In this document: positions 1 through 64,000 of the stretch, one piece after another | Layout: every line of letters starts with the position of its first letter | Numbering within the stretch: position 1 is the first letter of the stretch | Origin: Phoronis australis | Lineage: Eukaryota > Animalia > Phoronida | Assembly (NCBI GenBank): GCA_002633005.1 | Contig: NMRA01000272.1 | Span: 62,001 to 126,000, forward strand | DNA length: 64,000 nucleotides | Direction: 5' to 3' | Translations under genes and position numbers: made by a program | The notes under the pieces: model-generated | Database searches by the model: none | What the model was told of the DNA's origin: nothing | Seen by the model: the letters and a program-made list of their open reading frames with translations, nothing else

Positions 1-421
1 AAATTAGTTCACTTTGAAGGGCAAAGTTTTGGGTAATCCGGAACTGGGTACATTTTAAAATTAAAGTTGTAAGGAAGTCTGAAATATTTAAACTGTTTCA
101 TGAAAGTCAAAGAACGAGAACATGTGACATTGTGTTACATTTAAGACCGCGATAGTTATACATACATGTAGTTCTCATGAGGTACAATTGGATAATTTAA
201 CCTTGCTTCCGTAAGACAGCTCTTTGTTGATTGGACCCTTTCGCAAATTCCCTGAAGAAAAGGTCCCCGGAAGCGAGATAGATATGTGTCAAGTGCGGTA
301 TATGTTGTAAAGCTGTGGCACATACGTTCCACTAACAGGGTTAGAATGTGTTCCAATTTAGTACCGTGTTTTGTCTTCCTATGCATTGGTCGTGTCTGAT
401 TAATTCTCCTGGTGTATTTAG

Positions 422-772
422 CTGGTCCCCCTCTTGGCCCCCATAGCGTCAAAGTTCATTTGATTGGGCAGTACACACTGGAGACGGGGGAAAGTACGGT
501 GATTGTCACAAATGGCACGGCACTGGACGTCGTCTGCACATCCGGAATTGCCTACGTGGGATCCAACATCAACATAAGGATTATCACGAGACATGGAGTC
601 GCCACTGATCTGAAAACGCGCAATATACGCGCGTTCAAGAACTCATCCACCCAAGCCACTGCATCTTCAATTATCACTTATCGTCATCACGGAGGTACAT
701 TAGAATGCACTGCAACCAACACGCGAGCCAAACGACTACGAGCACTTAAACAGTTTCTCATTGATGTGACAG
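422..772 (+). CDS. Internal coding exon, Ig-like domain, of a predicted Ig/TSP1 single-pass membrane protein
   Basis: Acceptor tgtatttag|CT and donor ACAG|gtagg; 351 nt, open, phase 1-1; ...NGTALDVVC...GGTLECTATN...FLIDVT shows the Ig B- and F-strand cysteine pattern. Confidence 0.8.
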
Positions 773-1394
773 GTAGGTCTACAGAAATTAAAAAATGTCC
801 AGTTTTGTTCGCTATCTTGCATAATTAAGCAAATAGTGCCACCAAGCCGAAGTAGGACTTGTGCTCATTAGATGTGTTTCAAGAAGCTTAACGTTCAGCT
901 TACGTGCAGGGTTTTTGAACCGCAACTAGCCCCATATTGATATGATTATTTCTGAAATGCTACAACCGTCAGCTTTACTGCTATACACCTTATTCACGCA
1001 GTCGCCATTATAAAAATGAGCCTATTTGTAAGGTTTAGAAATCACACATTCCGCGGTTAATCACTGTGCGGAGCGGGATTTTTTAGCATGCCTCGTTAAT
1101 ATCTATGTCTCAAATGGATTGTTTTTTAAATTTAAAAAGAGGCTTGCTTTTAAAATGGCGACTGCCTGTAATTTTACAGCAAAAATGATGGTGGACAATT
1201 CCCATTGTGATAATTAATACAGGGCAACAAATTAACCTCACTTTTCAGATCTGGCTCTTTTGAGCTTCCGTTGTTACGCTAGTGTCCGTTTCATGTAACT
1301 TATCCCAAAATCCATGACTGGCACTCAGTACAACAAAGTTTAAATGAGTAAATTTTTGCAATAGTGCAAATAATATTAATATGAATTTTCTCAG

Positions 1395-1718
1395 TTGGAC
1401 CATACAACACGGCTATTGAAAGTGCAGACGCCACAACAAAAGTTGTTAATGGTGAGGTAATCGTTGGAAACGGGACACTGGCACAAATTCGTTGCGTTGC
1501 GACGGTTAATCCACTAGCTCTGATGAACTTTTCTTCAAACCTCATCAGCTCCGCATTGCCCATTAAATCCAAAACCCGTGACATATTTACTCGGATTGCG
1601 AAGCAACTATCTTTCACCAGATTCATGGATCATGAAAAGGAGACGTTCGTTTGTTCTGCAACCAATACACGCAATCCATCGCTGGTACAATCCGTCTCTG
1701 CCAACTTGAGAACTGTAG
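1395..1718 (+). CDS. Internal coding exon, Ig-like (C2/CD80-like) domain
   Basis: Acceptor ttttctcag|TT and donor GTAG|gtaag; 324 nt, phase 1-1; GPYNTAI...NGTLAQIRCVATVNP...LSFTRFMDHEKETFVCSATN. Confidence 0.85.
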
Positions 1719-3313
1719 GTAAGAAATCAGCGTTTAACTTAGATAGAAAGGAAGAACAGGGGCCACCTCTGCAGACGCGACCAAATTCAACAAAACAGCA
1801 TCGTCAGAGTTTGGTCATCTTTTATTTAAATCTGTGTTTGTCCTCCCTTACGACCTTCTAGATCCGTCAGTGCACTCATCATGCAAAGGGTAGCAAAGAC
1901 CACTGATTTCCGAAAAAATACAACACAAAGAGCATGGCTTCATATGTTGAGTAGTTGCTGAGAAGTACATCATGCCAATAACAGGAGCAATAAATTTAGA
2001 TTAACGTATTTAATAGTCTTTCACATTTCAATCCAAAGATGGGATCATTTCCATTGTCTTACTTTAGTCTTTCATCGGGGAAATGGTTTTAGCAAGGGGA
2101 ACTCTGTTGTTGGGGAGGCTTGTAGCAATTGCACCTTTGCACCATATGCGTATGTTTGGTGATGGCGTCTCTGCTATTATTGTCATGCAATTTGTATCCT
2201 GAAATAAGAATATTAATGCACAATCATAACACATTGTGAAAAAAATCCAGATCTTGATATTTTCCCCATTCAAGTAACCTCGGCGACGTTCAGCACTTGA
2301 AACGGTGCACAGGCTGTAGAATAGAAATCACAAAGATAACACACTACACATTAACGCATATTCTCCAAGATGGCTGAACTTTCATACTAGCGACAACTTG
2401 CTTAAACACTGCTTCTCTTCCTCGCTTTCCAAAAATGCCCTTAAGGTGGAATAGTAAGAATGTTGCTCGTGAAAGTAACGAGTAAACACGAACACAAAGA
2501 GCCTCAAAAACCTCGAGTACCCCTGTTTCAACAAGAGATTTTGAAACAGTCCCTTAGACCGTGTGCCACAGAAGTCGGAATATGCACCAAATTTTAAGTG
2601 CGCCCTTACATTGCACGAACCCATAAAGTGAACGTTTCCATAGTGGCCTTAGGCCTCTTTTCACTCTCGGAATTAACAATGTTGTTACTCCTAGCATTCT
2701 TCCAGACTTTGGATCCCGCAGTAGATGTTTCTTATCTAATTTTTGTATCCAATAAAGAATGACTTAGACTAGGGATCTTTTGGGACCCTAATAAAGTGAA
2801 CGTCTTTAACGATTACCCAAAGAAGGGGTGGGTAGAGGTAAGACTGTTGTCAGGCCCTACCTAACGCTGAAAACATCCCGATTTTCCTCCTCGTGGCATG
2901 TTATTTCCACTGTTTGCTTGAAATTCTTAATGTAGAAAAAATCACTTAAGACACGGGAGACATCTGCGTCAATTCACATCAAAACAATGGCAAAGCACGA
3001 TAGCAAAAGTAGCAAGACAAATATGGGCAGCCAAATTTCCCAAAAACTTTGTTTTAGAAAACCGGCAGCTCCAGAGCACTGCGAGGTAATCGTTTGGATA
3101 ATCAGAGTGGCTAAAATGGTATACGTAACGATATCTGCCAAAACAGACTTGCCTAGACGGACTTGATTGCACAAAGCTACATTATAAGGTGATTTATACA
3201 TGTTTTTATTATCAGCATTATTAATATTATTATTTCTTTACTCTTAGTAGTATAATTATTATTATTGTTACTATTATTGTATACTGAATACATGCACTCC
3301 CCGTATTTTGAAG

Positions 3314-3502
3314 TTCATGGAAAGTGGGCAGCATGGTTGGGCTGGGGAGAGTGCAGTAAAACTTGCGGCGTTGGAATTCGCATACAATTACGTACGTGCA
3401 CAAACCCTCCACCCTCACCACAAGGAGGCATGTTTTGCATTGGATCCAATCAGATGTTTCACACGTGTGCGAGTGAACGACGATGCGACTATTATTACAA
3501 AA
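3314..3502 (+). CDS. Internal coding exon, thrombospondin type-1 (TSP1) repeat
   Basis: Acceptor ttttgaag|TT and donor AAAA|gtaag; 189 nt, phase 1-1; VHGKWAAWLGWGECSKTCGVGIRIQLRTCTNPPP...C has the WxxWxxW, CSxTCG and RxC TSP1 signature. Confidence 0.9.
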
Positions 3503-4429
3503 GTAAGGTTTTTGAATTTCTCTTTGGAACGTAGGTAACAATATCTTGAGTTGTAAAAGTAGATGTAGGTAACGCTGGTGAATGTTAGACAAATGGTAAG
3601 ATCTTATTTGAAAGAAGTAACAGCCGCGTCAATTAGCAATTTTGCGACTTAATCCTACTGCGAGTTATGCATCACGGGGACGTCCCCGTAGATCATTTGC
3701 CGATCTTTTAACAGCCCACGATTTTTCATGTATCTTAAAAACTGACAAAAACATAACAGCAGGCGGCGGGCCGTAACTCCAGCTTTTTCACCCTGTGACC
3801 ATGTCAGACTGGAAACTTATGTCTCCCTAGATATATCTTCAAGTATTTGTTATTCCAAAAGTACAATCTAAAGTTCTCATTTCGGTAAATATACGTGTAG
3901 CTTTGTACTTTCCTAATAAAGTAATGTTTAATAAGAGGTGGCGCTATATGTCTCTTCCTTAACCAATCACCAGCTCAGAAACTGATCAAGTGCACAAGGT
4001 TATAAGGGGGGCTCAGAACATTTGTCACAGGGGTTTGCCTATCAGAACAAACCTCAATACACTCGTCACACTTTCTTCACTCTGTCAAAAACTGCATGCA
4101 AAGAAAGAAAAGTTTTGAGTTATTTCACATCGCAGGCCCTACAGATGAGCACAGAAACTTTAGTCATTCTTGTATTTTGGCCTTTTCATTCGTACTGAAA
4201 CCAAGCTAGACAAAGAAACCCGACAAAAAACACAAAATTGGCACTTTTCACGACAAAACGACCACTTCCCTGCCGATGCTCGACTAAAGCCAGTATCATT
4301 TTTTAAAACAAAGTTCCTACCGATTACAAAAATGTGGCCCGAAAGTACTGTCAACCAACTGTTTTTTTGGTCTAAGCGTCTCATAGTTTCATGCTGGGCA
4401 GTCTAACTGGGGGGGGGCTTTGTATTAGA

Positions 4430-6665
4430 GGGTTCTGCAGTGCGTGTAGTCATGGAGTGCAGGCAGCCTTAATATTTATGTATGTGATCTGTTTACTCAG
4501 TGCGGGTCTCTCGACAAGTCCCAGACGCATACTATAGAGTCAAGTCACTTTATTGAAATGTACTCATCCTTAATTTTCGTTCTACTTGTTTTTATATGAG
4601 AACCGTATGGGCAATGTTTCTAAAAGTTTTATTATAGTCTCATTATCAAAAATACCATGAGGATCAGTTTTCATTCGTTTTCTATCCTGCGTTCCATCAT
4701 ATTTCACTTTGATGTTGTACTCTGTGAAATCTATGATGTGCTTGTGGATGTGTTTGTATTGGTTTTGTGTTGTTTTGTAAGTGTGTGTGTGGTGTGAATG
4801 GGTCAGGATTGTACCACTATTATTTGACTGTAATTTGCATAACCATTATAATGGCAGGTGAACTTAAAGTAACCTCACTGCATTGCAGAGGGCTGAGTCT
4901 TCGTGAAAGACGAAAAGATGTTCTCAGTTATTTAGGAGAAAAACAGTATTCGATTTATTGCTTACAGAACACACACTTTACTAAGAGAGAAGAAAATATT
5001 AGATCATTGTGGGGATATGAATGTATTTTCAATTCAAATATCTCAAACTACCATGGAGTGGCGATCCTTTTTAAGAACACTTTTGAGTACAAATTACACA
5101 ACATTATTCATGACTACAATGGTAATAAACTAATTTTGGATATTACTATTAATGAGACAAGAATAACGTTAATTAATACGCATTGTCCAAATAGGGACTC
5201 GCCGTCTTTTTTGAAAGAATAAAACAAGATATTCAAGATATAAGAAATCACTCTGTTATTTGGGCAAGCGATTTTAATCTAATTTGCTCTCGATCAGTCT
5301 AAGGACACTCTTAATTATCGGCAGATTAATAACCCGAAGTCACGGATTAAGTTGATGGAGATTTGTACAGAATTGTCTATTGATGTGTGGAGGGAACTAA
5401 ATCCCAATAGTAAAGAATACATTTGGGGGGCTGGAAGTAAACAATCCAGACTAGATATTCTTCTAATTTCTGAAAATCTTTTAGCCGATATTGAAGACTC
5501 CATAATTGAATTCGGGTTACCGGTCCGACCATTCAGTTGTAACGGTATGGGTCCAGAAGGAGGAAATCATTTTGGAAGTTTAGTGCTGCAGTAAAGGATA
5601 CTATTAAAATCGTTAAACAACAGTATATGACGGACTATATTCAGACAATTGATAGTACTAGTAATTCAGATTTACAATTATCTATAAATGATCAACATTT
5701 TCTTGAAACGTTGTTGATAGAGAGTCGCGGCAAAACAATTTCCTTTGCTACTTACTTAAAAAAAATTGATAGAACTGGACAGCAACTTATCGAAGAAATA
5801 GATTTGTTGGAAAAAAGTCTAAGCCTTGACAGGGAACTACTAGAACAAAACAAATAATCGACTTGCCGAGCTAAGGCAAAATCAGTTAAGAGGTCTTATG
5901 ATTAGGTTGAGAGCAAGATGGATTGGAGAGGATGAAAAACCTTCCAAATATTTTCTTTCCTTGGAAAATAGGCATTACAAAAGTAAGTGCATTCCTTTTT
6001 GTGGAAATCTGACAACACTAAAACCAATAGTGAAGAAGAGGTTATTCAGGAAACCAAAACTTTTTATGAAAATTAATACAAATATAGACATTCCAGCAAT
6101 ACTGCTTTAGAGACTTTTCTTGATAAGGTTTGTGCCTCCAAACTGAATGACACAGAAAAATTAGAAGGTCTTCTTACATATGAAGAAGTCACACAATGCT
6201 TGAAAAAATGAAAAACAACAAGAGCCCAGGCTCTGATGGTTTTTCAGTGGAATTTTTAAAATTTTGTGGGCTGACATTGTTCGCTCACTTAATACTCGTT
6301 TTACAGTTGGCCAGTTATCATCAACACAAAAAGAGGGAGTGATTACCTGCATCCCTAAGGGAGCAAATAAAAGTAAACATTAAAACTGGAGACCCATATC
6401 CTTACTCAATGTGACATATAAATTGACTTCTTTGGCTGTGGCTGAACGGCTAAAATCCGTTTAGGGAAAACTAATCCGTAAGGACAACACAGGTTTCGTT
6501 TCTGGAAGAAGTATGAACGAAAATATCCGCGTGCTATATGCTTTTTAAAATGTTTTATGCCCAGGCAGCTAACAAACATGGATTGCTTTTACTGATTGAT
6601 TTTGATAAGGCATTTGATTCATTGGCGTGGAATTTTATTTAAAAAGTTTATCTTTCCTTAATTTT
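4430..6665 (+). mobile_element. Tx1/L1-clade non-LTR retrotransposon A, 5' part (APE endonuclease, linker, start of RT), decayed
   Basis: ORF2 start MAGELKVTSLHCRGL at 4851; YCLQNTH, GVAILF, SRLDILLIS, RARWIGEDEKPSKYFLSLE, WRPISLLN, DFDKAFDS motifs broken by stops and frameshifts; left boundary approximate. Confidence 0.85.
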
Positions 6666-9600
6666 TTTTTAGTAGAGACATTCATTAACTCAACCAACCA
6701 GTAAATAATAACTTTTGAATGTGAAGTTGGTAAAATCCATCTTGATGATAAAGGAAACCTTATTGTCATCGAATTACTTATTGAAAATCGAGTCTCAATT
6801 ACGTTAGCTAATATTTATGGTCCCAACAAGGATGACCCTGAATTTTTTAGAACCCTGCTTCAAGTAGTCTCTGACTACAATTCAGAGTTCATAATCATTT
6901 GCGGCGACTGGAATTTGGTTCAGGATTTCAATCTTGACTGTTTAGGATACAAACTCCAAAACAATCCGGCTGCAAGAAAACAAGTTATCAGTCTGATGTC
7001 GCAGTTAAATTTGGTCGACCCGTGGCGGTTACGTAACCCAAATACAACAAGCTATACTTGGTTCAGAATTAACCCTTGTAAGCAAGCCCGTCTGGACTAA
7101 TTTTCTAGTGTCCGACGAGTTTTCCTCTTGGATAGAAAATATTGAAACGTCCCCAGGTCATAGAACCGACCACCATTGTGTCGTGACTACTATTCAGGAC
7201 TCTAAATTTGTTAGAGGTAAAGGTCTATGGCGACTTAACAAATCCTTATTACGTGATGTAGAATATATCAGTAATGTGAAAGACATCATAGTTAAAACCG
7301 AGAAGGAATATTTATCTCCTAATAATGTCTCCAATTTTTCAGACGGTCAGTCCACTACAGACGACTCTCTTCTTCTTGAGATGATTCTACTGAATAATAG
7401 AAATTAAACTTTGTCTTATTCAGCTTTCAATAAAAAAGAAAAGCATCGACATCAAAAGAATTTAGAGGAGCAATTAAGTCTTTTTAGAGAAATGATGTGC
7501 AGCAGTAATTCTTCTCTGGTCCTTGAAATTTATTCAGATTTGCAGAAAGATTACGAATATATTAGAAAGGACAAAGTGAAAGGCGTGATGCTGAGATCTC
7601 GGGCAAAATGGATCGAGGATGGTGAAAAACCGCCCAAATATTTTAGTAACTTAGAAAAACGCAATTACTTGAACAAGAATGCCCACAAACTTATAGACGA
7701 GACTAGACAAAGCTTGATGAACCAAAAAGCTATACTGTGTGCAATCAAAAAATTCTATGCAACTTTACATGCACCCAAAGAAAATGACTCTCTCAAATAT
7801 GAGTTGGAGAACTTGGTGACCCCTGGAAATATGTCGAAACTGGACGCCGACCTGAAAGAAAAACTAGAAGGACCAATAACATATACTGAAGCTGCGACTG
7901 TCCTTAAATGTATGAAAAATGACAAAACTCCGGGGACTGATGGTTTTCCTGTAGAGTTTTACAAATTTTTTTGGAAAGAATTGTCGCCATTTTTGATTAA
8001 ATCTTTTAATTACACTTTTCGAAGCGGCCGTCTCCCTACCACTATGCGTCAAGGTGTCATTACTTTGATTCCTAAGGGCAAGAAGCCACGTGAATGCATT
8101 AAAAAATGGAGACCAATGTCCTTACTAAATTCAAGTTATAAACTATTATCAGCATGTATTGCACAAAGGATAAAATCTCTTTTAAATAAGTTAATTCATC
8201 CTAATCAAACTGGGTTTCTCCCACGTCGCTTTATGGGGGAGAACACCAGACTGATTTATGACATCTTACAATATACTCAAGTTAAGGATATTCCCGGACT
8301 TCTGGTATTAACTGATTTTGAAAAAGCCTTTGATTCTGTGTCCTGGAGATTTCTTAAGAAAGTTCTACACTATTTCAATAATGGTGACGATATTATTCGT
8401 TGGTTCGCAATACTCAATGAAAGTATCCAACTTTCGGTCATTCAGTATGACTTTACGTCCAACTACTTTAACATTTGCCGAGGTTGCAGACAAGGTGATC
8501 CCCTTTCACCTGATCTTTTTTGCTGTGTGCCGAAATTATGGCATCTATGTTGAGGCAATGCGAGAATGTTAAAGGCATAAAAATTGGCCTCCTTAGAGTA
8601 TAAATTAATGCAATATGCAGACGACACGGTCCTCTTTCTAGATGGTTCAGAGACCTCTTTAAAATCTTCACTTAATCTTCTTGATCAGTTTGCTAAGTAA
8701 TCTGGATTGACACCCAATATCGATAAAACTTTTTGTATATGGATTGTTTCTAAGATATGTTGTGGTGATAGGCTTTGCTGTGAAAAAGATTTAAAATGGG
8801 AAAGTTCCCAGTTCACATCTCTTGGAATTACTTTCTCTGTCGACTTACAGGACAAGATTCACTTAAACTACAATGTAAAATCAAATGAGGTTAGAAAAGG
8901 CATTGGAAATTGGTCTAAAAGAAATTTGTCTACCTTTGGTAAGATAACGGTTGTCAAATCTTTCTTTTTACCAAAACTGATTCACCTCTTTTACACACTT
9001 CCTCTTGCAAGTGCTACTTTTTAAGGACATTGAAAAAATATACTTTAATTTTATATGGGGTACCTCTTCTGATAGAATATCTAGAAAAACCATGGTGCAG
9101 AAATCTGAAGTTGGAGGTGGGAATATGGTTCATATTGCGTCATTTGTCAAAGCTATTAAACTGACTTGGATTCGAAGATTCTTCAAAAATTATTATAACA
9201 ATGCTTCTCTTTGGCTAAATATTTCATGTGAAATTATTCCTAATATAAAAAATGACTCTTTTCAGTTAGGTTCTTGTTTTTTCCTTGCAGTATCTAACCG
9301 TACTTAGAATATTTTTGGAAGGATATTTTTTATATCTTATACGAATTTATCAATCTTTGTGAGAAAGATGATCCTTTGTACCAACCTTTGTGGTATAACC
9401 CCAAAATTTGTATAGACAGTAATCCAATTTTTGGAACGAGTGGTTTAAAAAGGGTATACGGTAGGTATACGATTTAATTGACCCTGATAAGGGATATATT
9501 TATGATTATCATACCTTTTGTACACGTTTTCAATTTTGTTCTTGTATTACACATTTTCATGGAATTCTAAGTTCAATACTTCGTTCTTGGAATCATCTAA

Positions 9601-10319
9601 GAGATAAGAATTCTATAGTCACTCCACTTTTTCAAGAACATATTTTTCGAATCTCCTCGGAAAATAAAGGAACTGGGAAATTATTCATTTCTAAATTATA
9701 TGTAAAACCTGTCGCAGAATTGAAGTGGGAGAGAGAAATTAACTTATGCGATGATACTCAATCTTGGAAAAAATTCATTCTGTAATTTATCATTGTACTT
9801 CTGATGTCAGACTCGGTTGGTTTCAATTCCGCATCAACCACAGACTTATTGGTACAAACTCTTAGTTAAAGAAAATAGGTGTTAGTGAATCGTCTTTATG
9901 CTCTTTCTGTGAGCAACATGAAGAAACAATTCTACATTTGTATTGGGAATGTTCACTTGTTCAGAAGTTTTTGGGATGTTTAAGAACATGGATGATAAAT
10001 CAGTGCAATTTCCCTCTGCAGTTAAATATGTCTTCCGCCTTGTTTGGAGACCCAGCCTGTAGGTCAGAAGTTGTAGATTTAATTCTTTGCTTAGCGAAAT
10101 TTCATTTATATAGACAAAGACTACAAAAGACTAAGCCCAATTTTCAGTCATCTTTACGTGAGGTATGTGATTACTACAACCTGGAAAAAAATATTTACAA
10201 TGATAAATTGGATCTTGAGAGATTCCAGGCAAGGTGGTCTTTTTTTGCCTAACTAGCTTTTATAGGGTCCGATAATGTTCGTACTTCGTTTGATGTACAC
10301 TAAACTAGATGTCATATTG
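6666..10319 (+). mobile_element. Tx1/L1-clade non-LTR retrotransposon B, 5'-truncated, nested inside element A
   Basis: NIYGPN, GDWN, ARLD, KTPGTDG, WRPMSLLN, DFEKAFDSV, RGCRQGDPLSP, QYADDT and CSFC...HLYWEC zinc knuckle; flanked by direct repeat ttccttaatttt (6654-6665 and 10320-10331). Confidence 0.9.
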
Positions 10320-12310
10320 TTCCTTAATTTTGGTTGGTCTATCAGAAGGCGGGTGAAAGTCTTTTACAGTAATATTAAGTCATGTGTTGTCGTAAATGAT
10401 CACCCATCTTGCTGGTTCAATATTTTGCGTGACTGCAGACAAGGTGACCCTTTGTCTCCCTAAATTTTCATATTGTGCGCGGAGATTTTAACGTATTTAA
10501 TCAATAATAATAAAAATATTGCTGGAGTAGTTACAGGAAATAAGGACTATTCGATTTCACAATATGCGGATGGGTCGAATTTGTCATAGACTAGCACATT
10601 GACTGTACTACATTTGTTTGCTAGTGTCTTCGGTCTCCAAGTGAATGTGGATAAAACAAGAGCCATACGGTTTGGAAATGAAACTGACAGTGATGACGTG
10701 ATTCGTACAAACGAGTCTGTCTTGGACAAAAAATCTTTTAGATTTTTGGGGGTGGCTTTTGACACTCAATTGGATAGTATGACGCATAAGAACTTCACTC
10801 CAAGATTAAGTTTTTATTAAAAAGATAGAGTCGACGAAATTTAACGCCGTTTGGTATAGTAACTGTAATGGAAACATTAGCTGTTTCTAAACTTAATTTT
10901 TTGTTGTGCAAGTTTACCAAATCTACCAGTAAAAGTCTTGGATGAATTGAATACGACATTTTTTGGATTTGTATGGCAGGCTCGTAATGATAAAATTAAA
11001 CGAACAACGACCTGTTTAGAACTTGATCAAGGGGGACCTCAAAGGGTTAATATGCATACGTTCAGCAAAGCTTTGAAACTCACCATGGCCCGTAGATATC
11101 TTGAAAGCCCTGTGTCTAAAAGTGGTGAATTACTGTACTCAATCTATCTGTTCTTAAAGAATTGTTCTTCATTTGGAGATGACTTTATTAATTCGAATTT
11201 ATCTCTAATATGTAATTCCTACTTGCGCGAAGTATTTGGAAGTATGACATCTTTCTACAAGAAAATAATTTTTGCAAGTAAGGAGGACTTTTTGAATCAG
11301 CCTTTGTGGTTTAATAGTAACTTGGCGATCGGAAAAACAATTAGTGTTTTTATAAGCCTTGGTTTATAAAAGGCTTAAGATTTATTAGAGATATGTATAC
11401 CTCTGATGATGATTTAGTTAGTTTGAACCATAAGAAAAATATGTTCGATGTAAAAACCAACTTCGTATAATATAATGGTGTTGTTTCCGTTCAAAGAAGA
11501 TTTCAAAAAAGTCTATTTCAAAGTAAATTTAAAAGTGTTAATGTCTACGCTCCTTGCATACCTTTAGCAATCACTCACTTACGGGAAGATTTGAAAGGTT
11601 GTAGACATATTTGTTCAGTCTTTAATGACGTTAAGAAACCTTTCAAGTCAGAGTGTAAATGGGAAATAGAGTTAGGAGATAGTTTAGATTGGAAGAAAAT
11701 ATATGCATTGCCTTATGAAATTGTAAAGGATCCCAACATTAGATGGTTCCAATACTACACTGGATTGCAACAAATACCTTTTTTGTCAAAATCCGTGTTC
11801 GGGACTCTAATTCATGTTCCTTTTGTAATAAAGCTCCAGATACTCTGTCATACCTTTTTTGGGAATGTCGCATTGTACAAGACTTCTGGAAGGAATTCGG
11901 ACAGTTAATGCAAAAGTGTCGCTTTCAGCTTCCCAACGGTCTCTCTTACGATCGAGTTATTCTTGGACTATACGAGACGCAAGATTTTCTTTTCAAAATT
12001 TGGTTCTAATAGCCAAATAGTACATTTACGAGGAGAGATGTCAGAAAAATAAACATAATTTCCACAGGCTTATCACGTATACTTATGAGTACTCTAATGC
12101 TGAAAAATTAATTGCATACAAAAACTTTGTACTTCTCTGCGAATTGGGAAAATTTCGTTGTTCACGTTAAGTACACGTAGAAGTTATTTGCTTGAAACGA
12201 GATACGAGATTGGTCTTTCCTGAGGTGTGTATGCGTGAATGGATGGATGTACTTATTGGTTTGTTTGTTTTTGTAATGTTTTATAAATGATAATAAATTC
12301 TAAAAAATAG
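10320..12310 (+). mobile_element. Tx1/L1-clade element A, 3' part (RT, zinc knuckle, 3' UTR), decayed
   Basis: RT resumes where A was interrupted: FLNFGWSIRR...CRQGDPLSP, QYADG, FRFLGV, CSFCNKAPDTLSYLFWEC; ends in AATAAA and an A-rich tail near 12292-12310. Confidence 0.85.
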
Positions 12311-13120
12311 TTGTTAATAAATTACGAGCTTTTCCAGAAAATCCCAGTGCAAAAACCCGCCGAGTGACGCGTCGCTGCCTCGAGATCGCCGATAGGTTAA
12401 TTAGAATTCATGAGAAAAAATATAGTTTCGACTCAGCTGATTACACGAAGTCCTCCTTAAGTTTTCAAAATAGCGTCCCTAACATTTTTAAGTTCCCGTG
12501 GAGTCGGGATTTACTCCATATTAAATCCAAAATCTGCGCTAGATCGTACATGTACTCTGCAACTCGAGAAAATTTTCTGGAGGAACACACATGTTGTTGT
12601 CACGTGATGTTTGTTTGAAGTTCGTCTACGTGTGTGAGTGAATGAGCTCGTGCGTGTCGTCAGAGTTCATTTGCCAGAGTGAACACGATGTAACGATCGG
12701 GAGATTCGGGGGTGTAAGGGTACGGAAGTTTTCACTATCACTGCGTCATTTTTGACTTTAAAAACACCAATTACGATTAATTTAACAATTCCTCATAAAA
12801 ATAACGCAAACGTTTTTACGGTATTAGTTACTTTCGGAAATAAGTGCCAGTATTTATTTCTTGCCAATGCTATGCTTCCCGTATCCTGAATAGATACGCG
12901 AACTTCTGCATTCATTTTGTTGCCACGTGAGAAATAGTAGCAATCGAAGTGGAGCACTGCATGGTCACTTGTCGCATGCGCACTACAGTCGGTTGTCAAT
13001 GGGCAAGAAAATAGTTCTCATTCAATTATTTAAAATGCGAAATAAGTAACCGTTTTTGGCCCTGTTACACAAAAAGTAACAGATCAAGTTTTAGGTGTCT
13101 TCAGAATAAAATTTTAACTC

Positions 13121-13255
13121 CATGTAGAAGTTGTTTACTTTATACGATATACGAGAATGGTCTCTCCTGAGGTGTGCATGCGTGAATGAATTGATGATTG
13201 TACTTGTTTGTTTGTTTTTGTACTGTTTTATAATTTATAATAAATACCTGAAAAT
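13121..13255 (+). repeat. Second copy of the Tx1 element A 3' UTR/tail
   Basis: gtagaagtt...atacgagaatggtctctcctgaggtgtgcatgcgtgaatg...ataataaat closely matches 12175-12305. Confidence 0.75.
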
Positions 13256-13789
13256 GTTTTTTGCAAACCTGGCTAGTCTAAGGTCTACCTGAAATCGCGG
13301 CCAATTTCTCAGTCGCTACCCAGCAATGCACAATTATTGCAACAGGAGCCACCATCTTGAAGAAGAGTGCAGCTACAACCGAGCGAGCGGTCTCTTTCAT
13401 TCTCAACATGCTTACAAATACAAACAAAAAACATTCACTTTGTCTATGTGTAATACCTAACTAAAAAAAACCCCAAGCCTGGCCTACACCTGGCTTTTAA
13501 TATGTTGGGAGTACAAATTGGCCGCGGCAGCAACCTATTTGTTCAGTGCCACCTAACCATTCACACAGCGATGGTATGAGAAGATGGGGGAAATCCTTAG
13601 CTTTTCAAATAGGTTGATTTCATTTACAAAAATTGCAAGCACCAGGGCATATTTTTAAAATTTTAACCTTAAATTATGCTACTTGCTCATGGTTTCAAAG
13701 TTATATCAGTGTTTTCACTTTCTTTTAATTGAAACTTTCTGCTGATAAATTAATAGACGTTATGAAACTGATTTGGCTTAATATTTAAT

Positions 13790-13860
13790 GATGTATGTGT
13801 GTGTTTGTGTGCGAGCGTGTATGTACGTGTGTGTGCGTGTGCTTGTGTGTGTGTGTGTGA
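13790..13860. repeat. Imperfect (GT)n microsatellite
   Basis: Direct reading: gtgtgtgtttgtgtgcgagcgtgt...gtgtgtgtga. Confidence 0.85.
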
Positions 13861-14269
13861 ATGTAATTTTTTTTTCTGCACACAATGCTCACTTTTTGGC
13901 CACAATAGAAATATGCAACCACAGTGTCATCATTATCACTGAACAAATTATAATCCATTCTTACATTTTTGTCAATGAAAATATACATTTTTTTCATTGC
14001 TACACAAATAAATGACAATACAATAAATGCAATTATTAAGCCCAGAAAACGAATCATTATATCCAGGCTTTTAACTGTAATACAACGGCATACGTAAGCA
14101 AAACATAATATTGAGCAAAAATACCAAGGTAAAGGAAACAAAAACAAGAACAAAATAATACGGCAATAAAGAAGAACATATAAACAAGATAATAATATAC
14201 AGAAACATAAAACAAAACCAAACAAAAAGATCGAGCTAACAAAGTGTGGTTATATTTACGTTATCATAA

Positions 14270-17200
14270 AAATGTCTGTATAGTTAAAATAAGAAAGAAT
14301 GAAGGAGTTATAAACCAACTCTAAGTGGCAACTGGAAATGTATTTCAAAAAGATTTCTGAATGGGTTGAGAATTGGTTTTAATTAATTGAACACAATGAA
14401 GATTTATAGTGAGTTGAGGATGAAGCAGAACATTCAAATTATGCTTAACCGACACACTTTGAGTAATAATAGAGTCATTAAAATACAGTCGTTGGAGTCT
14501 GTCGATAATGTGTAGAGATTTTTGCGAACACGTTATGTCGTACCTTTTGAACGCTTTGAACTCTATACGCTATTTTGTCGCCCAATCAAACAGTAAGAAA
14601 GTCCCTTTGTAAAAGACTTACATTTTCTGATTTGTATCATCAGCATATAGAAACGTCTTAGAATACTGTACATCAGGTAGGTTGTTAATAGATAGCAGGA
14701 AATCAGCGGTCCCAAAACACTGCCTTGTGGTACACCAGCATTGACGTACCCAAAGGGGCTATTCGGAGAATTCTCCTCGCGGTGTCGCTGCTGTACTAGT
14801 GGTGATTGAATTGCGCATGCGTCGCTGTCTGCATGTAAACAGCTGGTAAAAAGACGGATTGTTATCAAAATACGTCGTCGCGCTAAGCCTTATTATTGCT
14901 ATTTTCCCTGGTGCAAGTCTTCGACAGGTGATCACAAATTCCCAAAAGACCTAAGGTTGCTATATTCGTGTAGAATTGCGGTCAAAAGGGTCAACCAACT
15001 GACAAAAAGTGTGTGGATGCCAAAGACCCATTGGGAGACTACATAACGTTACTTGGTAAGTTTTTAGCAATCAAGTTTCTATCGACATCGTTCGGTGATG
15101 TTATCACCACCAGTTACCCCAATGAATAACGGGTTTATTGAATGGAGCTAAGTGTTTCTTTTCGGCTAGCACTACATATTCACAGATTGTCCTGGGTGGG
15201 AATGGGCCCAATATAAGAGGTGTATGGTACGTGAGGAAGTCATGGGTGACTTTTCATAGCAGTTTCTCTTCAGAGCTATACTATGTCCAATAAAATTCCC
15301 TAGATGAGTGAGTTTCCTTATTTTATAGCGGACACCATCCCCAGGACTACCAGATTAGTTACCGAATTAACATGAATAAGCTATTCAGTAAACGCTGCAT
15401 TGGAATAAATATATACACCTAGAATGAGTTTTACTTGAGGTCAGAAGCACATTTTAGGTGTCGTGAAAAATGCCCATTGTTAAATCACTTTTAGCCTGTT
15501 TCACACATTTTAATTCAGATCTTAAATGAGACTTGGGTACAAAGATTATTAGTTTCTACATACACTAAACATGAAGATGAAACGTCAAGTATGTTCTGTC
15601 TTACTAAAGTAGTTTTGAATTGTGTTTTCTTTTATAATTTGCTAGTATTTCTCTGACTATTCTGTTACAGGTAAGAAAAAACGACTGAAACCAGCCGGCT
15701 GACCGTCTATTTTACCTTTTGACAAAGTGAAAAGCAATCCTTCAGCAATAACCTGAGAGAATTGAACTTAATTCAGAAATTCAGGATTTGATATGCCTGA
15801 TTATGGACTCCGTTGCGTGGGAAAATTACAATTCTTTTTAACAATGTTGTTTCTTTGTATGTATGTGGTTGTTCAGTTTGCCATTTTGTTTTTTAAATAC
15901 ACTAAAAATTATTTATTCTCGAATCTTGTGAACAGCAGATTCTTATCCAGCAAGCTACAATTGAAAACATTCTTTTCTTGCATGGGGAACTTTTGTTGTG
16001 GATGAGTTAACACAAAACTTAAAATTGTTCAAAGGCCTTCTTAAGAAAGCCCTACACACACAAACAAATCAAATGAAAGTATCTCAATTAACAGGCATCA
16101 GTAGAATAAACATGGAATAATCGTTAAACTAATCAAAATCCTTACCTTTGTATAAGGTCGTGCTTACTTCCTCTCAAAGAAGCACCCTTTTCATGCAACC
16201 TCAGATTCATTTGGCACGGCAACAAGCCATTTCACCATGTATTTAAAGGGCTCGCGAAGTCGAGGCTCTTAATCTATCACCACTAGTACATGGGCGCCCT
16301 CTAGTTAATGTAATTTTTCCGAATAGCCCCATTGGCGATTCATCAGAAACAACTCCATCCACACGAAATCCATAGGTGGTTCTATTTAAAAGATACGACT
16401 GAATAAAACTATGCACTTATTCCATCCTTACGAAGTTTTAATAACAGATTATGTGGCATCATATCAAACGCAGAAGCTAGACCCAGAAAAAGAGCACGAA
16501 CATTATTCCGCTGAGTAGAGACTGTGAATAATCTCGATCAATTGAGACGTGGTGATTTTCCCTGACACCAGTTTTAGCAGAATATAACAAATTGTGAGTT
16601 ATCAAGTAGTCATATATAATGGAAATTTAGTTTTTTTTTAAATCGTTTTGAGAGGAAATAGAATAGAGTAATGGGGCGATAATTGGACACTTCGGTTGTT
16701 GAATCTTTTTATGCACAGGCATCACCAATCCACGTTTCCACTTTGATGGGAAAGTACCAAAATAAAAATCTTATTAAGAAATTTGGTTACTGCACAGTAA
16801 GAGAATTTTCAAGTAATTTGAATATGTTACTCATTATCTGTTGAAAAGTCACTTTTCGAAGTACCAATATTTTAAAGAGGTCTTTCGACCTCATCCGCAA
16901 TGGCTTGAATTAAATATACTGGACGGTGTCGCCTACTATCCATATTTGGAAAGTCACGTGCAAAGTTGCCTCAGTGTGTCTTTTATTCGTGAAACAATTC
17001 AAAAATAAATTTGATTTATCTAATTTTGAAGAAGCATAATCACCAGTGTTATTCTGTTTAAGACAAGGAAATGTACCATGAGTGGACTCACCAAAAGATT
17101 CGTGTATATAAACACGGATACCTCAGCCTTCATTACTGTGATACGCAATAGAGTATTCAGGAATCACACAATCAGATTTAATTTGATCATGCAGCAACTA

Positions 17201-17720
17201 ACCTGCCTCACAAATGGCGACTATTTTATAATTATAGTTATTAGACTTCACAATGTTTATGTTAGTGAATAAGATACTGAACACACCATTGGGTGCGAAG
17301 GGACCAGGATTCGATTTAACATCACCACAGTAGAGGTCAAATTAGAAATTCATTGGGCAGAAAACAGGAACCCCGTAGGTTTCTATGAAAGTAGTCATCC
17401 ACTATCAACTATTTTGCAACCTGTTTCACCTACACAAATATTGCATAACGACTCAAGGCTGCAAGTACTAATAACAAGCTGAACACCTACAGGTATAACA
17501 AAACAAAATACGAAAGCGATATTGACAATACCGTGAAACTAAGTGATGGGTATAACATAGAATAATACTTAAATAGAACAAAACAAATAATACACAGCAG
17601 GGCAAGGGTGACGCAAAAGAAAGAACACATATACTAAGTATCGAGTGACGGACAGGCTTCCAACCAGGTAACCCTGATGCATGAAAACTAGGCAATATAA
17701 ACCAGAGAAGCTGTCGCACA
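14270..17720 (-). mobile_element. Decayed, internally deleted CR1/L2-type LINE, split by a TIR element
   Basis: Minus-strand motifs in order: GDVKSNPGP (17326-17300), APE start IVAICE (~17220), VMPVHK...VSNYRPITL (~16700), LASAFD...LLLKL (~16460), SYLLNR, then after the insertion GVPQGSVLGP (~14730) and YADDT (~14640). Outer boundaries approximate. Confidence 0.8.
14755..16330. mobile_element. Non-autonomous TIR DNA element (GGGGCTATTCGG termini) inserted in the CR1/L2 RT
   Basis: TIRs ggggctattcgga / tccgaatagcccc plus inverted subterminal tgtactagtggtgat; an inverted partial homologue lies at ~40720-41888; superfamily uncertain. Confidence 0.8.
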
Positions 17721-19612
17721 CAACATTTTTATATGCAATTATTTTTTTAGCATCCTAGTACTCGTAAGTATGTGCAAGAAATTTGTGAATATTAGGTATA
17801 TTTTTGTGACATCTAGTAAATCTACTGTTTGGCTAGCAGTAGCAAAATGTTAAATAGAAAATGTGTCTCGTAAAACCCAATAATAACACATTTGTAAGAG
17901 AGACAGTTTGAAGTTGAATGAGGGACGTTTGAAGTAGTTTTCTGAATTCCTTCCAAAAATCTTGTACAGGGCGACAATCCCAAAAAACGTCTGGCAGCGT
18001 CTCTGGAGCTTTATTACAAAAGGAGCATTAATTAGAATCCCGAACTTTGATTTTGGCTATAAAAGCATTTGTTGCAATAATTCCCGGTATTTGATATACA
18101 GGTTAGTTTCAGCAGACTTCATTAACAAGAAAGAAGAGTGTGCCACCAACGAATCACACAGACTATTAGAGGATATTGGAACGGTAAATAAGCATAAACA
18201 AATGATATGATCAACGCGATAGGTAATGCCTGTTGATTGTTAATCAAATTATTTTTCCCATTCTTTACTGAATGCGGTAAGACAGGCACATTGCACAATA
18301 GAATACCAGGAGAACGATGGGTAGAGTTAATACAAACTGGTGACTGAACACATGAAATGTGTTGGGTGGTCTTCAACAGGCGTGGGCCACTAGTGAAATG
18401 GTACGGCTCACGGAGATCATCTAACAAACGTACAATTTAAGTTCACTTTAGTAGGCGAAGAGATACATGTCACATTGCAATTGACAAATCTAACGATAAG
18501 AACAGATTAAGAGGACTGAACTTCACAGACATATGTGGGACAGTTCAGTTATAACAGTTCAGTTATAACGAGTGATCAACAAGTAAACACATAAATAAAA
18601 CGAGGAGCAAAATATAACCATGGGTATACTCATATTACTACGTTTACAAGACTATGCATATGAAGTCTGTGGATCATATCAGCACAAGTGGGATCAGACA
18701 TTACTTTATGGGTGTCTATCCAAGTTTTCTTTATGTGGAAAATCAGAAGCTTACGTTCGCCAGAAACTATGTATTCTAAAGAAATTTGCCGTTTATCATT
18801 TTTAAAGAAAATGCACATGTGATGAGCAATTGGCGTATGACGAATATTCAACAAAGGCGCTTAATATATGGAAACAAATTTCGCATTGGATTAATAATTC
18901 TGACGCAGTCAAAAGGGTCACGGGGGGACGGTGCCCCCATTCAATTACTTAGAATCTCTCCATTGGTATAGTTTCAAGGAATGTTCTAAACCCCCCCTAC
19001 CCCCTCGACCCACGACCCTGTCGACCTACTACCCCCTCGGCCCACGGCCCCACAACCCCTCGACCCTGTCTACAAAAGTTCGACTCGATCTGAATCTAGA
19101 ACAAGCGCTGACTTGCTGATCAACGAGTCGGACCTTCACTGCTTTTTTTGCAATCAAGAGAGTAGATTAGGCAACTTTGAAAGGCAAAAACAGAAAAAAA
19201 TAACCCGACCAAATCAAATCAAAGACTTACCAACGTTACAAATATCGTTCGCGGCAAAGTGTAATCGTCTCGGCTGCTCTTCAGTCAATGGCATATTCAA
19301 GCTCTTTTGGGAGAGAGTGAGGAACCGACGAACATGTAATTTCTTCATTAAATACAAACTGCTAGCTTAAAAGTATCTCAACATTACATAAAGCTCAGGT
19401 TGTTACTGTTTCAACGCCCTCAAAGGTCCTGTTTTGCGCGTACGGGCTCCTGCACCTTCGCACTTGATGCACACCAAGAAAATGCGAGACAACCGGGGTC
19501 TAAAGAAGACAAAAGTCGAAATACCACTTTGGAGCTGTCGCGTTGTTGAAAATGTTACATTTGTTTTGATCCAATGATTGATTTTACTTAATTGGAATAT
19601 TTTCATTTTCAG

Positions 19613-20901
19613 TGGCAGATTATTTATGGAAGCACCTGGTTGAAAAAGGAGAGGCTAATTTCACTGTGATGTTTGCCCTTACTGCCTGCACAACCTCGTT
19701 TGTTATAATGTACATATGGTACATGCGCAATGCATACTTAAAGAAAACAAAAAAACTGGAGAAAGAAGCAAAGCAACAATTCCGTTCACTTGTCAAAAAA
19801 CTAAGATCTCGTCTAGACGAGAATAATCAAAATGACCAGTTCTTCGATGACTTACAAATGGACAAAGAAACTGCTGACATAGGTAGATTTTTTACCCTAT
19901 GTGACCATATGGTAGGAAAAGACAAACAGCATCTTCGTCAGAACGCAGCGTCAAGAACGAAAGAAGCAGTTCTGCTTATTAAGCACGAACTAAACAGAAT
20001 TGCACTCTTTCAAAGCCACGCGACTAGAGACAAGGAAGCCATTGAAAGAGCTTTGCAAAACTACCAAGCTACGGCTGTGTACCACGTTCAAACAGAAGTT
20101 CTCAAAGATAAAACATTGGTAGAAAAATCACGTCAACTTATTCTGGCATTGACCCTCAAATCCACAATAGAGAAAATGGAGCATGATGAAGATCTTGATG
20201 GAATGGAACGACTGCTCTCCGTAGCGGAAACAAAAGGTTTTTTTGATCTTCTGGAAGAATTTGAAATGTTAAGGGATAAATTAACAGACCTAAAAACTTT
20301 GGCTCAGTATAAGCAAATGCTCCTGAAAATGGGGAGAAAGAGGATTGCCGAATTGCGGGCATATAAAGACCCCCCAATACCTGTGCATGAAACGATGATA
20401 GCAACTTTGCTGATACTTGGATTTCGAGAAGAACTTACTCGTGATTGGACAAGCTGCTTGCGAATTTGTCAGGGAAAAAAAGGTCTCCACTGGAATTTGA
20501 TGAACTTCAAGGTGGACAACTTGCATCCGTCTATCGCTGCAAGAGCCATCGAAATCCTTGATATTTACCGTTTGGAGGACCTGAAGGCAGTAAGTAAAAC
20601 TGCGTATCACTTCTATGTGTGGGCACATGCTATAGCCTGTCATGTTCTTCATAAAACCGAAGATGTTGTCCCAGCTGGCCGTGCTCAACAAAGACAATTG
20701 TTGGGAATAGAAAAAGTACCAGCGCAAGTGAGCAGTTGCACGGAAAGGAAACAGAACAATACACTTTCCCGTTGTGGGATTGAGAATCAAATCACTCCCA
20801 GTCTATTCTTTAGCGACAAAAGTAGAAGTGTTGCAACGGTGTACAAGGCAAGTATGGGCGATAGCGTTTCGAGCGTTCTACCTCGTGCAATGGATTTATA
20901 G
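19613..20901 (+). CDS. Large terminal coding exon: TM helix, helical cytoplasmic region, dynein-stalk microtubule-binding-domain-like module
   Basis: Intact ~430-codon frame starting right after acceptor tttcattttcag|TG (phase 1); hydrophobic FTVMFALTACTTSFVIMYIWYM followed by basic RNAYLKKTKK; C-terminal IAELRAYKDPPIPVHETMIATLLILG...DW...LMNFKVDNL...VSKTAYHFYVWAHAI resembles the dynein stalk head; possible AATAAA at 21530. Confidence 0.85.
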
Positions 20902-22569
20902 TGAAACAAGGTGACTTTGAGGAAATACTTTAGAAAGACATGGCACTTCCGGGACTTTCATATGCAGAGCAGTTGTCGTTTTCAAAATGTATTGTACGCG
21001 TGTCTAATGTCGGCTCATAGATAACGGGTAAGGTAGGAACAGTATGGCAGAAGTCATTACGAGTCACTTCGGAGCACCGTTAGAGGCTTTATGGTGCGAG
21101 TACCACGAAGCTACCATCAGATGAAAAAGAATGAAAGCGAGGGATAAATGGATCCAATTCGGGCCCTGCTGTCGGTTTTCAAAACAGAATTGCGGGACAG
21201 TTGGTGTTAATATCTTTGATACGTGGGTTGTATTACGTAGACACAAAAGTGTAGCCAGTGAAATTCGTGTGATCAAATCACGTGCTGATTTCATGAATGT
21301 GATGTAATCACGATTTCCTTGAGTATACGGAAGTAAGATATGAGGTGTTAGGTAATGCGATCTACTTCAGCGCTATAAAGTGGCAAGCGCTGGTTTTCAT
21401 CATGACAACAAAAAATCAACCATACTCTTGCATTCTAATTTCGTCTATATTAATTCACAAAAATAACATTTAACTTTACTTTTTTCACTTGCTGGGTACA
21501 ATATGTTACTATCATTTCCACTGCAACATAATAAAATAGTTACCAACTAGCAACACTATTTGAATGATGTCTGTTGTAATTCTGTCTTTCCAAAAAGGAT
21601 TAAGATTTTAAACACTGCTCATGGCTTTTCTAACACGGCTCAACATTTCCAAACATGGTACAAAGTATTCAAAACATAGTGCGGCACTGAGTCGGTAAGG
21701 AGAACAATGGTCATATCGAGTACTAACCAATTCAGCAAGTCTCCTATCATGTCGACGAGTTTGATATAAGCAACGCTAGTGTCTAGCTGGAAAGACAGGA
21801 CTTCGCGAAATATCACATTGTATTTTCAGCAGCTGGTCATAGCTCTATCTGAACCTTGTTAGCTGACTTTCCAGGAACCCGTTTCATGAACACAAAGTCC
21901 GTTTTTTGGTTTTCGATTTTGACTTAAACAGCCATAGGTGAGCATACAGACTATGATTTCGCTGTCTGTTACGATTCCCAAAACTAAGCCAGGCGGTTTG
22001 CGAAATACGTTTTCAAAAATACCTTAATCTTGAAACTGGAGATTTTTTACAATTGTTGGGATACCTTTGGGATCTCGTTTACATGAGAAGACGTTAGTAT
22101 GAATGGAAAATATTCCATATGTGCAGGTTAGTCACACTACGTTGTTTCTACGGTGCCTTGCCGGTTGTCGAATCGAAATCAGACGATCTCCAATTTGACA
22201 TTGTTTAGGGACATTACAATGTGGCAATATGAAGAAAATCTGTCCCTCGGCAGCTTACAGTGATGATAGTCGTAAATTTTGATCATTTAGACCAACAGTC
22301 CATTGTGACCAAAGTTTCAATCTAAACCTGTTCAGTATCAAGCCTACTTTCAGTCTGTTTTAATTTTGATCTTAAGAAATGCCGTGAAACGTGGTTCAGA
22401 CATATTGGTCTTAAGTTATCAGGATTTCGGTCCACATCAAGACAGAAAAACTCTCACGAAACGGGCTCCAGGTCCATTACCGGACAGGAAATGAAAACCG
22501 TCATTTTTGTGCAGTTTATGTAACAGTAATATCCTACACATTTTGCATTGCACGTAATATTTCCAGACT

Positions 22570-23449
22570 GTGTTCCATCGAAGCAGGAGCCCCGGTTTAA
22601 AACAGATATTCCGGAGTCGAAAACAGACCCGGGCACTTTCAAAACAGTTATAGGGCCCGAAAAACTCGAACCCGGACCTTTAAAACAGGAACCCCGGAGA
22701 TCGGACGGGAAACCCAGACAATTTTTCAAATTTTCTAAGACCGATGTCAGTAGCTTCAAACTTTGAGTTATACCATCTTTCCAGTTGTTTTCTGCGTTTG
22801 TTTGTTAAAAATTGTCAGTAATAAAAAGAAACTTATATCACGTTGACTTTGTTATTTGATTTGTATCGGTGAAACTCGTGTAACTTGTCTGTGGGCAACT
22901 TTCAAAATGATCAACATACGTTGTTACAGTGTCTCGTTGGATAATAAAATTAGGTTAATTTCTGATTATTCAATAATTTGTCCAAAATATTTTCCAAAAT
23001 AAAAAACAAAAATATTATTTCGCCTGTGCCATTCTTGAATAAACCGTCGTGACATGTACCCAACCTCGTGGAAGAAGAATAGTTGATTGAAGAATTGGGC
23101 AACGCAATATTTCAAGGCGTCGAAAGCCGAGTAAAAGACCTCACTTTAGCAGCAGACTAACGTAGAACGCCAACCAGTCACGCATGTAAGTTGTCTAAAA
23201 TTCTCATATAGTAAAACAACATATCACATCTATTTAAAGTAGGAAGATTTATTTTTCAACAAAAAAGTTTAACAGAAAGTGCGGGAGTGATGTTTCTGTC
23301 CCCGGGTTGCCTGTCTGATCCTGGGGTTCCTGATTTGAAGGTGGGGGTTGGTGGTTTTCGGGCTGGTTAGCTGTTCTGAAGGTGCAGGGGTCAGTTTTCG
23401 TCTCCGCGGGAATATCTGTTTTCACCGGGTTCTTGTTTCGACGGAACAC
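22570..23449. mobile_element. MITE with ~150-bp diverged terminal inverted repeats
   Basis: gtgttccatcgaagcaggagccccggtttaaaacagatattcc... at left is the inverted homologue of ...gggaatatctgttttcaccgggttcttgtttcgacggaacac at right. Confidence 0.7.
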
Positions 23450-25117
23450 CCTAATCAAAAGCAGTAGAAAACTCGATAAAAAACGTATTAAAGTAGTACA
23501 AGATGCACAGTTTTGCCAACAGAACTTGTTTAAGGTTTGGTTTACTGGCTACGCCGTAAACCTTTGTTTTCCGACGCGGTTTGCTGTTTTTGGTATGCAC
23601 AAAAATAACTCTGAAAACCGCGCAGTAACCGCACATAAAACTTCCTCGCGATTCTCGTTTTTGGTAAAAGCCCACCCTACCAAAGAATCGAAACCTCACG
23701 CACCTATTCGGGCCAATTTCTGCTATACTTATGCTGGCACAGTGTCCTAATTATAGATGAATTCAATATTAAGGCAAGCAGTTTGAAAGTCGCCAATTTC
23801 AGTCCATGATATATCCATTTGTTTTAGCACGTGCTTTACTGCTGTGAAGCCATCGCTCCATGCAAAAGCACGGCCATATAACAGAGATCCAGATAAGCAG
23901 GCTTTCTGACGAAAGCGTAACTTGAGGAAATCTTTTGTTCATGTACAAGGTGCCGTAGAATGGGCCTAGTTTAAAAAATATTGACTATGTGTTATTTTAG
24001 CGCGACATCAAATTTCACATTGACGTCATAAGAGACGATGAGCAACCTAAGTGTGGACTTGTGCCTGGTTGCGTGAAACAATCCTAAATAGGGACTCAAC
24101 AAAGTTTCTTAAATCTTTTGCATTCTCGTTTCGTTATATACTGGCAGGCGAAATGTTTTTCTATCAATTTATCATTATTATGAGGGCTTCCGTGACTAAC
24201 GACATTTTTAATAATGTACCTAAAAACTGAGCCCTTAATTCAATCAAAATAATTCAGGGATTCAGTCTTTAAATTAGGGGCGGTGCGTGAAAAGACCGGT
24301 ATATATTTTCAATAATATTGGGAATTAAGCGTAGATTTCATACTCAATTTGTACCAAAGCCAAGAACTGGCTTAGTTTGTGATACTCAAACAGCATATAA
24401 AGGACAATCAATGTTTTCACAAACCCACAATTAGTCAGTAGGTTTAGGGAACATAGTCGAGTTCCAAGTTGGGACTTTTTCATGCAGTGAGGAAACGGTG
24501 TCAGTGGCTTATGGCTTTAGATTGTTCTCATCAACTTACCATCTTTAACATTCCCAATATCCAACGACTTACCGCAATAAATCAAGTTAATTTTGCTGAA
24601 GGTTTACATAAATAATTGTTGGGTTTAATCATTCATTTTTCCTCGTAGTCACAAATCAAATTACATCCTGTTTCTTCCTACAATCGTTTTCTTCTAATAT
24701 AACCACACAGCACCAAGAACTCATCTGAGTTTAAAAGACAATGGAGTAAACAGGTGGCACGAGTCCCATTGCCTTGTGTCAGAAAAACGGAACACCGACA
24801 ATTGACAGTAATATTGTTGTTATCATTTTTCTTTAGTAGATGGGTTTGACAGTCCCCGTCTTATTCGCTTCATGTGGTTCAGTGGGATTCGCTTAGGGGT
24901 TTTCCAGTCAACTTTGTGCTTTCACTGATGTTGTTTAGTCTCGTGACTCGCCCCTCATGATATATTCCTCGATGTAGACCGCTTTGTGTGGGCTATGGGT
25001 TATGGTTGGAGAAAATCGAATAAAGTAGATCACGGATCTACCGAACACGTTGCAGTGGCAACTTCGGAGGTCAATCGCTAAGAGCCATAGACATTCTTCC
25101 TGTTATTGCTCACTTAA

Positions 25118-26760
25118 AGGAGAATGCTATCCGATTTAATTAGTCTTTTTGTCGTCTTAATCGGTCTATATCCACATCGCCTCGCATGCGGTCGACCTTA
25201 CCTTGCCAAGAGGTGTCGTGTTAACCTGTGAGGAAGGTGAGAAACGACGCTAGCGACGTCATTGGTTCATATGAAGAGTGAATGCCGCTATGTTGCAGTG
25301 CGTCGTTCCCGCTTGTCCGAACTAAGCAGCTGCGAGGAAAGCGGGTATATCGTTTTTTTACCTTCTCGAGAGTCCAAAATGCTTAGGAAGTGGCTCATGG
25401 TAGTGAAGAATGAAATGTACGTTGTAAATAGTAAGAATGAGATCGTGAAACATCTCCTTGTCTGTGGCCTGCAGAAGTCGACAGTGCCTGACGAATGCCG
25501 GCTTACCAAATAACTTCATACGTTCCGTTGTCTGAGCTTGTTCACGGCGCCTCTCTAGTATTTCTTCATCACTGTATTCCTGTTCGAATTGATACCCTGT
25601 AAAACTTAACGATCCACCTGCGAAGTCGGGACTGATCGAGCTCTAGCTCGTCCTAAGTCGGGATTGCGAGTTGCCATGTTTGTATATTACTGAGCGTTCT
25701 GTTTCAAAATGAATTATTCTCACCCTAACCAATACTTATATAAAACTCAAACAAAGTCTGTCTCATTAGATGCCTATTTGTAATGCCTTTGGAGTGTTCG
25801 TGAGTGCAAATGATTTGAGAAGCCAGCAATGAATAAATCTATGCGTTACCAGCTTTAGGTGCAATAAAACTAATTGACGGGACACCGAGGCCGTGTGAGC
25901 TCATTTAGTGTTTGCTGGCAGAAACTGTTGTGAAACAACTCGATTTCCATCCCACGACCAGGTGTTAGATGAATCTTTATTTACTTTTACATTACTCAAA
26001 TAATGATTGTCAATGTATAACTTCTGCCCTGACGGTGCTGTGGCCAAAGTGGAACCTGAATTCGCGGCCCCCGGCCCGACGGGTAAGTGGATTTGCAGTT
26101 TCGTGGCTAATTCACCAACATAATCACCGTGCACATTACTTTGGCTCACTTGTGTGGTATTTTTTTACTATAAGTTTAGTTTCCACTGAACTTTGACTGG
26201 TTTTTGTTCGTGATGTCTGATCAGTTTCCGAGCCACTGGCCGGGATAACGGCGGAGTCAATCCGGCCGGCCGCGACGGGCCTGATCGGGCTCCGAGCTAC
26301 TGGCCAGGATAACGAGCGTTTTGTGTTTAGAACTCAATAATCACAAGTCTAAACAACACAGATCTAGTTTCTCCTGTCTGTATCTCACAGAAAATATTTC
26401 GAAACTATCTCCGAACAGACCCCAAACTCCTGCTACGGACCTTATTGGCCTGCCGAACTTTGTAGGCTACGGTGTGTCCAAATACCAATAAATCCGTAAG
26501 AGCGAAATAAAACAACACGTTTTTATATGAACTCGGTGTATGAATTATTTGTGTTAAACGATGACTTCAAGCGATAAGCTGACACCAGTAACCCGTGTTG
26601 TGAACTGCTGAACAGACTGCGTGTGAAAACGATGACGTCATTGGATAATTTCGACACCTCCGTCAGGTGTCAGGTAACGCAACCGTACGCGTCGTTATGG
26701 AGTAGAACTACTCGACCTAAATTGATACAAATTAGGTTGTTTTTTGGGTGGCATGCTCCT
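25118..26760 (+). mobile_element. Kolobok-like non-autonomous DNA transposon with THAP-domain remnant (copy 1)
   Basis: TTAA|AGGAGAATGC ... GCATGCTCCT|TTAA; remnant MPLCC...KMLRKWLMVVKNE...KHLLVCG at ~25282-25470. Confidence 0.8.
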
Positions 26761-26829
26761 TTAAGCTATTCCATTTTGGACTATTGTGAGTCCTGGTAAT
26801 TAAGTCAGATATCTTGTGTCATTTCTTAA

Positions 26830-28228
26830 AGGATGTTACCACCCAAAAACAATCTATTTTGTGTCAATTAAGATCGAGTAGCCCCACTCGATAACAGCAA
26901 GTTCAGTTGTTCTACAGGACACCAGACCGCAGACTGAGGTGTTGAAATTAACCAATGACGTACCGGTAATCGGTTCAAACGCAGTCTGTTCAGCCGTTCA
27001 CAAGCTTACTAGTGTCAACTTATCGCTTGAATTCATCGTTTTATCCCCAATAAATCATCAAACTTCGTTGTAAAACCCTTACAAATACACCAAGTTCTTG
27101 AAAAAACATGTTGTTTTATTTCACTGTTACATGTACGGATATATAGTTATTTGAACGTACTGTTGTAGCCTACAGAGTTCGGCAACTTAGCCAATTTACA
27201 CTGGTCAATCGTAGGAGTTTGGGTGTGTTTGGTGATAAATTCGAATCATCTTCCGTGAAATACGGAAAGGAGAACATAGTTGTGTGTTGTACTTTTAGTC
27301 TTGCGATATTTTCAGTTCTAAACACACGTACGGAACGCTTGAAACCCAGCCAGTGGCTCGGAACCCGATCAGGCCCATCGCGGCCGCCAGGACTCAGTGG
27401 ACATCACGAACATAAACCAGCTTAAGTTGGAAACTAAACCTCCAGTCACAAAAAGACTAAAATAGTGAGCCAAAGAAAGAATGTGCATGTAATTATTTTG
27501 GTGAAATACCCACGAAATTGAAAATCTACATACTTGTCGGGGACCAGGCGTGAAGTGCGTCAGGTTCCACTTTCGGGCCACATAACCGTCAAGGCAAAAG
27601 TTGTACAGTAACAATGACTTAAATATTATATTTGTATATCTAAATAAAGATTTCCCTAACAAAGCATCTAAGATCGAGTTATTGTTTCACAACAGCTTCC
27701 TGTCAACATGGCAACTAGCAATCCCCGGAGAGCTCATCGGACGAACACTTTGCAGGTGGATCGTTAGGTTTCACAGGCTATTAGTTCGAACCAGAATACA
27801 CTGATGAAGAAATGCTACAGAGGCACCGTGAATATGCACAGGCAACGGAACGTATGGATAGTTCGTTGGTAAGCAGCATTCGTCAGAGAAACCACTGTCA
27901 ACGAAATGCCGGCCACAGACACGGAGATGTTTCACGACCTCATGCTTGCTATTAATAGCGTACTTTTCATTCTTCACTATCGCGAGCCACGTCCTAAGCA
28001 ATTCGGGCTCTCGATATAACCGCTTTCCTCGCAGCTCCATAGTTCGGGCAAGCGGGAACGATGCACCGCAACGTAGCGGCATTCACTCCACAGATGCATC
28101 GTTTCTCACCTTCCTCACAGGTTAATGCGACACCTCTCGGCAAGGTAAGGTCGACCTTATGCAATGCGATGTGAATACAGACCGATTTAGACGGTAAAAA
28201 GACTAATTAAATCGGGTGAAATTCTCTT
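26830..28228 (-). mobile_element. Kolobok-like non-autonomous DNA transposon with THAP-domain remnant (copy 2, inverted)
   Basis: TTAA at both ends (26826-26829, 28229-28232); homologous to copy 1 in reverse; MPLRC...REPELLRTWLAIVKNE...HLRVCGRHFVDSGF matches the THAP W and CxxHF core. Confidence 0.8.
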
Positions 28229-29137
28229 TTAATACAAATTGTTGAATAAATTGTTAACAACTTGTTAAAATAAGTTCATATCCTAACACCATCAGATTTA
28301 TGTTCACTAGCTTGAAATCGCATATCATACGCATGAGGTGTCGCAGGAATTTCGACTGGTGTAACATTAAATGTTGACCCCCGTAAAAAATGACCCGGGC
28401 CATCTTTTAACGTTTAATTTTGGTCCATCGCAGCTGTTGAAAACGTGCCAGCCCGTTGGGAATTTGTCAGGGGGGCATTTTTCAACGGTTTCATTTATAA
28501 CAACCGATAGAGAGCCAGGCGGTCCCTTCGTAATATCATGTGGTTAATTCCTTAATTTGTTAGTTGCACCAGAGGCGGACTAGCGATAACTGAAGCTCAA
28601 GAGGCCCTCCCAAAGCGTCACGTGCTTGATTTAAGGCTACGATAAATGACAGATCGTGCTAATCGATTTTTGGAGTTGCTCATAATTCAGACCCGTAGCC
28701 GGGAGGCGGGAGGGGTTTGGGCATCGCTGTAAGTAGTGTCTACTTTTGCTCTTTATTTACATGATTGTATATTCTTACACGAGGAATTGGTTTATTTCTT
28801 CCCTAGCAAGATGGTTGATTTTTGAGTTGCACCAGCATTAGAGGAGAAAAGAATTAGGTAGTCCCTACCTGCAGAATGGGGGAGGACTTTTCAATTTTTG
28901 GTGGAGTCCCATATCTGTGAGAGACTCCCAGGGTACGGTGTAGCACAATAATGACAGGGAGTCAACGGGTACACCCTGCAACATGTGCTGACGTCGGCGT
29001 TTTGGTCGTCATCTGTTTACTTGTGAAATCACGGTGTCTTACTCCTCGGCGTTGCAATACCCGTTTAACCAGTCAATCAACGCTTTTGAGTTTCTCTTGG
29101 AATCTTTTGAGAGGTCAATTTCCCTGTCATGGATCAT

Positions 29138-29615
29138 CCGGTCGGTGTTCATTGAGGCACGATTGTTGGTTTTAAGTCAGCCGGTACCTCGAATATTTAA
29201 TGTAGCTCAAACTTTCAATGACATACCGTGGTTGGGATTTTTTTGTATTTCTGGCGGGCAAAACACTGAGTATATTTTGTCTGTCATGGACATACCTCGA
29301 ATATCTAAGTAGCTCAAACTTTCAATGGCATACCGTGGTTGAGGTTTTTGAGGATTTCTGCCGGGCACAAAGCGTATTTTGTTTGTCATGGCGCATTTGG
29401 CGATCAGTGATATGTATTGAATAATATGGAATTGTTTTTGTGGTACACCTCGAATGCATGAGCTAGCTCATTTTTGGGGGTCTTTTTGGGGTTTCTGGCG
29501 GACCCTTTCCAGAGTGCAAGTTGTCTGATATGGGTCGGTCGGTGTTCATTGAGATATTATTGTTCGTTTTAAATCAGATTTAGCTGGTACCTCGAATATC
29601 TCATCTAGCTCATTT
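29138..29615. repeat. Degenerate tandem repeats (~110-150 bp units), probably internal to a decayed repeat element
   Basis: Recurrent acctcgaat...tagctca core at ~29186, 29293, 29447, 29588; ggtcggtgttcattgag repeated at ~29139 and ~29537. Confidence 0.6.
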
Positions 29616-30728
29616 TGGCCCCCTTGTAAGGTCCCCAGGGGTTACAATCAGAGTGAAGACATCCATTCCCGTATATACTGACGTGGATTCTTAGGTGCTC
29701 TTATTGGTACCTCGTCCATCTAGCACTCTGGGCTGCCGGTCTAAACAGTTCATGACCGGCACTGTGCCTGAAATGAGCAGGTAATTAGATTATTTCAAAA
29801 ACTTGACCGATCGACATCGTTTCAGTAGACGGAATGTTAAGACCCTTGATATTGAACATTATGAAGTGTTAACTTGGATCCGTCCTATGTGATTTGTACA
29901 CGTGCGATGTCATTTTAGCTTCAAACTACCTGCAATTTTTTTGGGGGCCCTCCCTCTTCGTGTGATTCAATTAAAGGTAGAACTTATCCGTGTTTTAGGC
30001 AAAGGTTAGGCTCACAGTGATTGGTCCGATGGCCGGAAACAAAGTTTGTGAAGATGTTTGCGAGGTGTTATTTGACGAAAGAGATAAGTACGGGTAAGTT
30101 GGAATAACATAAGCATGGGGCTCTCCATTTCTCTGAGATCAAAGGAGAAAAGCGATGCCGATAAGGGCCCCAGAATGTTGTATTAATGTAGGACTACTTC
30201 CGTAATAGTCGCATTGTGCTAAACCAGTTTTCTCCACTGAATAATGGGCATGAACTGGTTCTCAAAATCCTGAACCCCTGCAAGTGTAATAGTAATGATT
30301 TTTGGAATGTGGTTGACGTCGGTCATATATCCTGGCCATCTTGGGTGAAGATCATGAACGTTTTCTAGCTCCTGAGTGAACCACTTCATTCGAATTTGAT
30401 TTGTGATGCGATGGTCTTTTGGTGGATTTTTTGCGCATGTCCCGAATGAGAACGGGAATCCATTGGGGCCATGACTTAATATTTCACCGTTGCAGCTTTT
30501 CATATTTTCAGTTTTTGTTCACTAAACCCTGTCTCAATAGTTGAAGCCGACTGATACTGATTCGCAAGCTCAAATCTTAAATTTGTCTCACTTTTATGAT
30601 AAAACCTAACTTTGTCTCAATTTATTTTAAAATATAGTCCTTATGTTTCACTTTTTACTCACGTTTTGTCCTAAGTTTGACTATCTTACCGTATTTTGAG
30701 GTTTCAAAGTTTGGAAGCGATACAAATC

Positions 30729-30778
30729 TTAGATTAAGTCAAACACGAACTTTTAAGTTCATGTTTGACTTAATCTAA
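30729..30778. repeat. Near-perfect 50-bp foldback (likely MITE core)
   Basis: ttagattaagtcaaacacgaactt / aagttcatgtttgacttaatctaa. Confidence 0.7.
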
Positions 30779-33289
30779 AAGCCAGTTTCTTGGAACGGGC
30801 CTTCGTTGTGTAGCAGCTCTTGTTTTCTCACTTGAAACATTGTCAAGGATCTCTTTGATTTACTGTGCAATCGAAAAAGGAACAAAAATGTAAAAGTGTA
30901 ATTCGATTAAAATTTAATCGAGTAAAACATATCCGAAATACGGTTGTCTGTGTTGTGTTATTTGCAGACTTTCAGTGGAATTTGCATACTGCCAAATTGG
31001 AAAGTATGAAACGTCAGAGGTAGTAGCGAAGCGGTAAGTCTTGAATTACCAAACTTCAAAGATATTTAGTTTGCTGTTCATTACGGTCGCGCACTGATCA
31101 TTTCCAGTGACCTAACTTCGTGGCAGTGATTATCGCTGTTGTTGTTTAGGCAAATTAAATATGGCTTCGGTAAAACGAAGTACATCGGCAACTGTTGAAG
31201 TTAGCTTATTGTTAGTTCCTGATGAACCATTTCGTCACTACTTTAAAGTCCTTCTCTCAAACTGCCCATGTGGTTCCAGTATCCGAAAGTACTTACTACA
31301 TAAAATCTTATTTTCGACACCCTTTCTTTATATTCTTTTCGCCTTTCTTGCCAAAAGCGATTTTTTATCAGTATTTGACCCTTCTCTGTGAGTGTATAAT
31401 TACCGGCTGTCATCGGTTATTTCCGTACCCACATTTCCGGCTCATCAGTTAAGGAACTTGTCCTGAACGCCGTCATGTTTTCCTTGTAACTGAATATGCT
31501 ATCGCTTGCTCGAAAAGTCTTCATTATTTTGTTTTATTAGTATTATCTCGTGATTCGTTTGCATATGTAGTGTATTTATAGTTTGTAGTTAGTGGTCGTT
31601 GATTTTTTGGAATGTTACGCGTACTTAGTATGTTAAAATAGCATTGGTGTTTAGTCCGGTCGAACCTAGGAACCAATATGGGTCGAACCAATTTTTTTCG
31701 GTTTTATTTTTTTCTCGTTTTGAAAAAGTACTTTGCTATCATCGGAAAGGTAGAGCATTCTACTCAATAAAAATCGAAAAAGTATCAAAATCCGGGCAAG
31801 CAGTGTAAAGTTATTGCAAGTTTTGTGGCGAAATTTGGGTCACTTTGTTTGGATCGCGTCGGCCATATTGGAGGACAGCGGGATAAGTTAACCAGTTTAA
31901 AACTTTGTGTAAATTGTTTTCGCCAACAAATTACGGTGAAATTTAGTTAGACATATCTTTACTTACTATTCTGCACGATTTAACAGTGTTCACCAAATTT
32001 CAGCCTCGCAGTTTTTACTCATTAAGTGATAAATGTGCTCACAATTCCCGTTGGACGGCACCGACAACATGGCGATTTTTGATGAACTGAAAGGCATGTT
32101 CAATCAGCTACTTTGTAATTTGTGAAGATTTAACGTTGATACATTTTGTCAAATGTTGCTACAAAAAAGAGACTTTGTTCAACTTTCGTGTTTTTTGTGC
32201 AAAAATATAAGATGTATTCGAATTATTTTACTGTAAATTTCCCACTCAGGTGATCTTACACTAAGCTAAAAAAAGAGTTGAAATAATTTTGAAATGGTTT
32301 TTTGTTTGACTGTCAACTGCTGTTCAAGACTTGATTCGGTGTCATTTTGACTTAATGAATAGAAAATGATAGCATTTTGTATTGGACTTGTCATACTTAT
32401 GTGCTCGAACGAGCAACCTTTTTGTAGAAATAGAAAAAGGTCTGCCTCAATCAGAGAAGCATGTACTCCGAAAAAGTAGAAAACGAGACAATATTCCACT
32501 AGAAGACAAGAAGTACCAAAATTTAGCGTCTGCAATTCATATCTCTGAACATACCCAGTGAATCTTATAATAAAATATACTAGACATTCCCAAAAATTCC
32601 AGCCCCCATTTTTTTAGGCTTGGTGGGCTCGTACAAAGTCTGGGAAAATCTCTGTTGAAAGCCAACAACTTTGCACAGTTCGCCAGAAGTACCCAGTTCT
32701 AAATAAACCTTGTTTGAGCGAGCGCTGTGGCCAGCGACCAGGTAGGCCTAAGGGTAGCCTTGTCGCAAAGCTGTATAGGCCTACTAACAAGCTGTAGTTA
32801 GTCTTCATACTCACTTGGTAGATGGCACTGAGGCTAGCTAAGGGCTGCCGCGGCAGTGTGACACAGGACTAACCAGCCCGCGGTAATTTTATGCAAGTGT
32901 CTGAAATTAACTTTGAATGTATACGGCATTTATGATTAGAACATTTTACTTCGACAAAACAGCTTTTCAACCGCATGCCTTTACCGTTCGCCAGGGTCTG
33001 GTCTCGATCCGCACCGGATCCGATAGGCTGCGGTCCCGAGTCCGGCAAAATAATTTCTGTCAAAATTTATTCCCCACATTTCTTTAGCAAATTCGATAAA
33101 ATTGTCCGTAGTTTAATTTTATTAGAATTAAGGCGCGCTGTCGATTATTCTATCCCCGTTTGCAAGCTGGTAACAGGCACTCGTCCATCCATGTTGACGG
33201 CGTTTTCTTAGCGGCTAGCCTGGGTTCCTGATAACCTGGTTCCCGGGCCTCACAAGCTGACGGCTCGGATGGCTTGTGAAGGCCCAGGT

Positions 33290-33470
33290 ACAGCGCACTA
33301 GAACGATGGTTTTCATTGGCTGTCAGCTGGCAATTTTTAAACAGGAAGTTTGCTCTGCGCATGCTGACATCCGGTATTACGTTCTCAGGTCGCTAGGTGT
33401 CGCGAGAGTAAAAGTTATTTTGAGACTGGGTCGAGTTTGCGGTCGGGGGAACTCTCTGGTGAGGTAGCTG
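33290..33470. promoter_or_regulatory. CpG-richer promoter-like segment
   Basis: ATTGG (CCAAT box), caggaagt (ETS-like) and tgcgcatgc (NRF1-like) clustered, followed by a donor-like GAG|gtagc at ~33463; no coding exon identified. Confidence 0.35.
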
Positions 33471-36400
33471 TTTATATATTGTGATATTACCAACAAACTG
33501 TAGTAAGATCATGTAATTAACGATTCTTTACTAGGAAAATAAACCTGAATTAACAATGGCTTCACTCTTTTCACTTGGCATTTTTTCAGTTTCATTGTTT
33601 GAATGCTTTTTATGAATTGAAAACGTCCCGAAATCCTGGATCCTCCCCTGCTGTAAGATCTTACGGCAGGGGATGATCCAGGATTTTGAGTTAGGGGGTA
33701 GCGGCAAAGGCAGAGTATTTTGCCCGTCAGACATTTGCACCCCCAAACTGCCAAATGGAATCTGGGAGAATTTTAGGCAGGGCCATGGCCCTCTTGACCC
33801 CCCCCCCCCTTCCCCCTATCCGTCTTTGTACAGTGTTACAGTAGACACTGCTGGCACCCAATTTCCACCAGTTCGTAGCCTACACAGTCTTCACCTCCTT
33901 GAACAACACAATTTTCGACCCTCCAGGTAGCCAAAATTCTCAAGCTACACCCCTCACCTCGTTGACATACTAATTTTTTCTTCCCCATTTCCCTTTTTGA
34001 GGTGGGACCCCGCACAACGTGAGGGTCCTAAGCCATTCAGATCACCTTGGATATATTCGGGACCTCAAACTTCTCATTGGAGGTGAATTTAACCTGCGTG
34101 ATTATCAAACTTAGTGGAGAATGATTGGCCACAAAGTTGAAGCATGTACTGAAAACATTAACTTCCAAGGGCATCCAGAACACCTCGGGTGTTTTCGTAA
34201 CCTCAAATTTCAGCTAATAGGTGAACGCTCTCTGCATGTGTGCGGACATCAGCCTATTATTCTCAAGATTGAAAATCACGTGACTTGCCATATTTTGGAT
34301 AACATTCATCTCCGAGAGGATATTTGAGGCTACGAAAATACCTGATTCAGTGTTTCTAAGAAAAATTTGTACATGTAAATAGGAAAATAGCCGAGGTGCT
34401 CCAAATGTTCCGAGGTAGCTACTAAAATACCCGAGAGGTGTTCCAAATGAGTCCTAACCTTTAGTTTTGTGCATATCTGGTACTAGAAGAATCTCCACCC
34501 AATCCCATTTAGACAGTGGCTAAAAAACATTATGTTTGTGGTCCAAGGTTTGGAATTCAATAAAATTGTAGCCTAATATTTCAAATGCACAACCTTTTTA
34601 TAAGAGCTAATGCTAACAACTGAATCCTTTCGTAATAATTCTTGGACAGCTGTCTTTTTCACCCATTAAGCTTGAAGGAGTCGGCTCAGAGATTCCTGTT
34701 GTCAAAAATGAGTCTGGTGTCCAAGGCTCTAAAAATACAGGTACCATATTAAAACCATTTTTGCAGTAGGAAAAAGGTACCATATGCAGTGTTTTTAACT
34801 TCCACAGTGAAACCCGTTGTATTCATGGGAAAAACTTTGCTTTGGTAGGGATTTTTTCAAGCACCATTTTGAAAAGAAATTGTTTGAGAAAAATCACCCA
34901 GTTGAGTGTCGTATCTTGTATAAACCTGTGGGAGTACACCCTTGGAATGGTTTTAGGAGGGTACTCTGAAAGCCCAAGGATGGTGGAATGAACCCTATCC
35001 CTATACCTAACAATGTGAGTTGAACATCTTGGAAAGTACAAGCACAATTGTTATTTCAGAATGCGCTTATCAGGTGGTGTCTTCTAGCTTCCAGATTTCC
35101 TTCGAATTAAATCCCTTAAAGCTGCTATAAATGCGTCTTATGTGAAAAAGAATAAATTTTGATCTGAACAAATTACCACTATATACAGGAATTGGAATGA
35201 CTATAAGAGGAAAATTTTCCAGGTGATCTATCATTTCACAAATAGGCTTGTGTGATAGAAATATTTTTGTGTTGTAAAATTAAACTGAAATAAATGTTTT
35301 TGCATGAATCAAGTTAGCCAAAAATGACAAAAAGAAGCTGGAAATCGAATAAGAGGAAATAAAAACAAAAAGGAAAATTCCAAGCCCTGTATATATCCCT
35401 GTCTCAACTTGTTCGATAGTGGACTTGGAAGAATTCAAACTTTGTTATTGCTCAAAGCCATAGTTATTGCACCAGGTCTTAAGCAATAACAAACTATCAG
35501 TTCAACCGAAGCCAATATACCACATGTAATCTCAGTAAGGAACAGTACGACATCAAGAGTCTAATCACGAGCGCACACATGAAGATTGACATCAGACACT
35601 AGTATCCAAATCCAATGCCAATTTTCATGTGAGTGCTTGTGATTTTTGCTACTAATTTGGTCAAAAACAACATTGTTTGTACCAGACCAATCTTATATTG
35701 TTACGTGACGATTCCAACTAAGAGGTTGGCTTAATAGCAGCTAGAAAAATGGTACAATTTGTGGATACGGAACTTCAAAAGGGTTTATTTTTTCAACACA
35801 GTTTAGTACAGATGTTTTATTATTCTCCACATATCATTTAAATGCTTTTTGGACTAAACAAATTCCAGCCCAGTCTTGTATGGATTGATTTAAAACCCTG
35901 AAAAGGGATTATGCGATCATGTTTTGGGAATACACCTCTAGAGTGAAACTTTCAATTCAAATCAAACTCGAAATTGTTTTTGTCACTTCTAGTCTACTTT
36001 CTTGGGAGATCAAGATAGTACTTAATGACCAATAGATTTGAGCTAAAATTTGAGTAAAAACTCAAGATTTCTAGCAAAACCTCTTACTCAAACTCTTAGC
36101 TCTAATGCTGGGATCATTAATTGCCGTCAATAAGCACATAGAATAAAAGAAACTTATCTCAAGTTCAAACAAAACTAGAATAGAAAATAACAAAAATAAT
36201 TCTGAGTAAAAAGTTGAAACCCAGGGAACTGGTGTTAATTTCATAATGGTTTATGCTTTCACAAAGCAGGGAATGTGCAACTTGAATGGCAGTCGTGTCT
36301 TTAGTAACCTATTCCCATAGCAACACTGGTGTAGTCAGAATTATTCAAAAGGTTGCTAAACTTGAAATTGTTGGCAACCAATGACTGTAATGTGAGGCAA

Positions 36401-38122
36401 CTTGGAAGCACTGCATGAACAGGGGACAGGGACAGGGAAGCTAGGCAAGAACAAAACTGAAATGAGTTTCTATCAGGGGAAGGGTTTGCAATGACGAGGG
36501 GATAGCCCTGTTGTGCACCCACGGCTATGTTAATACCCAGACTAAGTACTCAAGTTTATCGCTAAACTAAACCATATTTCTAATCAATACATCTGCAAAA
36601 TAAAGTTCCCAATGGTTAGATAAATTTCTTGGCATGTTGTGTGTTTTGTGGCTTATGGGTATGCTATTTCTAGGAACACATTAATGATGTCAACGTGAGG
36701 GTGTTTGCCAGTGCGAATGTTCTGAAGCATTTCACACTGCCCAACTCTTGCCACGAGGAGGCCCCCTCAGTAAGAGTCAAATTTGTAATTTTGAAAAAGT
36801 GTTCGAAAAGACCGAAATGTTGACTAAAATCACTGCTGTATTATGTAGATCATAACCACAAGAATGAAACACTAGCATGTTGCTCAAAACACTGAGCAAA
36901 ACATAATGTAACATACAGGGCACTCCCACTTTGAGAACCAGTGTTTTCTACTGTATAACAAGAACCTATTTTTCACTGAATAGCAGGCGTTAAAACTTGT
37001 TCTCAAAATTTGGATTGCCAGTGAGTGACTATTGCCTGGATAACAATCCTACCCAAGTAACGCACAAGAAACTGTCAATTTGGGTTTAAAATCTTTGAAG
37101 TACCTTGAGCTCCCAATTTTGAAATGTGAGATGTTTTTGCAACTAGTAGTCATTTTAACGAACCAGGTTTTTAAAGTTCGCTTGCTTACAATCTCTAACT
37201 CCAGGATGCTTTGATTACAGCGAACCTTAGTAGTTTCAGAATGTTTTAGAATGGTTCTTAGATCTTGTTTTGCAATTAGACTGATATTTATAGATGACTG
37301 TTTCAAACTTTACAACACTTGACATCATGTGAACGTGGAAAGAAAAAATGAAGCAGTCGACCAGTCGGGGTCCAGGAGAGAGGAGACTTGCATAGATTTC
37401 ATATGATCAAATGTGACACTCTGACCAGTGACTCGGGAATTGCAAAAGTCACCACGAAAGGGTGAATTTCCAAATAAATTCCACACAAAAATATTTACTT
37501 TTTGGTTGGAACTGTACAAAATGATCCATTTTAGCACCAAAACCACTGAAAGTTTCATATGTAACTGAGGTTTGTTGTTTTAAAAAGAATACAGCCCAGA
37601 GAGCTTTTTGACGAAATTCAATTCCCTGTAAATAATAGCTTTACATAATTATGTTATCAGAAAAGTTGATTCTTCCATTGAGGCTCTCACCAAAATGGGT
37701 CAGTTTTAATCACTGTTCCAACTCATAAAAGGGTGAGGTTTTATCTTGCTGACTATACAAAAGAGTGTGTATAATCCTAATTTCACAGCAACAAACACCC
37801 TCCGAAATAATTGAATACTCTGTACGACTGTAGGATGGCAGTCAGAGGCACTGCTGAATGGCACCGACAAAAGCAATGTCAGTCATTATAAAACTCGTGC
37901 TAGACTGGTTAAGAGTGTTTAGGACCATTGACTGTATTTTTATGCTCCTAACTTCTGTGGGTAATGACAAGTATGCCAGTGTACTATACATTACAATGAC
38001 AATGTCAGTTGTCATGAATAGCAGTATTTCAGCACATATCCTTATCTGACCTAATAATTCAACCTTCACGGTAATCACGGGAGCTTCCTTAACGTACATG
38101 AACATGTTAACATAGGAGAGGG

Positions 38123-38858
38123 GGTAATTGTTTACAATATGATGACAATGACTTAGACCTATGATTTTGGTATCGTTCGATTCTTCGCACCGTCATCTTT
38201 CCAAAAATATATGAAATGATCCCCTACCGCGTTTCCTCCCTATTTTATCGTCGAATTTCATTTGGCACTATTTCCCGGTGGACACCGCCATGTTAGCTCA
38301 ACTCAAGATTACAGCGACACCTACTGTTAATGAATGAAACAGCATCATTGAATATGAATGGTGTTTGCCTGCGCGAGATTTCCGCTAAAGTTTTCCTGAC
38401 ATAATATTGATGAACAGGTAGAAGCATTGAAATTACCTTTTCCATTTTTTTAGAATTGTGACCATTCGACCATTTTTCCACGAAACTGTCTGAAGTAATA
38501 CTATTTTCAAAAATTTGGACCTCAAAAACAACCTTCGCTGTTTTGGCGGATTCTTGCTAGCAGATGCGTATATCATAGGATCGAATTCGAATCCTTGGTT
38601 CCGTAACTCGGGCAGGGGATTGACGGCTCTCGGTCAATTTGAACTTATGAAAAGCGACGATCTGCAAGTCGGTAGATTAATTCAGTTTTTGACCGACAGG
38701 TGACTCCTTCCATTCAATATGGCGGTATTACTACAGCGTACCAGGAAATAGTACTAGGAGAAATTTCTGAGTATATTTGGAAAGATAACATTGCGAGGAA
38801 TCGAACGATACCAAAATCATATGTCTAAGTCATTGTCGTCATATTGTAAACAATTACC
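38123..38858. mobile_element. MITE with ~90-bp TIRs, Merlin-like termini
   Basis: ggtaattgtttacaatatgatgacaatgacttagac... inverted at ...gtctaagtcattgtcgtcatattgtaaacaattacc; flanks ggagaggg / cgagaggg (8-bp TSD with one mismatch, or 6-bp gagagg if the termini are GGG). Confidence 0.85.
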
Positions 38859-39167
38859 CGAGAGGGTGTGCCCTGAAAAGATTGAGGCAATCTCCCGTGG
38901 CCACTTAGCTACTCCTTTCCCGCTATTCGGTGCTATAGTGTGCCTAAAATGACTGTTGTTGTGAATGGCCTAGGCTATCTCTTCCACAAATTATTTCGTA
39001 AAATGTCACATCACTTCAGAATACAGCATAATATACAAGATAATTATCATTAAATGTTTCGTATGCGTTACTGCTGATGTATTCCTTGACTCGTTAGCTT
39101 TGAAATGCGGTAGTTTGACGAGAACAGAGAGATTTAAACAGCTAAAATCCATCGACATTCTTCCCTT

Positions 39168-39414
39168 ACTGGAAGTCGCCATGTTAGTGAACTAGTTTGA
39201 CCTATTATTCAACTGACCAATAGAATGCCTTGTTTCTTGAAATCGGAACAGCCAATGGTATTCCAAGAATGCACATGAAAAAGTGCGCTGTAGCAGACCC
39301 CAACCAACCTCGAGGGAGGGTCTGTGCAGGAGACTAGGGTTCCTGAATGAATTGTACTTCCGGGTTCGCGGCAAGTTCAAAATGGCGGTGGTTCTTCGGG
39401 TGCGAATCGTGAGT
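39168..39414. promoter_or_regulatory. Candidate bidirectional promoter with two divergent short first coding exons
   Basis: Minus: aacATGGCGACTTCCA|gtaagg (39182-39170); plus: aaaATGGCG...ATC|gtgagt (39382-39408, MAVVLRVRI); CCAAT at ~39217 and ~39252, acttccgg ETS-like motif at ~39356. Confidence 0.45.
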
Positions 39415-40100
39415 GGCGCGTTCATTTAAACTTTTTTCGAGTACGGATCGTGTATTAGTTATGAGGTAGGTACTTCTTGGATCCTTATAACATTCTCTAA
39501 CCATGTAATAAGGGTTAACAACGCGTGAGAGAAGGACTTTAAAGTAATACAGTTGTAGCAGTGTACATGTAAATACCACTCAACATGCAACCACGGCAGG
39601 TCTCAACATCTGGAACAGGACTGTTCATTATATGACACTTCTGTCTCAGCTTTCAGTTTCTATATATTATATCGTCTGCAACTCAGGCACCGATTCTTCG
39701 CCGATATCAAACATTGTTGTCACTGGCCATGACAGCACCCGATACTATCGGCGACAGTATTACACGAGCAGCAACGACGACCGTCCCAGCAACACGTGAA
39801 CCATCCATGCTACAGAATCCGTAGCCAGCCAGCTACGTGTAGGCCTAGCTGTATCAACAGACTGTCGTATATTTAGTATACAGCTATGTACCAAGGCTAC
39901 AGAATCCGTAGAAATGCGACAACGTGCCTGCAATCACGCTACAGCAAGCATATTCGCCGGAGCTGTCATCAACTGTGGAACTTCTAACGTTCGTGAAAAC
40001 AGACGACGTGTAGGCTACGCGCTCCGGTCAATGACCTAGTTTCATGAATGAGTGCTGTTACCCGATGAGGATTTTACAATGTTATAAATATTCTTGTTAT

Positions 40101-40203
40101 TACTTGGCGGAATTCTTCCGCCAAGTATGTTGCTTTGACAGCAAGTTTTTTACTTGGCGGAATTCTTCCGCCAAGTATGTTGCTTTGACAGCAAGTTTTT
40201 TAC
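40101..40203 (+). repeat. Two tandem 50-bp copies of the Helentron-like 5' hairpin end, abutting an assembly gap
   Basis: tacttggcggaattcttccgccaagtatgttgctttgacagcaagttttt x2, nearly identical to 45173-45222; followed by n at 40204. Confidence 0.8.
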
Positions 40204-40719
40204 NTCATATCTTCTATTAGAAGGAAAACGGTTCCCTCAACCTTAGGCTAGAAGTATGCTTGACAGACCCATGAACCTGTGATCTGAGTTTAAAATTGCT
40301 GAAAGTATCAAAATTAAAAAGGCTTGAAAGGTTTGAAGTTGTCTCAAAAAATTGTATATTTTACAGACAAGTGATACGTTTAAAGAATTGTTATGGCTAG
40401 GGATAAAAAATAAAGACAGTTTTATGCAATACTCATTATATACACCCTTGGTTTCTGAAAATAGTGATTATTTACTTTTATGTGAAACTGTAGACCAATC
40501 ACCATATATTTTTGAAAAACAGGGTTAACATTTTTGATCCAATCTGGAGTACTTAATTATTCATATTTCAATATTTGTTCCAGGTTCAGTGACATTTTAA
40601 GGCCAATTCAAGCTGTATCATAGACAAGCTTTGTTACTCCGTTGTCTTCCCACAGCACTTCCACACACCAGCAGTGCTGCATGGCACAATGTGCAAGTCA
40701 GTGGCCCTGGAGAAATGTG

Positions 40720-41888
40720 AATCGCTTTTCACTTTGTCCAACGGTGAAATAGATGGTCAGGCGGTTGGTTTCAGTTGTTTTTTCTTGCCTGTAACAGAAA
40801 ATCAGGTGCTGAATTTCTGAATTACGTTCAATTCTCTCAGGTTATTGCTGAAGGATTGCTTTTCACTTTGTCCAACAGTGAAATAGATGGTCAGGCGGTT
40901 GGTTTCAGTTGTTTTTTCTTGCCTGTAAGAGAATAGAAATATTAGCAAATTATAAAAGAAAAGACAAGACAAAACTACTTTTGTAAGGCAGAACATACTT
41001 GACATTTCATGTTTATGTGTAGAAACTAATAACCTTTGTACCCAAGTCTTATTTAATATCTGCATAAAAATATGTGAAACAGGCTAAAAGTGATTTAACA
41101 ATGTGTATTTTTCATGACACTTAAAATTGCTTCTGATCTCAACTAGTAAAATTCATTCTAGGAGTCAATTTTTTTCCAATGCAATGTTACCACATTTACT
41201 GAATTAAGGCTTATTCAAGTTAATTCGATAACTGAGCTGGTGGTCCTGGTGGTGGGGTCCACGATAAAATAAGGAAACTCACTCATCTAGAGAATTTTAT
41301 TGGAAACAGCATAGTTTTGAAGAGAAACTGCTGTGAAAAAGTCACTCTTGACTTCTGTGCAGCACGTACCATACACCTCTTATTTTGGGAGCACTCCCAC
41401 CCAGGAGAATATGAATATGTGCTGCTAGCCTACCCGGCATTGGGTGAGTTTCCAAAAAGAAACACTTAGTTCCACTCAATAAAACTGTTATTCAGTGGGG
41501 TAACTGGTGGGGATAACATCACCGAACGATGTTGATAGAAACTGATTGCTAAAAACTTACCAAGTAATGTTGTGTAGTCTCCGAATGGAACTGCATAGTC
41601 ATAGAGCAGACACGGGGCTTCAGCATTCACGCACTTTTTGTCAGTTAGTTGACTTTGTTGACCGCAATTGTCCACGAATATAGTAACCTTAGGTCTTTTG
41701 GGAATTTGTGGCCACCTGTCGAAGACTTGCACCAGGGAAATTAGCAGTAATAAGGCTTAGCGCGACGACGTATTTTGACAAAAATTCCATCTTTTACCAG
41801 TTGTTTACCTGCAGACAGCCACGCATGCGCAATTTAATCACCACTAGTACAGCAGCGACACCACGAGGAGAATTCTCCGAATAGCCCC
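40720..41888 (-). mobile_element. Partial inverted copy of the GGGGCTATTCGG TIR element
   Basis: Reverse complement aligns by eye with ~14755-15790 (e.g. ataagaggtgtatggtacgtg, tagatgagtgagtttccttatttt, caataacctgagagaattgaac); internal ~70-bp duplication at 40724 and 40858. Confidence 0.8.
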
Positions 41889-42159
41889 ATTCAAATGCTA
41901 CTTTGGGCTTCTGGCCTTAGATGTGAAAAATGTTGAACTAAGTAAATTGATCAGGCAAGGAAAATTTGTGTGGTATCCTGGCAGGCTCAATCAAATGTTC
42001 TAATATACATGTCGTCATCTCAGCCTTCCCATTGACTTTAGCATTGCATTTTATAAGCGGTTCACTCAATGTTAGTAGTTTAATTCAATCATAATTCACT
42101 TCTGCAAGACACCAATTACAATTTGTAACTGGTAAGTAGTTTAACTATTAAACAGTTAC

Positions 42160-42283
42160 CATTGGCTCTGAGTATTGACTGGAATTCATACTCCTCAAAT
42201 AAGATTTCATCAACTGCTTCTTGCAAACTTAAAAAATTGAAATATGGTTCTGTTAGAATAATACCGCTTGATGAAAAATCCAC
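42160..42283 (-). CDS. ACTR6: Actin-related protein 6, coding exon 4
   Basis: tttcag|GTG...AATG|gtaac; 124 nt; VDFSSSGIILTEPYFNFLSLQEAVDEILFEEYEFQSILRAN is the ARP6 signature. Confidence 0.95.
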
Positions 42284-42493
42284 CTGAAATATAAACAAAA
42301 TAGATAAGAAAATTACAAACTTTCAGAAAAGTCAAGTGACACAAGAAATACTTGGGCACAAGAGTTCTGGCACAATGTGGACGCCAAGTTTCACACCAAA
42401 CCTACACACGACCACAAACATTTTAAGGCTGCTCTGCATGCCACCTGTTAGCCATACCACATGACCTAATCAATAAAAGTCTGAAAAAATTTC

Positions 42494-42568
42494 TGCCACG
42501 ACCATGACTGAAACCCAGGACCTACAATTAACGATTCAGACGCTAGAACCCACTAAGCCATCAAGACC
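42494..42568 (-). repeat. tRNA-derived (SINE-head-like) sequence
   Basis: Minus strand GGTCTTGATGGCTTAGTGGGTTCTAGCGTCTGAATCGTTAATTGTAGGTCCTGGGTTTCAGTC has an A-box (TGGCTTAGTGG) and a degenerate B-box; the cloverleaf is not intact. Confidence 0.45.
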
Positions 42569-43082
42569 ACTGGTCAAACACAAAAACCGCTCAGTCTTAA
42601 TAGTGGGCATCCTGCTCTTGAACTCCTGAATGTATATAAATATGTAAAACTTATACCGGAGTGAAATAAAGCTTTACATATTCATATAAACCTAAACAAA
42701 TTAAAGTCACTGTAAACCATGAGCAGGAACCTGTTTCTCAATGAGTTCATTGGCTTTTGTCTTTTGACTTTTAGCTAAAAACCAGTCTGCAAATGGCTTA
42801 GCTTGTTTCTCACAAAAACTGGCTGAAAGTCAGAAAAAGTCAGAAATTTGTTCTTATGCTCCACACAACTATTTCAGTACTTGGGAAAAAATGCAATTGA
42901 TGTTGTTCAGATATGGGAAAATAAGAAAGTAAGAGAATGACCCCCTGGCATAGCTTTTTGAGACACTGTTAAATTCACTGTAAGTTTAAGTCAAGAGAAG
43001 CTGATAAGTTTGAATGTGAGAGTGAATGGTTTATCTTCCTCACGTGATTTGTTAATTTTTATTGTTTCATTGAAATACATTT

Positions 43083-43868
43083 AAGAAACAACAGCAACGT
43101 GTAGTTCTGAAATTTGCCCACAAGAGCACCACAAATGGTGTGCTCCTGTGGGAGTGTTTAGTATCACAAAAATAGCCATTAGGTGGCACAGAATATGTCA
43201 AACCCGTCCAAAAATGGGACGATGGTGTCATCATTCTAATACAAAACTATTTTTCAAATTTCATGAAGATCAACCAAGGAACTCCAAAGAAACAGAGGCA
43301 AACAAAAACAATATAATTGACACTAGGGGGGCACAGTTACAGTCCGATTGTTCTGAAACTAGTGGTCATATGTTGCCAACTCCATAGGATGAGTGTCATC
43401 TGCCAAATTTCGAAAAGATACTTCGAAGAGTAAGGAGATACAGCCGTAAACGCGAAAAAACAAAATTGACCCTAGGCAACAACAGAGTAGTTGAACCCGT
43501 CCAAAAATCAACAAAAGTGGCTACAAGGTGGCGTAAAATATGTCAAATCTGACCAAAAATGGAATGGCATCGCCATCCCCTTAATAAAAGCCTATTTCAT
43601 GAACTTCCATCAGGAACTTCAAAGATACAGAGGCAAATGTAAAAAAACTGAAATTGCAACTAACAATGGAACACTGTGGTTGTCCGATCGAAATTCCTCA
43701 TCACCTGCTGTCAGCTCCATAGGAACACACTAGCTAAATTTCAGTAAGATCCTGCTAGGGGTTTAGGAGATATAGCAGTGGACACCGGACAATGAATGCT
43801 GGATGCCCAGACAGAGATGACGACAATATGCACCAACAAAATTATAAATATGTGCGCGAATAAAAATA
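43083..43868. mobile_element. Decayed Helentron-associated (HINE-like) repeat with internal tandem units
   Basis: Repeated aaatttc...gat...ggagata modules and a duplicated block (43170-43310 vs 43510-43645), typical of invertebrate non-autonomous rolling-circle elements; termini not resolved. Confidence 0.45.
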
Positions 43869-43944
43869 TTTCAGAAAATCGCTTCAAATAAGGGTTAAAT
43901 GGCAAGATTTACAAAGCAAATTGAAGCTGTAATAGGCTGATATA

Positions 43945-44623
43945 AGGCCTGTTCACGCAACTCTTTTTTGCAGAAAATTTTGCACAATATTTTGCGGAAT
44001 CAGGATTGTGGAAAAAAACTGTCACGCAAACGCAAAAATACCGCAATCCCTGTTTCACCAAATTTTGGGGAGTTTATTACGGAAAAACGCTTCAGACGCT
44101 GGGACAGTTGTTTACACAACCTTGATAATTAATTACTCGTCACATACTTGATACAAACCAGAAGATTGACGACGCGTTTATTGCACTGTGAATGGTACAA
44201 GAATTCCCGCTTTATTTCAAAAAAACTCTCTAAATCTCTCTCGTCTCGCTTTGTAAAAATTTGGTTTATCTAAAAATGTGGTCAGACGCAGAGTCTGAGT
44301 TACTCATCATCATGTGGCGGGAAGCAGTATTGGATGGCCAGCCAACTGGGACGAAGAAGAATGGACCGGCTTTCGTGGAATCAATATCGAACTTGAGGTA
44401 ACTAGGCAAAATTCAGTTCTGCTCAATCAGTTGATGAGTCATAAGTCCTTGTAAATATCTGCATTCGTGTCAGCGTCATATTCTTTTCCTTCCGTTTTGA
44501 TATTTTCAGTTGACAGAAATTGCGGAACTGACAAGAGTCGCATGAATACTCATGGATTGTAGAAATTTTGGCAGAATGGAATTGCGCATTTTTTCTGCAG
44601 CTTTTCCTCGAGTGAACAGCCCT
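43945..44623 (+). mobile_element. PIF/Harbinger-like non-autonomous element with Myb/SANT (trihelix) gene remnant
   Basis: TIRs aggcctgttcac / gtgaacagccct, 3-bp flanks ata/ata; internal MWSDAESELLIIMWREAVLDGQPTGTKKNGPAFVESIS from 44276. Confidence 0.75.
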
Positions 44624-44627
44624 ATAA

Positions 44628-44695
44628 AGTGCCCGTATTTTGAGAACCAGTTTTCTGCACTGAATAACGGGCACCAACTGGTTCTCAAAATGCAA
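44628..44695. repeat. Short foldback repeat family (tttgagaaccag...ctggttctcaaaa)
   Basis: Hairpin with related copies at ~30221-30270 and ~36930-37010. Confidence 0.6.
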
Positions 44696-44776
44696 CCAAG
44701 TTAGATCAGACCATTGTCAAATAGCCAGTAGGTGTTCTATAACCATACTTTCATATCAAAAAGTCCAACAGCTTAC

Positions 44777-44845
44777 CTTCAAGACATCTTTTCCAAACAT
44801 ATAATCCCAAACTTGTTTCTCTATTTCCCAGTTTGTTAAGTAACC
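44777..44845 (-). CDS. ACTR6: Actin-related protein 6, coding exon 3
   Basis: ttccag|GGT...AAG|gtaagc; 69 nt, phase 0-0; GYLTNWEIEKQVWDYMFGKDVLK. Confidence 0.95.
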
Positions 44846-45171
44846 CTGGAATGTTCAAAATAAGATGAGGCTCAGTACGTTAAATAACCCTGGAATGTTC
44901 AAAATAAGACAATGAACCATTTGCCTATTCCCACTTCTCTGCAGTGAGCAAGAGAACCTTTCAAATTTCGCTGGACAGAAACACTCCATTGCATGTTACC
45001 TAGTTCCTGTGCAGCTATGGCTGGTTGTAGTTTATTCAGAGCATTACAAGTTAAGTGCCAAGGACACATGTGCATGTCCGCAACAGTCAGGGCCTGACTT
45101 TACAACCTTAACAAGCTTGTCGTTCATGATACTCAGACGCCATTCAGAATTGGTGGATGTGAAATCACTTG

Positions 45172-47043
45172 TTACTTGGCGGAATTCTTCCGCCAAGTAT
45201 GTTGATCTGACAGCAAGTTTTTTTTTTTTTTGTTTGTTTGTTCGCACTCTACAGGTCGCAATTTTCGTCCGATTTTCACAAAATTTGCACACAACATGTA
45301 GATCGGAAGGTCCTAGAAGCCTATTGTTTTTGGTCATGATCGCATACAAAATGGCGGACGTGGCGGCCATTTTGTATCCGATTTCGCAGTCAAATACTCG
45401 TAGAGGCCGCATTTTTCGACCTACATGGCTGAAAATCGGTACGAATATACTAGAACGCATGTGCTACAATTGTACAGAAAATCGTTGACTTCCCGTTAAA
45501 GATGGCGGAAATATTGGACGTGGCGCATGCGCACCCCGAAATATGGCTAAAAACGTTTTCTCCTGTAGAGGGCGCAATTGCAAACCAATCACTTTCAAAC
45601 TGGTCACGTGTTCGTTGAGTTTAATAAGCTTTTATAAAAAATTATTGAACCGGAAGTCACCTTCAAGATGGCGGCTGTGGGGCATGTTCACACGGTTTCA
45701 ATCGCTCTGCTGTCGCATTTTTTATGGGAAGAGCAAATGACGTGAATTTTTGCATGTGGATTCCTTGAAGTATGGCCTTTCAAAAAGTCTGCGAGAGCGT
45801 ATTTCTCAGACTTACCGTTTTCGAGTTATTTGACTTTGAATTTCAAAAAAAACGGCAAATTTTCAATTTTCTCGAAAAATTTTTGGATTTTTGCCAAACT
45901 ACCACATTAGATAGAGATTTGAACGGGCTTTCAGAGGATACTTTCCATTTTGCGCTACGACGTCTACTTTTTGAATTATTCGAGATTTTCGGATACCGTT
46001 GTCCCTATGCAACGCGCAGGTGGCTGGCTTTCAGTTCACTTTGTTTTGGTTATGCCTAGTTGACCCAGACTGACCCAGCCAGCACTGTCCTACTTTAAAG
46101 CATGGCTCGTCCGTCACGTTGCGCCATCTATTGTTCTTTATTGTAGTTGATTGTGTGCTCTCTATTTGATTTTTTGCTAGTCACATGAATGTTATCGTGT
46201 TTGACAAACTACCACTTTAGATAGAGTTTTGAACGGGCTTTCAGATGATAATTTTCATTTTGCGCTACGACGTCTACTTTTTGAATTATTTGAGATTTTC
46301 GGATACCGTTGTCCTTCGGTCACAGCCAGCTGGCTGGCTTTCAGTTCACTTTGTTTTGATTATGCCTAGTTGACCCAGACTGACCCAGCCAGCACTGTTC
46401 TACTGTAGACTGGACCGTCATGTGGCGCCATCTATCGTTCTTTATTGTAGTTGATTGTATGCTCTCTATTTGATTTCGTCGCTAGTCACATGAACGTTAT
46501 CGTGTTTGCCAAACTACCATTTTAGATAGAGTTTTGAACGGGCTTTCAGATGATAATTTCCATTTTGCGCTACGACGTCTACTTTTTGAATTATTCGAGA
46601 TTTTCGGATACCGTTGGTCCTTCGGTCACGTATGCACTCAGCTGGCTGGCTTTCAGTTCACTTTGTTTTGTTTATGTCTGCACAAGTTAACAGAGAGTTT
46701 TGACCCCGACTGACCCAGGTAGCACTGTCGTACTGTAGACTGGAATTCCAGGCGAAATACTATTGTAAACATAACTTTGCTCTGCAGACTGTCACATAGT
46801 GCCACCTATTTTGGATTGCGGGAACAAAGCATGGCTCGTCCGTCATGTTGCGCTATCTTTCTTTATTGTAGTTGATTGTCTGCTCTCTATTTGATTTCTT
46901 CGCTAGTCACATGAATGTTATCGTGTTATCATGTTATTCATAATTAACGCCTTGATCGTCTTGATTGTCGTCGTCTCCCTCATCGTCGTCTTTTCGATTA
47001 GTTCCGCCAAGTGTCGCTCCTCCGAGCGCTCTCGTGATTATTT
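45172..47043 (+). mobile_element. Non-autonomous Helentron (HINE/DINE-1-like) element with three ~305-bp internal tandem units
   Basis: 5' hairpin acttggcggaa-ttc-ttccgccaagt (45174-45198); 3' subterminal ttccgccaagt (47002-47012) followed by stem-loop cgctc-ctcc-gagcg; T-rich flanks; units start at ~45891, 46201, 46506. Confidence 0.8.
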
Positions 47044-47175
47044 GTTGTTTTGTAATTTTTCTTTTAGTCAGTACGACAACAATTGTAATAATGATATGTT
47101 GAATACTGGAAATGACCCTGAGATATGGATCAAATCATTGCTAGCTGATCTTTTATAGCGGAATAAAGAACATAC

Positions 47176-47293
47176 TTTTTGAAATGGAAGTAGAAAATAA
47201 AGTCCCGACAGATCTTTACATTCGTCAATTTGGGAGCCGGTGAACACTCGACTCTTGACATTCTTGGCTTTTGTCACACAGTTGGGTATCAGT
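47176..47293 (-). CDS. ACTR6: Actin-related protein 6, coding exon 2
   Basis: ttttcag|A CTG...AAA|gtatg; 118 nt, phase 2-0; LIPNCVTKAKNVKSRVFTGSQIDECKDLSGLYFLLPFQK. Confidence 0.95.
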
Positions 47294-47584
47294 CTGAAAA
47301 TATAAATAGTATGAACAAACAATACTGCACAACACATTCCATACGAATGTCCCACAGAGGTGGCGTGTACACAGCAAACAAGCAATCAACATGGGTATTA
47401 CTCTTGGTCAGACTATTGTACAAATACCATATGGTATTGTCAAGTCAACAGTGCTACTAGTGGATATAATAAGTTAAAAGTTGATTTTCAGTCAGAGTTC
47501 TGACCAGGAAATGACACAGGCAGTAATTTGGTGTCCACTTGGGATTTCCTGGGACTAGGTACAAAAACAGCTCTGGATCGCTTT

Positions 47585-49936
47585 CGGCTAAATTACAATC
47601 AAGGTCCATATTCGAGAGTTGACTGTGTTACTGTCTAAAATAAATTTTTTTGGTCACTTACCAACTGAATCTCATATGCATAGAGTTATTTAGTTGTGCA
47701 AATTAAAAAAAGAATCATCAAAATCAGAAAATGTCTGAGAAATTTATGCATGTTTTTGTCTATGAATTTCATGCATTTTTAGTATTACAAGTGGCCATTT
47801 TAAAAATTACAATTTTCAACTGTCAACAGTAGAAAAGAAAAAAGTAAGTAATTGCTTTGATATGACTGGGAATAACTTGAGTCACTTTCAGAATCAGTTA
47901 GATGAAGTTGTGCTTAATCATTGAGAAATGGTAGGGTTCATCATAAAACAGGCACTAGTTACAAAATTTGCAAATTCTGTGTTTGTAACCCTCGCCTACT
48001 GTAAAGAAGGTTAAAACCCAAAGTTCATGCTCTGTAATAAAAAGAACTGCAGAATATGTTAGCATAGGCAACACAGCAAATTATTCAATATCTAAACAAA
48101 CCAAAAGTTTGGGCATTAGATGGGTTCTGCTATGTTGAAAATGGGTCAAAGAGGCTAACAAAATGTAGTGTACGTACCCCCATGTGGAATCCAGTAACAG
48201 AAATAGTCATTGCAAATGAAATTATTGCCTTTTAAATAACAATATGGTGCTTATTATCACCAAAGAAAAATAAATGGCCATACAACATTATGTTACCATG
48301 TGATGCAGAAACAGTGATGTAGTGCACGTACCCCCTTTTGTAGTGTACATACCCCCATGTTTACAAATGCCATGAAATTAAAATATCACTTGGTGAGTGA
48401 GCAACATTAGTCATAGACAGTTTCCTTCCTTAAAAATGTTAGGTTAAAAGAGTGTTTATTGCAAATACATTTGTTTTGAGTGAAATATTAGCATTTGTGT
48501 AGTGTACGAACCCCCATATTTTAATGTGTGCCTATTTTCAAAGTATGGCAGATATACACATGAATGCTGTGCTTTTTATTTTTTATCTTTGAATTGATTT
48601 AGTAAATCAACTAATTCTCAGTAGATTCTTAGTATTTAGTTACAAACCTGACATGTTATTGAAATGTAGTGTACGTACCCCTGTGCAGTGTACGTACCCC
48701 GATTTGAACTAATAACATGAAACAAAAATATTACATAGTAAGTATGCAACATTTGTCACAGACAGTTTCCTCCATTAAAAATGCTAGGTTAAAAAGGTGT
48801 TAATTACAAATGCATTTGTTTTGAGTGAAATATTAGCATTTGTGTAGGGTACGTACCCCTATATTTTAACATGTGTCTGTTTTCAAAGAATGGCAGACAG
48901 ATATACACATTTATGCTGTATTTTTATTTGTTCTCTTTGAATGGATTTGGTAAATGAACTAACGCTCAGTTGGTTCTAAGTATTTTTATAAACTTGACAA
49001 GTCATTGAAATGTAGTGTATGTACCCCTGTGTAGTGTACGTACCTCCAACCTCTGTGCTATAAAGTATTGCCCACAAGTATTTTTACATACCGCTGTTCT
49101 CATGAACAATACTGATATTTCCAGAATGCATACAGTCTGACAAAAAACAATAGACATTATTAAATTTATGGGCAATAAAATGCTACACAGGAAATGGCTA
49201 GTGACATCATAGAAGACAGGTCATGTGACAACTGATGGTGCAGAGGCAGGTTCTCTATCTCTCAAGACAACTTGCAACAAAACAACTAGTAGAGGCAGCA
49301 CAAAACTCGAGATCATCCCATGCATTTGTAACTTAGTCAAAATTTGACGTTGATTCACTGTGCGTAGTGTACGTACCCCCACCCCCAACCAATACCATTT
49401 TTTACCGTTTACAAGTTGAACACTGGGCCTAGCATTGCTTTAACTATTTTGACCAACTGGTGAATGTGTTGAAAACAGGCAAAAAGCACCACTAAAGATT
49501 TTGAAAAAAAGTAGTTACCTGTCATTTTCTTTTTGTAAGAATCATATTGCAAGAGAAGAAGTTCTCATTATACTGTGTAAAGATATGCAATGTATCATCA
49601 TCTAAAACAACTTGATCAGCACGGTAATAACTTTTCGTACTTTAGAATGTGATACTTCTTCAATTTGATCAAGAACTTAAATTAACAGCTACCTTATGAA
49701 TTTTTGTATGACAGAAGTGGGCTGTGACCACAAGTTGTAGTGTACATACCCTTTTATACAACTGCGATGCTTTAGGCCATAAAATTTTATTTTGGTGGTT
49801 CTTGTGCAAAAATATTTTAGATTACAAACCTGGAATGATGGTACTTTAAAATAACCCAGCGTTTACAGTTACATGACAACCTTCACTTTTCACCAAAAGT
49901 GGCCATCGAATATGGACCTTGATTGTGATTTAGCCG
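47585..49936. mobile_element. Unclassified non-autonomous TIR element (31-bp TIRs) with a repeated 16-bp internal motif
   Basis: cggctaaattacaatcaaggtccatattcga / tcgaatatggaccttgattgtgatttagccg; about 11 copies of gtagtgtacgtacccc; ~345-bp internal tandem duplication; no clear TSD. Confidence 0.8.
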
Positions 49937-52674
49937 TCTGTGTAAGAAATAAGTGAAATGACATCTGACAAAAAATCATTCTTATTACAAACTACAATGT
50001 TCCCTGAGTAAATAGATCTGTTTATAGTTCTAAAACATTGTTCCTGTTGTGGTATTCTGCACATAAACTTGTAGAGCCTTCATATGCATAAGCTTTTAGA
50101 ACTACATTGTAATCTGTTGACTAATTATTCCTGTTTTTGCTAATTCTTTGATTAACTGTTTTTCTTTCACAAAGTTATATGCAGGATATTATGAGAATTT
50201 TTTCAATTTGTAGTCAGTTTTGAGTATGTACAACGAGCAAAACAAATGTCTGAACAAATCCTGCTGCAGCAAAGTTATCATTATTTTCTAATATACGTTG
50301 TTTTGTAACAAAAAGGCTAGTAACTGACTTGTGTGTACCGTGAGCATACTTCTTGCTATAAGAGGAGTGTAGTTTTTAATGGCACTTACTTTGAGTCAGA
50401 TAATATTTTACTTAATTTCAATCCAAAGCTGTGTTTCTACTTATACTGGGACCCATGCGTTCTGAAGACACAAGACATTCACAAGTGAAATGATTATGAT
50501 TACGTGCCTTGCCACTTTTGCATGACAATATCTCTTGCCTTTCTCGCCGTACAGAATGTAGCTCAGCTTTGTACCAAGGCTAGCAGGCAAGGCCAGGGCA
50601 AAGGTGTTCGAGACTTTTTTTTTCAGAAATACTACTTGTGTTATATACATCATTAGTAAGCTCTTTGGGAGAAAAAGACAATGATGACAAATTAGTAGTA
50701 AAGAAAATGTCATTTTTGTAGTAAACTTTTTAGAGATCTATGAAGTTAAACATCGTCGAATGTGAAGTAAACTAACGAATGTGGTGTCAATAATATGAAT
50801 GCTGTCAGTATGTCATTTTAACGAACTTCACACCGGACCATTTTCAAAGAATTGTTTTTGAAATTGGTTGTGGTATTTCAACTTTCAATGGAGATTTCAT
50901 TACACAGTCTGTGTATTAATGTGGTCAAATGTTGAGGACGTGAAATAAAAGTGATCACTTTAGAAAAACGAATTACGTTATTTTAAGTCCGTACTAATGA
51001 CAAAAATGGGTAATTAGAAAAATAAATACCACTTTTTCAGACATCACCATTTCTTAATATGACGACTGCTCCATTTTTACAGTTATCACCTGAAAATGCA
51101 CACCCTACCACCATTTGTTTCACAAGCGCTCTACTGGGTCTTCAATCAAGGCCTACATCTAATCTAGTTAACAATCAGTCTACAGGTATCCTCAAGGAAG
51201 GTAGCAACAGGTCAAACGTATGAAAAGAATAATATCCCTTCCTTCCACAAAAGATGAAAAATATTTCCAAATCCAGAAATTGAGTTAAAAGGGAATCGGA
51301 TGGCATCATCAAAGACAGGAAGACAAATTTGGCACTTCATTGACAAATGAAATACCTGTGCTGATTAGGTCAATGAGTATCAGTACAGGACCGCATTTAT
51401 GTGAAACTTAGGCGCATTATTTCGGATATAGACCCATGGTCCTAAAGGTGCGACATTATGGTTAACTGTTGTTCATGAAAAGCAAGTTAATTTTTTAAAA
51501 GATAACGGGTTCACCTATAGGCGAATTAATGTATGGGCCTATGTGGGGGCCGTGGACATTATGTGGGTTTAAATACGAAACTTAGGCACATACACCAATA
51601 TGCTAAACACTTGGTTAAAAAAGGCCACGAAAATGGGCATTATTTTGGATATAAGCCCATAGTTCCACAAGACATCCTCTCATGTTACATTTTGTAAGAG
51701 TCAGACGTCAGGTCAGGTCCTCTGCTCAGTCTCTTGTTGCGACCTTAACTTGCGTGACGTCAATTGATAGACTTTATTGTATGTGGTGAAAAAACTAAAG
51801 GCAGCCAAACAGTGGAATATGACAGCGACATCCCGTTGTTCGCAACTTGTTCGATTCTATAGCCCAACAACAAGTTGGGAAGTTTACCCCCCCTCCCAAC
51901 CCCGTAACCAATATCTTACATGACTGATTAACTCCATTCTGGCATTTATGGTTGGAGGGCCTGCGCTCTTTTGTTCGATAATTGCTCTAATCTCCGAACA
52001 GATCATATCTAGCCTGGCTGGGCTGGGCTGATAAAAATGAAAGTTAAGTTATAACATATTTGAGCTTAAACCAATAGCATTTCTGAATTCCTCGTCAAAT
52101 GCTGATCATGTTCTGTTTTTGAATCACCAAAATCGCCCAACTACAACAGAAGTTAAGACAATCTATTCTGTCCAAACGGATTACCAACGCACTGGGTTTG
52201 ACTGTGTTCATATGTGTTCAGTAATAGCCTGCAACCACCATACGTTTTCTTTGAAACCTGGGAGATAATTGGCCTGCTTGTTATCATACAGGACAAAAGA
52301 CTGAGCTGGGCAGTTAACAAAAGAGCTAGATGTTATTGCACATTCAGCACCCCTCACGTCTGGAAAAGTTACTGAACGACAGAACGCTGTAATGATCGGA
52401 AGTATTTTCCAAAGTCATTTTAATGCCTAAAGACATTCTTCAGCGACAGGGTGAAAATCTCTTATTCGGTGACCAGATTTAGGCTACTGCCCAATAAAAA
52501 AGAGATAAAATTAGTAGGGACAGATGGGGAGTTTAGTAGCCTCTCACCAGCCAGCCAAGTGGCTACATGTTGCTTAGCTGGGAAGATGCAGTGGTTACTT
52601 ATAAGTGTGATATTCCTCGCAAACAATGAATGACCCCGATTGAAGGTCAAGCAGCAGGTTATCACACGTGTCAC

Positions 52675-52746
52675 ATAGTGGTGAGATTGCGAATCTCAAT
52701 AGTGGTGAGATTGCGAATCTCAATAGTGGTGAGATTGCGAATCTCA
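52675..52746. repeat. 24-bp minisatellite x3, each unit self-complementary
   Basis: atagtggtgagattgcgaatctca repeated three times exactly. Confidence 0.9.
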
Positions 52747-53396
52747 CCAGACCTACATCGGTTCTTTGTAGCTATACTCCCATTTTTACTTGAGGTATAT
52801 ACCTGAGATATCTTATAAAAGATCGAAATAAGATCCCATAGGGCATAGGTCAGAGATATAGGTCCCTGATTTAGAGGGCACTGGTTGAAATTTGCAGTCC
52901 TTGATAGATAGAAACAGGGCATTGGCATTAGTCAGATGTAGCAGTCCCACTTTAATCTTTAAACAACCATAATGTCTTCAATTTTTAACCTAGAATCATA
53001 ATTTTAGCATCCACGTATTCATTGAAGATATTCAAATTGTTGTGTGGTGTCTGTTTTGCCACACACTTTTTAAATTATCGACTTTAAAGACTTTATCCAC
53101 ACTCGGCAACCCGTTCAATGACAACAGTTTCATTCACTCAGTAACCATCCCGTAATTCAGTGATTGCCTGGTTTCTAAATCAAGGATTGCTATATCTGAC
53201 CAATGCCGATGCAGAGAACAACTTGAACAATGCAAGCTTTATCCATTGGCGGTTTTTACTGTCTTAATAGATTTAACGAGCAGGTTATACACTGATTGCA
53301 GGGTGTCTGGTTACATAACTCAGGGACCGTTCTATTCGACCAGTGCCCAGCAGTGAAAAACAAACTACGTATTTTTGTATGTTTAACTAGAACTAC

Positions 53397-53473
53397 CTCG
53401 GTTCCTCTTGTTTACAATGTCCCACTTTTGCTGTTGACGCGCCGTTATCCAACACAACCATGGACGTCGCCAT
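53397..53473 (-). CDS. ACTR6: Actin-related protein 6, coding exon 1
   Basis: caagATGGCG start; MATSMVVLDNGASTAKVGHCKQEEP(R) contains the actin-fold LDNG motif; donor AG|gtagtt, phase 2, matches exon 2. Confidence 0.93.
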
Positions 53474-53735
53474 CTTGAATTTAGTGACTCCTGGTGGCAG
53501 AGTAGTAAACTACGAACTTCACGAGCGTGGCGCTGTTGTACGTGAACTTGGACAGGCGTGCGTTTAGTAGATGCTAGGACCTAGGCTAGGACCTAGCTAA
53601 AACCTAGTCAAAGTCACGTGTTTTCGTTTGAAATACACGGAAATATCTCGCGAAGTCTTGCTTTTTAGCGAGGTCCTAGCGTTACTGAACGGGAGGCTAG
53701 TCAAAGTCACAAAATACACAAGCGGAAGTGAGTGT
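53474..53735 (-). promoter_or_regulatory. ACTR6 proximal promoter/5' UTR
   Basis: CpG-richer region directly upstream of the ATG; YY1-like cgccatctt overlapping the start, tctcgcga at ~53646, gcggaagtg (ETS-like) at ~53722. Confidence 0.5.
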
Positions 53736-54819
53736 TGCGTGAACTCGGAATAGAAATTTATTCCAAGTTCACTCATGATTCCAAGTTCACGCACAACAGC
53801 GCAACACCCAGTTAGCCTTACGTAGCAAATGTGGGCTGTCAGTGCCATTTAATCTCGTGTAAAAGCTATTCATGTTTACGATAACCAAAAATAGCTTTCA
53901 AATTACGTTGTTTTGTCTAATTATTGTCTTGTTTGGAGACCAGTGTCTGGTTGTATGAAACAGTTTAACTAAGTTCCTAATAGCGTATTCCGTCGTGGAC
54001 TTATGAAAACACTGATTATCCTTTCATCGCTAAATCAATTTTTGGCTTTTCATACAAAGCAAAAATGAATTCTACCTTGAATTTTCAATATTATCGAAAA
54101 TAAATAGGGGTCTTTTCATGCAACGCCTCTAATTGAAGGACTAAGCCCCTATTCATGCTCACAAATTCAGCCACTCCATTATTGGAAAATGTCATAAATG
54201 AAAGAGGGGCTCATAATAGTGAAATGATAGAAAAAAGATTACTTCTATGTGTGAAGAAAGATACAAATACGCAGTAGATTTAGGGAACTGGGCACACAAA
54301 GGATCTAGTTTCGCACTAGAGACTCCAAAAATAAGACAATAACCGTTGAAGGTGCGTAGGCCTGCTGACTGCAGCGCATGTGAGTCAGTACATGTGTCGA
54401 TATTTTCAACCAAATAATGCCAAAATGGCCTCATCTATCTTAAGTGTTCGACGCCGAATTTCCTGTTCTATATACTGTGGAACTTGAGACATATGTAGCA
54501 GTCACCTGGGGCTGACCATCTGTAACTGCCCGATCACGAGTAGTGATGAAAGTTCCTTTTTACGCTCAGAGCAGCAGAAAAATAACCACATAAGCAATGG
54601 CCGGGGTTCAACAATAACTCTTTGAACCGTGGTAGATTATTTGTCGTGCGCAGTAGTGTGTGATGCTGGACAAAAGATTGCTGGGAAGGTTTACACTCGG
54701 CCAGGTTGATATCGGCGCTTGTAAAGCGCAAAGTGGGCTTAGCACTAATGAGCCAGAAACATGTAATGGTGATAACAAACCTCTTGGATTCGAACGCTTG
54801 TAGTGCAGTCAGACCAGGN

Positions 54820-54851
54820 CGTGCGTGTGTGTGCGTGTGTGTGCGTGTGTG
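54820..54851. repeat. (GT)/(GCGT) microsatellite next to a gap
   Basis: cgtgcgtgtgtgtgcgtgtgtgtgcgtgtgtg directly after n at 54819. Confidence 0.85.
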
Positions 54852-57800
54852 ATTGTCGAAAAGTTTTAGTGAGTTTACTATCAGTAGTTTTTTCGTTGAT
54901 ATTATTGGCATTCCATATTTGTCGCATCGGTGTAATCGCAACTCCTTTATAATAATTTTTATTCATTGGGAGTTGCTGTTGAAAGTCTAGACATTATCTG
55001 ACTAAACTCCGGAAGATCTTTCTCTCCGCTAGTTAAACTTTGTCCAATAAAACAACAGGATGCACATAATAAATAATATTTTAGATTACGAGTAACTACA
55101 AAAAATGTAAAAATTTGTCAAAATTCGGAGCATCAGTCAATGAAACTTGAAGGTAAAGTGCGTTGTAGGATATTTTTTCAAAATATTTTACTTTTTAGTA
55201 ATGTATGGCCTACCATCAATACGTGGACCTTTTTGATTGTTCCAAAAATATTGATTATCATTGTTAAAATTTCATGAAGTACTGGAAATAAATAAATTTA
55301 ATTCAAGTCTGTATTTCGCTAGCTATGATATAAAAATCGAATTAGGCCTTTTACTCTCATCAAGTCGGTTTGATAATAGTCCTTGCCGTGAAAGGAGTCT
55401 ATTTCCGTCGTCAACTCAAACCACAACCAACGCCTACGTGCTTCATATACGAGTTCAAAACTTTAAAGTTAACCTCAGTCAAGTTTGAAGCATTTTTGGT
55501 TGTTTCAATGCTCTTGTTAGTTACGGAAAATAGAAGTATACCACGGCAAGGAATATTATGGGATTCAGTGGTTTTACGAGAGTAAGTGGTCTGATTAGAT
55601 TTTAGTTTTTAGCTAGCTAAAGAAGACGAAATGCAACTTTGAAATAAATAGTTATTGGCACTGTTGGTTGACTCGGATGCGCTTTTCGTAAGTAGATTTT
55701 CGCTATAATTTACGAAAAAGACTGTCGCGCGCCCAAACCAGTGGTGCAAAGTCCGTTTTTCTGCTTCCAGTTTTAAGGAAAATAGTTTAGAATTATGCCC
55801 AGGACAAAACACAACTGGAACATTTAATCATTTAACATATAAATGTTTAACTTTAAATCAAAAAGGCAATTTGGCAAGGTTTGACAATAAATGAATCTCG
55901 TTTTATACTTAGTCATTGTTACACGTTGTGAATGCAATGTTGCCCCGACACAAGTGACTACGGTTAATATTAGGAAACTTAAAGCTTCAGTCACAATCTA
56001 TGATACGACAATCATTACCACGACTGAAAAATGTCAGAACAATTAATCCCATGATTTACAAGAGCATTATCGCTCACTGTTGTGACAGTTGGTAAGAAAT
56101 TTACTGAAATTTCCTGTCATCAGATAGAGCAATTTTCCGAAGTTACGAGAACATGTTCTACTGACTACATTCTGTGTGTAGATGGATGATATGCTGTATA
56201 ATGTTTAGGTCTATGACGTGGAGCTGCTTTGGTACAAGATGTGACATCTGCGACGACCGCGGAGGGAACGGGCGGATGGCGGTGATATTCTTAGCTACCC
56301 CAATAATATACCGACAATGGAAAATGTAAAACAAAAACATTTTACCGACTAACTTTCCTATCTGATTTTCAGATTAATGTGAATCGGGCGAGGGGAAAGA
56401 AATAATTATTCTTATAGGCTTAATTCAAAGTTTGCTTTTTATTTGTGAGTGACGGCTACTATCTTATTTTTATTCTAGATTACGATGAACAAAACTTTGT
56501 AATCCCTATTACGTCGACAGCTTTTTGGTAGTCATTTTCAAATTTTATTCACTAAAAGTTGTATATGCTTTAAAAAGGCTGAATATGAACATGTTTTTTG
56601 AAAAAAATATTCATGAATACAGGCATACTGAATCTTTCTAGTTTCTCTAGTTTCAGAGGAATGGAGTCACGGAATAGATACTCAGTTTATATTTGACGCC
56701 CGGGGGCCTGTCTGTGGTCAGACGCTAAACTTGCAGTGACTCAGAAATCAAAGTTGAGAATGCGTCATATAACATAGACACGTGAATCAAAAAAGAACGG
56801 TTGGTTCTGATCTGTATCCGACAAATTTTGAGACCTGCGCTCACCGATTAAAAAATGGAAAAATGCCCGTCAGTACCAATCTCCGCTAAAGCATTGTGTT
56901 TTTTTTTTGAAAATCTGCACAAAAGCCGGCAGGCCAAGCAAGCTCAAGAAATCCCGCATCAGTTTTACCCGTCTTGGGTGAATTTTCGTGCTTGAAGAAG
57001 TGAACAACTAAAATATACAGCGCCACGAACTCCGCTGAAACATACTACAACCACCCATGCATTTTTTAACTTATCTTTTGTTGAACCGGGCATCTACACT
57101 TTATGAGAGTGACATAGGAGTTACATGGAGTTGAACCAATAACCTGGACAATGTTTCGCGACTAATTTATGATAATAACCATGTAGCCAGATAACTTTAT
57201 CAGAAATTCTTATCAGCAACAACCTATATCCTTCCCGGCTAAGTCACAGGTTTTAAATTTTGCTAGCCGGTAGCCTACTGCTTGCATATATACACAAGAC
57301 ACGTACTGAGCTGAAACCACTTGCAAAGATTCCCTCGTTGACGAGTTCATCACTTTTGAAATGTGTATTTTTGTGAATAATATGGTCAACCAAACCACTT
57401 TACTGGTACATTTTTGTATTGGTTCAGACACTTCAGGAAACAATGTTTACATAATCGCTGCTATCACTCTGTGCAAATAGCAACAACACGATGCGCTCAG
57501 CTGTCGACCTTTGAAATTCAACGCCGTTGCCTAGCGATGTCAACAAAGGCTGTGTTGTAATCTTTGANGTGCGCATGTGCTAGTTCCCAGTGGTGAAACT
57601 TTGGTCTGCGTTCGAGAGAACCATGAACTAAAACTCTGCATTTCATCAAGTTTTACTGAAAAGACATTAGTTTGGCTGTTTAGTTGAGGTATGTACATGT
57701 ACTTGGTTCTGTTGTTGAAATTACTTTGCCCCTTTTATGTATTAGTGTTCACACAAACTTCTGGTCAAATCCGTCGCGGTTGATCACTCACTCAGTCTCG

Positions 57801-58930
57801 ACCGGTGTGCTGGACCAGACCACTGTTGTTGGCGAAAAAAAATCAATTGTTTCTGGTATTCGAATACAGATAACCCTCCTGCAAGGTTTCTCTCTCCCTT
57901 TCCGAGGCTTGACGTATCCAAATTTGCCATTAACTAGAATTTATTCTAAATACGAATCACTTGCTCTGATTGACAGAAACACCGGGCTGAAGCACTGATT
58001 TTGTTAGCACCGAACCTGTTGATTTTATTGATTGCTTTCGATAGCTAATCAACTACGAAACAATGATTAGGGTTCGGTTGTTTTTTTAGATTCCCTTGGG
58101 TTAATTGACCTAGTTAAGTGTTGTTGGTTTACATACTTATCAGTCCCAGAAATGAGACAATATATCTTTCAGAGCTTGTTTGGCGGGCCCAGGGCTAGGG
58201 CTTGTTTTCTTCATCATGTAATGCAGGCCTATTTGTTTAATAAGTTTTTCTAATACTGCGAGTTTCTTATTGGATCTAGTGACTGCATTGCCGGTGGTAG
58301 AATTTAATCCTCTGATGAATGTTTTTTTGTCGTTTGAAGTTTAATTTTTCCTTTAACTTGGGTCTTAAAAGTGGCTATCCCATCCCCGGAATAGGGTTGC
58401 TTGGCTTTGAAAATTATGACTGTACAATCCAAAAATGAAAATTTTTCGCTCCATATGTATACCTGCTTTAAATAAGCTGAAATTGAGTGTCATTATACCT
58501 GTTACTGTTTACCTGGCTTTAAAATAATTTTTAGATGCAATTATGGTTGTATTGATTGCTATATTTTTATAATGAGTGACTTGAGAATTAGCCATTCATA
58601 TTAATACCCTATGACTGAATATCTACATGCTAAGATTTTGAAATCGGAGAACCATTCTTATAAGAAAATCATAAAAAAGGAGTTCCTCTCAGCACCGTGT
58701 CCTCAGTGCCCACTGTGTGCCCACTCCCCCCTCCCCCTGCCAGATGAATGTACACATACATATTGTGATTCACCAGGGAATCATTGCTTTCATTTCTGTA
58801 TAGGTAATAAACAATAATTTTGTTAGGCCAGGTAATTAGCGGCGGGAGTGGACTTTTTATTTTAATGTTATGATGTGTCTGAAAGTTGTGTCGCAAATTG
58901 GCGTGGCAAAGTTTGTCTTATGGGTCTGTG

Positions 58931-61240
58931 TCCACTGAAAGACTATAATTGGCTAATGCCAAATCATGTGCTTGGACATTAGCTTTTGTTGCAAACCATG
59001 TTCCTGGAGTGCCATATGAAGTTATTAGATATATTTTTAGGGGTTGTTTTTCAATCAACTAGAGGCCTGGCAATGCAGATATGACTTGCAGTTCCAGCCT
59101 TTACGTAGAGGGCGTGCATTCTGCCGCTGCACCATCTGGTGATAATTGAGTTTCCATATTCAGTGCGAGCAGTATTTCTGTGTTCCGCAAATGCTTTAAA
59201 CTGATGCTTGCAAAGAAAATTGTTGAAAAAAATGAAATAAATATTAGCAAGGTACATTTTTAAGGGCAGGTAGAAATGATAAACATATTTATTTTTTACT
59301 TAGGCTTAACTGGAGACCATTTTTCCTTGGTAAGAGGGGTATTCTCAGGTCAACAGTTTCAATCTCCAAAAAAATTCAGGTTGAAATTTGAAATTTCAAG
59401 TCTAAAGCAAGAATTTCAGGTTAGAAAAAGTTCCTTAGATTGCTGCCAAAATTGCTGTTTTCAATTTTGTCCACCCTCAGTTAAACCCATCAGAAATCTC
59501 ACCATCCACCGATGGTTTGTGCTACTTGAATATGGAAAGCCATTCCTATTTCCAGGTCAAAACTACATGAAAGTTTGGTTAACCGAGTTCAAGTCTGGTC
59601 AAATTTCCAGATAAATTCGAGTAAAAGCAGCTGTTACGTCACATAGTATGTGTGGATTGGTTCCAAGAAGTTTTAGTAATTCTCAGCTTTGCTCGAGTAT
59701 TGATCTGTCTTGGCTAACATCACACTTTATCTTTTTGTGAATAATTTGAGTGCTTATCTATCAGAGATTGTCAAACTCAACCATATAATGAAGAAATTAA
59801 CAAACTTGAAAGAGAAATATTGACTTGGTGTCAGAATTACCGTAATCAAATCTCTCTTGCTACCTAAGCTAATTCATTTGTCCCTTGCTTTGCCATCGCC
59901 ATTCAGACAATCAATGAAACGCCTTGAAGAAACGTTTTTCAGGTTTGCAGTACATTTTACGATCTGTATGCAAAATGCCAGAATATATTTTGCTCTGAAG
60001 TTTTGTGGTGACTGTGTGCAAAATTTGGGATATATTTTTGATGGAAAATGAAAAATTTCAACATCATACAATCTGCAGTATAATTGTAAATAATGCAAGT
60101 TTTNTCCACTGAAAGACTATAATTGGCTAATGCCAAATCATGTGCTTGGACATTAGCTTTTGTTGCAAACCATGTTCCTGGAGTGCCATATGAAGTTATT
60201 TTAGATATATTTTTAAGGGTTGTTTTTCAATCAACCAGAGGCGTGGCAATGCAGATATGACTTGCAGTTCCAGCCTTTACGTAGAGGGCGTACATTCTGC
60301 CATATTCAGTGCGAGCAGTACTTCTGTGTTCCGCAAATGCTTTAAACTGGTGCTTACAAACGAAATTGTTGAAAAAATGAAATAAATATTAGCAAGGCAC
60401 ATTTTTAAGGGCAGGTGGAGATGATAAACATATTTATTTTTTACTTAGGCTTAACTGGAGACCAGTTTTCCTTGTTAAGAGGGGTATTCTCAGATCAACA
60501 GTTTCAATCTCCAAAAAAATTCAGGTTGAAATTTGAAATTTCAAGTCTAAAGCAAGAATTTCAGGTTAGAGAAAAGTTCCTTAGATTGCTGCCAAAATTG
60601 CTGTTTTCAATTTTGTCCACCCTCAGTCAAACCCATCAGAAATCTCACCATCCACCGATGGTTTGTGCCACTTGAATATGGAAAGCCATTCCTATTTCTT
60701 GGTCAAAACTGCATGAAAGTCTGGTTAACCGAGTTCAAGTCTGGTCAAATTTCCAGATAAATTCGAGTAAAAGCAGCTGTTACGTCGAACAGTATGTGTG
60801 GATTGGTTCCAAGAAGTTTTAGTAATTCTCAGGTTTGCTCGAGTATTGATCTGTCATGGCTAACATCACACTTTATCTTTTTGTGAATAATTTGAGTGCT
60901 TATCTATCAGAGATTGTCAAACTCAACCATATAATGACAAACTTGAAAGAGAAATATTGACTTGGTGTCAGAATTACCGTAATCAAATCTCTCTTGCTAC
61001 CTAAGCTAATTCATTTGTCCCTTGCTTTGCCATCGCCATTCAGACAATCAATGAAACGCCTTGAAGAAACGTTTTTCAGGTTTGCAGTACATTTTACGAT
61101 CTGTATGCAAAATGCCAGAATATATTTTGCTCTGAAGTTTTGTGGTGACTGTGTGCAAAATTTGGGATATATTTTTGATGGAAAATGAAAAATTTCAACA
61201 TCATACAATCTGCAGTATAATTGTAAATAATGCAAGTTTT
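58931..61240 (+). repeat. ~1.15-kb near-identical tandem duplication joined at an assembly N; each copy carries a Tx1 RT fragment
   Basis: 58931-60103 vs 60105-61240 differ by scattered SNPs and small indels; RITVIKSLLLPKLIHLSLALPSP...FFRF (~59830-59945, ~60970-61085) resembles 8940-9060. Confidence 0.9.
59070..59141 (-). pseudogene. Degenerate tRNA-Gly-like sequence
   Basis: GGTGCAGCGGCAGAATGCACGCCCTCTACG resembles the tRNA-Gly D-arm/anticodon region GGTTCAGTGGTAGAATTCTCGCCTGCCACG; T-arm lost. Confidence 0.35.
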
Positions 61241-61761
61241 GTGAGTGCTAGTAAACCGATTGCCATGAGTAAGTGGTCTGCTCACTAACCGGAAAATGAG
61301 GCCTCTTCTGGGAATCCTGAGATATTGTGAATGAAAATTGTGGGGCATATGTTTTTTGTTTTGGTTTTCCTATATATATTTTTCGGAGTTTACAAAGACT
61401 GTCGCTCGAAGCATTTCTATTTTAAATTGTTTTCATTGAAGTTGAGTCCAACAACTCAATATCTTCTGTCAAGTTGCGTGTTCGAGTTCATTGAGTATGC
61501 TTGACTTCCTACTCGTGTTCAGTAAGAAGTGGTGGTGGATATACAGCAGTTGGTGCCAAAGCTGAGCTGCCAGGCAGCAGTCTCAGCAAGGCTGAATTTG
61601 GAGACAGAATTTGGACATTGGAGAATCATCTTTCAATTCCTTTCAAAAAGCGAGACAGCTTACGATCGTATAAATGAGGGTTGTGACCGTTATCTCGATT
61701 CAGGAGAATAACAAAAAACACCTTGAGTTCAAGATCACCTCATTTATTCTGTAGTATCTAT

Positions 61762-62182
61762 AGTGCCGTTTACACTTCAAAAGTTGACACGGATCAGCTG
61801 ACATGGAACGAGTTGTTCCAGTGTGTAAACGGGACTGACACGGAGCAAATTGACACCGCGGTGACAAATTTTGCCACCATTTGTGAGGTAGAGCAATTTG
61901 CGCCCGAACATCTTGCTCCGTGTCAATTATATGTTTAAACGCGAAACTGGGGCAAGGCGGAAAGGATCATCTCTACTGCGCTTGCATAATGACCTACGTA
62001 CGGGTTCTTTGTCTCTGTAACTCTCATCATTTGTAAACCTGCGCATGTGCGATCCAGTCTCTCCAGCCTGCAATTTCCATCTTGTCACGGTTAGTGAGTT
62101 GTGTGTGTAAACGGCCGCTTGACACGGAGCAATTTGATCCGTGTCAAGCTGCCGCGCCAAAAGTTGATGTCTAAACGGGACT
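61762..62182. mobile_element. PIF/Harbinger-like MITE
   Basis: TIRs agtgccgtttacac / gtctaaacgggact, TSD tat/tat, inverted internal gacacggatca and repeated tgtaaacgg motifs. Confidence 0.75.
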
Positions 62183-63263
62183 TATGCCCTGATGTTAATC
62201 TCACTCAGTTGTCATAGCAACGACATGAAGTAAAATGCTGGGTAGCACATAACTTCACCCTTATAATTCTTTGTTGCTGGACCCAAGTTTTTTCAGCATT
62301 TGTGAGTGGTTTTGAATTATTTGGAATTGAAACCATACCAGATTTTATGAGTTTTGACAAAGTTTTGATTTTTTCAACAAAATATTTAGTTTTAATGGAA
62401 AATTATGTAGAATTTGATTTTACTTGAATGTTTGTTGTATTAATTCCCAAAATCGTGTCCAGCAATTTTAAACCCTAATGTGTCTAAAACTGATTGAAAC
62501 GAACATGGTTTTAATTTTTACTAGTAGTGTTTGAAAACTCCCATTCACGTGCCACTGGTGTGCTCTGTTTAACGATATTTTGAGTAAAATATTTGTTTTG
62601 TCTCCATTCCTGATCAACCATTTTTGCTGCAGTTTCAACATATTTCTCAAGTTCAAGTCATGCTTACTACATTACCATAAAGAGCTAGTGGACTGATCCA
62701 TTTTCAAATAACCTGTATCAACACTTGTATTGCATTTCGTTCAATGAATTTGCAAAAAACTAATATTAGAAGGTCTATTTTGTGAGATTACAGGGCTTGT
62801 TTACCTGTTAACTAAGGTGAAATGTAGCTTTAGGTGCTGTTTCTCTGGCAAATAATTTCTATGAAAAAATAGAAAGTGACATGAAGGGATCAGCAAAGGG
62901 CCCGCGTCTTGGCTCTGCATTCCCATGGAGCTAACACACTATCCGACTCTGTTGACCACAGTCTGTGTTGGTCATTTGTGTTTGTCCAATAGAAGTGTGT
63001 GCTGAACCAAGATGTGCCAGGCTCTAGTGTTGCTTGGATACAGTAGAAAATACACTCCAGGGAATCAGTTATAAATTTAAAAAAGTCTTTCAAAGTTAAT
63101 CAAGGATATGTACTTCTACTAAAGATAACGTCAAAGGGACATTTCTATTTTTACGGCAAAAAATGCATTTTTGGAATTATTTTTGGACAAGATTGTCTTT
63201 TTGAAGTTGTTAGCTTTGACCAAGGCTAGGAAATAATAAAATTCATTGTTTTTTTGGTGATTG

Positions 63264-63419
63264 CAGTGCTGTAGTGGAGCGTAGGCGCACGTAGGCACAG
63301 CCAACCACCTTTTGGCATTTGAACGTAGCGCCTACGTACCGTAAGTTACGTTCAGTGCTCAAGGTGATACGGTGGGCTTTGGGCGCCTACTTACCTCTAA
63401 TTTTACCACTACAGTGCTG
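63264..63419. mobile_element. hAT-like MITE (156 bp)
   Basis: Termini cagtgctgtagtgg / ccactacagtgctg; 8-bp flanks ggtgattg / gatgattg. Confidence 0.75.
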
Positions 63420-64000
63420 GATGATTGTATTAAATTTATTTCCTTTGTCTGCCAGACATTTGCTGAAATCAAGCCAGCAGAGCATTGGACTGTGACTGCA
63501 AGTGTTCCTGGTTGGAGACTTTGCTGAAGCTGTTCACAGAATATCACTTTTCTTTCAATAGTGTCACTTTAAATATTAAATTATTCACTGGAAACCATTA
63601 ACCCCGCATGCAAAGTTCAGGTGCACAGTGGAGCCTCCTGTCTAACTTGGCTGTTAATAAAATCAACATTGGCACTGAATTCTGGTCTCTTGGTTTTGTA
63701 TTTGCACAACTGAAAACTTTGATGGTTCTTCATTTATCAAGGTTACAGAAAAGTGACCCATCCATCTGCGCAAGAATTGACAGCTTTTCTTGGTGACAGA
63801 GCTTTAATTATATATCCTGTTGGTGTGAATGATCTGGGTTTCTTTTGCTTACCGAAATTAACAGACTAAATATGGTTAATGCAAGAGTTCATAGCAAAGG
63901 ACTGCAGTGCTAAAGACCTGTTGTGGGCTGAGTTTTTTCATTATTCGTTTTGTTGGCGTTTTCTTTGTCTGCTCTGCAGTAAATGTTATCTGAATAAGCA

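Follow-up and report, generated by a model that had tools for sequence, protein, structure and literature searches.

A spliced Ig/TSP1 gene of Phoronis australis whose last exon encodes a homologue of the dynein microtubule-binding domain

Between a cell-surface receptor and the microtubules there is normally an adaptor or a motor. A stretch of the Phoronis australis genome (assembly GCA_002633005.1, contig NMRA01000272.1, positions 62,001 to 126,000; this whole stretch of 64,000 nucleotides is called the window, and all coordinates refer to it) raises the question of whether one gene could bring an adhesion ectodomain and a microtubule-binding domain together in a single protein. The original prediction, made from the letters alone, proposed that three exons encoding two Ig domains and a thrombospondin type 1 repeat (TSP1) are spliced over 16 kb to an exon encoding a membrane helix and a dynein-stalk-like microtubule-binding domain (MTBD). 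The analysis supports that interpretation in part: it bears out the gene model, the splice across 16 kb and the relationship to the dynein MTBD.

Gene structure and RNA support

RNA support was drawn from four raw-read runs (X1-X4), about 18-19% of each being used. The three upstream exons (Table 1) have the splice-site ends and matching phase that had been predicted, and reads with GT..AG introns on the + strand join 772 to 1395 (eight reads in X1, nine in X2) and 1718 to 3314 (five and three). The joint from 3502 to 19613, for which an RNA check had been proposed, has the same orientation and intron ends and is carried by 11 reads (one in X1, ten in X2) that have seven start points and short sides of up to 64 letters. 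The last exon opens directly behind ttttcattttcag, and the protein across the joint reads CDYYYK-M-ADYLWKH, as had been forecast. Among the loose ends listed, the sole one at 19613 is the end of the TSP1 exon (10 reads, agreement 1).

Splicing yields an open frame of 716 residues, with its first stop at codon 717. In order it encodes two Ig domains, TSP1, a transmembrane helix of marginal hydrophobicity, a pair of helical repeats and the dynein MTBD homologue. Over the last exon the depth in X1 and X2 is unbroken past the stop codon, internal joints and indels are absent, and the sole coding variant seen, at 20073, is synonymous. Stranded RNA continues into the 3' untranslated region, with higher depth up to about 21400. 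Run X3 has zero depth on all four exons, run X4 yields no contig on any of them, and no single read in X1-X4 spans the whole transcript. The combination of Ig-Ig-TSP1, helix, repeats and MTBD in one spliced gene is real.

Table 1. Features of the gene and its product in the window
Feature	Coordinates	Strand	Basis
Exon, Ig-like domain 1	422..772	+	351 nt; AG/GT ends, phase 1/1; RNA depth, joint to 1395
Exon, Ig-like domain 2	1395..1718	+	324 nt; AG/GT ends, phase 1/1; RNA joints at either end
Short form of exon 2, inner acceptor	1621..1718	+	joint 772->1621, 3 + 3 reads; translation
Exon, TSP1 (WxxWxxW and CSKTCG)	3314..3502	+	189 nt; AG/GT ends, phase 1/1; RNA joints; Pfam TSP_1
Intron with LINE remains	3503..19612	+	RNA joint skipping 16,110 nt, GT..AG; Pfam
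Last exon, coding part (428 full codons and stop)	19613..20901	+	unbroken RNA depth
Predicted transmembrane helix (22 residues); basic stretch behind it	19660..19725	+	Kyte-Doolittle peak 1.82
Helical-hairpin repeat (~52 residues), two copies	19984..20289	+	hhalign; helices in AF2 model
Homologue of the dynein MTBD: six-helix head plus short CC1/CC2 stubs	20290..20664	+	VIA, profile
C-terminal tail, 78 residues	20665..20898	+	longer than the median of 22 residues that 75 long family members have after the domain
3' untranslated region, end approximate	20902..22480	+	stranded depth; AATAAA at 21530

The long intron had been described as largely LINE/MITE debris lacking any other recognisable host exon; by Pfam, it holds a reverse transcriptase at 7408-8553 (RVT_1, E 8e-18), a LINE endonuclease at about 6705-7100 and a zf-RVT match at about 9866, while 98 further frames of at least 50 aa contain no host-type domain. 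A separate first exon for the last exon, suggested for the region near 18580-18625, was rejected, the depth being 0 in all four runs at 18310-18976 and 19400-19533. A second copy of the tail is absent from the 722 frames of the 64-kb window. A C9orf72-like Pfam match (E 0.037) was taken as chance.

At the 5' end, an in-frame stop lies just upstream of the first exon in Table 1. The start codon and signal peptide require an upstream exon, which is not among the exons seen. Six of the 23 reads leaving the 772 donor take the acceptor at 1621, which shifts the frame and adds 28 new residues before a stop. Use of this acceptor by about a quarter of the first-donor reads, together with the absence of expression from one of the study's three RNA runs, would suit a young, lineage-restricted chimera, in which an intron-free copy of the tail module was captured as a last exon and is now drifting with little function; the helix and the entire tail do lie in one exon. 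Against such a chimera stand the 428-codon frame, intact at about 60-75% divergence from every relative, and the synonymous nature of the only coding variant.

Ectodomain and membrane helix

The TSP1 part of the predicted ectodomain stands firmly (Pfam TSP_1, E 2.7e-10), and its exon matches thrombospondin-1 at E 4.8e-16 and UNC5B at E 8.5e-9, with UNC5D also matched. The two Ig assignments are fainter. Exon 1 reaches Pfam Ig_2 at E 0.012-0.018, below the cut-off, and PDB sequence searches gave it no Ig support. Exon 2, which has no Pfam match and no PDB sequence match, falls in Ig clusters of the ESM Atlas at 0.95 and is 24% identical to exon 1, both cysteines being aligned in a two-cysteine Ig pattern common to the two exons. 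The canonical Ig tryptophan is absent. Four sequons are carried by the Ig and TSP1 part.

The protein likely has a single membrane-spanning helix, predicted in the last exon's only 22-residue uncharged run, which contains no D, E, K, R, H, P, N or Q. The charge pattern of the proposed type I helix holds, with a net charge of -1 before it and +4 after, while its hydrophobicity is only marginal: +1.1 on the biological scale, and a Kyte-Doolittle peak under the 1.9 applied as transmembrane cut-off to the relatives. Seven of eight transmembrane relatives have a stronger helix, and a mucin-fronted relative, P0126, has a comparably weak one. The NFT sequon, also offered in favour of type I topology, is poor evidence because it abuts the helix.

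With so weak a helix and the 5' exon not observed, the product might be no type I receptor of the plasma membrane: a helix that failed to insert, or a missing signal peptide, would leave it secreted, internal or in some other topology. We consider this very unlikely, given the uniqueness and flanking charges of the uncharged run, the precedent of P0126, and the arrangement of disulphide-type Ig and TSP1 domains with sequons before the helix and a cytoplasmic fold after it.

The cytoplasmic tail and its family

Behind the helix, the two repeats match each other as profiles with an hhalign probability of 94% (E 1.3e-7). The hairpin repeat is typical of the tail family, where it stands in front of the MTBD, and in profile comparison it matched none of three dyneins.

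The AF2 model of the repeats and the domain that follows has a pLDDT of 92 and was built from a 104-sequence alignment with no dynein in it. The fold comparison proposed beforehand places dynein MTBDs at the top of the structural matches: they occupy the first five VIA rows (Z 15.2-10.0; first unrelated row, Z 7.7), mouse dynein (3err) aligning over 121 residues at Z 15.1 and an rmsd of 2.3 Å, and fill the top 13 Foldseek rows, only one of which reaches E 0.001. A dynein-free family profile matches the yeast MTBD (6kjn) at E 2.5e-12. Single-sequence comparison gives E 0.019. Identity to dynein MTBDs is 17-19%, and Pfam PF12777 (MT) has no match in the last exon at E 0.1; at E 1e-4 it matches 10 of the 150 listed relatives. 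The kinship claimed for a dynein-stalk-like domain is upheld for the MTBD and fails for the stalk. The flanking helices of the model have 23 and 19 residues, with no long CC1/CC2 stalk, and whole-stalk Foldseek fits give rmsd values of 15-30 Å. There is no AAA ring, since the two Ig domains, TSP1, helix, repeats and MTBD take up all 716 residues and the frame ends at 20901, where the untranslated region follows. In the model, the tail is a motor-less MTBD head with helix stubs, not a stalk. The C-terminal tail is probably mostly disordered; beyond residue 365 the only model is one built without an alignment.

On sequence comparison, repeats and MTBD form a mobile invertebrate module, unnamed in Pfam, with at least 222 relatives counted as sequence clusters, from sponge to amphioxus and often with a membrane anchor. 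The architecture had been called unrecognised, which is true of the combination of ectodomain and tail and not of the tail itself: none of the 150 listed of the 222 relatives carries Ig I/C2-set or TSP1 domains, so that the suggested search for relatives with Ig, TSP1, helix and MTBD came back empty. Among the same 150, no orthologue with this ectodomain was seen. PF23265 is carried by 44 of the 150. A myristoylation motif occurs in 26 of 73 long relatives (0.66 expected; maximum of 4 in 2000 shuffles), and transmembrane helices in 10 of 75, with CLCA/VWA, VWA, EGF, mucin or CD20-like fronts.

In the alignment the protein has the family's hallmarks (helix-1 E, helix-3 W, PP loop, LLLG, F-x-x-W) and all of its near-invariant P, G, G, F and W. 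Behind helix 3 the family carries a G-K-x-G-K-E-S-L-K-R-R patch that is not found in dyneins; here G and K are kept, two loop residues are missing and K-R-R is replaced by H-W-N. In a tree of 50 hand-picked rows out of 143, the protein nests among 43 family rows, which split from dyneins at 100/100. Its closest relative there is 39% identical over 111 columns, and its end branch is 1.2 against a median of 0.54. Such isolation, and the partial loss of the family motif, would again fit the drifting chimera. We judge that origin unlikely, as the invariant E and W and the near-invariant residues are retained and the domain is modelled with high confidence; sampling may explain why no orthologue was seen. 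Exon shuffling is the likely route by which the gene acquired its tail from this widespread module, which recurs on membrane-anchored proteins. The transmembrane label needs four to five changes on the tree, and in none of 200 bootstrap trees do its bearers form a single clade. A single transmembrane clade nevertheless passes the AU test (p 0.103), so independent origins of the fusions are not established.

According to PMC7042235, helix 1 of yeast dynein contacts tubulin through K3117, E3122 and R3124; the paper singles out E3122 as the only acidic residue of the binding face. In the alignment these places hold R, E and R (at 20335, 20350 and 20356), and those of R3152 and R3159 in helix 3 and R3201 in helix 6 hold T, Q and A; three of the six yeast salt-bridge residues are retained. 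Basic residues (R at W+5, K at S-3 and at S+1) adjoin the lost sites, and the core has a net charge of +6. Across the family, the helix-1 E is found in 139 of 141 domains and K or R at the R3124 place in 114 of 141; the near-invariant Glu could be structural rather than a contact. Other places differ from those of dynein and tandem-MTBD domains: K3117 is basic in 28/140 of the family against 10/12, W+4 in 18/137 against 9/12, and R3201 in 16/133 against 8/12.

The main rival reading accepts a real single-pass receptor and has its MTBD fold docking another cytoplasmic partner, such as a signalling adaptor or cortical scaffold. It would account for the family-wide loss of basic K3117, helix-3 and helix-6 places (the R3201 place is acidic in 52/133), for the new conserved patch and for the family's own long branch. 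MTBD-like folds also occur in the putative radial-spoke chains 7jrj_I (VIA Z 7.0 to the model) and 7jtk_C (a Foldseek match), which, given axoneme anatomy, presumably need no microtubule contact. The available part of PMC11779644 makes no mention of an MTBD-like fold. We regard this rival as a serious minority possibility: no surface feature of the family is better kept than the helix-1 E-x-R, which lies on the side that dynein turns to tubulin; most relatives have fewer helix-1 basic residues than this protein; and helix-3 contact positions shift among true dyneins too, as PMC7042235 reports.

Because RNA joins the Ig/TSP1 exons to the exon of helix and MTBD, the product is likely a cell-surface adhesion molecule, one that would link membrane and microtubules directly; that the spliced, expressed gene encodes specifically an ATP-independent, low-affinity tether is, on sequence and model, close to an even call. 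The upstream exon would supply a signal peptide, so that Ig-Ig-TSP1 would face out and bind matrix or a neighbouring cell. The basic stretch would keep the tail inside, the repeats would act as a spacer instead of a stalk, and helix 1 would dock at the alpha/beta-tubulin interface via R, E and R. Binding would be static and weak, as no motor shifts a stalk register and the helix-3 and helix-6 contacts are changed, and strength would come from receptor clustering. None of the evidence points to cilia, sperm or neurites, the possible sites offered in the original prediction.

More broadly, and somewhat short of an even call, the gene may encode an Ig/TSP1 adhesion receptor of an unrecognised class of invertebrate membrane proteins that grip microtubules via a dynein-foot domain, the same tail being found on lipid-anchored transglutaminase-fold, CLCA, VWA, EGF and mucin proteins from sponges to amphioxus. 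If so, a receptor with its own dynein-derived head would link an outside ligand directly to the microtubule lattice, with neither motor nor adaptor; the literature searched holds no description of a receptor joining an Ig/TSP1 ectodomain to a dynein-type MTBD. The domain, small and predicted to fold well, would offer a natural experiment on affinity and needed contacts in a dynein foot cut from stalk and motor. If it does not bind microtubules, its fold has been put to use with a different partner, likewise unreported in the literature searched.

Comparison with known systems

The dynein heavy chain, of about 4000 residues, is built on a ring of six AAA+ modules. The gene product shares with its MTBD (PF12777 middle; 3ERR, 6RZB, 6KJN, 8I3J) the six-helix head, the CC1/CC2 stubs and the helix-1 contacts. 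It differs in its changed helix-3 and helix-6 contacts, in an identity too low for Pfam MT to detect, in lacking both AAA ring and long stalk, in the non-dynein repeat in front and in its place within a predicted membrane protein.

UNC5 netrin receptors are arranged Ig-Ig-TSP1-TSP1-TM-ZU5-UPA-death domain, and the order Ig, Ig, TSP1, membrane helix is the same here. Unlike UNC5, the gene has a single TSP1, whose exon the reads join straight to the helix exon, Ig exons that match no UNC5 structure, and a tail of repeats and MTBD with no ZU5, UPA or death-domain Pfam match, in agreement with the original prediction that set UNC5 tails apart. The likeness is probably generic, because the TSP1 has better matches in thrombospondin-1 and properdin.

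The same tail stands close to the C-terminus of KY/hillarin-like transglutaminase-fold proteins (PF01841, PF23265), although the seen exons of the Phoronis gene have no transglutaminase or KY-Ig part, and of CLCA-, VWA-, EGF-, mucin- and CD20-fronted invertebrate proteins, many with a lipid or helix anchor. Database names of these relatives follow the front domains and ignore the tail.

Chain 9ya2_L matches the model at Z 9.3 (rmsd 3.1, 123 aligned), a value under the caution threshold that the tool sets for helical folds. Judged from residue numbers it is likely Toxoplasma ICMAP2; the accession list assigns 9YA2 to the other microtubule (PMC12819142). ICMAP2 recurs at 8-nm intervals along the outside of the microtubule wall (PMC12819142 section 8), and the paper's main text does not mention a dynein likeness. 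The label 'MTBD-like' for TTLL11, in PMC12366701, denotes TTLL6/7 motifs and is unrelated. ICMAP2 resembles the present case as a non-dynein protein with an apparently MTBD-like fold in its resolved globular domain; unlike it, ICMAP2 is no receptor, and it sits between protofilaments as a dimer.

CLIMP-63 and the NOMPC channel are membrane proteins that hold microtubules directly, via a basic tail or ankyrin repeats. They share with the gene product a membrane anchor, a helical spacer and a putative microtubule contact, whereas the dynein-derived folded domain and the Ig/TSP1 ectodomain set the Phoronis gene apart.

Exon structure and transcription

The gene joins three symmetric phase-1 exons, coding for two putative Ig domains and a TSP1 domain, to a last exon coding for a predicted membrane helix and tail, and all four were found where the original prediction had put them. 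Spliced together they keep 716 residues open, with CDYYYK-M-ADYLWKH at the final junction. A stop codon stands in frame immediately 5' of 422, so the start codon must lie in an upstream exon.

Features of the gene and of the remainder of the window
Feature	Position	Strand	Basis
Three symmetric phase-1 exons	422-772, 1395-1718, 3314-3502	+	sequence
Last exon	starts 19613	+	sequence and RNA
Predicted membrane helix	19660-19725	+	sole 22-residue uncharged run in last exon
ACTR6 (actin-related protein 6) exon	42119-42322	-	E 2.7e-15 to human ARP6
THAP domain remnant, probably from a DNA transposon	27774-28082	-	Pfam E 7.5e-5
Tandem duplication of ~1.17 kb, 94% identity	58931-61240		
Inverted pair of a 1.1-kb repeat, 82%	14752-15792 with 40801-41891		

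Four RNA runs with the same species label (X1-X3, raw reads of one study; X4, contigs) were mapped on 301-20300. Every joint is GT..AG on the + strand: 772 to 1395 is crossed by 8 reads in X1 and 9 in X2, 1718 to 3314 by 5 and 3, and 3502 to 19613, the long junction proposed earlier, by 1 and 10 with 7 start points; being short, the reads prove each joint singly and not one full-length molecule. In ten reads the loose end at 19613 holds the final 30 letters of the TSP1 exon. The alternative named at the outset, a separate first exon near 18580-18625, is left without support, since depth in the mapped runs is zero at 18310-18976 and at 19400-19533. In a second mapping (19400-23400), X1 and X2 cover the last exon at a depth of 3-18 in every bin of 19668-21409, with no joint or indel, and their signal fades near 22480. 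X2 reads have loose ends on both sides of 21406-21438 in the 3' UTR, which hints at an allele carrying an inserted or replaced segment.

An inner acceptor at 1621 (+) is used by 6 of the 23 reads leaving the 772 donor, reducing exon 2 to 1621-1718 and shifting the frame, so that 28 new residues precede a stop; this form could be a substrate for decay or encode a short secreted protein with a single Ig domain. X3, of comparable depth, gave no signal on any of the four exons, and no X4 contig falls on them. This all-or-none expression among X1-X3 points to restriction by tissue, stage or individual.

Domains of the ectodomain and tail

The TSP1 domain is firm (Pfam E 2.7e-10; thrombospondin-1 match E 4.8e-16), and the Ig call for exon 1 is weaker, scoring below the Pfam cut-off. 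Neither Pfam nor PDB sequence searches supported an Ig domain in exon 2, whose ESM Atlas matches are Ig clusters (up to 0.95); the two exons can be aligned to each other with both cysteines in register. The predicted membrane helix is less hydrophobic than seven of eight helices of relatives, and its flanks carry a charge of -1 before and +4 after. Type I topology had been argued in part from an NFT sequon. Sequons touching a membrane helix are too close to the membrane for use, and because NFT touches the predicted helix it is a poor hint; a better one is offered by the four present in the Ig exons. A topology other than type I is improbable.

As a single sequence the last exon matches dynein marginally (E 0.019), and Pfam MT does not match it. 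A full HMMER scan returned 222 relatives at E 0.001, with domain content known for the 150 listed. A profile of 103 relatives (no dyneins, three with weak MT matches) and residues 91-365 of the last exon matched the yeast dynein microtubule-binding domain (MTBD) at E 2.5e-12, and dyneins form the majority of the 60 matches listed. The predicted structure of the tail (pLDDT 92) placed five dynein MTBD entries at the top in VIA (3err, Z 15.1, rmsd 2.3 Å, 121 residues), and dyneins likewise led in Foldseek, with weak E-values. The dynein-stalk-like domain of the original prediction thus stands as to MTBD kinship and falls as to the stalk: the modelled helices flanking the head have only 23 and 19 residues, and ahead of it the protein has a ~52-residue hairpin repeat in two copies (hhalign 94%), absent from all three dyneins compared, so that the tail corresponds to the MTBD head, not to the stalk. 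The architecture of Ig-Ig-TSP1, helix, repeats and MTBD homologue is almost certainly real.

A mobile module with a half-kept contact face

The repeat and MTBD tail is a mobile module. Among the 150 listed relatives, a KY-like Ig domain occurs in 44, often with a transglutaminase-like core, MT matches in 10, and an I/C2-set Ig or TSP1 domain in none. Of 30 members looked up, the named ones belong to molluscs, annelids, a flatworm, a sea cucumber, an acorn worm, tunicates, amphioxus and a sponge. In 75 long members the MTBD-like domain ends a median of 22 residues from the C-terminus, and ten have transmembrane helices, with CLCA/VWA, VWA, EGF, mucin, CD20-like or short fronts; among the 73 that have a start Met, 26 begin with a myristoylation motif (0.66 expected). 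In two relatives, P0090 from amphioxus and P0133, the KY-like front is joined by a CARD domain; the front of the sponge member P0051 looks EF-hand-like by eye, with no Pfam match. A tree of 50 chosen rows split the family from dyneins at 100/100 and placed the Phoronis protein loosely with annelid and mollusc members (84/84), apart from other transmembrane members; a single transmembrane clade was not rejected (p 0.103). Three motor-less proteins with two to four tandem MTBDs (P0085, P0103, P0076) stand nearer to dyneins than to the invertebrate module. That the gene is a drifting chimera is unlikely.

PMC7042235 describes six salt bridges in yeast dynein, from K3117, E3122 and R3124 (helix 1), R3152 and R3159 (helix 3) and R3201 (helix 6); PMC6629372 covers the mouse MTBD-tubulin contacts. 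Mapped through the alignment of the family profile with yeast dynein, the helix-1 places hold R, E and R in the Phoronis protein, and those of R3152, R3159 and R3201 hold T, Q and A, with basic residues one step off. Compared with dynein and tandem-MTBD domains, family domains keep glutamate at the E3122 place in 139/141 (against 12/12) and a basic residue at R3124 in 114/141 (12/12), at K3117 in 28/140 (10/12), at W+4, counted from the conserved helix-3 W, in 18/137 (9/12), and at R3201 in 16/133 (8/12), where 52 are acidic. Such a half-kept face would fit either weak binding through helix 1 or a changed partner.

We tentatively favour an adhesion protein of type I topology with a tail that would grip microtubules statically and weakly, a grip that ligand-induced clustering of receptors may strengthen. 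That the tail is instead an adaptor for another partner is a possible but less probable reading, supported by the occurrence of the fold in putative radial-spoke entries. A search of the open-access literature with narrow terms turned up no article on a receptor or module of this kind; the constituent parts are all known, and their combination and the module's family are without description in the literature searched.

Putative motor-less counterparts of the fold

The putative axonemal chains 9fqr_Xl (1326-1491), 9e5c_2e (116-414), 7jrj_I (461-534) and 7jtk_C match the MTBD fold at Z 7-9 and are too short for dynein heavy chains. Residues 1207-1457 of PDB 9ya2 chain L match as well. This chain of 162 residues, numbered up to 1457, is likely ICMAP2 of the Toxoplasma conoid and not ICMAP1, since the numbering fits the 1678 residues of ICMAP2 (10% resolved) and not the 1232 of ICMAP1; the accession order in PMC12819142, the source of these lengths, conflicts with the entry title. 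The main text of that paper does not mention a likeness of ICMAP2 to dynein, and places the protein on the outer microtubule wall every 8 nm. If correctly assigned, ICMAP2 provides a motor-less precedent, its apparent dynein MTBD fold matching the Phoronis tail model at Z 9.3 and rmsd 3.1.

Follow-up and report, generated by a model that had tools for sequence, protein, structure and literature searches.

A predicted Ig/TSP1 receptor of Phoronis australis with a motor-less dynein microtubule-binding domain homologue in its tail

Introduction

The link between receptors at the cell surface and microtubules is usually made by adaptors or cortical motors. The guidance receptor UNC5 has the order Ig-Ig-TSP1-TSP1-membrane helix, and its tail carries ZU5, UPA and death domains. 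Dynein's microtubule-binding domain (MTBD), which forms the core of Pfam family MT (PF12777) and is known from structures such as 3err, 5ayh, 6rzb and 6kjn, is a six-helix head set between the stubs of the stalk helices CC1 and CC2. According to the accessible part of one study, yeast dynein is linked to tubulin by six salt bridges, in which K3117, E3122 and R3124 of helix H1, R3152 and R3159 of H3, and R3201 of H6 take part, and the basic contacts lost from H3 of Dictyostelium dynein are replaced by others (PMC7042235).

This article describes a known domain, the dynein MTBD, in an architecture for which no description was found in the literature. Neither a membrane receptor nor a hillarin/KY protein with a motor-less dynein MTBD is reported in the sources covered, among them the accessible parts of PMC6629372, PMC12423330 and PMC13443885, with subscription journals scarcely represented.

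The Gene and Its Expression

The stretch of DNA analyzed here (the window) comprises 64,000 nt of Phoronis australis, positions 62,001-126,000 of the forward strand of contig NMRA01000272.1 in assembly GCA_002633005.1. It has the features of animal genomic DNA, namely retroelement debris, spliceosomal introns and a scarcity of long open reading frames. An MTBD-like peptide lies in frame at 20317-20640 (+), as residues 236-343 of a 429-aa open frame (19612-20901) that starts at a splice acceptor, and the 64-kb window holds no second copy of the module. An earlier note on this DNA had taken that frame alone; the RNA joints show it to be not a whole gene but the last exon of a spliced one, with the following parts.

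422..772, + strand: Ig-like domain exon, with AG/GT signals, open frame, two cysteines and phase 1 at both ends
1395..1718, + strand: second Ig-like domain exon (weak assignment), with stranded RNA depth in runs X1 and X2
3314..3502, + strand: TSP1 (thrombospondin type 1) exon, PF00090 at E 2.7e-10, 40.7 bits (cut-off 21.6)
3503..19612, + strand: intron of 16,110 nt, GT..AG, with broken LINE-type retroelements inside
19613..20901, + strand: last coding exon, 429 codons and stop, encoding membrane helix, spacer, MTBD-like module and tail
19660..19725, + strand: predicted single membrane helix (hydropathy), then a basic stretch
19726..20118, + strand: juxtamembrane spacer, probably helical, without assignment in Pfam or the atlas
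20119..20280, + strand: short helical bundle that runs into the helix equivalent to CC1 and stands where dynein has its long stalk (model helices 2-22, 26-38 and 46-81, pLDDT 94)
20281..20670, + strand: dynein MTBD homologue with CC1 stub, H1-H6 and CC2 stub (profiles and model)
20671..20706, + strand: PA..RQ..LLG motif common to a subgroup of mainly KY/hillarin-type relatives (alignment to Macrostomum P0002)
20707..20898, + strand: serine-rich, non-conserved C-terminal tail (family alignment mostly gaps beyond residue 353)
20902..21535, + strand: probable 3' UTR, with stranded depth on to 21300, the limit of the mapped stretch, and the first AATAAA/ATTAAA at 21530

Four RNA runs labelled as the same species were mapped over 1380-21300, three of them as raw reads (X1-X3) and one as contigs (X4). 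Reads support both joints that flank the TSP1 exon, each with GT..AG signals: 1718 to 3314 by eight reads (five in X1, three in X2) and 3502 to 19613 by 11 (one in X1, ten in X2). The joint from 772 to 1395 is predicted from matching splice signals and phase. The gene is expressed in two of the three raw-read runs (X1 and X2), its exons being covered on one strand, with a stranded depth over the last exon of 3-14 in these two and of 0 in X3. Expression seems to depend on the sample, since X3 has near-zero depth on the exons of the gene and X4 has no contigs there. Joined together, the four exons encode 716 residues in one open frame with zero internal stops, and the gene starts upstream of exon 422..772, probably outside the window, within which no 5' end was found. 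The large intron carries a reverse transcriptase match (RVT_1, E 8e-18 at 7411-8550); several broken LINE-type elements, consisting of endonuclease and reverse transcriptase pieces, lie at 4737-11908 (+) on the strand of the gene.

The first Ig-like exon matches Pfam Ig_2 at E 0.012, which falls below the cut-off, and resembles the second (E 9e-5, 26% identity), for which the Pfam scan gave no match; the PDB matches of both exons were unconvincing. The membrane helix, about 16 residues into the last exon, is the most hydrophobic 19-mer of the 716 aa, and its Kyte-Doolittle value of 1.82 is moderate and lies below the cut-off of 2.0 applied to relatives. Six of the 15 residues on its C-terminal side are K or R, and five of the six N-glycosylation sequons of the spliced part lie on its N-terminal side. 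We infer a type I membrane protein whose module would be cytoplasmic. The architecture as a whole is very probably that of a receptor, in the order Ig-like, Ig-like, TSP1, predicted membrane helix, helical spacer and MTBD. Nothing else at the locus is as unusual as this predicted single-pass host, which the earlier note had missed. The note had also described the roughly 200 aa before the module as helical; the segment includes the predicted membrane helix as well, and the TSP1 and Ig-like domains lie on exons farther upstream. Membrane helix and module share one intronless exon. The order of Ig-like, Ig-like, TSP1 and membrane helix is that of Ig/TSP1 adhesion and guidance receptors such as UNC5; unlike in UNC5, no ZU5, UPA or death domain was found by Pfam in the protein, and orthology to UNC5-type receptors is not claimed because the Ig assignment is weak.

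The atlas search gave no usable match for residues 40-225. The spacer scores 5.7 bits against the helical-repeat profile of the family described below, a score that 15 of 500 shuffles reach, and may hold a worn copy of that repeat. At the other end of the exon, the C-terminal tail is rich in serine (11 of 64 residues); it is not of the low complexity that the note had proposed, its 3.97 bits comparing with 4.11 in the core.

Homology and Fold of the Module

That the module is a homologue of the dynein MTBD is virtually certain. Its own sequence gives little on its own account: the best PDB match in a single-sequence search is a dynein heavy chain at a weak E of 0.019, and the top atlas matches are unnamed, mostly mollusc clusters, with an MT cluster at 0.82 that serves as a lead only. 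The Pfam check proposed at the outset had a divided outcome, as PF12777 leaves the window's protein unmatched and, with E-values no higher than 0.01, matches 19 of 58 members of the family. A profile built from 58 short members reaches dynein in the PDB with a best E of 6e-17; judged by name or by size, the best 60 of its 77 matches at E 1 or better are all chains or constructs of dynein, and DNAH6 and other axonemal heavy chains are among the top sequence matches. Three rows of this alignment came to lie close to a dynein fragment in the tree, which gives weight to a control profile of 17 rows with the dynein-like rows left out; besides the protein of the window, it contains two annelid proteins and members with an MG start or a membrane helix. 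It still finds dynein at E 5e-13, and by name or by size its 41 PDB matches are without exception chains of dynein or MTBD constructs, one of them a 4,583-aa chain labelled radial spoke protein. The two profiles, together with the predicted fold, bear out the original suggestion of a dynein stalk-head-like module.

AlphaFold2 models have pLDDT values of 94 and 93. Superposition on solved structures, the second check proposed, placed the 130-residue core on the mouse dynein MTBD (3err_B) with Z 16.4 and an rmsd of 2.0 over 126 residues, and the top five of 48,161 chains compared with the core are dynein MTBDs. Foldseek also ranks dyneins first, with weak E-values (best 8e-4 and 1.1e-3). Identity to dynein MTBDs is 17-20%, and the model is not an entirely separate line of evidence from the sequences, because the network has seen dynein structures. 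The structural domain, at about 20281-20670, is slightly wider than the 20317-20640 given before, which is in frame. In the comparison of affinity states, 3err scores Z 16.4 against 8.4 for 3j1t, and the yeast high-affinity form has TMq 0.69 against 0.58 for the low-affinity form; a high- or low-affinity conformation is not called because these signals are mixed.

Like the dynein MTBD, the module has a six-helix head between CC1 and CC2 stubs and the E.(R/K)S..PP, LG...W, F/Y-D and S...W pattern; by sequence, its closest counterpart is a head of the DNAH6 type. The E (at 20350) and the W (at 20446) are invariant in the family; P, G, S and the second W are nearly so. Unlike dynein, the visible part of the protein is without AAA ring, linker and tail, and the head is located at the end of what is predicted to be a membrane protein, in its tail, preceded by a short helical bundle, which is aligned in many family members, instead of the long stalk with its CC1 proline. 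The stretch 17-26 residues ahead of the invariant E is free of proline in the window's protein, and a CC1-kink proline occurs in 12 of 132 domains from the best 150 of 253 relatives. No P-loop (GxxxxGK[ST]) is found in the 716-aa spliced part, and the stop follows 77 codons after the module. The expected lack of a motor is thus confirmed, the only GxxxxGK[ST] in six frames of the whole window being at 13573, inside the intron. The gene product is not a dynein heavy chain. The "MTBD-like" motif of TTLL11 was considered as a relative and ruled out, as it is the helix-loop-helix of TTLL6/7 according to the accessible part of the source (PMC12366701).

A Motor-less Family in Invertebrates

A full HMMER scan found 253 relatives or clusters at E 0.001 or better, the best 150 of which were used. 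Word-indexed homologue searches had matched 1 of 6,727, 0 of 7,992 and 0 of 5,958 candidates, blanks that say little because the full scan found 253. None of the best 150 has a GxxxxGK[ST] motif. In 96 of the 101 among them that start with Met and have at least 250 aa, no more than 100 residues separate the module from the C-terminus. The KY-type Ig-like domain PF23265 is present in 40 of the 133 relatives scanned with Pfam (best 150 of 253, 17 short ones unscanned), which substantiates the link to hillarin/KY proteins that the note had put forward; other relatives among the 150 carry CLCA with VWA, VWA, CD20-like, EF-hand, CARD or LRR domains, as anticipated for a mobile C-terminal module reused across architectures. 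A helical repeat of about 60 residues often precedes the module, with at least one copy at 12 bits in 110 of the best 150, a threshold below which the window's protein falls.

Organisms could be named for 22 of the 30 relatives looked up, and all are animals: sponge, orthonectid, annelids, molluscs, amphioxus, tunicate and an insect (a dynein fragment). No vertebrate was among these 30, a small sample. A Haliotis relative of 356 aa is automatically annotated as "dynein 2 heavy chain-like."

Predicted membrane anchors, either an MG start or a hydrophobic helix before the module, occur in 43 of the 101 Met-starting relatives of at least 250 aa (best 150 of 253). In the same set of 150, MG starts are found in 32 of 143 Met-starting relatives, with S, T, A or C at position 6 in 29 of the 32 and Cys at positions 3-5 in 17, motifs that we read as presumable myristoylation and palmitoylation sites. 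The background frequency of G after internal M is 96 of 1811 (5.3%), and shared ancestry inflates the MG count, as KY proteins make up 21 of the 32 and the rows cannot be treated as independent. A hydrophobic helix of at least 2.0 precedes the module in 14 of the best 150, including two marginal KY proteins. The core has a positive net charge in 72% of 136 domains from the best 150, with a family median of +3 and +4 in the window's protein, and conserved features peculiar to the family are a G-K/R-T-G-K/R insert and a basic pair in H4. Eight small proteins with MGC, MGS or MGG starts (P0016, P0029, P0030, P0039, P0048, P0049, P0069 and P0114) form a well-supported clade (97); they consist of little beyond helical repeats and the module, two named members are molluscs, and by sequence they may be the simplest lipid-anchored form of the family.

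The tree is a quick one of 136 rows (from the best 150 of 253) and 125 columns, with many forks open. It separates a group of 122 rows, including the window's protein, from 14 rows (SH-aLRT 96) that comprise P0121, an annotated dynein stalk fragment, and tandem-MTBD proteins. Five proteins (P0063, P0067, P0082, P0103 and P0137) have two or more stand-alone MTBDs without a P-loop; they are closer to dynein than to the animal family and are probably protist. The window's module has a long branch (0.88-1.06) and lies near KY-type and short annelid proteins, a position without starred support. The 13 rows with a membrane helix, of which P0124 was labelled by eye, need three changes on the tree; independent origins are not claimed because a single clade is not rejected (p-AU 0.089, 51 rows of 136).

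Two kinds of relatives can be set beside the window's protein. On the one hand, the hillarin/KY-like transglutaminase-fold proteins (PF01841 and PF23265) have the same C-terminal module, one of them, P0002 of the flatworm Macrostomum, with 38% identity over 141 aa, and a subgroup shares the PA..RQ..LLG pattern, found in 18 of the best 150 of 253 relatives. Unlike the window's protein, they are without an ectodomain, and 21 of 40 (best 150 of 253) have an MG start as predicted lipid anchor; PF01841 and PF23265 were not found in the four visible exons of the window's gene. On the other hand, two amphioxus CLCA-like proteins (P0055 and P0064), a mucin-like protein (P0124) and a tunicate VWA protein (P0123) are likewise single-pass, with ectodomain, hydrophobic helix, charged spacer, helical repeats and a C-terminal MTBD-like module; unlike the window's protein, they have other ectodomains, and their modules lie elsewhere in the tree. 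The Ig/TSP1 architecture itself was found in none of the relatives searched. In two KY-type proteins, P0094 of amphioxus and P0146, a CARD domain stands just before the module, and a KY-type protein of the pearl oyster (P0003) has three near-identical module copies.

Tubulin-contact Residues

The positions of the six yeast salt bridges were mapped through the alignment of the profile to dynein, and family counts refer to 122 domains from the best 150 of 253 relatives. In the window's protein these positions are occupied by R, E, R, T, Q and A, so that three of six are kept: the H1 contacts K3117, E3122 and R3124 correspond to R, E and R, and the H3 and H6 contacts R3152, R3159 and R3201 to T, Q and A, with basic residues adjoining. 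Across the best 150 of 253, the H1 glutamate is present in 122 of 122 domains and is followed two places on (R3124) by K or R in 99 of 122; this glutamate could have a structural role as well. K or R stands at the K3117 position in 27 of these 122 domains, at R3152 in 44 and at R3159 in 20, and the R3201 position has K or R in 13 and D or E in 48. At neighboring positions of the same 122 domains, K or R is found nine and 12 residues after the invariant W (80 and 87 domains) and one residue before R3201 (62 domains). Basic residues retained by most relatives are missing from the window's copy at these two positions after the W and in the RR of H4, where they have been lost.

Non-dynein Structures with a Similar Fold

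Four non-dynein chains stand above the background (at most 6.7) in the comparison with the core, namely 9fqr_Xl (Z 11.0), 9ya2_L (10.5), 9e5c_2e (8.3) and 7jrj_I (7.9, over 74 residues), values that call for caution with helical folds as they lie under 13; a fifth, 7jtk_C, has TMq 0.72. All five come from cilia or microtubule assemblies and have a similar fold; unlike the window's protein, to which they show 11-14% identity, some have long inserts and none is a membrane receptor. Chain 9fqr_Xl may be EFCAB5, and the radial-spoke chains 7jrj_I and 7jtk_C may be RSP2. EFCAB5 is placed in the RS3 stalk by a study whose accessible text, supplementary files included, does not mention an MTBD (PMC11779644).

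Chain 9ya2_L, of which 162 residues numbered up to 1457 are modelled, sits in a microtubule-lattice structure and is, from its size and numbering, probably ICMAP2 of Toxoplasma. As described in the accessible part of its source, ICMAP2 has 1,678 aa, a tenth of them resolved, and forms a dimer between protofilaments with an 8-nm repeat; an MTBD is not mentioned there (PMC12819142). By analogy, 9ya2_L supports lattice binding by a motor-less form of the fold, perhaps in another mode, and would, if it is ICMAP2, provide a solved motor-less MTBD-like domain on a microtubule. The radial-spoke chains would point against tubulin binding, contact with tubulin not being expected there.

Possible Functions of the Module

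The reading that we prefer, and to which we give an even chance of being correct, is that the module acts as a passive membrane-to-microtubule tether of fixed affinity in a predicted single-pass cell-surface protein. With type I topology, the Ig-like and TSP1 domains would lie outside the cell and the module in the cytoplasm, where it would bind the tubulin lattice mainly through H1. Affinity and helix register would be fixed, without ATP-driven release, because the long stalk and the CC1 proline, the carriers of the register shift, are missing. Many weak binders clustered in the membrane could together provide a useful grip, so that adhesion outside would position microtubules inside. A tether is favored because reads join the TSP1 and Ig-like exons to the module in one open frame, because profiles and fold indicate homology to the dynein MTBD, because the three H1 salt-bridge residues are kept, because the core is positively charged (+4) and the family rich in predicted membrane anchors, and because a non-dynein chain of the same fold, 9ya2_L, sits in a microtubule lattice. 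It is weakened by the changed H3 and H6 positions, the lost basic residues and the long branch, by the match of the fold to radial-spoke chains, and by a membrane helix of moderate hydrophobicity (1.82) in an Ig/TSP1 architecture that no relative shares. If true, such a receptor, with a dynein-derived grip of its own, would link adhesion directly to the microtubule cytoskeleton.

Only tentatively do we extend this reading to a family of membrane-to-microtubule tethers, derived from a captured dynein stalk head and reaching from sponges to amphioxus and tunicates, which in Phoronis would be wired to an adhesion-type ectodomain with neither adaptor nor motor. Its members are natural motor-free MTBDs, presumably of fixed helix register, in which the role of the head without the stalk switch becomes testable. 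In many invertebrate proteins of the hillarin/KY-like and CLCA-like kinds, tubulin binding becomes a candidate role for a C-terminus that carries no annotation.

A somewhat unlikely alternative is that the MTBD fold was kept while the module became a protein-interaction domain, one that recruits something other than tubulin from the cytoplasm and serves in signalling or as a scaffold at the membrane. The family-wide replacement of the H6 arginine, often by an acidic residue, would suit such a change, as would the likeness to chains in radial-spoke entries, and the conserved insert could form a new surface with the H4 basic pair. A dynein MTBD can bind light chain 1, a partner other than tubulin, according to the title of PDB 6l4p. 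Weighing on the other side, the invariant H1 glutamate and the next K/R are tubulin contacts in dynein, and new basic residues in or beside H3 and H6 could replace the lost ones in the manner of Dictyostelium. Should the module not bind tubulin, a motor part would have been turned into a general interaction domain.

An improbable reading is that microtubule binding holds for the family, but that the window's copy, taken over by a receptor gene, is weakened and kept only as a folded spacer. The long branch, the loss of basic residues that relatives keep, the single intronless exon shared with the membrane helix and the failure to find a close relative all agree with decay. Decay is, however, hard to reconcile with a frame that stays open through all 429 codons although the sequence has changed about once per site, with the retention of all fold-defining residues and all three H1 contacts, with a net charge of +4 that exceeds the family median of +3, or with a gene that is spliced and expressed in two of three raw-read runs.

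We regard as highly doubtful an action of the module on dynein traffic, whether as a membrane-near roadblock on the footprint of dynein and kinesin or as a sink for an MTBD-binding regulator. Fold and H1 contacts are as in dynein, and MTBD-binding regulators exist (She1 and LC1, from sources accessible in part), but an identity of 17-20% to dynein MTBDs makes a shared specific regulator unlikely. Finally, the segment might be a dynein heavy-chain gene that has broken down, or a helical sequence that resembles dynein by chance, as the single sequence could suggest by missing Pfam MT and reaching dynein only at E 0.019. Such a reading has next to no chance of being right, being contradicted by the RNA splicing of the segment to TSP1, by both profiles and the fold match, by a window without AAA motifs, by 253 relatives with a P-loop in none of the best 150, and by a family of 122 rows apart from the annotated dynein stalk fragment (SH-aLRT 96, quick tree).

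Other Features of the Window

Several repeats lie elsewhere in the window. An inverted pair at 25114-25626 and 27747-28232, 78% alike over 521 nt and with a THAP-like piece in one arm (E 7.5e-5), is a probable DNA transposon remnant. The tandem duplicate at 58931-60103 and 60105-61240, 94% alike and flanking an N at 60104, is likely a haplotype or assembly overlap. A 1.1-kb repeat is present in inverted copies (82%) at 14752-15792 and 40801-41891, the first of which collects many RNA reads on both strands.
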